Source: a virus
Direction: 5' to 3' (one strand)
Virus genome (UHGV): UHGV-0046267
Length of the DNA: 26,300 nt
This document shows positions 1 to 26,300 of this stretch, piece by piece. A model generated the notes under the pieces. That model ran no database searches. It was given only the letters and a program-made list of their open reading frames with translations, and was not told the origin of the DNA. The translations under genes and the position numbers were made by a program. Every line of letters starts with the position of its first letter. Within the stretch, counting starts at the first letter, position 1.

Positions 1-49
1 AAAATTGTTATTCAGTATCACCCTTTAAGCCGTTTCAGGCTATATAAAA

Positions 50-1054
50 TTAATCCCCCGTGGACACTGCGTGGACACTCACGCCACCTTTCAGCGGATT
101 AAGGGCCACCGCATCCTGCAGGTAATCCGGTGCAAAATGTGCATATGCCATTGTTTGCTGAATGGTTGCGTGGCCAAGAATCTTCTGAAGCGCAATAATG
201 TTTCCTCCGTTCATCACAAAATGGCTGGCGAACGTATGCCGCAGCACATGTGCAGCCTGGCCTTTTGGTAAATCGGGCTTAACTCTTTTCAGCGCCAAGC
301 AGAATTCCCGGTACTTCACCTCAAACAAGCCGCCTGTTTCTCTGGTTTTGATCGCCTCACAAACTGCCTGCGAAATTGGCACTGTTCTCTTTCGGCCATT
401 TTTGGTTTCAAGAAACGTTACACGGTTATGAACTATCTGTTCACCACGAAGCTTACAAGCTTCACTCCAGCGCGCCCCTGTGCTTAAACACAAAAGCGCA
501 ACACGCCAGTAGTCGCCCTCCAGTGTATCGAGCAATAGCGCTACTTCCTTCTGGGACAGGAAAGCCATTTCTCGCGGGGATACATAAAGAATGGAGATCC
601 CCCTTACCGGATGTTCTGCATCCCAAAGGCCTATTCTTTTCAGAACAGTAAACATGCCGGATAGTCGGTTCATGTACCTGTTAGCAGATGACGGTTTCAA
701 TCCAGCAGCTATCTTTTGAGAACGCCACGCGATAATTTTCAGCTTATCAAGATCCACAGCCTGCATATCAGCGCCAAGCTCATTGATTATGTTGCACAGT
801 TGTTTTCGGTCTTCTTCCGCCTTACGCCTGTGTTGACCGTGATACATCCACCACAACTCAAGCAAATCATTTAGCGTTCGGCGATCACGGTAGCCCTGTA
901 TATATTCCCGCTTTTCAGCGTTCGCCATGATGTAGCGTTCAGTGGCCACCGCTACCGATTTTTTGTCAAATACCTTACGCACGCGCTTTCCCTTGCGTCC
1001 GTTCGGCCTGATGTCCAGCAAATAACGACCATCTTCGAGCTTCTTAATTGACAT
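50..1054 (-). CDS. int: Tyrosine integrase, P2 Int-like. The ORF track extends to 1069 (TTG); the ATG at 1054 preceded by GGAGGG is the more likely start.
   Basis: Translation has the phage-integrase C-terminal catalytic region (ARWSE...HVLRHTFASH...LGHATIQQTMAYAH) and sits at the prophage edge next to the repressor, as in P2. Confidence 0.9.
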   Translation of the reverse strand: MSIKKLEDGRYLLDIRPNGRKGKRVRKVFDKKSVAVATERYIMANAEKREYIQGYRDRRTLNDLLELWWMYHGQHRRKAEEDRKQLCNIINELGADMQAVDLDKLKIIAWRSQKIAAGLKPSSANRYMNRLSGMFTVLKRIGLWDAEHPVRGISILYVSPREMAFLSQKEVALLLDTLEGDYWRVALLCLSTGARWSEACKLRGEQIVHNRVTFLETKNGRKRTVPISQAVCEAIKTRETGGLFEVKYREFCLALKRVKPDLPKGQAAHVLRHTFASHFVMNGGNIIALQKILGHATIQQTMAYAHFAPDYLQDAVALNPLKGGVSVHAVSTGD

Positions 1055-1150
1055 AGCGAAGCCCTCCAATGAACCGCCCTACAATTTCTCCAGCCTCTTT
1101 CCAGCAATAATCAGACCAGACAAAGAGCAGGTCTAACCAGTTTTCTGGCC

Positions 1151-1489
1151 TTAGCGGGGTGATTTTTGGTTTGTTTCGGTTGAAACCTGATCGCCCTCCG
1201 AATCGAAGAAGCCATCAAGAGAGAGAGGCGGAGCAATCTGCCCCGTCGCAGCATTAGTTTGATTAAACATCACCCAATCCGAATACTTCCGAAAACGAGG
1301 ATGATTCAAAATCAGGAGTAACGTTTCTCCAGGTATCATTCTTCCCAATATTTCATAATTTTTGAGATTGTATTGAGATACCCCTGTCACCTCTTCCATC
1401 TCTCTACGTGACAATCCCTCTGCCTCTCGAATCAGGCGAAGTTTTTCTCCAAGGCTTGATTTATGGATCATATGTGATCTAAACTCCAT
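1151..1489 (-). CDS. Immunity repressor, P2 C-like. An alternative ATG at 1471 (MIHKSS...) would give 106 aa.
   Basis: About 100 aa, divergent from cox and directly upstream of int. The WVMFNQT...GQIAP pattern resembles the P2 C family from memory. Confidence 0.7.
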   Translation of the reverse strand: MEFRSHMIHKSSLGEKLRLIREAEGLSRREMEEVTGVSQYNLKNYEILGRMIPGETLLLILNHPRFRKYSDWVMFNQTNAATGQIAPPLSLDGFFDSEGDQVSTETNQKSPR

Positions 1490-1586
1490 GCTATTGGGTT
1501 ACATGTGACACAAAACATTCAAATAGCCAAAATAAGCCTATATAAGCCATTTTGGGCCATTTGGACGAATTAAGGAGATTACCACA
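1490..1586. promoter_or_regulatory. Repressor/cox switch region with candidate early promoter (TTCAAA 1518-1523, 17 bp spacer, TATAAG 1541-1546) and direct repeats of ATAAGCC at 1532-1538 and 1542-1548.
   Basis: 97 bp between divergent regulators. The hexamers and the 7-bp repeats spaced 10 bp apart are read directly from the sequence; P2-type operators are direct repeats around the early promoter. Confidence 0.45.
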
Positions 1587-1874
1587 ATGAGCGAATCAGA
1601 GCTTGAGGGGTTCATTCAGGTAGCACCATATCCACTTGAAGCGGTGCCATATCAACTATTTGCCAAGATGATTGGTCGCAAAGAATCAACCGTCAGAACC
1701 ATGATTGACGCTGCAAAGTTACCAACGATTGACTTTGTGAAACCAGGTTCAGTGAAGACGCGAGCATCAGAAAACTGGGTATATCTGCCAGCATTTAACG
1801 CCGGTATGCGCAAAGCGTTTTTTGATCAGCCGAAAGAACGCCGCGATGCATGGTTGTTGTGGCTGGGGCTTTAA
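1587..1874 (+). CDS. cox: Cox-like excisionase / transcriptional regulator.
   Basis: 95 aa, first gene of the rightward early operon, AAGGAG RBS at 1572-1577. Motifs PYQLFAKMIGR, WVYLPAFN and WLLWLGL match the P2 Cox family as I recall it. Confidence 0.8.
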   Translation: MSESELEGFIQVAPYPLEAVPYQLFAKMIGRKESTVRTMIDAAKLPTIDFVKPGSVKTRASENWVYLPAFNAGMRKAFFDQPKERRDAWLLWLGL

Positions 1875-1880
1875 TCATAA

Positions 1881-2087
1881 ATGACCAGCAATATCACCAG
1901 CGCCATTTTGGACCTTGTATTCCTAGAAGTGGGTGTAATAGCGATTTATCTGCTTAGCAAGCTAACAGGACAAAAAGAACGCTTTATTGTTCTCAACGTT
2001 CATTACCTCGCCGCTTATGCCAGAGGTCTTTTTCCGATCACCATTGGTGCGGTGCTCATGGCGTTTGTTATTTGGCTCATCGGGTAG
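1881..2087 (+). CDS. Small hydrophobic protein, predicted two transmembrane segments, unknown function.
   Basis: 68 aa ORF tightly packed between cox and the next early gene; two long hydrophobic stretches. Confidence 0.5.
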   Translation: MTSNITSAILDLVFLEVGVIAIYLLSKLTGQKERFIVLNVHYLAAYARGLFPITIGAVLMAFVIWLIG

Positions 2088-2098
2088 AGGCACGAAAA

Positions 2099-2557
2099 AT
2101 GAATAAGCAACAGCGAAATGGCAAGCCCCATAACACGGGATTTCGTCGCAATTACTTTGAAAATGGGCGTTATGCCGGGGAAGTAAATAGGTACGGAGTT
2201 TTTGACATGAAGCAACAGTGCAATTCTTCACAGCAACGCTTCCGCAACAGGGAGGAACGCCATGCTAACCGTTTCGCTACCAGTACATCGCGTAGCAACT
2301 ATCGCTACAGCCTGAGCGAAACACACGCAACACCGGATGGCCACGCTGTAAAACAAATCGGCGAGCATACCTGGCTGATTGAGAAAGCTGGAATCGTGGT
2401 CCACAAATGCCCACGCAATCCGTTTACCGGAAACCGCATTTTTGCATTGAGCTGCGGCGACAATCACTTCGGACAGGATTTCACATTATACGAAGCACTT
2501 CGCACGGTTGATCGTCTGCTTCGCGGGCAAAGTTTTATTAAACAGGCTGATTTATAA
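2099..2557 (+). CDS. Early-operon protein in the position of P2 gene B (replication accessory); functional assignment is tentative.
   Basis: ORF track gives 2072 (TTG); ATG at 2099 follows a GAGG RBS and avoids overlap. Assignment rests on position and size (about 152 aa) only. Confidence 0.4.
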   Translation: MNKQQRNGKPHNTGFRRNYFENGRYAGEVNRYGVFDMKQQCNSSQQRFRNREERHANRFATSTSRSNYRYSLSETHATPDGHAVKQIGEHTWLIEKAGIVVHKCPRNPFTGNRIFALSCGDNHFGQDFTLYEALRTVDRLLRGQSFIKQADL

Positions 2558-2567
2558 TAGGTGCTTT

Positions 2568-2855
2568 ATGACCAAAGAGCATGCACAAGGTGTATTTATC
2601 CGTTTTATTGATTTTCGCGGTGAACTGTTATTACGCGCATCCGCTATTGATGGAGTGGCTCCGGCGGGTAAAAACGGAGCCGACGAAGCCACTTACGTTT
2701 ATCTGAACGGCACGCGACTGCTTGTGGAACTTCCGTACCAGACCGTACGAGAAATCATTAGTGAAGCTGAAAAGGCACGCCTGGCTAATGGCGATGAACC
2801 CTATATCGAAATTATTTGTATGGATTCAGAAACTGAAATTCAGAAAGCAGATTAA
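2568..2855 (+). CDS. Hypothetical early protein.
   Basis: In-operon ORF; ATG at 2568 (MTKEHAQG...) chosen over the upstream alternative start in the track. Confidence 0.5.
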   Translation: MTKEHAQGVFIRFIDFRGELLLRASAIDGVAPAGKNGADEATYVYLNGTRLLVELPYQTVREIISEAEKARLANGDEPYIEIICMDSETEIQKAD

Positions 2856-2866
2856 AGGGCGTTGCG

Positions 2867-3109
2867 ATGGGCAAAGAATATAAAACTCTCATTAACAAAG
2901 CACTTGAGCGTTTTTATTTTCGCTTAAGTGCATCAGGCGCTCATGCTGAACGTGCAGCCCGTGACTCATTGACCAGGGCAATCCGGAGTCTGTATGACGT
3001 GGCTTTTTACGCTGATGATCTGGATGCACTTAACGAACTTTCCGGGCTGATCTGTGCCGCAGAATGCGGGGAACATATTGAACCGTATAAGCTGGGGAAT
3101 ATTGCATGA
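2867..3109 (+). CDS. Hypothetical early protein.
   Basis: 80 aa ORF in the early operon, same strand, short spacing from the previous gene. Confidence 0.5.
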   Translation: MGKEYKTLINKALERFYFRLSASGAHAERAARDSLTRAIRSLYDVAFYADDLDALNELSGLICAAECGEHIEPYKLGNIA

Positions 3110-3219
3110 GTATATTTATCTCATGGCTTGTTCTGATTATTTCGGTGGCCTGCGCTATTGGGATTATGCGAATTATTCATTCAATAAAAAAGATTGAACG
3201 CTTTTTCACTGGCGAATAA
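3106..3219 (+). CDS. Possible 37-aa hydrophobic micropeptide (MSIFISWLVLIISVACAIGIMRIIHSIKKIERFFTGE), translationally coupled.
   Basis: ATG at 3106 overlaps the upstream stop (ATGA). I translated it by hand; it is too short for the ORF track. One predicted transmembrane helix followed by a basic tail. Confidence 0.3.
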   Translation: MSIFISWLVLIISVACAIGIMRIIHSIKKIERFFTGE

Positions 3220-3305
3220 CAGAGCAAATAAAACCACAGATTAAATAAGAAAATGTAAAAACAATCCGCATTCGCGGAGGTATTCGCACACGCCAAGGAG
3301 GCGTA

Positions 3306-3509
3306 ATGGCAATTAAGCATTTTCCTGTCGTTCGTTTTACCTCCAGAGGGCGTGAATACGAAGTCGACGAACGCCTGATTACCACAATCGACAAACACCG
3401 TTCAGAAAAGGATGCACATCACATCTATCTCACTGACGGCACTTACTTCTGCGCCACGAATGTGGTGCGGGTGAACCTTATCCGACAGGTACAGGAGTCA
3501 CGCAAATGA
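3306..3509 (+). CDS. Hypothetical early protein.
   Basis: 67 aa ORF with a strong AAGGAGG RBS just upstream. Confidence 0.55.
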   Translation: MAIKHFPVVRFTSRGREYEVDERLITTIDKHRSEKDAHHIYLTDGTYFCATNVVRVNLIRQVQESRK

Positions 3510-3751
3510 CCATTCTGGACTATATCGCCGCCAATCCGGGGTGTAGCGGTGGAGAAATCGCCGCAGCACTGAATACCCCAACCACAGCCATTAATGCGGA
3601 GTTACGCCGACTCTGGCGCAGCGGTTCAGTCATAAGAAAAGAGCGCAAAACAGGCGGTCGCTTTTCTTACCAGATAAACCCGATGCCGTTCGGGTGCGGC
3701 AATCCACTTACCAACATGTTTAACCAGCTACTGAAGGAAGCCAGAGCATGA
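3506..3751 (+). CDS. Small putative winged-helix DNA-binding protein.
   Basis: 81 aa, overlapping start/stop with neighbours. The N-terminal segment (DYIAANPGCSGGEIAAALNTPTTAINAELRRLWRSG) has an HTH/winged-helix look; family not identified. Confidence 0.45.
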   Translation: MTILDYIAANPGCSGGEIAAALNTPTTAINAELRRLWRSGSVIRKERKTGGRFSYQINPMPFGCGNPLTNMFNQLLKEARA

Positions 3752-4047
3752 GCGCCATCAACCACCAGGAATTACGCGAACTGGCGACTGACCTGCAACG
3801 AATGGCAACGCCTCAAAAATTACTGGCGTTTCGCGCAATGCTCTCGCCGTCTGCTGTGTTGGCGCTGCTGGATGAGCTGGAGCACGCCAGAACCACACCT
3901 CTCGCCATTCGCCTGACGCTCCGTCATGAAATCGAGGATTTCTGCGCGACGTTGGAGGCACCAGGCGAACCGGAAACGCCGGAAGCAATACAGAAAGAGC
4001 TGCTGCAACGCATTGACAAGGTTTTTGATTTTTTTCTGAACCACTAA
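3748..4047 (+). CDS. Hypothetical early protein.
   Basis: 99 aa ORF, ATGA-type overlap with the upstream gene. Confidence 0.5.
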   Translation: MSAINHQELRELATDLQRMATPQKLLAFRAMLSPSAVLALLDELEHARTTPLAIRLTLRHEIEDFCATLEAPGEPETPEAIQKELLQRIDKVFDFFLNH

Positions 4048-4169
4048 GAAACCAGAACATGCACACACAAAAAAACCGCTTGCCATGCCGCAATCAGTCA
4101 GGTTACATTTCCGCTGCACCTCACAAAACGGGTGCCGGGTTTCGCAGCCTGCTGACTACACAAGCGCAC

Positions 4170-4192
4170 AACCGCGCCAGCGGTTTTTTTGT
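4170..4192 (+). terminator. Candidate intrinsic terminator (stem ACCGC/GCGGT, then seven T).
   Basis: Hairpin and T-run read directly at 4170-4190 inside a roughly 320-bp stretch with no convincing ORF. The stem is short, so strength is uncertain. Confidence 0.35.
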
Positions 4193-4369
4193 GCGTACTG
4201 TATTGCCACGTTTTTTTCGCGTCAGAATTATGGCGGGGCGTACGGGGCCGACTTCGGTCGGGCCGGGTTCTTGTGTAGCCGGTACTGCGAACCTCGTACG
4301 TCTCGCCACCCACAGTTTCGCAGCTCTGGATGGTGAGTTTTCACAACTTACTACACAAGGGGCCACACC

Positions 4370-4600
4370 ATGGCAAACCGCAAACCACACCGCGCTATCG
4401 CGGAGCGTCGTCACATCCAGACTGAAATCAACCGCAGACTTTCCCGCGCATCACGCGTCGCGCAAATCATGCACATCAATATGTTGCATGAGCGCAGCCA
4501 CGCACTATCAAACATTTATTCCGCCTCTGTTTTCAGCTATCTGGCGGATGATCTGCACGAGCTTCAACAGCTCATCCAGCAGCAAAACAAACTCCATTAA
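4370..4600 (+). CDS. Hypothetical protein.
   Basis: 76 aa ORF upstream of gpA; coding status not certain. Confidence 0.4.
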   Translation: MANRKPHRAIAERRHIQTEINRRLSRASRVAQIMHINMLHERSHALSNIYSASVFSYLADDLHELQQLIQQQNKLH

Positions 4601-4672
4601 TTCCTGTTCCGGGCCTTTCCTGCACCTTGCGGCGGGAGGCCTTCGCACATCTGTAACAAGAGGATTGCCGCA

Positions 4673-5038
4673 ATGATTCTCGCCAACGACTTTCTTGAAT
4701 ACCTGCTCAACACAGAACGTGATCTTGCCGCTCGCGTGCGTGATCGTTATGACATGTACCTGAAATCCCTGCCTGTACCGCAGCTCGCTGACGGAAAAAT
4801 TGTTATTGATGGTCGCTACGTGATCGACAGCCATGAGGGAAATTACAGGCTTTACCGCATTGAAGGTGGCACCCCGTCCGTTATTGGCATTTACCAGCGC
4901 CCATCCTCTGCAATCGTCGATGTGATTGCCGACAGCATCCGCATCACACATCGCCATGCCGACACAGAAGACACCGTGCTGGAAATTCAGCGGCTGGCTA
5001 CAGTCTGCCGCGACACCCTGAATGGCATGACGAAGTAA
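4673..5038 (+). CDS. Hypothetical protein.
   Basis: 121 aa ORF with an AGAGGA RBS, immediately upstream of gpA. Confidence 0.5.
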   Translation: MILANDFLEYLLNTERDLAARVRDRYDMYLKSLPVPQLADGKIVIDGRYVIDSHEGNYRLYRIEGGTPSVIGIYQRPSSAIVDVIADSIRITHRHADTEDTVLEIQRLATVCRDTLNGMTK

Positions 5039-5044
5039 ATCACT

Positions 5045-7810
5045 ATGACGGCAGAGTACATCAGGGACTGGCAACAACCGCGCCACGCAGTGGGGCGTGA
5101 AGGAACGGGGATCCCCGCTCCTGAATCCGCGCTTTCCTCCTGGCTGGATGCCTACCGGGCAGAGAACGAGCGCCGCCAGGAAATGGCTGATGCGGCGTTC
5201 TCCGCCACGCCGCTGGGCAACCTGATTAATAAAAGCCTGGACGCACAGGAAAAACAGGACAAAACCATCACACTGGCAGGAGACGCCAGAAAACAGGCAC
5301 GCGGCGCGGTGGATGAAGCCATGGCCTCGCTGCGCCTGCTGCCGTCCTATCTGCGCGATCCGCTTATTCGCCACCTCTCCTTCCTGCGCAAAAAACAGGA
5401 AGCCGATCGCCGGAAAGGAAAAAAGAGCTGGCAGGCTGAACGCTACGCGTGCGGAACCCTGCGCAAAATATTCGAACGTCTGGACCGCACCGACCACCGC
5501 TGGCTGACACCGGGTTATCGCTCCCTTGCCGGACGCGAACGCCTGGACGATTTGCTTTACCTGCCGCAGCTCAACAAACACCAGATACAGACGCTGGCCA
5601 CCATGACGGCGGCGATGTTCAGCAGCACCTTCGAAAAACTCTGCGATGGCTTTGGCGCGACTGATGGCGAGCTGACCATGGATGTAACGCTGAAGGCGTA
5701 TCAGATGCTGGCCCGCATGGCGTTACACCTGCACGCCATGCCTCCGCATTATGACGTACTGACAACAGACAAAGACCGGAGGAACGAACCGGACACGGAG
5801 CTGCTGCCGGGCGCAATCCTTCGCCTGACCTGTGCGGAATGGTGGAAACGCAAACTGTGGCTGTTACGTTGCGAGTGGAGAGAAGAACAACTCCGCGCCG
5901 CCTGTCTGGTTTCCAGAAAAACATCACCCTATCTGAGCCAGGACGCGTTAAGCGAGTTTCGCGCACAGCGCGAGAAAACACGCGATTTCCTGAAAAGTTT
6001 CATGCTGGAAAACGAAGACGGGTTCACGATTGATCTCGAGACAGTGTATTACGCGGGAGTAAGTAACCCGGTTCACCGTAAGGCAGAAATGATGGCCACC
6101 ATGAAGGGGCTGGAACTTCTGGCCGAAGCCCGTGGCGACAAAGCGGTGTTTCTGACTGTCACCTGCCCGTCAAAATACCACGCCACAACAGAGAACGGTC
6201 ATCCGAATCCCAAATGGAACGGGGCCACCATGCGCGACTCCAGCGATTACCTGGTTAACACGTTTTTTGCAGCGGTCCGCAAGAAACTGAACCGCGATGG
6301 CCTGCGCTGGTATGGCATCCGCACGGTGGAGCCTCACCATGACGGCACCGTGCACTGGCATATGATGGTCTTTGCTCATCCGGAAGAAATCGACAGCATT
6401 GTGGCCATCACCCGCGATATTGCCATTCAGGAAGACCGCCACGAGCTGGGCGATGACATAACTCCGCGTTTTAAGGCGGAGTACGTAGACGGCTCAAAAG
6501 GCACACCAACCAGCTATATCGCGACCTACATCGGAAAAAACCTGGACAGCCGCGCCGTGGATGGCATCGACCCGAAAACGGGCAAGCCACGCGTTGACCA
6601 CGAAACCGGAAAATCAATGGCAGAGAGCGTGGAACGCGCCATCGGCTGGGCGCGCCTTCACCGGGTCCGCCAGTTCCAGTTCTTTGGTATCCCCTCCCGT
6701 CAGGTGTGGCGTGAACTGCGTCGCCTTGCCAGCCAGATGGCACGCAACCCGGAAGGCCCGCAACGGCTGAAGGATGACGCAATGGACTCGGTTCTTGCTG
6801 CCGCTGATGCCGGATGTTTTGCCACCTACATAGAGAAACAGGGCGGCGTACTTGTTCCACGCAAAGACTACCTGATTCGCACCGCCTACGACCTCGCAGA
6901 TGAGCTGAACGATTACGGCGAACAGAGCGTACAGATTTACGGGATCTGGTCACCACTCATCGGGGAATCCTCCCGTGTGTGCACGCACCCGGATAACTGG
7001 AAGCTGGTAAGACGTAAACCTGAAGCAGAAGACATCGCCCGCGAAAATGGTTTTGACCTTCAGGGCGGCCCTGCCGCCCCTTGGACTCGTGGCAATAACT
7101 GTCCCCGTGTACAGGAAACGGACAACAACGGGACAGAACAGCCGGAAGAACGGCCAGCACCGTGGCCGCAGCTCCCTGACGGCGTTGAAGTGAACGAATG
7201 GATGCGCTCACTGAAACGGCACGAACGCCGGGCGCTGATGCGTGCGCTTCGTGACAAACAGGCAAAAAACAGCAGTGATGAAATGCAGAGCTGGACACAG
7301 AGCCGCAAACAGCAGCGGCCTTTGCCTGATAACCACGAATTACTCGCTAAAGAATGGCGGGAGTCTGCTGAATCTCTCGGCCTGCATATCGGTGAACAAC
7401 AGATGCAGCACCTGTTACGGGGCGGCAGTCTGTACGTTGACGGCAGCATCATTGCACCGCAGAGATTTGAAATTGTACGCAAACCAGATACCCGACCGGA
7501 CAGCCGAATCACGCAGCTCTGGCAGCGCCTGAGCCGTAATCACGGCGTAAACAGCACGGAAATCCGCCATAACCCGGTTTCCAGCTATCTGAAACAGCTC
7601 GGGGCATCAGACCCAGAAGCCGCTGCACGCCTGGCATCCACAATTCAGCAGGACCAGAACACCATGAAAACTCCCGTTACCGTGCTTTCTGACATGCTGC
7701 GCGCCATCCGTGACGCAGAACACGCACAGAGAATCAATGAAACCACTGAACGCGCACGTCACAAGGCGAGTCTGTTGCAGGACAAAGGCAATAGCGAGAA
7801 GAAAAAATAA
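5045..7810 (+). CDS. Replication initiation endonuclease, P2 gpA family (rolling-circle HUH nickase).
   Basis: 921 aa. HUH-type motif VHWHMMVF and a tyrosine motif YIATYIGK are present. Position after the early operon matches P2 gene A. Confidence 0.9.
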   Translation: MTAEYIRDWQQPRHAVGREGTGIPAPESALSSWLDAYRAENERRQEMADAAFSATPLGNLINKSLDAQEKQDKTITLAGDARKQARGAVDEAMASLRLLPSYLRDPLIRHLSFLRKKQEADRRKGKKSWQAERYACGTLRKIFERLDRTDHRWLTPGYRSLAGRERLDDLLYLPQLNKHQIQTLATMTAAMFSSTFEKLCDGFGATDGELTMDVTLKAYQMLARMALHLHAMPPHYDVLTTDKDRRNEPDTELLPGAILRLTCAEWWKRKLWLLRCEWREEQLRAACLVSRKTSPYLSQDALSEFRAQREKTRDFLKSFMLENEDGFTIDLETVYYAGVSNPVHRKAEMMATMKGLELLAEARGDKAVFLTVTCPSKYHATTENGHPNPKWNGATMRDSSDYLVNTFFAAVRKKLNRDGLRWYGIRTVEPHHDGTVHWHMMVFAHPEEIDSIVAITRDIAIQEDRHELGDDITPRFKAEYVDGSKGTPTSYIATYIGKNLDSRAVDGIDPKTGKPRVDHETGKSMAESVERAIGWARLHRVRQFQFFGIPSRQVWRELRRLASQMARNPEGPQRLKDDAMDSVLAAADAGCFATYIEKQGGVLVPRKDYLIRTAYDLADELNDYGEQSVQIYGIWSPLIGESSRVCTHPDNWKLVRRKPEAEDIARENGFDLQGGPAAPWTRGNNCPRVQETDNNGTEQPEERPAPWPQLPDGVEVNEWMRSLKRHERRALMRALRDKQAKNSSDEMQSWTQSRKQQRPLPDNHELLAKEWRESAESLGLHIGEQQMQHLLRGGSLYVDGSIIAPQRFEIVRKPDTRPDSRITQLWQRLSRNHGVNSTEIRHNPVSSYLKQLGASDPEAAARLASTIQQDQNTMKTPVTVLSDMLRAIRDAEHAQRINETTERARHKASLLQDKGNSEKKK

Positions 7811-7910
7811 CCAAGAAAGAAATCATCAATTGTATGAAGGTAGAGTTTAGACATGGTAAGGACGTTCCATGAGACACACTGTAATTTCATATAGTATTCC
7901 TCTTCCCTGT

Positions 7911-7939
7911 TTGACAAAAAAGTGCAATACTATAAATAG
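7911..7939 (+). promoter_or_regulatory. Candidate sigma70-type promoter for the accessory operon (TTGACA at 7911-7916; TATAAAT at 7931-7937).
   Basis: Consensus -35 hexamer and AT-rich -10-like element read in the 180-bp AT-rich intergenic region; spacer length is suboptimal (14-16 bp depending on register). Confidence 0.35.
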
Positions 7940-7990
7940 TCCAGTTAAATGCTTTTTCAATTCACTTAAAATCAAGAGGTTACAGTTAAG

Positions 7991-9112
7991 ATGGGCGACT
8001 TAGGTGGTATTCAGTCAGATTTAGCCCAACTAGTTAGACTGGTAATAGCTGAACAGTATGATGACGTTCGGTTATATGTCGCTCGCTTGGTGCGTAAATA
8101 TCGGGAAACTATGCCTGCTCTATCCGAGCAGCTTGATCTTTATCTACGAAATAAACCGCAAAAGCCTGCACAAAGCCTGCGTAAGGTTACCGCACCAAAA
8201 CAAGCGCTGCCTCAAACCATGCCTGTGGACGAGGAGTCAAGGCTTACCTTGCTTAAAGCACCAAATGAAAAGATTGTGAGCAAACCTCTACTGTCCAGTC
8301 AGATAGAAGACTCACTGGATCAAATTATTCTTGAGCGGAAGCACATCGATCGCCTCAAGGCTCTCGGCTTACAACCAACACGCTCTGCCATTTTTGTTGG
8401 CCCTCCGGGTGTAGGTAAAACACTTACGGCAAGCTGGTTAGCTCAGAAATTAGGGGTTCCTTTTTACGTTCTTGATTTAACGGCAGTAATGAGCAGCTAT
8501 CTGGGCAAAAGCGGAAATAACCTTCGGGCAGCTCTAGATTTTGCGAAGAAAGGGCCGTGCGTTCTTCTGTTAGATGAAATTGATTCAATCGCCAAAAAGA
8601 GAAGTGATGATTCTGATGTTGGAGAATTAAAAAGACTTGTTACCGTGATACTCCAGGAGGTTGACGAATGGCCGTCTTCTAGTTTGCTACTTGCTGCAAC
8701 TAACTTCGCTGAGTTGATTGATCCAGCACTATGGAGACGTTTTGATTTAGTGCTCAATTTTGAGAAGCCAGATAGCGAAAGTATTAAAGAAGCAATTAAA
8801 CGCTTTTCAGGTCCCGACTACGCGATTTTTGCACGTTGGATAGATCTACTGGCTATTATGTTCAAAAATGAATCTTTTAGTAATATTGAGCGTTCTATCA
8901 ACAAATTCCGACGTTCGGTCGCTTTAGGTATTTCCTCAGATGAAGAGTTGATTGGGTCGTTCATTAAAGATGGTTTATCAGAATTAGACAGGAATGAACG
9001 TAAAGAAATTGCAGTTACTCTAAAAAGAAATTCTAAATTATCCCAGCATGCCATATCAGACTTAACCGGAGTCAGTAGGGATACAATTAGAAAATACAGT
9101 CAAAAAATGTAA
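7991..9112 (+). CDS. AAA+ ATPase, first gene of the accessory cassette (IetA-like by architecture).
   Basis: 373 aa. Walker A GPPGVGKT and Walker B VLLLDEID present. AAGAGG RBS upstream. AT-rich relative to the phage backbone. C-terminus has an HTH-like stretch (LSQHAISDLTGVSRDTIRKY). Confidence 0.8.
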   Translation: MGDLGGIQSDLAQLVRLVIAEQYDDVRLYVARLVRKYRETMPALSEQLDLYLRNKPQKPAQSLRKVTAPKQALPQTMPVDEESRLTLLKAPNEKIVSKPLLSSQIEDSLDQIILERKHIDRLKALGLQPTRSAIFVGPPGVGKTLTASWLAQKLGVPFYVLDLTAVMSSYLGKSGNNLRAALDFAKKGPCVLLLDEIDSIAKKRSDDSDVGELKRLVTVILQEVDEWPSSSLLLAATNFAELIDPALWRRFDLVLNFEKPDSESIKEAIKRFSGPDYAIFARWIDLLAIMFKNESFSNIERSINKFRRSVALGISSDEELIGSFIKDGLSELDRNERKEIAVTLKRNSKLSQHAISDLTGVSRDTIRKYSQKM

Positions 9113-9135
9113 TACAGCATAGATAAGGAGTATGT

Positions 9136-11361
9136 ATGGCGAAAACTAATTTTCTGATTGGACGCGGCGAATTATTAACCAGCGATATTCCTGGTCCTAA
9201 AAGAGTGCCCGGAAAAGCTGAGGTTTATTCTCTTTACGAATCGAAACAACGTTTATTGCCGCAAATTGCATCTACTATAGAAAATTTTGATGATTTACCC
9301 AGTCAGGCATGTCCTTATGATTATGCTGTGGCTAAGTTGACGTTGAATCCGAGCTATATTGCACGCTCTTTTTTTCCTGCAAAAATGCTTAAGTCTACCG
9401 GGTTAACGTCTATTGGCAGCAGGACGGTAAAAATTACGCCTCAAAGCTGGAAGCGAAAAGTTACTGTGTCAGAAGTAACTACGACACAAATGTTTGTTGC
9501 TGGTAAAAGAGAATCCTTCAAAGAGTTACCTCATTGGGTGTCAGGACTCAAAGAGTTTTCTGACGAAGCGATTGATTTTGCACGCATAGAACGGTTCGAT
9601 GCCTATTTACCCGAAGAGCGTATTATTACCATTGGTGAGCAGGATTCTTCGTATTTTGAGGTTGGTGTTCATTTACTGCCAGATAATGAACAAGACTTGG
9701 TTCAGCAACAATTTGTTCAGTTTGCATCAAATTTGAACATCAAAGTACATACTTCATTAGCTTTTACCGCTGGTACATTATGGTTCGTGCCAATCCAGGC
9801 CGATAGAATTACTATTAGTAAGCTTGCGAAATTTACATTTGTACGAGTAATAAGACCGGTTCCAAGATTGCGTGGGATTAGACCAATACAAAGGAACTAC
9901 GGTCCTTTAGCTCAGTGTAAATTGCCTGCTGAGGGCCCCGTATCTTCAGAAATAAAAGTTGCGATTCTTGATGGTGGTTTACCATCAGAGCACGCTATAT
10001 CGCCATGGTTAAAATCCTATAGAGTTTTGGACGATCATGCAGAGGATGATCCAGACGGTTTAGAGCATGGTTTAGCTGTGTCTTCAGCCTTTTTATTTGG
10101 ACCAATAAGTAATAAATCGGAAGCGAAAAGACCATACTCTTATATTGATAACTTAAGAGTTTTGGACAACAAGACCTGCCAAGAAGATCCGCTGGAACTA
10201 TATCGAACTTTGGGCTTTATTGAAGAGGTATTGTTGTCTCGCCAGTATCAGTTTATCAATCTAAGTTTAGGTCCAGACCTACCAATTGAAGATACGGAAG
10301 TTCATGCATGGACTTCCGTTATTGATGATTTGTTAAGTGATGGTGAAACATTAATGACTGTTGCTGTTGGCAACAATGGAGAAATGGATCGCAAGTCTGG
10401 TAATGCAAGAATTCAAGTACCAGCCGATTGCGTTAATGCTCTTGCTGTTGGTGCTTGTGATACAGTTAATGATACGGAATGGAAACGAGCACCATATAGC
10501 GCCATTGGGCCAGGCAGAAGTCCTGGCGTGATGAAACCGGATTTAGTTGCGTTTGGTGGTGACACAGACGAGTACTTTCATGTTTTAGGTAAAGGTAAGA
10601 AGCCTGTAATCATACCCCAGCTAGGAACAAGCTTTGCCTCTCCTTACGCCTTACGAGCAGCTGTTGGTGTTCGGGCAATTTTAGGGAACGATTTGAGCCT
10701 ACTAGCAATCAAAGCTTTGTTAATTCATGCGTCAAAACAGCTTGATCATCCTTGTACAGAAGTTGGCTGGGGAAAACTGCCTGAAGACTTGAACGACATT
10801 ATAGTCAGCCCTGATGGTGTTGCCCGTATCGTCTACCAAGGTGAATTGAAACCAGGAAAATACTTACGCGCTTCTCTTCCAATACCTGAAGGTGGCTTGA
10901 AAGGTAGAATAAACTTAGCGGCAACTTTCTGTTATGCAACAACCACTGATCCACAAGACCCAGCTTCCTATACAAAAGCTGGTTTGGAAGTGACATTCCG
11001 GCCAAATGATTCAAAAATCAAAGACGGAAAACAAAATGCTGAAACCAAGGGATTCTTTGAACTGGCCAAATATTCAACTGAAAGTGAGCGACGTTCTGAC
11101 ATGGGCAAATGGGAGACCGTCTTACATAATTCGAAGAACATGCTAGGTTCAACTCTAAAAAATCCTGTATTTGACATTCATTATAACGCTCGTGAGGCCG
11201 GTGCAAGCATAGCCAGCCATAAGGCAGAAAAAATCAAGTATGCTCTTATAATTACCATTAAGGCATCAAAGCACCAAGACCTGTATAACGAAATTTTACG
11301 TACTTATAATCAGGTGCTCGTGCCAATTCAACCGCAAACATCAATTCCTATTCGTTCGTAA
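9136..11361 (+). CDS. Subtilisin-like serine peptidase, S8 family, second gene of the cassette (IetS-like by architecture).
   Basis: 741 aa, 23 bp downstream of the ATPase with an AAGGAG RBS. Catalytic triad motifs in canonical order: Asp (VAILDGG), His (HGLAVSS), Ser (GTSFASP). Extra N- and C-terminal regions of unknown function. Confidence 0.85.
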   Translation: MAKTNFLIGRGELLTSDIPGPKRVPGKAEVYSLYESKQRLLPQIASTIENFDDLPSQACPYDYAVAKLTLNPSYIARSFFPAKMLKSTGLTSIGSRTVKITPQSWKRKVTVSEVTTTQMFVAGKRESFKELPHWVSGLKEFSDEAIDFARIERFDAYLPEERIITIGEQDSSYFEVGVHLLPDNEQDLVQQQFVQFASNLNIKVHTSLAFTAGTLWFVPIQADRITISKLAKFTFVRVIRPVPRLRGIRPIQRNYGPLAQCKLPAEGPVSSEIKVAILDGGLPSEHAISPWLKSYRVLDDHAEDDPDGLEHGLAVSSAFLFGPISNKSEAKRPYSYIDNLRVLDNKTCQEDPLELYRTLGFIEEVLLSRQYQFINLSLGPDLPIEDTEVHAWTSVIDDLLSDGETLMTVAVGNNGEMDRKSGNARIQVPADCVNALAVGACDTVNDTEWKRAPYSAIGPGRSPGVMKPDLVAFGGDTDEYFHVLGKGKKPVIIPQLGTSFASPYALRAAVGVRAILGNDLSLLAIKALLIHASKQLDHPCTEVGWGKLPEDLNDIIVSPDGVARIVYQGELKPGKYLRASLPIPEGGLKGRINLAATFCYATTTDPQDPASYTKAGLEVTFRPNDSKIKDGKQNAETKGFFELAKYSTESERRSDMGKWETVLHNSKNMLGSTLKNPVFDIHYNAREAGASIASHKAEKIKYALIITIKASKHQDLYNEILRTYNQVLVPIQPQTSIPIRS

Positions 11362-11376
11362 TCCTTCAAGACATAA

Positions 11377-11405
11377 TGCCCCTCAATTTGAGGGGCATTT
11401 CTTTG
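11377..11405 (+). terminator. Intrinsic terminator closing the accessory operon.
   Basis: Perfect hairpin ATGCCCCTCAA / TTGAGGGGCAT followed by a T-rich tract, 16 bp after the peptidase stop. Confidence 0.7.
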
Positions 11406-11823
11406 CACAAAAGTGCACAAATTTGCACAATTTTTTTGAACAACTTTTTACCCTTCCGGCCCGCATGGCGGCTGGATCCGTCAAGGATCCGTGCGTGCAC
11501 AAAAAAACGCGTTTTTTCTGCGCGCAGGTGACGGGGGAACAGCCCGCGTTTCAGGGGGTAAATAGCATCCCCTGAACGATGTCGCAGCGACACAACAGAA
11601 TGGCTGTATTTCTCACGCTGAGCGTGAAAAAGACGTGAGGGCTTTTGATTTGATGGGGTGAAAGGTAAGGCCGTCAAAATCGCACTGAGACGGCGAGAAC
11701 ATGCAGTCAACGCGGTGGGATTGCGTAAGAGTCTGACTGTCGATGATGGCAATCAGCAGGAAAGCATCGTGAAATTATCTGACTGATACAGGAGCTGGAG
11801 AGTCGGGGGGGGGAAATTTTTTT
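11406..11823. other. Repeat- and palindrome-rich non-coding region, candidate cos/packaging region.
   Basis: No credible ORF. Contains three TGCACAA repeats (about 11403-11430), a GGATCCGT direct repeat, and a 16-bp palindrome AAAAAACGCGTTTTTT (11502-11517). In P2 the cos site lies between the old/tin region and gene Q. Confidence 0.35.
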
Positions 11824-11918
11824 NNNNNNNNNNNNNNNNNNNNNNNNNNNNNNNNNNNNNNNNNNNNNNNNNNNNNNNNNNNNNNNNNNNNNNNNNNNNN
11901 NNNNNNNNNNNNNNNNNN
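11824..11918. other. Assembly gap (95 N).
   Basis: N-run flanked on both sides by the same AAATTTTTT string and by a G homopolymer. Confidence 0.9.
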
Positions 11919-11961
11919 AAATTTTTTATGCCCCGGCGAAGCAGCAGACAAGCGAAGCGCG

Positions 11962-13008
11962 TCAGGATGTGGGCTGGGTGTCTAACAGTGCGTAAGGGTT
12001 AAAGCGGATCACCTCTTCGCCAAGCCAGTCATTGATGTGCTTCATGGCCTCCATGACGGGCATCAGCTCGTTAATTGCGTAAACCCGTGCGGCCTTCTCC
12101 ACATCACCAAACGCACTTTTTTCGCCCGGCATCGCCCCCATCAGTTGCGGCGGAACGCGGTGCGCAGCCAGCACATCATCACGGGATGCCGCCTTAACAT
12201 TCATGAACTCATCCTTTGCGGTGATCTGCTGGAACGGCAAAATTTGCACCCCCTCTTTGCCCCCGTTGGGCGCATGGATGAGCACGTTTTTAAACGCACC
12301 ACCACCACGTGCCCCCTGTAACGTTTCTTTCAGGGAGTCCATGCTTTCGCGGTTTACCTGCGCTGCTCCGATGTAGATGATGCACCCGGCGTGGGATCCA
12401 TTGTCGTAATACAGTTTTCTGAACATGTCCGCCGAATGAGACAGGCTGGCCGAGAGTAATGCGCCAAGATATTCCGGCATGCCGTAAATTTCCTGGTTAA
12501 TGTCCGGATTCATCAGGTGGCACACTTTGCCAGGGCGAAACTGAAACGCGTCCTTGCCATCCTGCACATACCACCATGATTCAAGATCGCTTCCGCGTCG
12601 CATGTATTTCGCCAGGGCGTGCCGTAATTTAAGCGGTTCGCCGAGCATATTGCTTCGAAGCTCAAGGAATGCGTTACCGAACACAAACCAGTCCAGCGCC
12701 AGCGCCGAGAAATCCTGCCGGGAAAGCAACGGGTGCGGGATGTAGCAACCGAGTAATACATTGCGCTTAAAGTAAAGCGCAGACTGATGCCAGGACGTTT
12801 GCCGGGCAGCTCTTGCCAGACCGTACCAGTCCACCGGGGTTTCATACCACCGCCCGTTATCAGCACAGTACATATTGTCCAGCAGGTCATGCCCGGTCAG
12901 GCGATAAGGACCATCAAATGTGAATGCACTGAGCGATGATTCTTTCCTGAGCGCATCAGCGAGATCAATGCGTGAACTCATGCGCACTTTTTTATTTTTT
13001 CTGCTCAT
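11962..13008 (-). CDS. Portal protein, P2 gpQ-like.
   Basis: 348 aa, start overlapping the terminase stop, divergent from the capsid genes exactly as Q-P in P2. Confidence 0.85.
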   Translation of the reverse strand: MSRKNKKVRMSSRIDLADALRKESSLSAFTFDGPYRLTGHDLLDNMYCADNGRWYETPVDWYGLARAARQTSWHQSALYFKRNVLLGCYIPHPLLSRQDFSALALDWFVFGNAFLELRSNMLGEPLKLRHALAKYMRRGSDLESWWYVQDGKDAFQFRPGKVCHLMNPDINQEIYGMPEYLGALLSASLSHSADMFRKLYYDNGSHAGCIIYIGAAQVNRESMDSLKETLQGARGGGAFKNVLIHAPNGGKEGVQILPFQQITAKDEFMNVKAASRDDVLAAHRVPPQLMGAMPGEKSAFGDVEKAARVYAINELMPVMEAMKHINDWLGEEVIRFNPYALLDTQPTS

Positions 13009-14759
13009 CAGAACTCCATAACCGTGAAACGCTCGTTTTCTCCTTCGCCGCCAATTGGTTCGTTAATGACAGCAAGCATGGTTGCCCACGCAAGGTCGCC
13101 GTGGCTGATCCCCCTCGCGCGGTCCGTTTCGTAAGTGATAAAGCCGCCCGGTGTTTTCACCTTACGCACGGCGTTAAAGGCCGCGACCAGCTCGCGTTCG
13201 GCGCGATCGTATTCCCACCGCCCGGCACGCATTATTTGCAGCATTTTCAGTACCAGCGACCGTTTTGATGACAGCGTGAAGGTGTACGGAATAGCGGCAG
13301 GGAAAAACCGTTTCACTATCTGATAAACAGCCTCCCCGTTCCCGCCCGTCACATCAATGCCGATGTGTTCCACGTTGTAGCGACACGTGAACTCTTCAAT
13401 GACTCTGGCCTGTTCTTCAAACTCCAGCCCCTGAACGCGTCGCGTCTCCACCGTTCGAAAACGGCCACCAGGAACAGACGGAGGAACCACCACGGACACA
13501 GCGCCGCTGTCGCCGTTGCCACTGCTGCCGTTTGCGTCATACCCAATCCATACCGGACGATTCCCCATCGGGCGGGGAGCAAAAGGTTTCCAGTCTTTCC
13601 AGTCGTCGTATCCGTCAACACCGCAGCCAATCAGGATATTCAGGTTAAATGCCGATTCCCCTTCGCGGACAAACTCACACATATAGAGATTGTGGAACTC
13701 GTCTTCGGTGTTTTCATCACGAATTTCGTCGATATCGGTGTGTTCCCAGCCGTGATTAACCACATCTTCCAGCGTGACAATTTGCCGCCACGTCCGGTCA
13801 GGGCAGATAAGCCCGTTATGCAGCGTTTTCCAGTCCACAGAAAAACGCTGGCGTTTATGCGTGGCCTTTTTCTCGTTCCAGCGGTCGCCGTTCCAGTAGG
13901 CGTATGCCTCGTGCGTTTCGGTGGATGGCGTGGAGAAGTAGGTGCGCCGCAGTCCGCTGAGGGTTGCCATAGCGCCAGCCACCTTGCGCAGTTCAGCAAA
14001 GCGACTGACCCAGAAAAATTCATCAAAATAAAAATTGCCCGTATAGGACTGTGCCGACGCAGCAGAAGTGCCGAGAAAATGCAGCTCTGCGCCGTTGGAG
14101 AGGATGATTTTATCACCCCCTTTCAGCTCCACATCAACTTCAGCCGCGGCCTTCTGAATAATGCTTTTAAACTGGAACGCCTGACGACGCGACGCAGACA
14201 AAAAAATCTGGTTACGCTGGTAAGGTTGCGCCACATCGTCACGCAGCGCCATCAGCAGCGCTTCCTGTGCAAAATACCAGGTCGCCCCAATCTGTCGGGA
14301 TTTCAGGATCATCCTGTTACGTATCCCTGCTTCCCTGCAAAGGGTCAGGGAGTCAAACCAGCCCCGCTGATGCCACTCCAGCCTGCTGATGATTTTTTCC
14401 CGCAGTGCGGCAATCTGTTCCGGCGTGAAATGATTTTTAAGCTTTTTCGCCCGGCCTTTCTTTCCTGTGGCCGTCGCATCCGGCTGGCCATCATGCAGTT
14501 TTTTAAGCTGCCGGGTCAGCAGGTCTATTTCCTTGAAGTCACCACCTGTTTTATTCTGTTTTTCAGTGAGCTGGATGAGGCGCGCATCGATGGACTGCGT
14601 AACACGCTGCACGGGTGGTGTTTCATCCCACTGGTCGCGTTTTTTCCACGCATAAATCGTGTTCGGGTTTATTCCCATCAGACGTGATATTTCTGCGGGC
14701 GGATACCCCTGCCAGTAAAGTTGCCGCGCACGCTGGCGCACAAAAGCGTCCTGAATCAT
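13008..14759 (-). CDS. Terminase large (ATPase) subunit, P2 gpP-like.
   Basis: 583 aa with ATG at 14759. Size and position match P2 gpP, upstream of and coupled to the portal gene. Confidence 0.85.
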   Translation of the reverse strand: MIQDAFVRQRARQLYWQGYPPAEISRLMGINPNTIYAWKKRDQWDETPPVQRVTQSIDARLIQLTEKQNKTGGDFKEIDLLTRQLKKLHDGQPDATATGKKGRAKKLKNHFTPEQIAALREKIISRLEWHQRGWFDSLTLCREAGIRNRMILKSRQIGATWYFAQEALLMALRDDVAQPYQRNQIFLSASRRQAFQFKSIIQKAAAEVDVELKGGDKIILSNGAELHFLGTSAASAQSYTGNFYFDEFFWVSRFAELRKVAGAMATLSGLRRTYFSTPSTETHEAYAYWNGDRWNEKKATHKRQRFSVDWKTLHNGLICPDRTWRQIVTLEDVVNHGWEHTDIDEIRDENTEDEFHNLYMCEFVREGESAFNLNILIGCGVDGYDDWKDWKPFAPRPMGNRPVWIGYDANGSSGNGDSGAVSVVVPPSVPGGRFRTVETRRVQGLEFEEQARVIEEFTCRYNVEHIGIDVTGGNGEAVYQIVKRFFPAAIPYTFTLSSKRSLVLKMLQIMRAGRWEYDRAERELVAAFNAVRKVKTPGGFITYETDRARGISHGDLAWATMLAVINEPIGGEGENERFTVMEF

Positions 14760-14914
14760 TGCTCCCCCTGAGTAATTACAGGAAGATTACCCGCGCGCGA
14801 AACCGTTCTCCTTAACCCCCTGTTCTGGCCGTTTTCTTACAACAAAAGCCCTTTGTATCAGCCTGTTACGCTTTGCCATCATGACTGAAGAACCAGTCAG
14901 AGGGGCAAAAAACT

Positions 14915-15751
14915 ATGGCTAATGAAAAAAAGACATCCCGCAAAAAGTTTCGCGTGGCTGTCTCCGGATCAACTGTTGATGGCCGTGAAATCAGTCCGGT
15001 GCATCTGCGTGAAGCCGCCGAGAACTTCAACCCGGATGTTTACGCTGCCCGCGTGAACGTTGAGCACTATCTCTCGCCATGCCCGTCAAGCGAATTTTCC
15101 GCAATGGGCGATGTCACCGCACTGAGTACGGAAGACATTACGGAAGGTCCGCTGGCCGGACGTACTGCGCTGTATGCAGAAATCGAACCGACCGAGCGCA
15201 TGAAGCAGCTTGTCGCGGACGGCAAGAAAATCTATTCCAGTATCGAACTGCACCCGCAGTTCTCCGTTAACGGGCGCGCCTATCTGGTCGGGCTGGCGAT
15301 GACCGACACCCCGGCAAGCCTGGGCACTGAGCGCCTGAAATTTACGGCACAGCAACGTCAGGCGGTAATGACGTTCAACAGTGTCCAGGGTGAAGCACCG
15401 CTTATCTCCGAAGCCATCGAGTCTGAAATCATCGAAATGGCAGAACAACGCCAGGAAGAAGGCACCCAGTGGTTTAACCGCGTAATGGGGATTATTGGTC
15501 GTGGCCGCAAAGCGGATGACGCCAGTTTCTCCCGTATTCAGGAAGCGCTGGAAGGCGTCGCAACGTCACAGGCCGACATTATCGACCGTTTTAATGTGCT
15601 GGAAACCCGCCATCAGCAGGACAGCCAGAAAATCACGTCACTGACCACAGAGCTGACAGCATTGAAGGAAAAACTGCGCACGCAGGACGGCGATCCGCAG
15701 AACCGGTTCACCGCAACAGGTGCAGCCTCCGACCTGCTGGCTGACTTCTGA
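14915..15751 (+). CDS. Capsid scaffolding protein, P2 gpO-like.
   Basis: 278 aa, first gene of the rightward late operon divergent from P; acidic, coiled-coil-rich C-terminus. Confidence 0.8.
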   Translation: MANEKKTSRKKFRVAVSGSTVDGREISPVHLREAAENFNPDVYAARVNVEHYLSPCPSSEFSAMGDVTALSTEDITEGPLAGRTALYAEIEPTERMKQLVADGKKIYSSIELHPQFSVNGRAYLVGLAMTDTPASLGTERLKFTAQQRQAVMTFNSVQGEAPLISEAIESEIIEMAEQRQEEGTQWFNRVMGIIGRGRKADDASFSRIQEALEGVATSQADIIDRFNVLETRHQQDSQKITSLTTELTALKEKLRTQDGDPQNRFTATGAASDLLADF

Positions 15752-15774
15752 TAAGACAAAGGAGCAAATTTTTT

Positions 15775-16827
15775 ATGAATCTGGTGATGTCAGATATTAC
15801 CCGCAACAAGCTGGGTTGCTATATGGCGCAGCAGGCGTCGCTTAACAATATCCCGGTTTCTGCACTGGTATCGCGATTTACCGTGGAACCCGCGGTGCAG
15901 CAGCGTTTTGAAAACGCCTCAAAGGAAAGTACCGAATTTACGAAAAGAATTAACGTGATCGGCGTGACCGACCAGAAAGGCGAAAAAATCCTCCTGGATA
16001 CCACAGGACCGATTGCGCGCACGAATACCAGTTATGACGGCACAAAACGCCGTAACCCGAATAACGTGGTTGATCTGAAAAACCGCAAATACCAGTGCGA
16101 ACAGGTGAACTACGACACGTTTATTTCGTATCCGCAGCTTGATGCCTGGTCGGCACACCCTGATTTTCAGTCCCGCATCAGCGCACAGATTGCCCGACAG
16201 GTGGCACTTGACCGCATCATGATCGGTTTCAACGGCACGTCTCACGCGGATGAGTCCAACTTCAGCACCAACAAGTTGCTCCAGGACGTTAACGTGGGGT
16301 GGCTGGAGCACATCAGAACCAACGCCAGCGAACGCGTTATGAATGACGTGACGCTGACCTCCCGTAACATGGACAACACCGTGGCGCACGCGGGTAAGTA
16401 TGCGAACGCTGATGCACTGGTACAGGACGCGCGCTCATCCCTGCTGGATGAATGGCACAAGGAAGCTGACGACCTCGTGGTGATTATGGGGCGCAACCTG
16501 TTTAACTCGCTGCGTCTGCCCGTGCTGAACAGCATCAGCGGCCAGAATCCCAATGCGGAATTACTTGCCGGGCAGCTCATTCTGTCATCGCGCACCATTG
16601 GCGGGCTGGGCGTGTTCCTTGCGCCGTTCTTCCCGGATTCAACGATGCTGATCACCTCGTTCAACAACCTGTCGATTTACTGGCAGAAAGGTTCAATGCG
16701 TCGTCTGATGAAAGACGAACCGGAATACAACCGCATCGCCACCTACCAGTCCATCAATGACGCTTATGTCGTTGAAGACTATGGCAAGTGCGCGATGGTC
16801 ACTGGCCTGAAGTTCGCCGACAGCTAA
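15775..16827 (+). CDS. Major capsid protein, P2 gpN-like.
   Basis: 350 aa with an AAGGAG RBS. Position and conserved blocks (KYQCEQVNYD, GFNGTSHAD, GWLEHIR) are consistent with the gpN family. Confidence 0.85.
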   Translation: MNLVMSDITRNKLGCYMAQQASLNNIPVSALVSRFTVEPAVQQRFENASKESTEFTKRINVIGVTDQKGEKILLDTTGPIARTNTSYDGTKRRNPNNVVDLKNRKYQCEQVNYDTFISYPQLDAWSAHPDFQSRISAQIARQVALDRIMIGFNGTSHADESNFSTNKLLQDVNVGWLEHIRTNASERVMNDVTLTSRNMDNTVAHAGKYANADALVQDARSSLLDEWHKEADDLVVIMGRNLFNSLRLPVLNSISGQNPNAELLAGQLILSSRTIGGLGVFLAPFFPDSTMLITSFNNLSIYWQKGSMRRLMKDEPEYNRIATYQSINDAYVVEDYGKCAMVTGLKFADS

Positions 16828-16857
16828 TCAACTCACGGCGGGCATCATGCCCGCCTG

Positions 16858-16915
16858 NNNNNNNNNNNNNNNNNNNNNNNNNNNNNNNNNNNNNNNNNNN
16901 NNNNNNNNNNNNNNN
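16858..16915. other. Assembly gap (58 N) with probable artefactual homopolymer sequence on its right flank.
   Basis: CCGCCTG is present on both sides of the N-run; CACCCCGGGGGGGGCACCCCCCCC follows the gap. Confidence 0.85.
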
Positions 16916-16959
16916 CACCCCGGGGGGGGCACCCCCCCCGCCTGTAACGGAGAGAAAAA

Positions 16960-17760
16960 ATGATTACTCCTGCACAGCAACACTGGCAGAACGTGATGGC
17001 ACAGCGCGCAGGCCGGGCGAATGAAGGCGTGGACCACGCCGCGCGTACCGCGCATGAAGAGGTGCTGTATCGTCTGCGTCTGGCACAGGCCCGGCTTAAG
17101 GGCGTACAGGCCAGAAGCGCCAAAGCCGCCATCAAAAAAGAGTTGTTGCCGGACTTTTCCGGCTGGATTGAGGGAACACTGGAGGCTGACGGCGGGCAGC
17201 AGGATGAAGTGATTGCCATGCTGATGGTGTGGGCGATTGACTGCGGCGATCTTCCGCTGGCGCTGCGTATTGGTGCATATGTGGTCCGTCACAACCTCAT
17301 CATGCCGGATAACTTTGGACGTACTGCTGCTACGGTACTGACCGAAGAAATCTGCAACCCGGTACTGACGCAGGCCGGGACGGATGCCGACGCGGATTTG
17401 TCCGCCTTTATCGAACCACTGGATACCCTCCGGGAGATTGTCACCGACCAGGACATGCCGGACGAAGTGCGCGCCAAATTATGCAAGGCGTGCGCCTTTG
17501 CCCGTCGTGGCCTGACCGATGCGGACAGCATGGCCTCATCACTGAAGCTGCTGCGCGAAGCGATGCACCTGAACCCGAACGCAGGTGTGAAACGCGAGAT
17601 TGCAACCCTTTCCCGCGCCCTGAAAAAAGCCGATTCCGCAGCCGCACCAGAAGATGCCAGCACACCGCAGGCGCAGGACGAAAGCAGCAAAAGTAAAAAG
17701 ACAACGCGGAAGCCTGCAACACGAAAAACCACCGCGACGCAGAAGGCGAAACGCGGTTAA
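16960..17760 (+). CDS. Terminase small/endonuclease subunit, P2 gpM-like.
   Basis: 266 aa, between the capsid gene and the head completion gene, as gpM in P2. Confidence 0.8.
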   Translation: MITPAQQHWQNVMAQRAGRANEGVDHAARTAHEEVLYRLRLAQARLKGVQARSAKAAIKKELLPDFSGWIEGTLEADGGQQDEVIAMLMVWAIDCGDLPLALRIGAYVVRHNLIMPDNFGRTAATVLTEEICNPVLTQAGTDADADLSAFIEPLDTLREIVTDQDMPDEVRAKLCKACAFARRGLTDADSMASSLKLLREAMHLNPNAGVKREIATLSRALKKADSAAAPEDASTPQAQDESSKSKKTTRKPATRKTTATQKAKRG

Positions 17761-17861
17761 CGACTGACCCCGTCAGCGGGCGGCGTGCGCGGTGTTCCGG
17801 TTTGACTCCGTGACCGTTTACACCGCACACCCACCGCCCGATTTTTTCAGGAGTGAACCCC

Positions 17862-18356
17862 ATGAGTATGGTTGCCAGAACCAACCCCGGCCCCGCAGAG
17901 GACGACATCACCGATACCGATGATGGTGATACCCGTATTTCAGCGGGCGCATTCTGGCCGGATATTGTGCTGCGTGAGCTGCGTCTGGCGATACGACTGC
18001 CGGGCCGTGTGACCACCTCCCGCCTGCTGCATACCGCCACCGGGGCCGTGGCACACGTTACCCGCGAGCTGGAAGCGTGGCAGCAGGAACAGCAGGCGGC
18101 TGGCCATCAGACGCTGGCCGATGTTCCGGCACCCGTAATTAACGGAGAAAGCGTCAATCTCTGGCGCTGGCGCAATGCTGTTTATACCGCCACACGCGCC
18201 CTGATTCTGGAGCGTTACCGCGATGCGGACACAACGGACAAGGGCGACCGCCGGGCGGACGCACTGGATATACAGACATCGGATTTGTGGCGCGATGTGA
18301 GCTGGGCCATCTCTGACATTCTGTGCCGCCCGCGAATCTTTGCGGAGTTGTGCTGA
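17862..18356 (+). CDS. Head completion/stabilisation protein, P2 gpL-like.
   Basis: ATG at 17862 after an AGGAG RBS (the track starts at GTG 17853); about 164 aa, matching gpL size and position. Confidence 0.75.
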   Translation: MSMVARTNPGPAEDDITDTDDGDTRISAGAFWPDIVLRELRLAIRLPGRVTTSRLLHTATGAVAHVTRELEAWQQEQQAAGHQTLADVPAPVINGESVNLWRWRNAVYTATRALILERYRDADTTDKGDRRADALDIQTSDLWRDVSWAISDILCRPRIFAELC

Positions 18357-18556
18357 TGAAAGTGAAGGCACTGGAAGGCGACACCGTGGATTCGCTCTGT
18401 TTCCGGTACTACGGCACGACGCAGGGCGTCACCGAAAAGGTGCTGGATGCCAACCCCGGACTCTGTCAGCAGGTATTTCTGGACGCCGGGCAGGAAGTGG
18501 AGATGCCGGAGCCGGAGAAGAAGAAACGAGAAATGATTCAGTTGTGGGGGGAGTAG
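18356..18556 (+). CDS. Tail protein X-like small protein.
   Basis: 66 aa; ATG overlaps the gpL stop (ATGA). Same size and position as P2 gpX. Confidence 0.65.
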   Translation: MKVKALEGDTVDSLCFRYYGTTQGVTEKVLDANPGLCQQVFLDAGQEVEMPEPEKKKREMIQLWGE

Positions 18557-18558
18557 CA

Positions 18559-18882
18559 GTGAGCACCATTCAAACAGGGATCACAGAGCAGGTTATTGCA
18601 TGGCTCTTTGACCACCTGCCAACGGTGTATGCAGTAGGCGCGGCGGTCAGCATTTCCGCGCTGATGAGTCTTTATGACGGACGAACACTGGTTCAGACCG
18701 TAACGGGATCGCTGGCGTGCGGCGTTCTTGCCATGGCCGTGGCCGGGTCGTTGCGCTTCTTCGGTTTTCCTGAAGATGCCGTGACGTTTATCGGCGCATC
18801 AATCGGTTTTATGGGGGCAGAGAAAGCACGCGACAAGGTTATTGCGGCCTTTAATCGCAGGGTGAAGGAGAAGGACGAATGA
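18559..18882 (+). CDS. Putative holin.
   Basis: About 107 aa from GTG at 18559 with three hydrophobic segments and a charged C-terminus, immediately upstream of the endolysin. Confidence 0.55.
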   Translation: MSTIQTGITEQVIAWLFDHLPTVYAVGAAVSISALMSLYDGRTLVQTVTGSLACGVLAMAVAGSLRFFGFPEDAVTFIGASIGFMGAEKARDKVIAAFNRRVKEKDE

Positions 18883-19271
18883 GCAACACATTTAAATTCA
18901 GCAGCCGGAGCGAAAAGAATTTGCAGGGCGTAAATCCTGATCTGGTGAAAGTGACCCGACGGGCACTGGAAATTTCGGAAGTGGATTTTGGTATCACCGA
19001 AGGGTTGCGCAGCCGTTACCGCCAGAAGCAACTTGTGGCCACAGGTAAGAGCCAGACCATGAACAGCCGCCACCTTACGGGACATGCCGTGGATGTTGTG
19101 GCTTATATCGGCAGCCAGGTGTCATGGGAATGGCCGCTGTACGAAAAAATCGCAGCCGCATTCAGACAGGCCAGCCGGGAACTGAATATTCCGGTGGAAT
19201 GGGGCGGCGACTGGAAGACCCTGAAAGACGGACCGCATTTTCAGTTACCACACGGAGCCTATCCGGCATGA
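18879..19271 (+). CDS. Endolysin, M15-family zinc peptidase type.
   Basis: 130 aa. The SRHLTGHAVD motif (SxHxxGxAxD) and a second His (DGPHFQLPH) are typical of the M15 peptidase fold. ATG overlaps the holin stop. Confidence 0.8.
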   Translation: MSNTFKFSSRSEKNLQGVNPDLVKVTRRALEISEVDFGITEGLRSRYRQKQLVATGKSQTMNSRHLTGHAVDVVAYIGSQVSWEWPLYEKIAAAFRQASRELNIPVEWGGDWKTLKDGPHFQLPHGAYPA

Positions 19272-19675
19272 AGCTCTGGCCAACGCTTGGCGTCGCTTTC
19301 CTTCTGATTGCCGGATGGGGAACATCCATGCGTCTGTCATGGTCGCTGGGCCGGGAGAACGCCAGAAACGAAGCGCAGGCCAGCACCCTGAAACGTACCG
19401 CCGACACCCTGAATATCATCAGCGCCGGGGTACAGGATATGCAGCAGGTGCTGGCGCAACTCCGCGTGGAAAATCAGCAACGCAATCAGGACGGAGAGGC
19501 AAGACGTGAACAGCTACGCAACGATATTGCAAAAGATGAATGCGCCCACGCTTTGCCTGACGCTCGTTTTACTGACAGGCTGCGCAGGCACGCAGAACGC
19601 GCTACGGCCAGCGCCGTCAGTCCGGCTTATACCGCAGACGTTGACCATACCGGTAACGCCTCCCCCCTTCCCTGA
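19268..19675 (+). CDS. Inner-membrane spanin, Rz/LysB-like.
   Basis: Starts at the internal ATG 19268 (MKLWPTLGVAFLLIAGW...), with an N-terminal transmembrane segment then a charged, coiled-coil-like region; follows the endolysin. Confidence 0.6.
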   Translation: MKLWPTLGVAFLLIAGWGTSMRLSWSLGRENARNEAQASTLKRTADTLNIISAGVQDMQQVLAQLRVENQQRNQDGEARREQLRNDIAKDECAHALPDARFTDRLRRHAERATASAVSPAYTADVDHTGNASPLP

Positions 19676-19826
19676 CACTCCCACATGGGGAAATCTCGGT
19701 ATATGGGGCGACCGCCTTCTGGATGCACTGGAAACCTGTAACGCGGATAAACGGGCCATTGAATTACTGGAACAGCGCAGGCTGCAACGACTGAACAACG
19801 AGGACAACAACCATGCTGAAAACTGA
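19536..19826 (+). CDS. Outer-membrane lipoprotein spanin, Rz1/LysC-like, in an alternative frame overlapping the 3' end of the Rz-like gene.
   Basis: ATG at 19536 gives MNAPTLCLTLVLLTGCAG with an LTGC lipobox, and a proline-rich mature part. Confidence 0.55.
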   Translation: MNAPTLCLTLVLLTGCAGTQNALRPAPSVRLIPQTLTIPVTPPPFPDTPTWGNLGIWGDRLLDALETCNADKRAIELLEQRRLQRLNNEDNNHAEN

Positions 19827-20280
19827 TTCCCTGCGTGAAGCCATGACCCGTTCATGCCGATGGTGTCAGGCCAACCCGGAAAAATTCACCATTTTCGTGG
19901 AGAGCGGCAACATTGAAACGACCGGAGAAACGCCCTCGTTTGTTTACCGCTATCAGATGGTGATGTTTATCATGGATTACGCCGGGGAGCTGGACGACCT
20001 CACGTTGCCGCTACTGGCGTGGTTATCCGAAAATCAGCCACAGTTGTTGCTCAATCCGGAGCGTAATCAGGACATCAAATTTTCCGCCGTTATCAATGAC
20101 GATGACAGCGCCGATCTCCTGTTTACGCTCCCCCTGCGGGAACGCGTTCGCATTACGCGCAACAGTCAGGGCACACCGCAGGCAGAACACCTGCCGGAGC
20201 CAAAACCCCGTCTGCCCTCTTCCGAAGGCGACTGGTCACATGTATTCCAGGATGTGACGTGGGGTGAAAGCGATGGATAA
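19813..20280 (+). CDS. Tail completion protein, P2 gpR-like.
   Basis: 155 aa, the same length as P2 gpR, directly after the lysis cassette. Confidence 0.7.
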   Translation: MLKTDSLREAMTRSCRWCQANPEKFTIFVESGNIETTGETPSFVYRYQMVMFIMDYAGELDDLTLPLLAWLSENQPQLLLNPERNQDIKFSAVINDDDSADLLFTLPLRERVRITRNSQGTPQAEHLPEPKPRLPSSEGDWSHVFQDVTWGESDG

Positions 20281-20908
20281 GGCATTCACCCGTGTGGATG
20301 AAACCTTTGAGGCCATCCGCGACAGCCTGAATCAGCAGGCCATCAATAACATCGCCAGAAAGCTGGCACAGGATTTACGCCGCGCCCAGCAGGCACGTAT
20401 CCGGTCACAGAAAGCGCCGGACGGGACCGCGTGGACACCTCGCAGACGCCGCGTAACCCGGATACAGGAGCGCATTCGCTTTATCTGGAATAACGAAGCA
20501 CGCACGCTGAAAAACTGGCATCACGACACGGGGAAATACGGGCGAACCATTACCGGGTGGGATGAGGATAAAAACAATATCCGCACGTTTTACCGGGATG
20601 ACATCGACCGTTTTCTGGAAATACGCACCCGGCGCATCAACCAGGACAGCACAAAGCGCGTCCCCATGTTCGTAAAACTGCGCACCGCCCGCTACCTGAA
20701 AGCCCGTGCAGATACTTCCGGTGTGACGGTGGGTTACAGCGGCGTGGCCGCACGTATTGCACGCGTTCATCAGTTCGGTGAGCGCGATCAGGTTGCGCCG
20801 GGCATTTTCACCGATTACCCGGTACGTGAGCTGCTGGGTATCAGCCAGGCAGATGAGCGCCTGATTTATAACACGGTGCTGGGCCGGATTGCGGAGGCTG
20901 TACGGTGA
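20273..20908 (+). CDS. Tail completion / virion morphogenesis protein, P2 gpS-like.
   Basis: ATG at 20273 overlaps the gpR stop; lies between R and V. It is longer than P2 gpS, so the assignment is by position. Confidence 0.6.
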   Translation: MDKAFTRVDETFEAIRDSLNQQAINNIARKLAQDLRRAQQARIRSQKAPDGTAWTPRRRRVTRIQERIRFIWNNEARTLKNWHHDTGKYGRTITGWDEDKNNIRTFYRDDIDRFLEIRTRRINQDSTKRVPMFVKLRTARYLKARADTSGVTVGYSGVAARIARVHQFGERDQVAPGIFTDYPVRELLGISQADERLIYNTVLGRIAEAVR

Positions 20909-21486
20909 GCGCAGAACTCATGCGACTGCTGAGCAACATCATTCGCACCGGGATCATCTCTGAAGTTGATGAGAAGTCCTGGCGCGTGCGCGTTCGCAGC
21001 GGCGAACTGGAAACAGGCTGGTTGCGCTGGAACACCACGCGCGCGGGAGCCTTCAATGTGTGGCTGCCGCCATCACCAGGCGAACAGGTGGTAATTGCCT
21101 GCATTGGCGGCAACCCGGAAACCGCCATGATAATTGGCAGCCTGTGGAGTGATGCCATTCCGGCCCCCGGCAAAAGCCTGAAAGAAATCGTGGTCAGCGC
21201 GCCGGATGGCGCGGTGTTCCGCTACGACGCGGCCGCAGGCGCACTGAGCGCCAGCGGCATGAAAACAGCCACCCTGCAGGCATCCGTCAGCGTGACACTG
21301 GACACGCCCGTCGTGGAATGCACAGACCTTCTGAGAACGGCGACACTTGACGTCACAAAAGGGGGAAAGATGAGCGGCAATATCACGCACAGCGGCGGCA
21401 ATTTCACCTCAAACGGCATCACAGTGCATACGCATAAACACGGTGGCGTTAAAGGTGGCAGCGATTCGACAGGAGGCCCGCAGTGA
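20905..21486 (+). CDS. Baseplate spike/assembly protein, P2 gpV-like.
   Basis: 193 aa from GTG 20905 (GTGA overlap). N-terminus IIRTGII and C-terminal LHTHKHGG/GGSDSTGGP pattern resemble gpV. Confidence 0.8.
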   Translation: MSAELMRLLSNIIRTGIISEVDEKSWRVRVRSGELETGWLRWNTTRAGAFNVWLPPSPGEQVVIACIGGNPETAMIIGSLWSDAIPAPGKSLKEIVVSAPDGAVFRYDAAAGALSASGMKTATLQASVSVTLDTPVVECTDLLRTATLDVTKGGKMSGNITHSGGNFTSNGITVHTHKHGGVKGGSDSTGGPQ

Positions 21487-21833
21487 CAACCCGCTACACA
21501 GGAATGAACCCGGACGGAACGGGAAACCTGAACGATATGGAGCACCTGAAACAGTCAGTCAGGGACATCCTGACCACCCCGCTGGCCAGCCGGGTTATGC
21601 GACGGGAATATGGCAGCCTTGTGCCTGATTTGATTGACGAACCCATGAATAACACCACGCGTCTGCAATGCATGAGTGCTGCCGTGATTGCGCTGACACG
21701 ATGGGAACCCCGCATTGCCCTGGATGCCATCGACGTTGTCTGGAAAGCGGGAGGCCGCGCCGGGGTGACGCTGTCGGGCACTGTCATGCAGACCATGCAG
21801 AATGTTGAGTTAACCATCACGCTGAGGGAGTAA
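21483..21833 (+). CDS. Baseplate protein, P2 gpW-like (GPW/gp25 family).
   Basis: 116 aa, GTGA overlap with V. MTTRYTGMN...RVMRREYGS pattern as in gpW. Confidence 0.8.
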   Translation: MTTRYTGMNPDGTGNLNDMEHLKQSVRDILTTPLASRVMRREYGSLVPDLIDEPMNNTTRLQCMSAAVIALTRWEPRIALDAIDVVWKAGGRAGVTLSGTVMQTMQNVELTITLRE

Positions 21834-21836
21834 ATC

Positions 21837-22733
21837 ATGCCCGCCGTTGACCTTTCCCAGTTACCGGACCCCGCCATCATCGCGGAGCCTGACTTTGAAG
21901 CAATTCTGGCTGACACAAAAGCCATGATGATTGCGTCCTATCCCGCCGAACAGCGTGAAGCCGTTTCCGCCGCGCTGGAGCTGGAATCGGAACCCCTTAA
22001 CGTTATCGCTCAAACCATGTCGTTTCGTGAAATGCTGTTACGCCAGCGGGTTAATGAGGGCGCACGCGCCTGTATGTTAAGCCACGGTTCAGGGACAAAC
22101 CTGGACAACCTCGCGGGCAATATGAACACAAAGCGCCTGGTTATCACTCCGGCAACGGATACCACCGACGCGGTGATGGAGAGCGACACCTCGCTGAGAC
22201 TGCGGGCGCAGCGGGCGTACGACGGCCTGAGTGTTGCTGGCCCGTCAGGTGCATACGAGTATTTTGCCCGCAGCGCCAGCGGTCTGGTGCGTGATGCGCG
22301 GGCTATCAGTCCGTCTCCGGCAAATGTGACGGTTTCCATCCTGTCCACTGAAGGCGACGGCACGGCAACGGAGGCGTTGCTTAATACCGTTCGCGCCGTT
22401 CTGAATGCAGAGGATACCCGCCCGGTGGCCGACCGCCTGACCGTACAGAGCGCCAGCATCGTAACATGGCGGCTGAATGCAAAACTGTACTTTTACCCCG
22501 GTCCGGAATCCGAACCTATTCTGGCCGCGGCGGAATCGTCATTCAGGAAGTGGCTGGTTGAACAGGGGCTTATCGGTCAGGACGTGGCGTTGTCCGCCAT
22601 TGCTGCCGCACTTCATGTACACGGCGTGCAACGCGTGGAGATAATCGAACCCACACAGAATATGGCCATCAGCGACATACAGGCGGCGCGCTGTGAGTCA
22701 TTCACCATCAGCGAAGGTGGGCGTAATGAGTAA
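21837..22733 (+). CDS. Baseplate wedge protein, P2 gpJ-like.
   Basis: 298 aa, size and position of P2 gpJ. Confidence 0.8.
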   Translation: MPAVDLSQLPDPAIIAEPDFEAILADTKAMMIASYPAEQREAVSAALELESEPLNVIAQTMSFREMLLRQRVNEGARACMLSHGSGTNLDNLAGNMNTKRLVITPATDTTDAVMESDTSLRLRAQRAYDGLSVAGPSGAYEYFARSASGLVRDARAISPSPANVTVSILSTEGDGTATEALLNTVRAVLNAEDTRPVADRLTVQSASIVTWRLNAKLYFYPGPESEPILAAAESSFRKWLVEQGLIGQDVALSAIAAALHVHGVQRVEIIEPTQNMAISDIQAARCESFTISEGGRNE

Positions 22734-23256
22734 TTCACTGTTACCGCCATCAGCCAGCAATTTCATGCGTTGTGCCGAAGCTGTCGGAACGCGCATTACA
22801 GACATCCCGGTAGACCTCAACACGCTGTGGTCGCCGGACACCTGCCCGGTGCACCTGCTGCCTTATCTCGCCTGGGCATTTTCCGTTGACCGCTGGGATC
22901 GCAACTGGCCGGAAGAGACAAAACGACAGGTGATTCGTGATGCATGGCTGATACACCGACACAAGGGAACCATCAGCGCACTGCGCCGGGCCATTGAGCC
23001 TCTGGGATACCTCATTCGTGTGTCTGAGTGGTGGGAGTTCGGCGGAGAACCGGGAACATTTACCGTTGAAGTGGGCACGCTGGACAGTGGCGTGACGGAG
23101 GAAATGTATCTGGAAATGGAGCGGTTGATTGCTGATGCCCGCCCGGTCAGCCGCCACATGACAGGGCTGAATATCATTCAGGAGATCCCTGGAGATATTT
23201 TCGCGGCGGCAGCAACTTACGACGGTGAAGTCATTACCATTTATCCGGACGATTAA
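22726..23256 (+). CDS. Baseplate/tail protein, P2 gpI-like.
   Basis: 176 aa from ATG 22726 overlapping the J stop; same length as P2 gpI. Confidence 0.75.
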   Translation: MSNSLLPPSASNFMRCAEAVGTRITDIPVDLNTLWSPDTCPVHLLPYLAWAFSVDRWDRNWPEETKRQVIRDAWLIHRHKGTISALRRAIEPLGYLIRVSEWWEFGGEPGTFTVEVGTLDSGVTEEMYLEMERLIADARPVSRHMTGLNIIQEIPGDIFAAAATYDGEVITIYPDD

Positions 23257-23258
23257 AC

Positions 23259-25008
23259 ATGAGTACCACAACACGAAAATTTAAAACCGTTATCACCGAT
23301 ACGGGTGCAAAAAAATTAGCGCAGGCAGCCGCGCCAGATGGTAAGCCTGTCCGCCTGACTCATATGGCCGTGGGCGACGGTGGCGGTACATTGCCCACAC
23401 CTGACAGTAAGCAGACCCGTCTGGTGCATGAGGTGTGGCGACACACTGTTAATCGCGTCATCCTGGACGCAACACATCAGAACCGCATTATTGCAGAGCT
23501 GGTTATTCCTCCAGAAACGGGCGGATTCTGGATCCGGGAAATTGGTGTATTTGATGAGCACGGCGATTTAATCGCGGTGGGCAATACTGCCGAAAGTTAC
23601 AAGCCAGCCGTTGCCGAAGGGTCCGGTCGTGCACAAACATTTCGCACCATTCTGACCGTATCCAGCACTGCCACCGTGGCGCTTACCGTGGATAACACCA
23701 TGGTGATGGCCACAGTGGATTACGTGGATGACAAACTGAAAGAGCATGAACAGTCACGACGTCACCCGGACGCCTCGCTGACCGCAAAAGGCTTTGTCCA
23801 GCTCAGTAGCGCCACCAACAGCACGTCTGAAACATTGGCCGCGACATCGAAAGCGGTTAAGGCGGTAATGGATGAAACAAATAAGAAAGCCCCATTAAAC
23901 AGCCCGGCGCTGACCGGAACGCCAACAACACCAACTGCGCGACAGGGAACGAATAATACCCAAATCGCAAGCACGGCTTTCGTTATGGCTGCGATTGCCG
24001 CCCTTGTAGATTCGTCACCTGATGCACTGAACACGCTGAACGAGCTGGCTGCGGCGTTGGGCAACGACCCGAATTTTGCGACCACCATGACTAACGCGCT
24101 TGCGGGTAAGCAACCGAAAGATGCCACCCTGACGGCGCTGGCCGGGCTTGCTACTGCGGCAGACAGGTTTCCGNNNNNNNNNNNNNNNNNNCAGGTTTCC
24201 GTATTTTACGGGGAATGATGTCGCCAGCCTGGCAACTCTGACAAAAGTCGGGCGGGATATTCTTGCGAAATCGACCGTTGCCGCCGTTATCGAATACCTC
24301 GGTTTACGAGAACTCGGCACAAGCGGGGAGAAAATACCGTTACTCAGTACAGCGAATACCTGGACCAATCGACAAACATTCAGCGGTGGCCTTTCTGGGG
24401 AACTGTCCGGCAATGCCGCTACTGCAACAAAGCTGAAAACAGCACGAAAAATTGCTGGAGTTGGTTTTGATGGTTCTAGCGATATTTCAATTAGTGCCAA
24501 AAATGTCAATGCATTTGCACTCCGACAAACAGGTAATACTGTTAATGGTGATACATCCGTTGGATGGAATTGGGATAGTGGTGCATATAACGCCCTGATT
24601 GGTGGTGCATCTGCATTAATTCTTCACTTTAATATAAATGCTGGTAGCTGTCCTGCCGTACAATTCCGTGTGAATTATAAAAATGGTGGCATTTCCTACA
24701 GGTCGGCTCGTGATGGTTATGGGTTTGAATTAGGTTGGTCAGATTTCTATACCACGACACGAAAACCTTCAGCGGGAGATGTTGGTGCATATACGCGGGC
24801 AGAATGTAACTCAAGGTTTATTACAGGTATTCGCCTTGGCGGTCTGTCATCTGTTCAGACATGGAATGGTCCCGGCTGGTCTGACAGGTCAGGTTATGTC
24901 GTTACGGGTTCAGTTAACGGAAACCGTGATGAATTAATTGATACAACACAGGCAAGGCCAATTCAGTATTGCATTAATGGGACGTGGTATAACGCGGGGA
25001 GTATTTAA
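23259..25008 (+). CDS. Tail fibre protein (gpH-like), interrupted by an assembly gap. Conserved N-terminal part followed by a divergent, AT-richer C-terminal receptor-binding part.
   Basis: Two track ORFs (23259-24218 and 24148-25008) join across the N-run if the flanking duplicate is collapsed (…AADRFPYFTGND…). C-terminus ends INGTWYNAGSI. Confidence 0.8.
24174..24191. other. Assembly gap (18 N) inside the tail fibre gene.
   Basis: CAGGTTTCCG is duplicated on both sides of the N-run; removing one copy restores the reading frame. Confidence 0.85.
24287..24312. other. Candidate DNA-invertase crossover site (gix/cix/pix-like) inside the tail fibre gene.
   Basis: TTATCGAATACCTCGGTTTACGAGAA matches the Mu gix sequence as I recall it (TTATCCAAAACCTCGGTTTACAGGAA) at about 21 of 26 positions. 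It sits at the boundary between the conserved and variable parts of the fibre. Confidence 0.5.
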
Positions 25009-25010
25009 CG

Positions 25011-25544
25011 ATGATGCACTTAAAAAACATTACTGCTGGCAACCCTAAAACAAAAGAGCAATACCAGCTAACAAAGCAATTTAACATCAAATGGCTTTAT
25101 TCAGATGATGGAAAAAACTGGTATGAGGAACAAAAGAATTTCCAGCCAGACACTTTGAAAATGGTCTATGACCATAACGGCGTTATTATTTGTATTGAAA
25201 AGGATGTTTCAGCAATTAATCCGGAAGGCGCAAGCGTCGTTGAATTACCTGATATTACAGCAAATCGCCGGGCTGATATTTCGGGGAAATGGTTGTTCAA
25301 AGATGGCGTAGTGATAAAGCGAACTTATACCGAGGAAGAGCAGAGGCAACAAGCGGAAAATGAAAAGCAAAGCCTGTTGCAACTTGTCAGGGATAAAACC
25401 CAGCTATGGGACTCACAGCTACGGCTGGGCATCATTTCCGACGAGAATAAACAAAAATTAACCGAGTGGATGCTCTATGCGCAGAAAGTCGAATCTACAG
25501 ACACCTCCAGCCTGCCAGTAACGTTTCCCGAACAACCAGAATGA
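25011..25544 (+). CDS. Tail fibre assembly protein (Tfa / gpG-like).
   Basis: 177 aa immediately after the fibre gene; conserved N-terminus [20 protein letters not shown] and DITANRRAD core typical of the Tfa family. Confidence 0.8.
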   Translation: MMHLKNITAGNPKTKEQYQLTKQFNIKWLYSDDGKNWYEEQKNFQPDTLKMVYDHNGVIICIEKDVSAINPEGASVVELPDITANRRADISGKWLFKDGVVIKRTYTEEEQRQQAENEKQSLLQLVRDKTQLWDSQLRLGIISDENKQKLTEWMLYAQKVESTDTSSLPVTFPEQPE

Positions 25545-25545
25545 G

Positions 25546-25572
25546 AGAAGGCCCGATATTGGGCCTTAATTT
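25546..25572 (+). terminator. Hairpin terminator between the two convergent tail fibre assembly genes.
   Basis: Stem AAGGCCC / GGGCCTT with loop GATATT, followed by AATTTTTA. Confidence 0.55.
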
Positions 25573-26100
25573 TTACTCAGGCTTTTGTGGCCATTCGGGA
25601 TTTGCTGTATCCACACGGCTGACCAGAACGCTGTAGCGTTCCCATAACTCCAGTCGTGTGCGTTCCTCATCCGTCGCCATATTCAGCCTGACAGCGCGTT
25701 CCAGTGGCTGAATAACGCTTTCAGCTTCAGAAAGCAACGCGACCTTTTGTGATTCGGCCTGTTGTTGCTGTTCGTCTGCTGTATAAATCCGCTTAACCAC
25801 AGTTCCGTCCTTAAACATCCACTTCCCTGAATCATCGGCACGACGATTGGCTGTTATATCTGGAATCTCAACGACACTAAAGCCTTCGGGATTAAGCGTT
25901 GAGGCATCTTTGGTTATGGCAACAATAATATTATTTTCGTCGTATACAATCTTTATGGTGTCGTCCTGAAAGTTATTTACTTCCTCATACCAGTTTTTAC
26001 CGTCTTCGGACCATAACCAGATAACATCAAAATTCTTTGTTAGCTGATATTGTTCTTTTGTTTTTGGATTTCCGGACTTAATATTTTTTAAATGCTGCAT
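25573..26100 (-). CDS. Second tail fibre assembly protein, inverted orientation.
   Basis: 175 aa; shares the N-terminal [20 protein letters not shown] and DITANRRAD blocks with the plus-strand copy but has a different C-terminus. Confidence 0.8.
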
Positions 26101-26103
26101 AAT

Positions 26104-26300
26104 TTACACCTGTGCGACGTTATACCATGTGCCATTGATGTATTTTTGTATTGGTCTGAAGATGGCTTCATCATCGCCATCTACTTCACCAATGATTCTT
26201 AATCCGGTAATTGCGTGTCCGGCTTTTTCATAACGACCACCACGCGCCATCAATTGAACAACACGCGTACCCAGGCGAACATCTTTTACATAGCGTGAAT
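26104..26300 (-). CDS. Alternative tail fibre C-terminal segment, inverted orientation, partial (continues past the window end).
   Basis: Hand translation of the minus strand is open to the window edge and ends ...PIQKYINGTWYNVAQV-stop, parallel to the plus-strand fibre ending ...QYCINGTWYNAGSI. Confidence 0.6.
   Translation of the reverse strand, partial: SRYVKDVRLGTRVVQLMARGGRYEKAGHAITGLRIIGEVDGDDEAIFRPIQKYINGTWYNVAQV

Follow-up and report, generated by a model that had tools for sequence, protein, structure and literature searches.

The question raised by this locus is what occupies the stretch at positions 4048-4369, between two genes of the early operon of the phage genome UHGV-0046267, and what it might do there. 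The window, by which is meant the whole 26,300-nucleotide stretch of DNA that was analysed, belongs to a P2-like prophage of the P88 / Xuanwuvirus type in E. coli, with the gene order integrase, C-type repressor, Cox, small early ORFs, positions 4048-4369, a 76-aa ORF, a 121-aa ORF and gpA. As had been described in a first-pass annotation of the DNA, 4048-4369 is an inter-gene gap, exactly filling the space between the CDS at 3748-4047 and the CDS at 4370-4600. The accompanying statement that it has no convincing reading frame was wrong: an ATG-started ORF of 205 aa (4059-4676) crosses the entire stretch, is annotated as a CDS in NC_049391 and has a match to Pfam Phage_ASH. NC_049391 and PhiR44_2 carry the stretch with 100% identity, and phage P88 and Citrobacter phage Shae_phiSM with 87%. 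The surrounding 5 kb was matched in 1461 of 5426 complete E. coli genomes, and the cassette described below was found in 1087 of the 5426 (20%); in 398 genomes the identity reaches 99% or more. In E. coli records the cassette is left blank or is labelled 'ash family protein', 'transcriptional regulator' or 'hypothetical protein'; PGAP mostly gives the stretch no annotation, and in NC_049391 a spurious-looking long ORF is annotated in place of the real epsilon-like gene.

The best explanation, to which a probability of about 0.85 is assigned, is that 4048-4369 is a P4/P1-type RNA immunity/attenuation cassette in the early operon of a P2-like prophage. Two catalogued phage RNAs most likely keep the anti-repressor and replication genes off, by analogy with known systems, although the net sign of regulation is uncertain here, the IsrK of Gifsy-1 being an activator and not a repressor. 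Membership in the RNA families, the structure, and the co-evolving complementarity to a ribosome-binding site are established by comparison of sequences. The features of the locus are as follows.

4059-4676, + strand: eta-like ORF, 205 aa, Pfam Phage_ASH; covers the promoter-like site, both RNAs and, in another frame, the epsilon-like gene
4080-4109, + strand: promoter-like site TTGCCA-18-TACATT from a consensus scan, putative analogue of P4 PLE and Gifsy-1 PisrK
4116-4190, + strand: IsrK / seqA-type leader (Rfam RF01394), with two hairpins, a single-stranded linker and an intrinsic terminator
4141-4147, + strand: TTCGCAG within the isrK hairpin 2 loop; upstream target of C4 segment Y and complementary to 4285-4291
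4156-4164, + strand: CTACACAAG in the linker of isrK, ahead of the terminator; upstream target of C4 loop X, corresponding to seqA, and exact complement of 4270-4278
4226-4313, + strand: C4 / CI-type antisense RNA, 88 nt (Rfam RF01695)
4270-4278, + strand: CTTGTGTAG, specificity segment X, which lies in the C4 hairpin 2 loop and corresponds to P4 seqB
4285-4291, + strand: specificity segment Y, CTGCGAA, in the joint 3' of C4 hairpin 2, unpaired in the Rfam consensus
4317-4323, + strand: downstream target of segment Y, TTCGCAG, from covariation
4351-4362, + strand: downstream target of loop X, CTACACAAG (4351-4359), the seqC equivalent, overlapping the Shine-Dalgarno sequence AAGGGG (4357-4362) of ATG 4370
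4370-4600, + strand: gene for a 76-aa epsilon-like 'derepression protein', first after the RNA cassette and presumably regulated by it
4673-5038, + strand: ORF121, a conserved small gene (PHROG 3237) with the epsilon-like gene to its 5' side and gpA to its 3' side
5045-7810, + strand: gpA replication endonuclease (Pfam Phage_GPA), downstream in the same transcription unit

The first-pass annotation had suggested a structured small RNA and had proposed that the region be folded and searched against Rfam. This yielded two curated regulatory-RNA families, isrK and C4, with the C4 structure recovered as the minimum free energy (MFE) fold; in a scan of the whole window these were exactly the two Rfam matches, both within 4048-4369 and both on the + strand. 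ARAGORN found neither tRNA nor tmRNA in the window. Both RNAs were also matched in nine of nine relatives scanned (P88-like and lambdoid) and in P4. The isrK match (4116-4190) is full-length and scores 64.1 bits against a gathering threshold of 50 (E 8.6e-12), although isrK alone folds no better than its shuffles (z = -1.16). The terminator that had been noticed at 4170-4190 is there, as the hairpin AACCGC-GCCA-GCGGTT (4170-4185) with a T-run (4184-4190), and it closes isrK. Hfq binding and activity in trans of the short IsrK RNA are known only for Gifsy-1. The promoter-like site ends 7 nt 5' of the isrK start and matches the consensus at 9 of 12 positions; such sites are as numerous in the region as shuffling predicts. 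Across six relatives the -10 hexamer TACATT is invariant, as is TTGCC of the -35 hexamer, its final A being kept in five of the six, and the P4 promoter (TTGCCT-N17-TATAGT) is placed alike relative to the P4 isrK match. No LexA box was seen by eye at the putative internal promoter, a CTGT in 4198-4213 having no matching ACAG. Chance probably accounts for a second promoter-like site (4203-4231): the five relatives have TCGCCA where its -35 hexamer lies, and the conserved 5' flank of C4 supplies its -10.

The C4 match (4226-4313) scores 83.2 bits against a gathering threshold of 45 (E 3e-15) and covers model positions 1-87 of 87. It comprises a 17-bp outer stem (4231-4247 with 4292-4308), a TTCG hairpin (4248-4261) and a hairpin 2 (4262-4283) whose loop has 12 nt. 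The TTCG-capped stem reported earlier, GCCGAC-TTCG-GTCGG, is present at 4247-4261; the pair of CGTACG palindromes said to bracket it is also real, forming opposite strands of the 17-bp stem that encloses the TTCG hairpin, but its two copies are at 4239-4244 and 4295-4300 instead of the stated 4248-4253 and 4297-4302. The C4 segment folds to -47.7 kcal/mol (z = -4.46; none of 200 shuffles was as stable), and the MFE fold is the Rfam structure. Among the matches listed, which gave 82 unique homologues, each pair of C4 hairpin 1 is kept in 99-100% and takes 3-5 pair types, and the outer stem is 82% paired, versus 40-59% when its register is slid. RNAs of the C4 family are cut by RNase P from a longer transcript to give a stable RNA of about 70-80 nt; the only sign of such maturation visible here is a tRNA-acceptor-like stem followed by GCCACCCA, which ARAGORN does not call as a tRNA.

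The two specificity segments of C4, X and Y, each have one exact complement inside isrK and another just downstream of C4, and the downstream target of X reaches into the Shine-Dalgarno sequence AAGGGG, 7 nt 5' of ATG 4370. Across six P88-like loci (approximately 89% identity) variability is highest in the columns of X and Y: five X types and five Y types occur there, in six different combinations, one per locus. An examination of related prophages for compensatory changes, as had been proposed, found them both in the stems and in the pairings of antisense segment with target. For the seqA:C4 and C4:seqC pairings in the six relatives, 96 of 96 cells contain standard pairs and 9 of 16 pairs are compensatory; the covariation score was matched by none of 500 shuffles, and slid registers were 22-53% paired. 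Segment Y and its downstream site (4317-4323) form seven pairs that are 100% paired, four of them with compensatory changes, and RNAalifold recovers the C4:seqC helices unaided. All of the intermolecular compensatory changes are strictly Watson-Crick, without G-U intermediates. In segment-level matrices, cognate duplexes have energies of about -29 to -30 kcal/mol versus about -17 for non-cognate ones; values from RNAduplex of C4 against its flanks were inflated and uninformative. The MFE fold of 4116-4400 predicts that, in a read-through transcript, seqA pairs in cis with X/Y of C4.

A wider sample was taken from IMG/VR viral contigs that contain the C4 core motif (CTTCGG followed by N4), at least 120 loci, whereas an informal control motif with N5 in place of N4 matched 32 viral-contig loci, approximately the number expected by chance on a rough estimate. 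At least 66 unique X/Y combinations were present in these contigs, and their cognate complements average 7-8 nt at fixed offsets, versus approximately 5.1 nt for non-cognate ones. Among the matches listed, the upstream targets are mostly at -70 or -99 for X and at -85 or -115 for Y, with other offsets in other classes, and downstream the targets of X are at about +31 to +38 and those of Y at about +1 to +6. X is hypervariable, with at least 54 types when defined as a 10-nt core and at least 52 as 12-nt loops. The P2-like class contains, in approximately 29 loci among the matches listed, 16 combinations of 11 X types and 7 Y types, X and Y being reassorted among phages; among the matches listed, none of the X types was shared between the P2-like, P4-like and Rha classes, which speaks against cross-talk between helper and satellite.

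The genes that follow the RNAs suggest what may be regulated. The protein encoded at 4370-4600 matches the Pfam family Derepression protein (PF25738) with 32.5 bits against a cutoff of 27, and aligns by BLASTP with the epsilon protein of P4 at 29% identity over 66 aa (E 4e-9), with 17 invariant columns in common; P4 epsilon itself, the prototype of the family, scores 170 bits. The assignment as epsilon-like thus has this 29% identity and 32.5-bit score as its basis. In all, 191 homologues of the epsilon-like protein were found, and a scan of the genome collection with their alignment gave three loci only. P4 epsilon inactivates the P2 C-type repressor, and the prophage repressor in the window (1151-1489) is of the P2 C type, with 35-38% identity to C of P2 and of Wphi. 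ORF121 belongs to PHROG 3237 (E 2e-54), with a weak DUF5405 / P2 Orf83-like match (DUF5405 E 0.076), and is present in most loci of the P2-like class among the matches listed; compared with P4 ORF151 it has no similarity (E 0.17). The gpA product matches Pfam Phage_GPA with E 2.5e-131. The order C4, epsilon-like gene, gpA (the last at approximately +820 nt from C4) recurs in approximately 29 independent viral contigs among the matches listed, in some of which gpA is only 33-53% identical. The region 4300-4460 is C-rich and G-poor (C 0.33-0.39, G 0.19-0.21).

The reading frame that crosses the cassette bears directly on whether this is an RNA locus or an ordinary protein gene, a 205-aa 'Ash family' protein or 'transcriptional regulator' in whose DNA the RNA-like features are incidental. 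The ORF begins 21 nt 5' of the -35 hexamer and ends in ATGA, overlapping the start of the ORF at 4673. In favour of a protein gene are its annotation in NC_049391, a Phage_ASH (PF10554) match of 26.5 bits, 0.5 bit over the cutoff of 26 (aa 16-109, nt 4104-4385), matches to PHROG 'transcriptional regulator' families (E 1e-15), and a frame that is actively kept free of stops in relatives: among the matches listed, 94% of 104 non-identical loci have it uninterrupted through C4, versus 37-43% for the other two frames, and an in-frame stop occurs in the hypervariable loop of 1 of 51 variants, versus 18 and 13 in the other frames. Against it, the variable columns of 4104-4369 are spread over codon positions as 22/22/24, without third-position excess, whereas the neighbouring real gene, the epsilon-like one, has 19/19/37; and in an E. 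albertii relative a compensated +1/-1 frameshift over 170 nt recodes approximately 57 residues while the nucleotides are kept. Because of the codon-position spread and this tolerated frameshift, the peptide is not regarded as conserved, and no purifying selection on the amino acids of the Phage_ASH frame was found. The ORF also overlaps, in another frame, the whole of the conserved epsilon-like gene, is mostly passed over by PGAP, and leaves the three-way nucleotide covariation unexplained. Phage_ASH, moreover, coincides with isrK+C4 DNA in every genome examined: in the window, in the old P4 'cI' ORF, in the P4 eta-frame ORF, and in N-terminal extensions of lambdoid Rha anti-repressors. BLASTP of the 205-aa ORF against the P4 'cI' ORF found no similarity (E 1.0), though Phage_ASH is common to both. 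A protein gene as the whole account is therefore considered highly improbable. A conserved coding frame in relatives had been named beforehand as evidence against an RNA; the frame is indeed kept open, but this does not refute the RNA reading, because the frame has no codon-position bias and the eta/kil frame of P4 is a translated part of the switch. For the P4 immunity region, PMC10111431, citing Forti 1999, describes nested eta and kil as translated through that region, with eta translation preventing termination. Since an open frame fits both this translation and the orf45 of Gifsy-1, the 205-aa ORF would be part of the switch and not its rival.

Three further explanations were weighed. A plain intrinsic terminator or attenuator, dividing early accessory from replication genes without any antisense RNA, would account for the canonical hairpin and T-run at 4170-4190, and the early operons of P2 and 186 also contain terminators; but these have no C4 or isrK match, and the 88-nt C4 structure, its Rfam score and the paired hypervariable sites would be unaccounted for, so that very little credence is given to this reading. 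Inverted repeats acting at the level of DNA, as protein-binding or recombination sites, would fit the strictly Watson-Crick nature of the intermolecular changes and the reassortment of X and Y types among phages; however, the G-U pairs of the internal C4 stems are valid solely in + strand RNA, the - strand folds much worse (z = -1.9), and the homologous elements of P4, P1 and Gifsy-1 act as RNAs, which makes repeats of this kind scarcely credible. The third is a cis-acting leader switch like that of Gifsy-1 IsrK, in which the C4-like part serves chiefly as the leader of an mRNA whose orf45-like ORF starts at ATG 4230, the read-through transcript is locked in a translationally silent fold, and no processed C4 acting in trans is needed. 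This mechanism has been shown experimentally for the homologous isrK-orf45-anrP locus; the conserved AUG at the 5' end of C4 (4230-4232) is in the eta frame and matches the position of the first orf45 AUG, and the predicted MFE fold of 4116-4400 forms the seqA:C4 helix in cis. The C4 segments, however, co-vary perfectly with the downstream sites next to the Shine-Dalgarno sequence, which the P4/P1 antisense model needs and a cis switch does not, and P4 CI and P1 C4, which share the Rfam model, are processed trans-acting repressors (PMC10111431; for P1, the general literature). The cis switch is considered unlikely, though by no means negligible, and it and the antisense model are not mutually exclusive.

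For the P4/P1-type RNA cassette, the following course of events is proposed. By analogy with P4, P1 and Gifsy-1, the internal promoter would be constitutive in the lysogen. Most transcripts would stop at the IsrK terminator, and read-through RNA would be processed, with RNase P cutting at its 5' end, to leave a stable C4-like RNA, which may pair with the downstream sites and thereby keep ribosomes from translating the epsilon-like anti-repressor. Transcription of the C-rich RNA, left untranslated, would then terminate, probably via Rho, ahead of ORF121 and gpA, a step suggested by analogy and by the C-rich, G-poor composition. Since IsrK holds copies of both targets, these could act as decoys that titrate C4 or remodel the read-through mRNA, making IsrK a candidate induction switch. 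Pe early transcripts would carry the eta-like ORF, which starts at 4059, 5' of the internal promoter, and ribosomes crossing the cassette may make such transcripts insensitive to the RNA immunity; the frame is proposed to be open without amino-acid conservation because its translation in Pe transcripts would bypass that immunity. The epsilon-like protein, once made, most likely inactivates a P2 C-type repressor, for example the prophage's own. The earlier suggestion of a regulatory RNA or attenuator over the early genes, with gpA as the gene controlled, is thus upheld in its main part by isrK, C4, the P4 order and the covariation, and is modified in that there are two RNAs where one had been proposed, the direct target is presumably the ribosome-binding site of the epsilon-like gene 4370-4600, and gpA would be affected through polarity.

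Cassettes of this kind are already known as curated, experimentally founded families (P1/P7 c4, P4 CI/seqA, Gifsy-1 IsrK). The locus is a further instance of the P1, P7 and P4 mechanism worked out decades ago and therefore opens no new question; no description was found in the literature of such a cassette in P2-like helper-type phages with an epsilon homologue at the kil position, and this occurrence modestly extends what is known and does not constitute a new type of system. At somewhat less than even odds, it is tentatively proposed that there is a clade of P2-like helper-type phages with the RNA-immunity-plus-epsilon cassette of satellite P4, an epsilon homologue having moved to the kil position, where antisense RNA would control it directly, as a second, RNA-encoded layer of immunity and induction atop C/Cox. 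If so, the ratio of IsrK to C4 would decide whether an epsilon-type anti-repressor is made; the anti-repressor could act on the phage's own C repressor or on that of resident heteroimmune P2-like prophages; the reassorting X/Y variants would define RNA immunity groups; and the eta frame, obligatorily open, would let translation carry Pe transcripts past the RNA immunity. The practical value lies mostly in annotation, a common cassette being usually unannotated or mis-annotated in E. coli, with Pfam Phage_ASH tracking the RNA locus and not epsilon. Once recognised, the cassette also accounts for the way in which a very common P2-like prophage may control expression of its anti-repressor and replication genes independently of LexA, and a module common to helper-type phages and P4 satellites links the two.

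The locus was compared with known systems. Neither C4 nor isrK was found in the early regions of P2 and 186, even at E values up to 1, and the cassette is therefore not a general feature of the P2 family. The Tum system of 186 is similar in that a P2-like phage uses a small anti-repressor outside the C/Cox switch as a route to induction, but Tum is controlled by LexA at the DNA level, lies after gene A, and has no RNA cassette.

The immI region of P1 and P7 (c4, icd, ant) shares Rfam family RF01695 with this locus. As is seen or proposed for the present locus, the antisense RNA there is excised from its target operon's leader; recognition segments a' and b' of c4 have complementary copies upstream (a1, b1) and, at the ribosome-binding site of the first ORF, downstream (a2, b2); the product under control is an anti-repressor; and heteroimmunity results from variants in specificity. 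The downstream genes differ, being Icd/Ant in P1/P7 (as known from the literature) and an unrelated epsilon-like gene here, and an isrK-type terminated leader is present here.

In the isrK-orf45(STnc1160)-anrP locus of Gifsy-1, as here, isrK has its own promoter (a putative one here) and a leaky terminator and is followed by a C4/CI-like RNA with a conserved 5' AUG; a predicted cis helix joins the middle of IsrK to part of C4 (the silent 'structure A'), an anti-repressor gene lies downstream, and the overlapping ORF is conserved in nucleotides but not in amino acids. IsrK has been described as a structural homologue of P4 seqA, with the CI-like STnc1160 downstream of it (Hershko-Shalev 2016; PMC4825925). 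Gifsy-1 differs in being lambdoid, with an anti-repressor protein other than the epsilon-like one (in four lambdoid loci scanned, the gene after C4 carries a Phage_pRha domain), in the shortness of orf45, whereas the frame here runs 149 codons past ATG 4230, and in the effect shown for IsrK, which is activation in trans of the downstream anti-repressor and not repression.

In satellite phage P4, the Rfam models match the seqA leader (isrK) and the CI immunity RNA (C4) in the same order, followed by epsilon; the C4 and isrK models are known to detect relatives of CI and seqA, CI lying inside the eta gene (PMC10111431). The differences are that the element here, with integrase, C, Cox and gpA, is a complete P2-like phage whereas P4 is a satellite; that the Shine-Dalgarno sequence covered here is that of the epsilon-like gene, in a frame other than eta, whereas in P4 it is that of kil; that isrK and C4 are 35 nt apart here versus 107 nt, and C4 and the epsilon start 56 nt versus 245 nt; and that the replication protein is gpA here and the alpha primase in P4, the X and Y sequences also being different. 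In a survey of P4-like satellites, delta was the only P4-specific gene with clear homologues in P2-like phages. The two loci are alike in having the two Rfam matches in the same order on the same strand, a promoter or promoter-like site placed alike, and targets of both X and Y upstream and downstream at comparable offsets. In each, the downstream X target overlaps the Shine-Dalgarno sequence of the first translated gene (in P4, GTGAGAA ... TTCACAGGAGG-N7-ATG at the kil start, at the same offset from CI), and the P4 seqA sequence UUCACAGG sits at the same isrK model position as the upstream X target. Finally, in both the cassette lies inside an open Phage_ASH/eta frame that starts 5' of the promoter or, here, of the promoter-like site, the eta-frame ORF of P4 having the same Phage_ASH domain over its isrK+C4 DNA, with an epsilon homologue and a replication gene downstream.

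Citrobacter phage Shae_phiSM has a repressor that is 100% identical to the immunity repressor encoded on the minus strand of the window (1151-1489). The RNA cassette, comprising the isrK/seqA leader and the C4/CI antisense RNA, is identical to those of P88_4B11 and PhiR44_2, while that of Shae_phiSM matches it at only 87%. Thus, the protein and RNA immunity modules have been reassorted with respect to each other. The X and Y specificity segments of C4 have also been reassorted among phages: the P2-like class shows at least 16 combinations, drawn from at least 11 X types and at least 7 Y types. In an alignment of six P88-like loci (columns 94-118, 224-245 and 271-313), every compensatory change that links C4 with either of its two target pairs is strictly Watson-Crick, with 0 G-U intermediates. 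These patterns suggest that a switch in specificity replaces all three copies through recombination or conversion and does not proceed by mutations one at a time. A second promoter-like match (window 4203-4231, TTGCCA-17-AATTAT), located just upstream of and extending into the 5' end of C4, is probably due to chance, because its -35 element is TCGCCA in five relatives.

The translated region of both RNAs, in the eta frame (window 4059-4676; satellite phage P4 8168-8812, minus strand), matches PF10554 (Phage_ASH). No PF10554 match was found in the P4 epsilon protein, which belongs to PF25738 (170 bits). The "epsilon (Ash)" profile of a large survey of P4-like satellites is PF10554 (PMC8628076); since this family matches the eta frame of the RNA region and not P4 epsilon, the "epsilon (Ash)" marker detects the immunity-RNA locus. 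Matches to PF10554 are also present in P2-like phages and in lambdoid Rha anti-repressor ORFs. In four lambdoid phages of the Stx-converting and ST64B-like kinds (L041-L044, approximately 1140-2300), the isrK and C4 DNA lies in frame within ORFs of 287 to 385 amino acids that fill the interval between the cII stop and the following gene and are labelled "antirepressor", "peptidase" or "Rha"; the true Rha domain begins only 3' of the RNA cassette. A Firmicute-labelled contig (NZ_JBQPOM010000071.1, "Vagococcus sp. WN89Y") carries this same enterobacterial P2-like prophage segment at 88% identity, with isrK, C4, the epsilon-like gene and gpA; its label is likely to reflect assembly contamination or mislabelling.

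Among the matches listed, the hypervariable loop of C4 (window 4267-4278 and its homologues in viral contigs L045-L164) contains an eta-frame stop codon in 1 of 51 variants, compared with 18 and 13 of the 51 in the other two frames. Third-position bias is absent from the eta frame, and selection seems to maintain its translatability, not a peptide. The long overlapping ORF is labelled "transcriptional regulator" in the RefSeq phage record NC_049391 (3012-3629, equivalent to window 4059-4676), where the epsilon-like gene (window 4370-4600), although conserved, is not annotated; PGAP records of E. coli make the reverse choice. The "repressor/regulator" label seems to be a legacy of the old annotation of P4 cI as a protein.

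Downstream of the cassette lies the replication gene:

5045-7810, gpA, 921 amino acids

Its Phage_GPA domain is limited to residues 179-503, and no strong family match was found for the C-terminal ~400 residues; the gpA of P2, encoded by a gene of 2286 nucleotides, is far shorter. Immediately 3' of gpA are genes for an ATPase of the AAA family and a peptidase of the S8 family (window 7991-9112 onward; locus L001, with the same coordinates, 7991-11000), which may be anti-phage cargo, because they occupy the position of the old/tin lysogenic-conversion genes of P2.

What the first reader, a model, noticed from the sequence alone, without database searches (positions are those of the whole stretch)
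7811..11960. Cargo sits in the gpA-to-cos hotspot where P2 carries tin and old
The gene order here (gpA, cassette, non-coding stretch, portal Q) is that of P2, and the occupied slot is the one holding tin and old in P2, a known variable locus for defence cargo in P2-like prophages. Composition drops sharply at about 7811 and recovers after about 11400, marking the boundaries of the swapped module. That makes this prophage a carrier of host-protective cargo rather than only a parasite.
Basis: partly seen in the sequence, partly recalled or inferred. Interest (0 to 1): 0.6.

Follow-up and report, generated by a model that had tools for sequence, protein, structure and literature searches.

The report
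IetAS defence cassette in P2-type hotspot
A P2-family prophage of E. coli carries, in the well-known swappable slot between its replication gene and its portal gene, a two-gene ATPase/protease cassette (IetAS) of a known anti-phage and toxin-antitoxin family. This exact arrangement is already listed in the literature, so the finding is correct but ordinary.

Summary
The gene order is gpA (5045-7810), a two-gene cassette (7991-11361), a non-coding stretch, then portal Q and terminase P on the other strand. That is P2's order, and the cassette sits where P2 carries tin and old. GC falls from 0.56 to 0.33 right after the gpA stop, averages 0.41 over the cargo and returns to about 0.51 from about 11400. 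Homology with the nearest phage, P88, breaks at 7755 and resumes at 11397.

The cargo is IetA (AAA+ ATPase) plus IetS (S8 serine peptidase), the IetAS defence and toxin-antitoxin family. The matching core region occurs in 1449 of 5426 complete E. coli genomes, but only 44 carry this cargo. Most relatives carry a ParM partition module plus variable extras.

A second E. coli P2-like prophage has the same cassette (92-93% aa) beside a gpA only 37% identical. Salmonella, Serratia and Enterobacter P2-like phages hold it in the same slot. The module is therefore exchanged, not simply inherited.

Rousset et al. 2022 list this same IetA accession, with an S8 peptidase, in the P2 gpA-gpQ hotspot. Their system table lists ietAS as a named system of that hotspot. 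Verdict: confirmed, interpretation supported, already known. Anti-phage activity of this clade is inferred, not shown.

The parts
5045..7810 (+). gpA replication endonuclease (921 aa), the left flank of the hotspot. Homology with phage P88 ends at 7755, so the last ~18 codons belong to the swapped segment.
   Evidence: Pfam Phage_GPA 2.5e-131. blastn against P88: window 6001-7755 at 95.8% identity, then no match. P2 gpA is 31% identical.
7811..7990 (+). AT-rich leader of the cassette (GC 0.33). It holds a -35-like TTGACA (7911-7916) bracketed by an inverted repeat (7890-7904 / 7920-7934). This is a candidate promoter and operator, which is an inference.
   Evidence: Promoter-like site with 10 of 12 matches (the number of such sites in the region is not above chance). 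Inverted repeat of 15 nt, 87% complementary. The block from about 7880 onward is conserved in the E. coli, Salmonella and Serratia cassettes.
7991..9112 (+). ietA: classic-clade AAA+ ATPase (373 aa), identical to WP_000502619. Walker A GPPGVGKT starts at residue 137 and Walker B VLLLDE at 191; the paired arginines R249 and R250 are invariant. It has a C-terminal helix-turn-helix-like three-helix tail. It is the presumed antitoxin or regulator.
   Evidence: Pfam AAA 2.6e-30 and weak HTH_11/HTH_23 hits at 339-369. PADLOC IetA 9.2e-78. Motifs. AF2 model pLDDT 73, with best fold matches p97, FtsH and proteasome Rpt subunits. Identity to the RefSeq protein.
9136..11361 (+). ietS: S8 subtilase-family serine peptidase (741 aa), identical to WP_001140703. 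The catalytic triad is D279, H311 and S499, all invariant in 37 homologues. Extra N-terminal (~30-242) and C-terminal (~555-725) domains flank the protease. It is the presumed toxin or effector.
   Evidence: Pfam Peptidase_S8 2.5e-19 at 271-546. PADLOC IetS 2.9e-51 over 36-726. Motifs and invariant columns. The AF2 model is confident only for the N-terminal domain.
11375..11399 (+). Intrinsic-terminator-like hairpin (11-bp stem) followed by UUUCUUU. It ends the cassette, and the right junction of the swapped module lies at 11396/11397.
   Evidence: RNA fold -19.4 kcal/mol, z = -4.8, 0 of 200 shuffles as stable. The tool's terminator scan missed it because only 4 of 8 bases in the tail are T. 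P88 homology resumes at 11397.
11397..11961 (.). Conserved non-coding cos-proximal region, the right anchor of the hotspot. It contains TGCACAA repeats (11403-11432 and about 11497) and a cos-like 19-mer GGTGACGGGGGAACAGCCC (11527-11545). That the 19-mer is the cohesive-end site is an inference.
   Evidence: 93-98% identical to P88. Blocks are conserved across E. coli, Salmonella, Serratia and Enterobacter P2-like phages. The 19-mer aligns with Serratia GGCGAGGCGGGGGAGCAAGC, which resembles the P2 cos GGCGAGGCGGGGAAAGCAC. Direct blastn against the P2 cos region gave no significant alignment. No Rfam match.
11824..11918 (.). 95-N scaffold gap inside the terminator hairpin downstream of Q. It is an assembly artefact, not biology.
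   Evidence: Complete genomes and P88 read ...GAGTCGGGGCATAAATTTTTTATGCCCCGGCGA... with nothing missing. That hairpin folds at -21 kcal/mol.
11962..14759 (-). Portal Q (11962-13008) and large terminase P (13008-14759), the right flank of the hotspot.
   Evidence: Pfam Phage_portal 4.4e-18; Terminase_6N 3.1e-50, Terminase_6C and Terminase_5. Q is 100% and P 97.8% identical to P88.

Best explanation
The window is a P88-like (Xuanwuvirus, Peduoviridae) prophage of E. coli. Between its replication gene gpA and the cos/portal region lies the P2-family accessory-gene hotspot, the slot where P2 has tin and old. In this prophage the slot holds one self-contained cassette of about 3.6 kb: an AT-rich leader, ietA, ietS and a terminator.

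Shown here: the cassette is compositionally foreign. It is present in only about 3% of E. coli genomes that match the surrounding region. It recurs in the same slot of P2-like phages whose core genes are much more diverged than the cargo.

Inferred: exchange happens by recombination. The conserved cos-proximal block serves as the right anchor. The 3' end of gpA, or the intergenic DNA after it, serves as the left anchor.

Function, inferred from the family and the literature and not tested here: IetS is a toxic S8 protease held in check by the hexameric AAA+ ATPase IetA. A protein from an infecting phage upsets this balance. IetS then cleaves essential targets and the cell stops growing or dies before the invader completes its cycle (abortive infection). 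This protects the lysogen population and the resident prophage. The same toxin-antitoxin logic would also penalise loss of the prophage.
For: Identity of the phage and the slot.

Cargo family: PADLOC IetA 9.2e-78 and IetS 2.9e-51 with near full-length coverage. NCBIfam's best and only specific hits are IteA_antiphage and IteS_antiphage. Walker A and B, the paired arginines and the D/H/S triad are intact and invariant.

Foreign composition.

Hotspot behaviour:
- 1449 genomes match the gpA-Q region, against 42-44 with this cargo. The alternatives are ParM with DUF4760, DUF3800, Ead/Ea22, Doc toxin, PIN/HTH or hypothetical genes.
- CFSAN051542 cargo is 92-93% identical in protein, against gpA 37%, Q 71% and P 79%.
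- Salmonella and Serratia P2-like prophages and Enterobacter phage phiT5282H carry the pair in the same slot.
- Relatives at 65-68% identity sit in a putative transposon context (integrase-type transposase next to an AAA ATPase) and in other islands.

Literature:
- The gpA-gpQ locus had 1,650 arrangements in 18,150 loci (PMC9122126).
- Table S5A lists WP_000502619, which is this IetA, with an S8 peptidase in that locus. Table S5B lists ietAS as a named system of the hotspot.
- IetAS protects by abortive infection and is triggered by a phage protein in a Bacillus system (bioRxiv 10.1101/2022.08.27.505566).
- The protease is the toxin and the ATPase the antitoxin. A construct with mutated ietA could not be obtained for the ietHAS variant, and the anti-phage mechanism is still unknown (PMC13069673).
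- E. coli ietAS is noted as often prophage-borne (bioRxiv 10.1101/2022.08.21.504612).
Against: No experiment on this clade was available to me.
- Both proteins score far below NCBIfam's equivalog cut-offs: 223.7 against 510 bits and 133.9 against 900 bits.
- IetS is only 23-28% identical to proteins that NCBI names IteS. Transferring the phenotype from the tested systems is therefore an extrapolation.
- An E. coli ietAS (from ECOR52; not checked whether it is this cassette) gave only limited protection on its own.
- The IetS structure model is poor (pLDDT 54), so nothing can be said about how IetA restrains it.
- The aromatic pore-loop residue of IetA (Y170 here) is Leu in the consensus of its homologues. 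Substrate threading is therefore not assured.
- Promoter-like sites in the region are not more frequent than chance.
- The cos site was located by alignment only.
Confidence: 0.85

Rival explanations
1. The cassette serves mainly the prophage, as an addiction or stability module (post-segregational killing) rather than as anti-phage defence. It takes the place that the ParM/ParR-type partition module holds in most P88-like relatives, so the slot would be a 'maintenance' slot. This is not mutually exclusive with defence.
For: IetAS was first described as the stability toxin-antitoxin system of plasmid pTiC58 (Yamamoto 2009, as cited in PMC13069673). Its homologue SgiAT stabilises the integrative element SGI1 (PMC5006074). 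Most close relatives carry ParM and a partition protein in the slot, and this prophage has neither. [quoted passage not shown]
Against: The family has demonstrated anti-phage and abortive-infection phenotypes. The hotspot is rich in validated defences. An integrated prophage has little need for segregational stability. Nothing here shows that P88-like phages persist as plasmids.
Confidence: 0.3
2. The low-GC block is an ancestral, vertically inherited part of this phage lineage. The composition only reflects gene-specific bias, and there is no swapping.
For: 43 E. coli genomes carry the cassette at 99% identity or more in the same context, which by itself fits one successful phage lineage.
Against: About 1400 genomes with 95-99% identical matches to the surrounding region carry other cargo. 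The same cassette sits beside a gpA only 37% identical in another E. coli prophage. It also sits beside gpA genes of different lengths (790, 804 and 815 aa) in Serratia and Salmonella. GC3 is 0.32-0.35 against 0.61-0.69 in the core genes.
Confidence: 0.03
3. The ATPase/protease pair is a phage life-cycle function, for example a morphogenetic protease with a chaperone or a lysis/lysogeny regulator, and not accessory cargo.
For: Phages do encode proteases and AAA+ proteins. PHROGs holds both proteins in phage families of unknown function (phrog_3757 at 5.9e-133, phrog_3964 at 4.9e-255).
Against: P2, P88 and about 97% of the close relatives lack it and are, or have been isolated as, viable phages. 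Head, terminase and scaffold genes are all present elsewhere in the window. No phage record holds this DNA.
Confidence: 0.02

Closest known systems
P2 gpA-gpQ (cos-proximal, old/tin) hotspot of P2-like phages (Rousset et al. 2022, PMC9122126; also PMC13586616 and bioRxiv 10.1101/2024.10.15.618418)
   Same: Same flanking genes, same orientation of the flanks, and adjacency to cos. Content varies among near-identical phages and the cargo has foreign composition. This same IetA accession (WP_000502619), paired with an S8 peptidase, is listed for this locus in their Table S5A.
   Different: The phage is P88-like (Xuanwuvirus), with P2 A, Q and P only 31%, 47% and 44% identical. The cargo is transcribed in the same direction as gpA, whereas old and tin in P2 are transcribed towards gpA. 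There is no orf91, tin or old.
IetAS defence system (Gao et al. 2020); NCBIfam IteA_antiphage NF042959 and IteS_antiphage NF042956; PADLOC IetA and IetS models
   Same: A two-gene operon with the AAA+ ATPase first and the S8 peptidase second, about 370 and 740 aa. Alignment to the family models is full-length, and the catalytic motifs are intact.
   Different: A divergent clade. It scores below NCBI's equivalog cut-offs, and IetS is 23-28% identical to NCBI-named IteS proteins. Phenotype and trigger have not been tested for this clade.
IetA/IetS toxin-antitoxin system of Ti plasmid pTiC58 and SgiAT of Salmonella genomic island 1
   Same: The same protein pair, in which the protease is the toxin and the ATPase the antitoxin. 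Both are carried on a mobile element whose maintenance they promote. IetS relatives on Agrobacterium, Rhizobium and other alphaproteobacterial plasmids are 41-54% identical.
   Different: Here the pair sits in a prophage hotspot. I could not retrieve the pTiC58 or SGI1 sequences to measure identity directly.
ietHAS (Liu-DS4), an IetAS variant with an SNF2 helicase (PMC13069673)
   Same: The IetA and IetS core. Protease activity is required for defence, and a construct with mutated ietA could not be obtained.
   Different: No helicase gene is present in the window. The cassette has two genes only.

Membership tests
P2-family gpA-Q (old/tin) accessory hotspot | Lies directly downstream of the replication endonuclease gpA | tested here: met
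   Phage_GPA 2.5e-131 at 5045-7810. The cassette starts 181 nt after the gpA stop.
P2-family gpA-Q (old/tin) accessory hotspot | Bounded on the other side by cos and the leftward Q-P operon, followed by the rightward O-N-M-L operon | tested here: met
   Portal and terminase lie on the minus strand at 11962-14759. GPO scaffold, P2-family capsid and gpM follow, as seen in the 99% identical genome locus. The P2 map is given for comparison.
P2-family gpA-Q (old/tin) accessory hotspot | cos site adjacent to the cargo | tested here: inconclusive
   A cos-like 19-mer at 11527-11545 lies in a block conserved across lineages. Direct alignment with the P2 cos was not significant, and no virion-end data exist.
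P2-family gpA-Q (old/tin) accessory hotspot | Content differs among phages whose flanks are nearly identical | tested here: met
   1449 genomes match the gpA-Q query (1352 records at 95-99% identity), and 42-44 hold this cargo. ParM-based and other cargos sit elsewhere.
P2-family gpA-Q (old/tin) accessory hotspot | The same cargo is found with diverged flanks (exchange between lineages) | tested here: met
   CFSAN051542: IetA 93% and IetS 92%, against gpA 37%, Q 71% and P 79%. Salmonella, Serratia and Enterobacter phages hold the pair in the same slot.
IetAS | Adjacent, co-directional AAA+ ATPase gene followed by an S8 peptidase gene | tested here: met
   7991-9112 and 9136-11361, separated by a 23-nt gap, both on the plus strand.
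IetAS | Matches the family's profile models | tested here: met
   PADLOC IetA 9.2e-78 (model positions 5-370 of 374) and IetS 2.9e-51 (38-733 of 749).
IetAS | Reaches NCBIfam's equivalog cut-offs for IteA and IteS (same function as the reference system) | tested here: not met
   223.7 bits against 510, and 133.9 bits against 900. RefSeq accordingly names them only 'AAA family ATPase' and 'S8 family peptidase'. So this is a family member in the broad sense but not an equivalog of the reference.
IetAS | Intact ATPase motifs and serine-protease triad | tested here: met
   Walker A starting at 137, Walker B at 191, R249 and R250, and D279, H311 and S499 are all invariant in the alignments.
IetAS | Confers resistance to phage; protease toxic and neutralised by the ATPase | not testable with these tools
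   Known only from the literature for other members.
P2 Old / Tin exclusion proteins | Homology to P2 old or tin | tested here: not met
   tblastn of P2 Old, Tin and Orf91 against the window found no hit at E <= 0.01. There is no Old-type PADLOC hit. The slot is the same but the cargo is unrelated.

The most novel reading that the evidence does not exclude
The enterobacterial, P2-borne IetAS clade may be a functionally distinct, self-regulating subtype. IetA carries a C-terminal helix-turn-helix. The cassette carries a conserved inverted repeat around its -35 element. IetA may therefore repress its own operon like a type II antitoxin. In P88-like phages the cassette replaces, and in some genomes is nested within, the ParM/ParR partition module. 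This would make the 'defence hotspot' partly a slot for interchangeable element-maintenance modules, with anti-phage activity as a by-product.
Probability: 0.2. Interest if true: 0.35.

Novelty: already known. Interest (0 to 1): 0.15.

Why it matters
It adds no new biology. The gpA-Q hotspot of P2-like phages is among the best-documented phage defence hotspots, and this same IetA, paired with an S8 peptidase, is in the published catalogue of its contents.

The value is practical. The locus can be annotated with confidence as IetAS in a P88-like prophage, with module boundaries at 7756 and 11396. It is a clean natural example of one cassette moving between diverged phages through one slot.

The open question is the IetAS mechanism itself, which the literature still reports as unknown. 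This abundant E. coli clade, with its compact native promoter region and terminator, would be a convenient model for it.

Tried and rejected
- Aligning the window's non-coding stretch with the P2 cos region gave no significant match. The cos-like site was placed only through a multi-lineage alignment.
- DNA search of the cargo against 50,697 phage records found nothing. Protein search found only distant relatives (38% identity or less), in phiT5282H, a Pf phage and Paenibacillus phages.
- The structure prediction of IetS was poor: pLDDT 54, with the S8 core below 50. Its PDB fold matches (ProN-Tk-SP, ACT-like tandems, jelly rolls) have TM-scores of 0.22 or less. I do not rely on them.
- No solved structure of an IetS-like protein exists beyond generic subtilisins.
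- Rfam found no RNA family in 7600-12100.
- The promoter scan found no more sites than in shuffled sequence.
- The 128-aa minus-strand ORF at 11366-11752 has no Pfam or PADLOC hit and is not annotated in RefSeq relatives. I treat it as non-coding.
- Gao 2020 and Yamamoto 2009 are not held in the paper library. They are cited only through other papers.
- pTiC58 did not appear among the plasmid hits, so identity to the founding IetAS could not be measured.
- I did not establish whether the ECOR52 ietAS tested by Wu et al. is this cassette.

Full report
**What is in the sequence**

The window is most of a P2-family prophage. It holds an integrase (50-1069, minus strand), an HTH repressor, Cox and early genes. 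After these come gpA (5045-7810), two large plus-strand ORFs (7991-9112 and 9136-11361) and about 600 nt without convincing genes. Portal Q (11962-13008) and terminase P (13008-14759) follow on the minus strand. The head, lysis, tail and tail-fibre genes come last.

Megablast places it among P88-like phages (Xuanwuvirus, Peduoviridae). P88, Chuche, Shae_phiSM and 520873 match the flanks at 96-97% identity. A complete E. coli genome (strain 98202) matches the whole 6-kb stretch at 99.3%. Its RefSeq annotation there reads replication endonuclease, AAA family ATPase, S8 family peptidase, phage portal protein.

P2 itself is a distant relative. Its A, Q and P proteins are 31%, 47% and 44% identical, and tin, old and orf91 have no counterpart in the window.

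**Composition and boundaries**

GC in 200-bp windows is 0.56 at 7600-7799 and 0.33 at 7800-7999. It stays at 0.36-0.50 through the two ORFs and is back at 0.515 by 11400-11599. Segment means are gpA 0.572, 7811-11400 0.413, 11401-11961 0.506 and Q 0.537.

Third-position GC separates the cargo even more sharply: ietA 0.353 and ietS 0.321, against gpA 0.64, Q 0.622, P 0.61 and N 0.687. The lowest-GC 3.6-kb window in the whole 26.3 kb starts at 7801.

Homology breakpoints agree with composition. Identity with P88 stops at 7755, inside the last 18 codons of gpA, and resumes at 11397.

The coarse profile seems to stay low up to about 12000. That is caused by a 95-N scaffold gap at 11824-11918. The gap sits inside the terminator hairpin downstream of Q, and finished genomes show that nothing is missing there.

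**What the cargo is**

The first ORF is a classic-clade AAA+ ATPase (Pfam AAA 2.6e-30). The second is an S8 subtilase (2.5e-19) with large extra N- and C-terminal regions.

PADLOC assigns them to IetA (9.2e-78) and IetS (2.9e-51) with almost full-length coverage. NCBIfam's only specific matches are IteA_antiphage and IteS_antiphage. Both are far below the equivalog cut-offs, at 223.7 against 510 bits and 133.9 against 900 bits. Proteins that NCBI names IteS are only 23-28% identical to this IetS. This is therefore a divergent clade of the family, not the reference system.

The catalytic equipment is intact. Walker A (GPPGVGKT) starts at residue 137, Walker B (VLLLDE) at 191, and the paired arginines are R249 and R250. 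The protease triad is D279, H311 and S499. All are invariant across the 32 and 37 homologues aligned.

An AlphaFold model of IetA (pLDDT 73) shows four parts. These are an N-terminal helical bundle, a disordered linker, an AAA+ core that best matches p97, FtsH and proteasome Rpt subunits, and a C-terminal three-helix tail. The weak Pfam HTH hits fall on that tail. The IetS model was too poor to use.

Around the genes there are three features:
- an AT-rich leader with a -35-like TTGACA bracketed by a 15-nt inverted repeat;
- conservation of that block in the E. coli, Salmonella and Serratia versions of the cassette;
- a strong terminator-like hairpin straight after ietS (-19.4 kcal/mol, z = -4.8).

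The cassette therefore looks like a self-contained transcription unit.

**Is the slot a swappable hotspot?**

Yes, on three independent lines of evidence.

First, the 6-7 kb gpA-Q query found a match in 1449 of 5426 complete E. coli genomes, with 1352 records at 95-99% identity. Some of these match only part of the query. Only 42-44 genomes contain this cargo, 43 of them at 99% identity or more. A spread sample of the rest shows mostly a ParM-type partition module. It is combined with DUF4760, DUF3800, Ead/Ea22-like, Doc toxin, PIN/HTH, XF1762-family or hypothetical genes. P88 itself has the ParM-like module plus small genes.

Second, E. coli CFSAN051542 carries the same cassette between gpA and Q of a different P2-like prophage. 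IetA is 93% and IetS 92% identical there, but gpA only 37%, Q 71% and P 79%. Cargo that is much more similar than the core genes is the signature of exchange.

Third, close homologues of IetA (95%, P0130) and IetS (77%, P0006) sit in the same slot of Salmonella and Serratia P2-like prophages. Those prophages have gpA genes of different lengths and different upstream genes. A distant version (38%) occupies the slot in Enterobacter phage phiT5282H. Relatives at 65-68% identity lie in other contexts. In Burkholderia the pair lies beside an integrase-type transposase and an AAA ATPase, which may be a transposon, and in Nitrosomonas a transposase lies about 4 kb upstream. In a Salmonella it sits in another island.

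The right-hand junction always abuts a conserved non-coding block. That block contains TGCACAA repeats and a cos-like 19-mer. It is a plausible recombination anchor, but this is an inference.

**How it most likely works**

The following is inferred from the family.
- IetAS was first described as a toxin-antitoxin pair of pTiC58, with the protease as toxin and the ATPase as antitoxin.
- In the related three-gene ietHAS system, protease activity is needed for defence, and a construct with mutated ietA could not be obtained.
- The anti-phage mechanism is still described as unknown (PMC13069673).
- A Bacillus IetAS acts by abortive infection and becomes toxic when the SPbeta protein YosG is expressed.
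- The homologue SgiAT stabilises Salmonella genomic island 1.

I therefore propose that IetA, acting as an ATP-driven hexamer, keeps IetS inactive. A phage product disturbs this balance, and IetS proteolysis then arrests or kills the cell.

What is shown here is only the architecture, the intact motifs and the genomic behaviour. The trigger, the substrate, the abortive-infection phenotype and any autoregulation through the IetA HTH and the inverted repeat are all inferred.

The main rival is that the cassette is chiefly a prophage addiction module. It stands where relatives keep a partition system, so this reading is not excluded, and it is compatible with defence.

**Comparison with what is known, and novelty**

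The gpA-gpQ locus of P2-like phages is a published defence hotspot. Rousset et al. 2022 found 1,650 arrangements in 18,150 E. coli loci, with about a quarter carrying a putative partition system. Later surveys confirmed it.

Their Table S5A lists 'AAA/HTH_50 + Peptidase_S8' with WP_000502619 in this locus. Their system table for the hotspot (Table S5B) lists ietAS (Gao et al. 2020) as a named system. It appears immediately before the entry numbered 8, which has 306 occurrences. The window's IetA is identical to WP_000502619, and its IetS is identical to WP_001140703. Wu et al. also note that ietAS in E. coli often sits in prophages.

The finding is therefore correct and well observed, but already known. 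I score interest at 0.15.

Noticed in passing
window 11824-11918, 16858-16915, 24174-24191: Three runs of N (95, 58 and 18 bases). The first lies inside the hairpin downstream of Q and is flanked by odd poly-G and poly-T ends. Finished genomes show no missing sequence, so it is a scaffold-gap artefact. It also depresses the GC value in coarse windows.
   Followed up: partly
window 24148-26100: A tail-fibre C-terminal ORF is followed by two tail-fibre assembly genes in opposite orientation (25011-25544 plus strand, 25573-26100 minus strand). The region has low GC (0.40-0.45). It looks like an invertible or exchangeable host-range segment, which is another known variable spot of P2-like phages.
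   Followed up: no
window 7890-7934: A 15-nt inverted repeat (TATAGTATTCCTCTT / AAGTGCAATACTATA) brackets the -35-like TTGACA upstream of ietA. It is conserved in the E. coli, Salmonella and Serratia cassettes. With the C-terminal HTH-like tail of IetA, it suggests antitoxin-style autoregulation.
   Followed up: partly
window 11403-11432 and about 11497-11503: Repeated TGCACAA motifs occur in the non-coding block immediately right of the cargo. They are conserved in E. coli, Salmonella, Serratia and Enterobacter P2-like phages. They could be a protein-binding site near cos or the recombination anchor of the hotspot.
   Followed up: partly
window 5045-7810: gpA is 921 aa, against 761 aa in P2. 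P2 gpA aligns only up to window 7168, so the C-terminal ~210 aa have no P2 counterpart. The last ~18 codons differ from P88 because the cargo junction lies inside the gene.
   Followed up: partly
E. coli genomes NZ_CM143910.1, NZ_CP169013.1, NZ_CP077596.1, NZ_CP077515.1 (hits H46, H50, H51, H100): In some strains the cassette is disrupted or flanked by IS elements. ISKpn26 splits the S8 peptidase, and IS1203 lies within the gpA-Q interval, apparently outside the cassette. One O111:H8 strain retains only the last 40% of the cassette. This hints at a cost of carrying it.
   Followed up: no
Rousset et al. 2022 Table S5A: [quoted passage not shown] The hotspot therefore has internal insertion points, and ietAS and the partition module can coexist.
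   Followed up: no
window 1251-1750 and 2751-3250: Two further low-GC patches (0.41-0.42) lie in the early region, around the repressor/cox genes and a small ORF (2867-3109). They may be other variable spots.
   Followed up: no

Follow-up and report, generated by a model that had tools for sequence, protein, structure and literature searches.

IetAS is an anti-phage system that was reportedly described by Gao et al. in 2020. Its core is a two-gene operon encoding an AAA+ ATPase, IetA, and an S8 protease, IetS, the latter with a three-part architecture. Anti-phage activity has been reported for IetAS variants other than the one considered here, and the protease is needed for it. The ietAS of B. 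cereus is an abortive-infection system for which SPbeta yosG is the trigger (bioRxiv 2022.08.27.505566). In ietHAS (Liu-DS4; NAR 2026), an IetA + IetS core is joined by an essential third gene, ietH, which encodes a SNF2-type helicase; defence depends on the protease there, and attempts to clone an ietA mutant failed. As of 2026, the same study still regarded the IetAS mechanism as unknown (PMC13069673). Similar pairs have been studied for element maintenance rather than phage defence. For example, IetAS of pTiC58 was first described as a plasmid stability/incompatibility toxin-antitoxin pair, according to a passage of PMC13069673 that cites the work, and SgiAT (S026-S025) is found on Salmonella Genomic Island 1 (SGI1). 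In pairs of this type, toxicity lies with the subtilase and the AAA ATPase serves as antitoxin, as tested in E. coli: the SgiAT protease is lethal to E. coli in <30 min unless neutralised by the ATPase (PMC5006074). SgiAT helps SGI1 to be retained during excision driven by an IncA/C plasmid, and no post-segregational killing was seen when SgiAT was expressed from its own promoter (PMC5006074).

IetAS systems are also carried by P2-like prophages, in which the gpA-gpQ locus has been shown to be a hotspot for defence systems (Rousset et al. 2022, PMC9122126). The hotspot is heavily enriched for validated defence systems, and plasmid-partition genes are found in about a quarter of its loci (PMC9122126). 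One ietAS variant is the seventh commonest system there, with 400 loci (Rousset Table S5B, PMC9122126). The window analysed here, a 26,300-nt stretch from virus genome UHGV-0046267, carries another such pair. With a probability of roughly 0.8, the pair is a two-gene IetAS-family cassette that a P2-like (P88/Xuanwuvirus-type) E. coli prophage carries as cargo in its gpA-gpQ variable hotspot. Both flanks bear out the initial annotation, which had placed the cassette in the P2 accessory slot. Outside the cassette on the left is the P2-type replication initiator gene A (5045..7810, + strand; 921 aa; Pfam Phage_GPA, 2.5e-131), and outside it on the right is the portal gene Q (11962..13008, − strand; 348 aa; Pfam Phage_portal, 4.4e-18). 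Furthermore, E. coli 98202 has a locus that is 100% identical, set within a complete P2-like prophage in an order that runs from an integrase through replication endonuclease, AAA, S8 and portal genes to terminase; the flanking genes A and Q are annotated there as “replication endonuclease” and “phage portal protein”. Positions 11400-11810 of the window are conserved backbone of P88-like phages. A search for a P2- or 186-type 19-nt cos site with up to 3 mismatches matched none, and positions 11824-11918 are a run of N.

The cassette is simple in layout. Its ORFs at 7991-9112 and 9136-11361 are the sole long ORFs of the region, both on the + strand. The first, ietA (7991..9112), encodes a 373-aa AAA+ ATPase and putative antitoxin; the second, ietS (9136..11361), encodes a 741-aa S8 subtilase and putative toxin/effector. 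The intergenic spacer (9113..9135, + strand) is 23 bp and contains the ietS RBS, AAGGAG (9125-9130), 5 nt from the ATG, while the ietA RBS, AAGAGG (7974-7979), is 11 nt from its ATG. All of these coordinates agree with the initial description of two co-oriented genes 23 bp apart, each with its own RBS. The genes form a single operon, with one conserved promoter region at the 5' side and one terminator at the 3' side. The cassette is also AT-richer than its flanks, as had been noted: its GC content is 41.3%, whereas the remainder of the window has 53.4% and gene A, upstream of it, 57.2%. This low GC content, and the occurrence of the same two-gene module outside P2-like prophages, indicate that the cassette was acquired separately, as proposed.

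How does the pair compare with the described systems? Profile searches uphold the proposal that an ATPase paired with a subtilase is IetA/IetS. The best matches are defence-specific IetA and IetS models, and Pfam AAA and Peptidase_S8 are also matched. Specifically, the PADLOC profiles match near full length: IetA matches PDLC02196 at 9.2e-78 (aa 9-372 of 373, profile positions 5-370 of 374), and IetS matches PDLC02197 at 2.9e-51 (aa 36-726 of 741, profile positions 38-733 of 749), a span that covers the three-part architecture of IetS. The best NCBIfam matches are IteA_antiphage (NF042959; 3.8e-66) and IteS_antiphage (NF042956; 6e-39), with scores far below the equivalog cut-offs (223.7 vs 510 bits for IetA; 133.9 vs 900 bits for IetS). 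The IetA of the ietAS named by Rousset et al., at 253.1 bits, likewise falls below the 510-bit cut-off, so these equivalog models are narrow. Judged by these scores, the window's pair lies outside the narrow NCBIfam IteA/IteS subfamily, in a different subfamily from the Gao et al. seed, with its catalytic motifs intact.

The other P2-hotspot ietAS shares with the window its prophage family, its slot, both protein families and an IetA that ends in an HTH-like “SNRKIAELVGVSHPTIANKL” segment, but its protease gene comes first, whereas the ATPase gene comes first in the window. Identity between the two is 43% for IetA and 33% for IetS (first 400 aa). IetA is ~32-37% identical to IetA of Agrobacterium/Rhizobium plasmids. 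In gene order, the window's cassette resembles SgiAT and pTiC58 IetAS, which are also ATPase-first operons with their own promoter and terminator on a mobile element. Unlike ietHAS, it has no helicase gene, being bounded directly by gpA on one side and by its terminator and phage backbone on the other. The experimentally studied ietAS of ECOR52, which alone gave limited protection only, was considered as a possible match; its cloning primers do not match the window, so it is a different variant. A defence function for the window's subfamily is suggested by family membership and location.

The initial observation, and the identification with IetAS and the hotspot, are correct but not new, because the same gene pair at the same locus has already been catalogued. 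Rousset et al. entered the window's variant separately from the common one: their Table S5A lists “AAA/HTH_50 + Peptidase_S8” with WP_000502619, which is the IetA accession of the identical E. coli 98202 locus (PMC9122126). Both protein families are also present in PHROGs. Among the matches listed from parts of Rousset Table S5B and of the Wu et al. PADLOC table, the window's exact variant was not found. As IetAS is a named system and the P2 gpA-gpQ slot a published hotspot (PMC9122126), the locus adds little as a discovery.

IetA is a classical-clade AAA+ ATPase, as first noted, with intact Walker A (GPPGVGKT, aa 137-144) and Walker B (LLLDEID, aa 192-198) motifs and a Pfam AAA match at 2.6e-30. 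An N-terminal three-helix bundle (aa 3-53) and a disordered linker (57-100) precede the AAA core (103-256), which is followed by a lid (262-329) and a C-terminal helix-turn-helix (334-372), where there are weak Pfam HTH_11 and HTH_23 matches (aa 339-369). Core residues include K143 of Walker A, D195/E196 of Walker B, the sensor-1 residue N238 and R249/R250. Across 35 homologues, the catalytic residues and the recognition helix of the helix-turn-helix are invariant. By sequence, the nearest solved structures are Cdc48/p97/VAT (~1e-45), and a search of a copy of the PDB for IetA and IetS relatives yielded p97-type ATPases and generic subtilisins only. The AlphaFold2 (AF2) model of IetA has a mean pLDDT of 75, and its best Foldseek matches are p97 D2, FIGL-1, Mpa and FtsH. 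By sequence and by fold, IetA is nearest to substrate-processing AAA+ ATPases of the p97/Cdc48/FtsH type. Many homologues have Leu in place of Y170, the aromatic residue of pore loop 1, so substrate threading by IetA is not assured.

The description of the second gene product as a 741-aa protein with an S8 triad also holds. The motifs VAILDGG (aa 275-281), HGLAVSS (311-317) and GTSFASP (497-503) supply D279, H311 and S499, all intact, and Pfam Peptidase_S8 matches aa 271-546 at 2.5e-19. D279, H311 and N413 align with subtilisin D32, H64 and N155, and the triad is invariant in 46 IetS homologues, with N413 invariant as well in the alignment. The catalytic domain (aa 271-546) is preceded by a family-specific tandem alpha/beta domain (~31-242) and a conserved Arg/Pro-rich linker (243-270), and is followed by a beta-rich domain (~555-735). 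No signal peptide was seen in the N-terminal sequence, and IetS is predicted to be cytoplasmic. The AF2 model, built from 46 homologues that are all at least 65% identical, is confident for the N-terminal domain, moderate for the C-terminal domain and poor for the S8 core (pLDDT <50), too poor to read the geometry of the active site or the docking of a propeptide from it. Both terminal domains have weak Foldseek matches (TM-scores ≤0.35). The best fold match, at a TM-score of ≤0.28, is ProN-Tk-SP (3afg, E 1.8e-6), a propeptide-subtilisin-jelly-roll protease. Indeed, Tk-SP subtilases have an N-terminal alpha/beta domain, an S8 core and a C-terminal beta-rich domain in the same order as IetS. 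However, Tk-SP is secreted and matures by self-cleavage, whereas IetS lacks a signal peptide, its N-terminal domain is doubled and it is paired with a dedicated AAA+ ATPase. The N-terminal domain is the most variable part of IetS (52%-56% identity, vs 76% for the S8 core) and its occurrence is confined to the N-terminus of S8 proteins of ~725-766 aa. The idea that it is a promiscuous sensor fused to other effectors was rejected because its matches are all S8 proteins, whole or fragmentary.

The cassette leader (7868..7990, + strand) is where homology with the Salmonella and Serratia cassettes begins. The initial annotation described a promoter-like element before ietA. Such an element is indeed present, as TTGACA-18-AATAGT at 7911-7940 with 10 of 12 consensus matches, but it does not stand as a functional promoter: the region contains 7 promoter-like matches, compared with 8.0 ± 3.4 in shuffled sequences, and the TTGACA at 7911 is not conserved among homologous cassettes. 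As a −35 element, this TTGACA was also rejected because it is just 6 nt 5' of a conserved TG. That TG belongs to an extended −10-like sequence, TGcAATACT (7923-7931), which is followed by TAGTCC (7937-7942). The two were kept in all 10 cassettes compared, which come from various genomic contexts, with one- or two-base variants in 2 of them. TAGTCC, which is probably the start-site region, has its first base exactly 54 nt 5' of the ATG in 7 of the 10 cassettes. The cassette has a conserved promoter region of its own and is an autonomous module. The leader also contains an inverted repeat, TATAGTATTCCTCTT / AAGTGCAATACTATA (7890-7904 / 7920-7934), that may serve as an operator; the repeat, TATAGTATT/AATACTATA, is limited to the enteric members of the cassettes compared. 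A search for an operator common to all cassettes returned the −10-like sequence and TAGTCC as the only general elements, and no inverted copy of TAGTCC was present.

At the other end of the operon, an intrinsic terminator (11375..11406, + strand) marks the right end of the cassette. It consists of a G+C-rich hairpin (11375-11399) with an 11-bp stem, AUGCCCCUCAA / UUGAGGGGCAU, and a 3-nt loop, followed by UUUCUUUG. The clean hairpin of the initial annotation is a strong fold (dG −19.4 kcal/mol; z −4.84 vs shuffled sequences, with 0 of 200 shuffles folding as well), and was overlooked by a simple terminator scan because its U-tract is interrupted. The P2-slot cassettes of Salmonella, Serratia and Klebsiella have a hairpin of different stem sequence at the equivalent position, and past it the phage backbone common to them returns (TGCACAA repeats).

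What might the pair do? By analogy with the toxin-antitoxin pairs described above, IetS may be a toxin that is restrained by IetA and released upon infection. The operon would be transcribed from its own promoter and end at its own terminator. IetS, as a cytoplasmic subtilase with an intact Asp-His-Ser triad, would be the toxic effector, and IetA, as a hexameric classical AAA+ ATPase, would spend ATP to keep it harmless. IetA probably acts on the family-specific N-terminal tandem alpha/beta domain of IetS, which would have a propeptide/ACT-type fold, and its C-terminal helix-turn-helix probably also represses the operon. A superinfecting phage would express a trigger protein or disable IetA, freeing IetS to cleave essential cell or phage proteins, such that growth stops before the phage cycle is completed (abortive infection). 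The lysogen population and the resident prophage would thereby be protected. For the window's subfamily, the restraint of IetS, the role of the helix-turn-helix and operator, the trigger and the substrate are what we infer. A different mechanism, which we consider improbable, is that this ATPase-first, helix-turn-helix-bearing subfamily does not behave as a simple toxin-antitoxin pair. IetA would be an AAA+ remodeller bound to DNA; its C-terminal helix-turn-helix would repress the operon and also detect events on DNA such as invading phage replication complexes, and the fast-evolving N-terminal tandem domain of IetS would be a handle by which IetA holds the protease or, by unfolding the handle, sets it free. 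If true, the sensing of phage would lead straight to activation of a cytoplasmic, zymogen-like subtilase, and IetS would cut a specific substrate rather than carry out indiscriminate proteolysis.

Defence is not the only role that such a pair could have. It might mainly be an addiction or stabilisation module, a toxin-antitoxin pair by which cells are punished for losing the prophage or its excised circle, or by which competing mobile elements are excluded. This would fit the original description of pTiC58 IetAS in terms of plasmid stability and incompatibility, as cited in that passage of PMC13069673, and the contribution of SgiAT to SGI1 retention during IncA/C-driven excision (PMC5006074). 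It would also fit the many kinds of mobile element that carry the cassette, and the plasmid-partition genes of the P2 hotspot, which indicate that its cargo is not all defensive (PMC9122126). Moreover, the matched cassette of one E. coli genome contains an IS5-family element and has two separate S8 peptidase features annotated, as might be expected for a costly toxin. Nevertheless, we consider it unlikely that addiction is the main role, given that SgiAT expressed from its own promoter caused no post-segregational killing (PMC5006074), that related IetAS systems lower phage infection and that the slot is so enriched for validated defence systems (PMC9122126). The two roles are not mutually exclusive. 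A role in phage or host physiology without toxicity or defence, with a regulatory protease and a chaperone acting in lysogeny or induction, is very unlikely. RefSeq gives the proteins the generic names “AAA family ATPase” and “S8 family peptidase”, PHROGs lists both families as “unknown function”, and the nearest non-Iet profile and structure matches are FtsH and proteasomal ATPases, which belong to housekeeping AAA+/protease machines; all of this would be compatible with physiology. However, the top profiles are the full-length, defence-specific IetA and IetS models, and most P2-like phages lack the cassette, which is carried by 44 of 5,426 E. coli genomes and has no near-identical match in the phage collection. 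It is also AT-rich foreign cargo that is found outside phages. A role as a morphogenetic protease is rejected by this patchy distribution and by the occurrence outside phages, and P2 already has gpO as its morphogenesis scaffold and protease gene.

For IetAS-family defence, the locus is of practical value as a short cassette of 3.5 kb that occurs naturally in E. coli and brings its own promoter and terminator. Being compact, E. coli-native and conserved at ≥65% identity across gamma- and beta-proteobacteria, it is a convenient model for the mechanism of IetAS. The conserved promoter element, the candidate operator and the near-invariant helix-turn-helix offer experimental handles, as do the N-terminal domain of IetS, which is exclusive to IetS and its most variable part, and the conserved Arg/Pro-rich linker. 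Relatives are available in a range of contexts. P2-like prophages of Serratia, Salmonella and Klebsiella have the A-then-S pair in the same slot, and a Laribacter prophage has it in a different one. In Nitrosomonas and Burkholderia, the pair lies beside transposase-like genes, and in Ferrovum it adjoins other defence genes, AbiEii and HipA.

The identity of the two proteins is settled, as far as sequence can settle it, by the profile searches that the initial annotation proposed when it suggested an IetA/IetS pair; we regard these searches (PADLOC and Pfam, with NCBIfam and PHROGs in addition) as decisive. PADLOC assigns the first protein to IetA (9.2e-78, aa 9-372) and the second to IetS (2.9e-51, aa 36-726), and Pfam finds AAA in the first (2.6e-30), together with weak HTH matches at its C-terminus, and Peptidase_S8 in the second (2.5e-19, aa 271-546). 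The top NCBIfam matches are IteA_antiphage at 223.7 bits and IteS_antiphage at 133.9 bits, below the curated equivalog cut-offs of 510 and 900 bits, respectively. This shortfall indicates that the pair belongs to a different subfamily, and does not argue against IetAS membership; a P2-borne protein explicitly named ietAS by Rousset et al. also scores only 253 bits in NCBIfam. Operon layout, full-length profiles, catalytic residues and an IetS-specific domain, which make up every sequence-testable feature of IetAS, all point to the family, and the narrow NCBIfam equivalogs are the only IetAS-related models that the pair falls outside. In PHROGs, both proteins have full-length families, phrog_3757 and phrog_3964, labeled “unknown function”.

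The features described in the initial annotation were all found where it had placed them. The only long ORFs in the cassette region are ietA (7991-9112, + strand, 373 aa) and ietS (9136-11361, + strand, 741 aa), which are co-oriented, separated by 23 bp, and each preceded by its own Shine-Dalgarno sequence (AAGAGG at 7974-7979 and AAGGAG at 9125-9130, both + strand). The quoted motifs lie at aa 137-144 (GPPGVGKT) and 192-198 (LLLDEID) of IetA, and at aa 275-281 (VAILDGG), 311-317 (HGLAVSS) and 497-503 (GTSFASP) of IetS. The proposed terminator is also well supported: a hairpin at 11375-11399, beginning 13 bases past the ietS stop codon, has an 11-bp G+C-rich stem and a 3-nt loop followed by UUUCUUUG, and folds at −19.4 kcal/mol (z = −4.84; none of 200 shuffled sequences folds equally well). 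The cassette is AT-rich, as claimed, with 41.3% GC versus 53.4% for the remainder of the window and 57.2% for the upstream gene. Because cassettes in the P2 slot all have a terminal hairpin at the same position, with differing stem sequences, and the shared phage backbone restarts 3′ of it, the cassette extends from about 7868 to 11406. Directly 3′ of the terminator, the backbone starts with three spaced copies of TGCACAA (11400-11445; TTGCACAAAAGTGCACAAATTTGCACAATTTTTTTGA). They are conserved in prophages of Salmonella and Klebsiella, and a Serratia prophage retains them in part. A protein may bind to these repeats, close to the packaging region.

The promoter-like element noted upstream of ietA fared less well. 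The match itself is real (TTGACA-18-AATAGT, 7911-7940), but promoter-like matches are not enriched in this region (7 versus 8.0 ± 3.4 in shuffled sequence), and its TTGACA is not kept in related cassettes. A different element, TG-n-(G/A)A(C/T)A(A/C)T, resembles an extended −10 and accompanies the pair in all ten genomic contexts compared. In the window it reads TGcAATACT (7923-7931) and is followed five bases later by TAGTCC (7937-7942). TAGTCC varies by one or two bases in two of the ten cassettes, and in seven its first base lies exactly 54 nt 5′ of the ATG. We read the extended −10-like element and TAGTCC as the real promoter, with a predicted start in or near TAGTCC. An inverted repeat (7890-7904/7920-7934) overlaps the −10-like element in enteric cassettes.

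The AlphaFold2 (AF2) model of IetA (mean pLDDT 75) consists of an N-terminal three-helix bundle (aa 3-53), a disordered linker (aa 57-100) that holds a conserved LPVD(D/E)ESRLxLLK motif, a classical AAA+ core (aa 103-256), a lid (aa 262-329), and a C-terminal helix-turn-helix (helices at aa 334-347, 352-359 and 363-372) whose recognition helix, VSRDTIRK, is unchanged across 35 homologues. Homologues show no variation at Walker A K143, Walker B D195/E196, sensor-1 N238 or R249/R250; pore loop 1 has Y170 in the window and Leu at that position in many homologues. By both sequence and fold, the closest solved relatives are the protein-remodeling ATPases Cdc48/p97/VAT, FIGL-1, Mpa and FtsH. Beyond p97-type ATPases and generic subtilisins, no relative of IetA or IetS with a solved structure was found in the PDB.

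IetS lacks a signal peptide in its N-terminal sequence and has three parts: an N-terminal region (aa ~31-242) confidently predicted to form two beta-alpha-beta-beta-alpha-beta units, the S8 domain, and a beta-rich C-terminal domain. D279, H311, N413 and S499 align with subtilisin D32, H64, N155 and S221, and are unchanged across 46 homologues. Because the S8 catalytic core is poorly modeled, the fold matches are weak; the best is ProN-Tk-SP, a protease made of a propeptide, a subtilisin domain and a jelly roll, and the N-domain alone weakly resembles tandem ACT-like domains. Searching the N-domain alone against 1.84 billion representative proteins returned 557 relatives. The domain is N-terminal in every one, full-length proteins carrying it are 725-766 aa long, and a Pfam scan of ten shorter matches found an S8 domain in seven and any other domain in none. 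Since it is always N-terminal and has been seen with no domain other than S8, the N-domain is a hallmark of IetS rather than a shared sensor module. No other part of IetS varies as much (52%-56% identity for the N-domain, versus 76% for the S8 core). Although it flanks this variable region, the linker to the catalytic domain (aa 243-270, window 9862-9945) is conserved and rich in invariant Arg and Pro (P243, L245, R246, R249, P250, R253, L263, P264 and P268). Candidate roles for this linker are as a site of processing or of recognition by IetA.

The placement in a P2 accessory slot also held up: the upstream gene is a P2-type replication initiator (Phage_GPA, 2.5e-131) and the downstream gene, in the opposite orientation to the cassette, encodes the portal. 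Of 5426 complete E. coli genomes, 43 carry the cassette at ≥99% identity, in every case on the chromosome; among phage collection records it has no near-identity match. In E. coli strain 98202 a 100%-identical cassette lies within a complete P2-like prophage adjoining btuC, in the order integrase, repressor, early genes, replication endonuclease, WP_000502619 (AAA ATPase), WP_001140703 (S8 peptidase), portal, terminase, capsid, lysis, tail. [quoted passage not shown] 2022, PMC9122126). The type of system, the hotspot and the occurrence of this particular pair there have all been published before. A P2- or 186-type cos sequence was not found. The integrase/immunity region of the window (1-4557) is not collinear with the 98202 prophage: 1-2254 has no match and 2255-3753 matches at 94.7%. 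Because the cassette is nevertheless 100% identical, it is carried by mosaic P2-like (P88/Xuanwuvirus-type) prophages that differ in their integration and immunity modules.

Homologues are found in gamma- and beta-proteobacteria (4855 matches for IetA; 2261 for IetS at ≥65% identity). The ATPase-then-protease pair occupies the same gpA-portal slot in P2-like prophages of Serratia, Salmonella and Klebsiella, lies 3′ of tail gene D in a Laribacter prophage, adjoins transposase-like genes in Nitrosomonas and Burkholderia, adjoins AbiEii and HipA in Ferrovum, and is near guaA in Stenotrophomonas. Outside prophages, this subfamily sits behind three or four genes that form a conserved set. In Burkholderia cepacia (locus L007, 127-8223) these genes encode a protein of 661 aa whose match to the rve-family integrases is faint, an AAA_22 protein and one of ~215 aa, and in Nitrosomonas (locus L002, 2265-8217) they encode proteins of 162, 292 and 214 aa. 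Such a set suggests that a transposon-like element carries the pair as cargo. In E. coli E06 (NZ_CM143910.1), an IS5-like ISKpn26 lies inside the cassette-matching region and the annotation there shows two separate S8 peptidase features, suggesting that ietS is interrupted; the insertion possibly inactivates a costly toxin gene.

How might the pair function? No experiments on this subfamily were found in the literature, and the best model is drawn from relatives. The common P2-hotspot ietAS, the seventh most frequent hotspot system (Rousset et al. 2022, PMC9122126), differs in having the protease gene first and in 57%-67% of its sequence (43% identity for IetA and 33% for IetS); IetA homologues from plasmids of Agrobacterium and Rhizobium share ~32%-37% identity with the IetA of the window. 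The SGI1 SgiAT subtilase is lethal to E. coli within 30 min, an effect that its AAA ATPase neutralizes (PMC5006074), and pTiC58 IetAS has been described as a protease-toxin/ATPase-antitoxin pair (PMC13069673). In ietHAS, which unlike the window pair has a helicase, defense depends on protease activity, and cloning of an ietA mutant failed (PMC13069673). Abortive infection is the mode of action of a B. cereus ietAS, which becomes toxic on co-expression of SPbeta yosG and is escaped by mutations among phage replication functions (bioRxiv 2022.08.27.505566). E. coli ECOR52 ietAS gives limited protection alone and synergizes with Zorya II (bioRxiv 2022.08.21.504612); it is a different variant, as the ECOR52 primers have no match to the window pair.

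By analogy, IetA would hold or remodel IetS at the expense of ATP, acting on its N-terminal domain or the conserved 243-270 linker, and may repress the operon by binding a putative operator through its HTH. A phage product would then disable or divert IetA, and the freed IetS would cleave essential proteins, aborting the infection. The main rival is that the pair is chiefly an addiction or stabilization module for the prophage, a role documented in relatives and compatible with the defensive one.

Two other parts of the window deserve mention. The AT-rich tail-fiber region (24148-26300, 41%-47% GC) contains two oppositely oriented fiber assembly genes (25011-25544, + strand; 25573-26100, − strand; Caudo_TAP ~1e-36 each) and a 40-nt inverted repeat (24955-24994/26118-26157) at the ends of the fiber C-terminal coding segments. 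This arrangement is that of invertible host-range segments of the Gin/Cin/Pin type; the window itself contains no invertase gene. There are also three runs of N (11824-11918, 16858-16915 and 24174-24191). The first two are at or just past strong hairpins with odd homopolymer tracts alongside (GGGGGGGGAAATTTTTTT and CACCCCGGGGGGGGCACCCCCCCC, respectively), and at the position of the first the 98202 locus has the hairpin GGGGCATAAATTTTTTATGCCCC only, with 3 bases versus 110 in the window. These runs look like assembly or scaffolding artifacts at hairpins, or masking, rather than biology.

Follow-up and report, generated by a model that had tools for sequence, protein, structure and literature searches.

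The right-hand end of the window analysed here, the whole 26,300-nucleotide stretch of virus genome UHGV-0046267, carries two convergent pairs of tail-fibre and fibre-assembly genes and appears to hold the left two-thirds of a switch. The first pair lies on the plus strand and begins with the tail-fibre gene H (23259-25008, +), which consists of a constant part, Sc (23259..24298, +), and a variable tip, Sv (24299..25008, +), the constant part ending at the centre of a crossover site. Sc belongs to a gene that, once repaired as described below, is colinear with P2 H. Sv is of the Mu S' and P1 S' type; its last 165 amino acids are 88% identical to both proteins, its match to the Pfam family gp37_C is weak, and its terminal sequence is INGTWYNAGSI. 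As the tip that is fused to H, Sv is predicted to be the one currently expressed. The assembly gene cognate to this tip, U (25011-25544, +), is of the Mu U' type, with a Pfam Caudo_TAP match at 1e-36 and protein identities of 97% to Mu U' and 95% to P1 U'.

The second pair is inverted and silent. The assembly gene U' (25573-26100, −) is of the Mu U and P2 G type (Caudo_TAP, 3e-36); its product is 96-97% identical to Mu U and P1 U and 92% identical to P2 G, and matches chain B of PDB entry 5YVQ, which is Mu U, at 2e-110. Beyond it lies the 3′ end of a fibre tip of the P2 H type, Sv' (26104..26300, −), which is cut by the end of the window and terminates in INGTWYNVAQV. Thus, H ends in ...QYCINGTWYNAGSI and the inverted tip in ...KYINGTWYNVAQV, with INGTWYN common to both tips. 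This arrangement, plus-strand fibre and assembly genes followed by an inverted second pair with the same INGTWYN ending, had been described in a first-pass annotation, and the open reading frames together with the Caudo_TAP matches confirm it. Between the convergent U and U' genes is a G+C-rich hairpin (25548..25567, no strand assigned; a consensus match only) with an 8 bp stem that includes 5 GC pairs, followed on the plus strand by AATTTTT. In the orientation present, it probably serves as the terminator of the expressed cassette; the record of phage D108 annotates terminators inside its matching segment.

The H gene was listed as two open reading frames (23259-24218 and 24148-25008), and this split is due to an assembly artefact. 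A run of 18 N (24174-24191) is followed by a duplicated CAGGTTTCCG, which together make a spurious 28-bp insertion at 24174-24201. Deletion of the insertion restores an H protein of 573 amino acids with 100% identity to public contigs. Judged from the sequence, therefore, H is intact and the apparent frameshift is a scaffolding artefact.

At the junction of Sc and Sv is a 26-bp sequence, TTATCGAATACCTCGGTTTACGAGAA (24287..24312, +), that reads TTATCGAATACC-TC-GGTTTACGAGAA around a central dinucleotide at 24299-24300 and codes for ...AAVIEYLGLRE.... This sequence is identical at 22 of 26 positions to the Mu gix site, TTATCCAAAACCTCGGTTTACAGGAA, taken from both annotated boundaries of the G segment, and at 23 of 26 positions to P1 cixR in its annotated record. 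Because the site has four mismatches to gix, a search of the window with Mu gix at ≤3 mismatches gave no match. By an arithmetic estimate, chance matches of a 26-mer at ≤4 mismatches would number ∼1.5e-5 in 2 × 26.3 kb, and the core AANACCTCGGTTTAC occurs once in the window compared to 0.08 occurrences expected. The first-pass annotation had called a gix-like site at these positions, on the boundary between the conserved and variable parts of the fibre, and its placement is borne out by the two forms of the fibre found among relatives (A, as in the window, and B, the flipped form), which share a 384-amino-acid prefix ending in ...EYLGL and diverge exactly there. The exchange of half-sites in flipped relatives places strand exchange between 24296 and 24306; in the P1 record, the crossover annotated for the homologous site falls between its central two bases.

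Neither the gix search nor the core pattern search found a second gix-like site in the window, and a search of the window sequence found neither partner site nor recombinase. Further gix-like sites, as in a multi-cassette shufflon, were also not found at ≤8 mismatches, whether in the window or across the D-to-FI region of one relative. With one site visible and no recombinase, the window taken alone would fit a static inverted duplication, in which two convergent fibre and assembly pairs do not rearrange and the gix-like sequence is a coincidence. We regard this as extremely improbable. The chance expectation of the site is only ∼1e-5, and the inverted tip lacks an N-terminal part but has a frame that stays open up to the partner site seen in relatives and is in frame with H after a flip. 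Moreover, both orientations occur in otherwise identical DNA (the pairs 33F4/33E and L026/L028, discussed below), which refutes a static duplication for the lineage.

The partner site and the invertase, which the first-pass annotation had placed just beyond the window, are found there in sequence-identical relatives. An exact 53-mer from the window end used as a query retrieved 14 loci from IMG/VR, while the same 53-mer had no match in the genome contigs collection. Two public contigs, L026 and L029, match the repaired window end at 100.000% identity over 4,052 nt. Contigs identical in this way carry an inverted partner site at window-equivalent positions 26965-26990; L026 continues through a gene for a 199-amino-acid serine invertase (window-equivalent 27045-27644), while L029 reaches the partner site only. 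Similarly, in the nearest Escherichia coli prophages an inverted partner, TTATTTAAAACC-TC-GGTTTACAGGAA, lies 2,652 nt away and is followed by the 199-amino-acid recombinase. Both sites have TC at the centre and share the core AACCTCGGTTTAC, the partner having been read in relatives only. The 199-amino-acid protein, present in L026 and in the nearest prophages L001, L002 and L021, has Pfam Resolvase and HTH_7 domains. The invertase of the relatives is ∼80% identical to Gin and 72% identical to Cin, conserves Ser9, and matches the Gin structures 3UJ3 and 4M6F (1e-99 to 3e-100). In Mu, P1 and Salmonella, the Fis-dependent recombinational enhancer of such systems sits within the start of the invertase gene. 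Over its first ∼108 nt, the invertase gene of the relatives matches the 5′ end of Mu gin without a difference, and this stretch aligns with the inversion enhancer annotated in P1 cin, which is evidence of sequence conservation only; dependence on Fis and on this enhancer would be expected by homology.

The source scaffold (GCA_000164255.1) ends at the equivalent of position 26808, 157 nt before the predicted partner site, which in this genome is expected to read TTCCTGTAAACCGAGGTTTTAAATAA with the invertase gene ∼55 nt beyond. Since the scaffold stops before the partner site, we infer the invertase of the source strain from the sequence-identical relatives, and it is presumably both present and active. 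The position of the scaffold end is also compatible with a switch that is frozen in this strain, with the invertase or partner site lost or inactive and the fibre locked in the Mu S'-type orientation. Two other observations point in that direction: the invertase allele of the 100%-identical proxies has two Arg-to-Cys changes (R51C and R88C) compared to the common allele, and canonical P2, which lacks an invertase but keeps a relic site in H, may itself be such a frozen derivative. However, every locus with an identical U' protein that is long enough (L025-L028 and L032; L029 reaches the partner site only) has an intact 199-amino-acid invertase and a partner site. Furthermore, the R51C/R88C allele occurs with both orientations of the segment at 0 mismatches (L026 versus L028), which argues for recent activity of the allele. 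Both positions vary across the family, with Met at position 51 in Cin and His at position 88 in Hin. We therefore consider a frozen switch in the source strain unlikely.

Both orientations of the segment are found in nature, as the first-pass annotation had proposed, with half-sites swapped exactly. Ten loci, including the window, are in orientation A and six are in orientation B; across these 16 loci the inner half-sites (CGAGAA versus CAGGAA) travel with the cassettes while the outer half-sites stay, and the half-sites are exchanged in 6/6 flipped loci. Inversion of L001 in silico between the site centres yields an in-frame H of 672 amino acids, and the inverted L001 is colinear with the natural locus L015 at 99.0% identity over 4.6 kb. 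Thus, H is in frame in both forms of L001 (617 amino acids in the A form and 672 in the B form), the A form in the window being 573 amino acids. Two pairs of loci show the flip in otherwise identical DNA. E. coli 33F4 and 33E, which come from the same Swiss farm, have 0 differences over 12.5 kb after in silico inversion of the 2,680-bp segment, but 1,968 mismatches without it. Likewise, L028 is the flipped form of L026, free of mismatches both in the segment and over 2,226 nt of the invertase flank. In a set of 5,426 complete E. coli genomes, 297 have the A-type junction and 358 the B-type.

The flips among relatives could also be ascribed to RecA-dependent homologous recombination between inverted repeats rather than to site-specific exchange, and inverted repeats do exist: a 30-nt pair at the segment ends with 80% complementarity and a 40-nt pair in the INGTWYN-coding tips with 78%. 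However, only the 13-bp core AACCTCGGTTTAC is shared without mismatch at the junctions, and 13 bp is too short for efficient RecA recombination. In addition, the exchange lies precisely inside this core in every flipped locus and at the longer 40-nt repeat in none, and a Gin-like invertase with its putative enhancer region adjoins the segment, such that we give the RecA route almost no weight. These comparisons indicate that, in this lineage, the segment inverts with strand exchange at the centre of the site. Sequencing and PCR have demonstrated inversion in E. coli prophages of the P2-like and P88-like kinds (PMC4272514; bioRxiv 10.1101/2022.05.07.487787), and in a P88-like prophage of ST131 E. 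coli an inversion between GpH and a Mu S-like fibre was confirmed by PCR (bioRxiv 10.1101/2022.05.07.487787). The P88 genome paper makes no mention of inversion (PMC5285337).

Based on the site, the cassettes, the in-frame fusion both ways, the natural A and B forms and the intact Gin-like invertase in identical relatives, all of which are observed, we conclude with high confidence that the window end is the left part of an invertible tail-fibre segment of the Gin/Cin/Pin type (Din family), which belongs to a P88-like (Xuanwuvirus, Peduoviridae) E. coli prophage of the P2 family and is flipped by a serine invertase. In the mechanism we propose, the invertase, encoded just to the right of the segment, would bind two inverted 26-bp sites, the first in H at 24287-24312 and the second ∼2.68 kb downstream and outside the window, and would swap strands at the central TC to flip the 2,680-bp segment. 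As the window stands, Sc would be read in frame with the Mu S'-type tip and then the cognate U, with the P2-H-type tip and U' antisense and silent; after a flip, H would be in frame with the P2-type tip, followed by U'. As either orientation gives an in-frame fibre, the virions from a population of lysogens would be expected to be of two kinds that differ in receptor specificity. The A tip shares 88% identity with Mu S', and the B tip 98% with the tip of P2 H; from this homology only, the two orientations would be predicted to differ in host or receptor specificity.

We considered if the assembly of the source genome itself carries a sign of a culture with mixed orientations, given that one break falls at 24174 and the scaffold ends at the equivalent of 26808. 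This is not decisive, as there are five breaks in ∼27 kb, these two included, and since fibre and invertase regions are repeated among prophages, repeats alone can break assemblies. Two Logan contigs of 2,704 nt have ends inside the site cores; these are suggestive of mixed orientations, but repeats could equally break the assembly there.

The relation of this segment to canonical P2 differs in part from what had been proposed. The first-pass annotation held that P2 has no such switch and that a host-range module had been grafted onto a P2-like tail. The first part stands, as P2 has no second cassette, partner site or invertase, the homology ending at the end of G where fun(Z) follows. The second part holds only in part. 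The extra elements with respect to P2 are limited to the Mu S'/U'-type cassette and the invertase; the silent Sv' and U' are in essence the H tip and G of P2 itself (98% and 92% identity, respectively, with the full silent tip in L001 aligned to residues 384-669 of P2 H), and P2 H retains a relic site. Specifically, an end-to-end comparison of P2 H with the flipped (B) form of the fibre gives 89% identity, the B form has a base-for-base counterpart in P2 H and G as far as the G stop codon, and P2 H carries TTATCGAATATCTCGGTTTACAGGAA, which matches the B-form left site, a recombinant site, at 25 of 26 positions. Remnants of a second cassette or invertase were looked for downstream of P2 G, and none were found. 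It is possible, although we would put it at somewhat below even chances, that canonical P2 is a frozen derivative of such a switch whose ancestor lost the second cassette and the invertase; if so, the switch would be ancestral in the P2 family and not grafted onto P2. The FI-U operon of P2 is in the opposite orientation relative to H, compared to that of P88-like phages. In the latter, the 5.6-kb FI-U tail operon, inverted with respect to P2, abuts the invertase gene, and might be the fossil of an invertase-mediated inversion at a pseudo-site; no gix-like relic was found at the far end of the operon.

A switch of this kind would allow the particles of one prophage to carry one or the other of two receptor-binding tips, a form of bet-hedging that widens the host range. 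The system is already known from P88-like (Xuanwuvirus) prophages, from the Mu G segment and from the P1 C segment, and the window leaves knowledge of Din-family inversion systems unchanged. Its practical value is that the genes can be annotated correctly, with an unbroken H, an expressed tip of the Mu S' type and a silent tip that is P2's own. The switch also accounts for the labelling of the silent cassette by annotation pipelines as a ‘hypothetical’ or ‘partial’ fibre gene, and for the tendency of draft assemblies to break at this place.

The closest known systems are the P88-like prophages (Escherichia phage P88, P88_4B11 and Citrobacter phage phiSM), which have the same genome type and gene order, with a ‘DNA invertase’ annotated beside the segment and the FI-U tail operon downstream in the same orientation. 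The segment of Xuanwuvirus P884B11 is 99.6% identical over 2,018 nt; P88_4B11 was deposited in the flipped (B) orientation, unlike the window. Members of this group differ in their cargo genes, and a 132-nt repeat in the shaft of H is present in one copy in the window, two in YC21-F17 and three in SE11. As first proposed, the organisation matches the Mu G and P1 C segments, and the homology extends to the DNA, with 90-92% identity over 1.6-1.7 kb to Mu, D108, P1 and P7. The Mu G segment (Gin, gix) has the same Sc / Sv-U / U'-Sv' architecture, and Mu gix matches the partner site at 24 of 26 positions compared to 22 of 26 for the left site. However, the host phage here is P2-like whereas Mu is a transposable phage, the constant part of the fibre here is that of P2 H rather than Mu S, the second tip is P2-H-like with an overall identity of 46% to Mu S, and the segment measures 2.68 kb compared to ∼3 kb in Mu. 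The C segment of P1 and P7 (Cin, cix) and the P segment of e14 (Pin) share the same mechanism and homologous cassettes, with DNA identity of 90-92% over ∼1.7 kb to P1 and P7, and the P1 record annotates an enhancer inside the 5′ end of cin. The P1 segment differs in its length of 4.2 kb, with longer variable parts, and in the central dinucleotide, which is TT in cix but TC both here and in gix.

The end of the window carries two alternative tail-fibre tips in opposite orientations, each with its own assembly gene. The P2-type fibre gene H (23259-25008, + strand) is followed by the assembly gene U (25011-25544, + strand), a G+C-rich hairpin with a T tract (25548-25567), a second assembly gene, U' (25573-26100, - strand), and the 3' end of a second fibre tip (26104 to the window end, - strand). 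Both assembly genes encode a Caudo_TAP domain and, as the first-pass annotation had stated, the C-terminal ends of the two tips read ...CINGTWYNAGSI and ...YINGTWYNVAQV. The cassette that is expressed belongs to the Mu G(-) type: over its last 165 aa the tip shares 88% identity with both Mu S' and P1 S', and U shares 97% with Mu U'. The silent one belongs to the P2 type: its full tip, in the E. coli prophage of YC21-F17 (L001), shares 98% identity with residues 384-669 of P2 H, and U' shares 92% with P2 G and 96-97% with Mu U and P1 U.

H is split into two overlapping ORFs because of an assembly artefact: an 18-N run at 24174-24191 and, after it, a repeated copy of CAGGTTTCCG form a 28-bp insertion, absent from relatives, that creates a false frameshift. 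Once the insertion is taken out, H is intact (573 aa), and the repaired window end with its scaffold extension is 100.000% identical to two public contigs, L026 and L029 (0 mismatches in 4,052 nt). The source of the window is scaffold GG771966.1 of assembly GCA_000164255.1 (locus L030, identical to the window along 4,228 nt that include the N run), which stops within the silent tip, 508 nt beyond the window end. Other N runs lie at 11824-11918 and 16858-16915, both adjoined by degraded homopolymers, and in L030 at window-equivalent about 26373-26389. In relatives, the flanks of the first run lie 3 nt apart, those of the second overlap by 20 nt, and those of the runs at 24174-24191 and in L030 overlap by 10-12 nt; the runs are spurious scaffold joins rather than missing sequence. 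Relatives also differ in the copy number of a 44-aa repeat (...KGxVQLSSATNSxSETxAAT..., 132 nt) in the constant fibre shaft, with one copy in the window (about 23780-23920), two in YC21-F17 (L001 6525-6790; H of 617 aa) and three in SE11 (L002 6525-6920; 661 aa).

The 26-bp sequence TTATCGAATACCTCGGTTTACGAGAA at 24287-24312, coding for ...AAVIEYLGLRE... within H, had been proposed as a gix-type crossover site. Indeed, using reference sites taken from the annotated Mu and P1 records, we found that it matches Mu gix (TTATCCAAAACCTCGGTTTACAGGAA, at both G-segment boundaries) at 22 of 26 positions and P1 cixR (TTATCCAATACCTTGGTTTAAGAGAA) at 23 of 26, while a 26-mer with at most four mismatches is expected by chance, by our own arithmetic, about 1.5e-5 times in 52.6 kb of two-strand sequence. 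The site core occurs once in the window (0.08 expected), and a search of the window for a second gix-like site found none. The partner site and invertase gene, predicted to lie just downstream, are both present in the sequence-identical L026: the partner, TTATTTAAAACCTCGGTTTACAGGAA, stands in inverted orientation at window-equivalent 26965-26990, followed by a gene for a 199-aa recombinase at 27045-27644 (L026 1957-2556, - strand). The closest of the complete E. coli genomes (YC21-F17, SE11 and 33F4) have the same arrangement. The recombinase combines Resolvase and HTH_7 domains, keeps the catalytic Ser9, and shares 80% identity with Gin and 72% with Cin; among solved structures it is closest to those of Gin, 3UJ3 and 4M6F. 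Over its first ~108 nt the gene is identical to the 5' end of Mu gin, and in P1 the equivalent part of cin carries an annotation as the inversion enhancer. The allele in the window-identical contigs differs from the widespread allele WP_000905061.1 by R51C and R88C, and occurs with both segment orientations (L026 and the flipped L028).

Several comparisons show the segment in both orientations. Among the fetched loci, 10 (the window included) have the window orientation and six are flipped. The former read ...ACC-TC-GGTTTACGAGAA at the left site and ...ACC-TC-GGTTTACAGGAA at the right; in all six flipped loci the inner half-sites are swapped exactly and the outer half-sites are the same. This swap places strand exchange within 24296-24306, an interval consistent with the central TC. 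Inverting L001 in silico between the site centres puts H in frame with the other tip (672 aa) and makes the locus colinear with a naturally flipped locus, L015 (99.0% over 4.6 kb). The E. coli isolates 33F4 and 33E, both from the same Swiss farm, differ at 1,968 positions across their 12.5-kb loci as deposited, and at none after in-silico inversion of the 2,680-bp segment. L028 is the window's own sequence type in the flipped form, and neither its segment nor 2,226 nt of its invertase flank shows a mismatch. Because sequence-identical relatives thus exist in both orientations, the partner site and an active invertase are very likely present in the source strain itself. Across 5,426 complete E. 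coli genomes, the junction of H with the Mu S'-type tip occurs in 297 and that with the P2-H-type tip in 358.

Two independently assembled 2,704-nt Logan contigs (SRR22418158 and SRR6068296) consist of the invertible segment alone, and each of the two contigs stops within the ACCTCGG core of one crossover site. Such contigs are the expected assembly-graph outcome if reads support both orientations, but repeats shared with other prophages could also yield them. A further locus, L031 (GCA_900490275.1), has the left site of the flipped form twice in direct orientation (190-215 and 757-782) together with additional assembly-gene copies and fragments, which suggests a multi-cassette, shufflon-like variant resembling one reported in an EPEC P2-like prophage.

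The window covers the left 26 kb, from integrase to fibre, of a P88-like prophage (Xuanwuvirus, Peduoviridae). The P2 cargo hotspot, between a replication gene and the portal gene, holds a defence pair against phages, IetA (AAA ATPase, 9e-78; 7991-9112, + strand) and IetS (S8 peptidase, 3e-51; 9136-11361, + strand). The FI-FII-E-E'-T-U tail operon of P88-like prophages has the opposite orientation to that in P2 (L024 5653-10792), with D and ogr in the P2 orientation, and directly adjoins the invertase gene (L001 10519-15146; also L019 and L020); a search of its far end (FI/D junction), allowing up to eight mismatches, gave no gix-like relic.

The first-pass annotation had viewed the switch as a module grafted onto a P2-like tail, canonical P2 having none. 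P2 does lack a switch, with neither partner site nor invertase, and its homology to the window's phage type goes no further than the end of G. Even so, the module cannot simply be called foreign. Taken whole, P2 H shares 89% identity with the flipped form of this fibre, and it contains a relic crossover site, TTATCGAATATCTCGGTTTACAGGAA (L024 1858-1883), which matches the flipped-form left site at 25 of 26 positions, the one change being synonymous, and Mu gix at 23 of 26. On this evidence P2 seems to be one state of the switch module in frozen form, and only the Mu S'/U' cassette and the invertase are extra relative to P2. The layout noted in the window is confirmed, and its reading as an invertible tail-fibre switch is supported: this is a Din-family invertible host-range segment of the textbook kind. 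It is also already known in the P88-like prophage group, where the switch has been annotated and inversion shown. Xuanwuvirus P884B11 is 99.6% identical over the segment, and its record annotates a DNA invertase; PCR confirmed inversion in an ST131 E. coli prophage of the P88-like group (preprint, bioRxiv 10.1101/2022.05.07.487787). Inversions were also shown experimentally in P2-like prophages of EPEC E2348/69 (Goldberg et al. 2014; PMC4272514).
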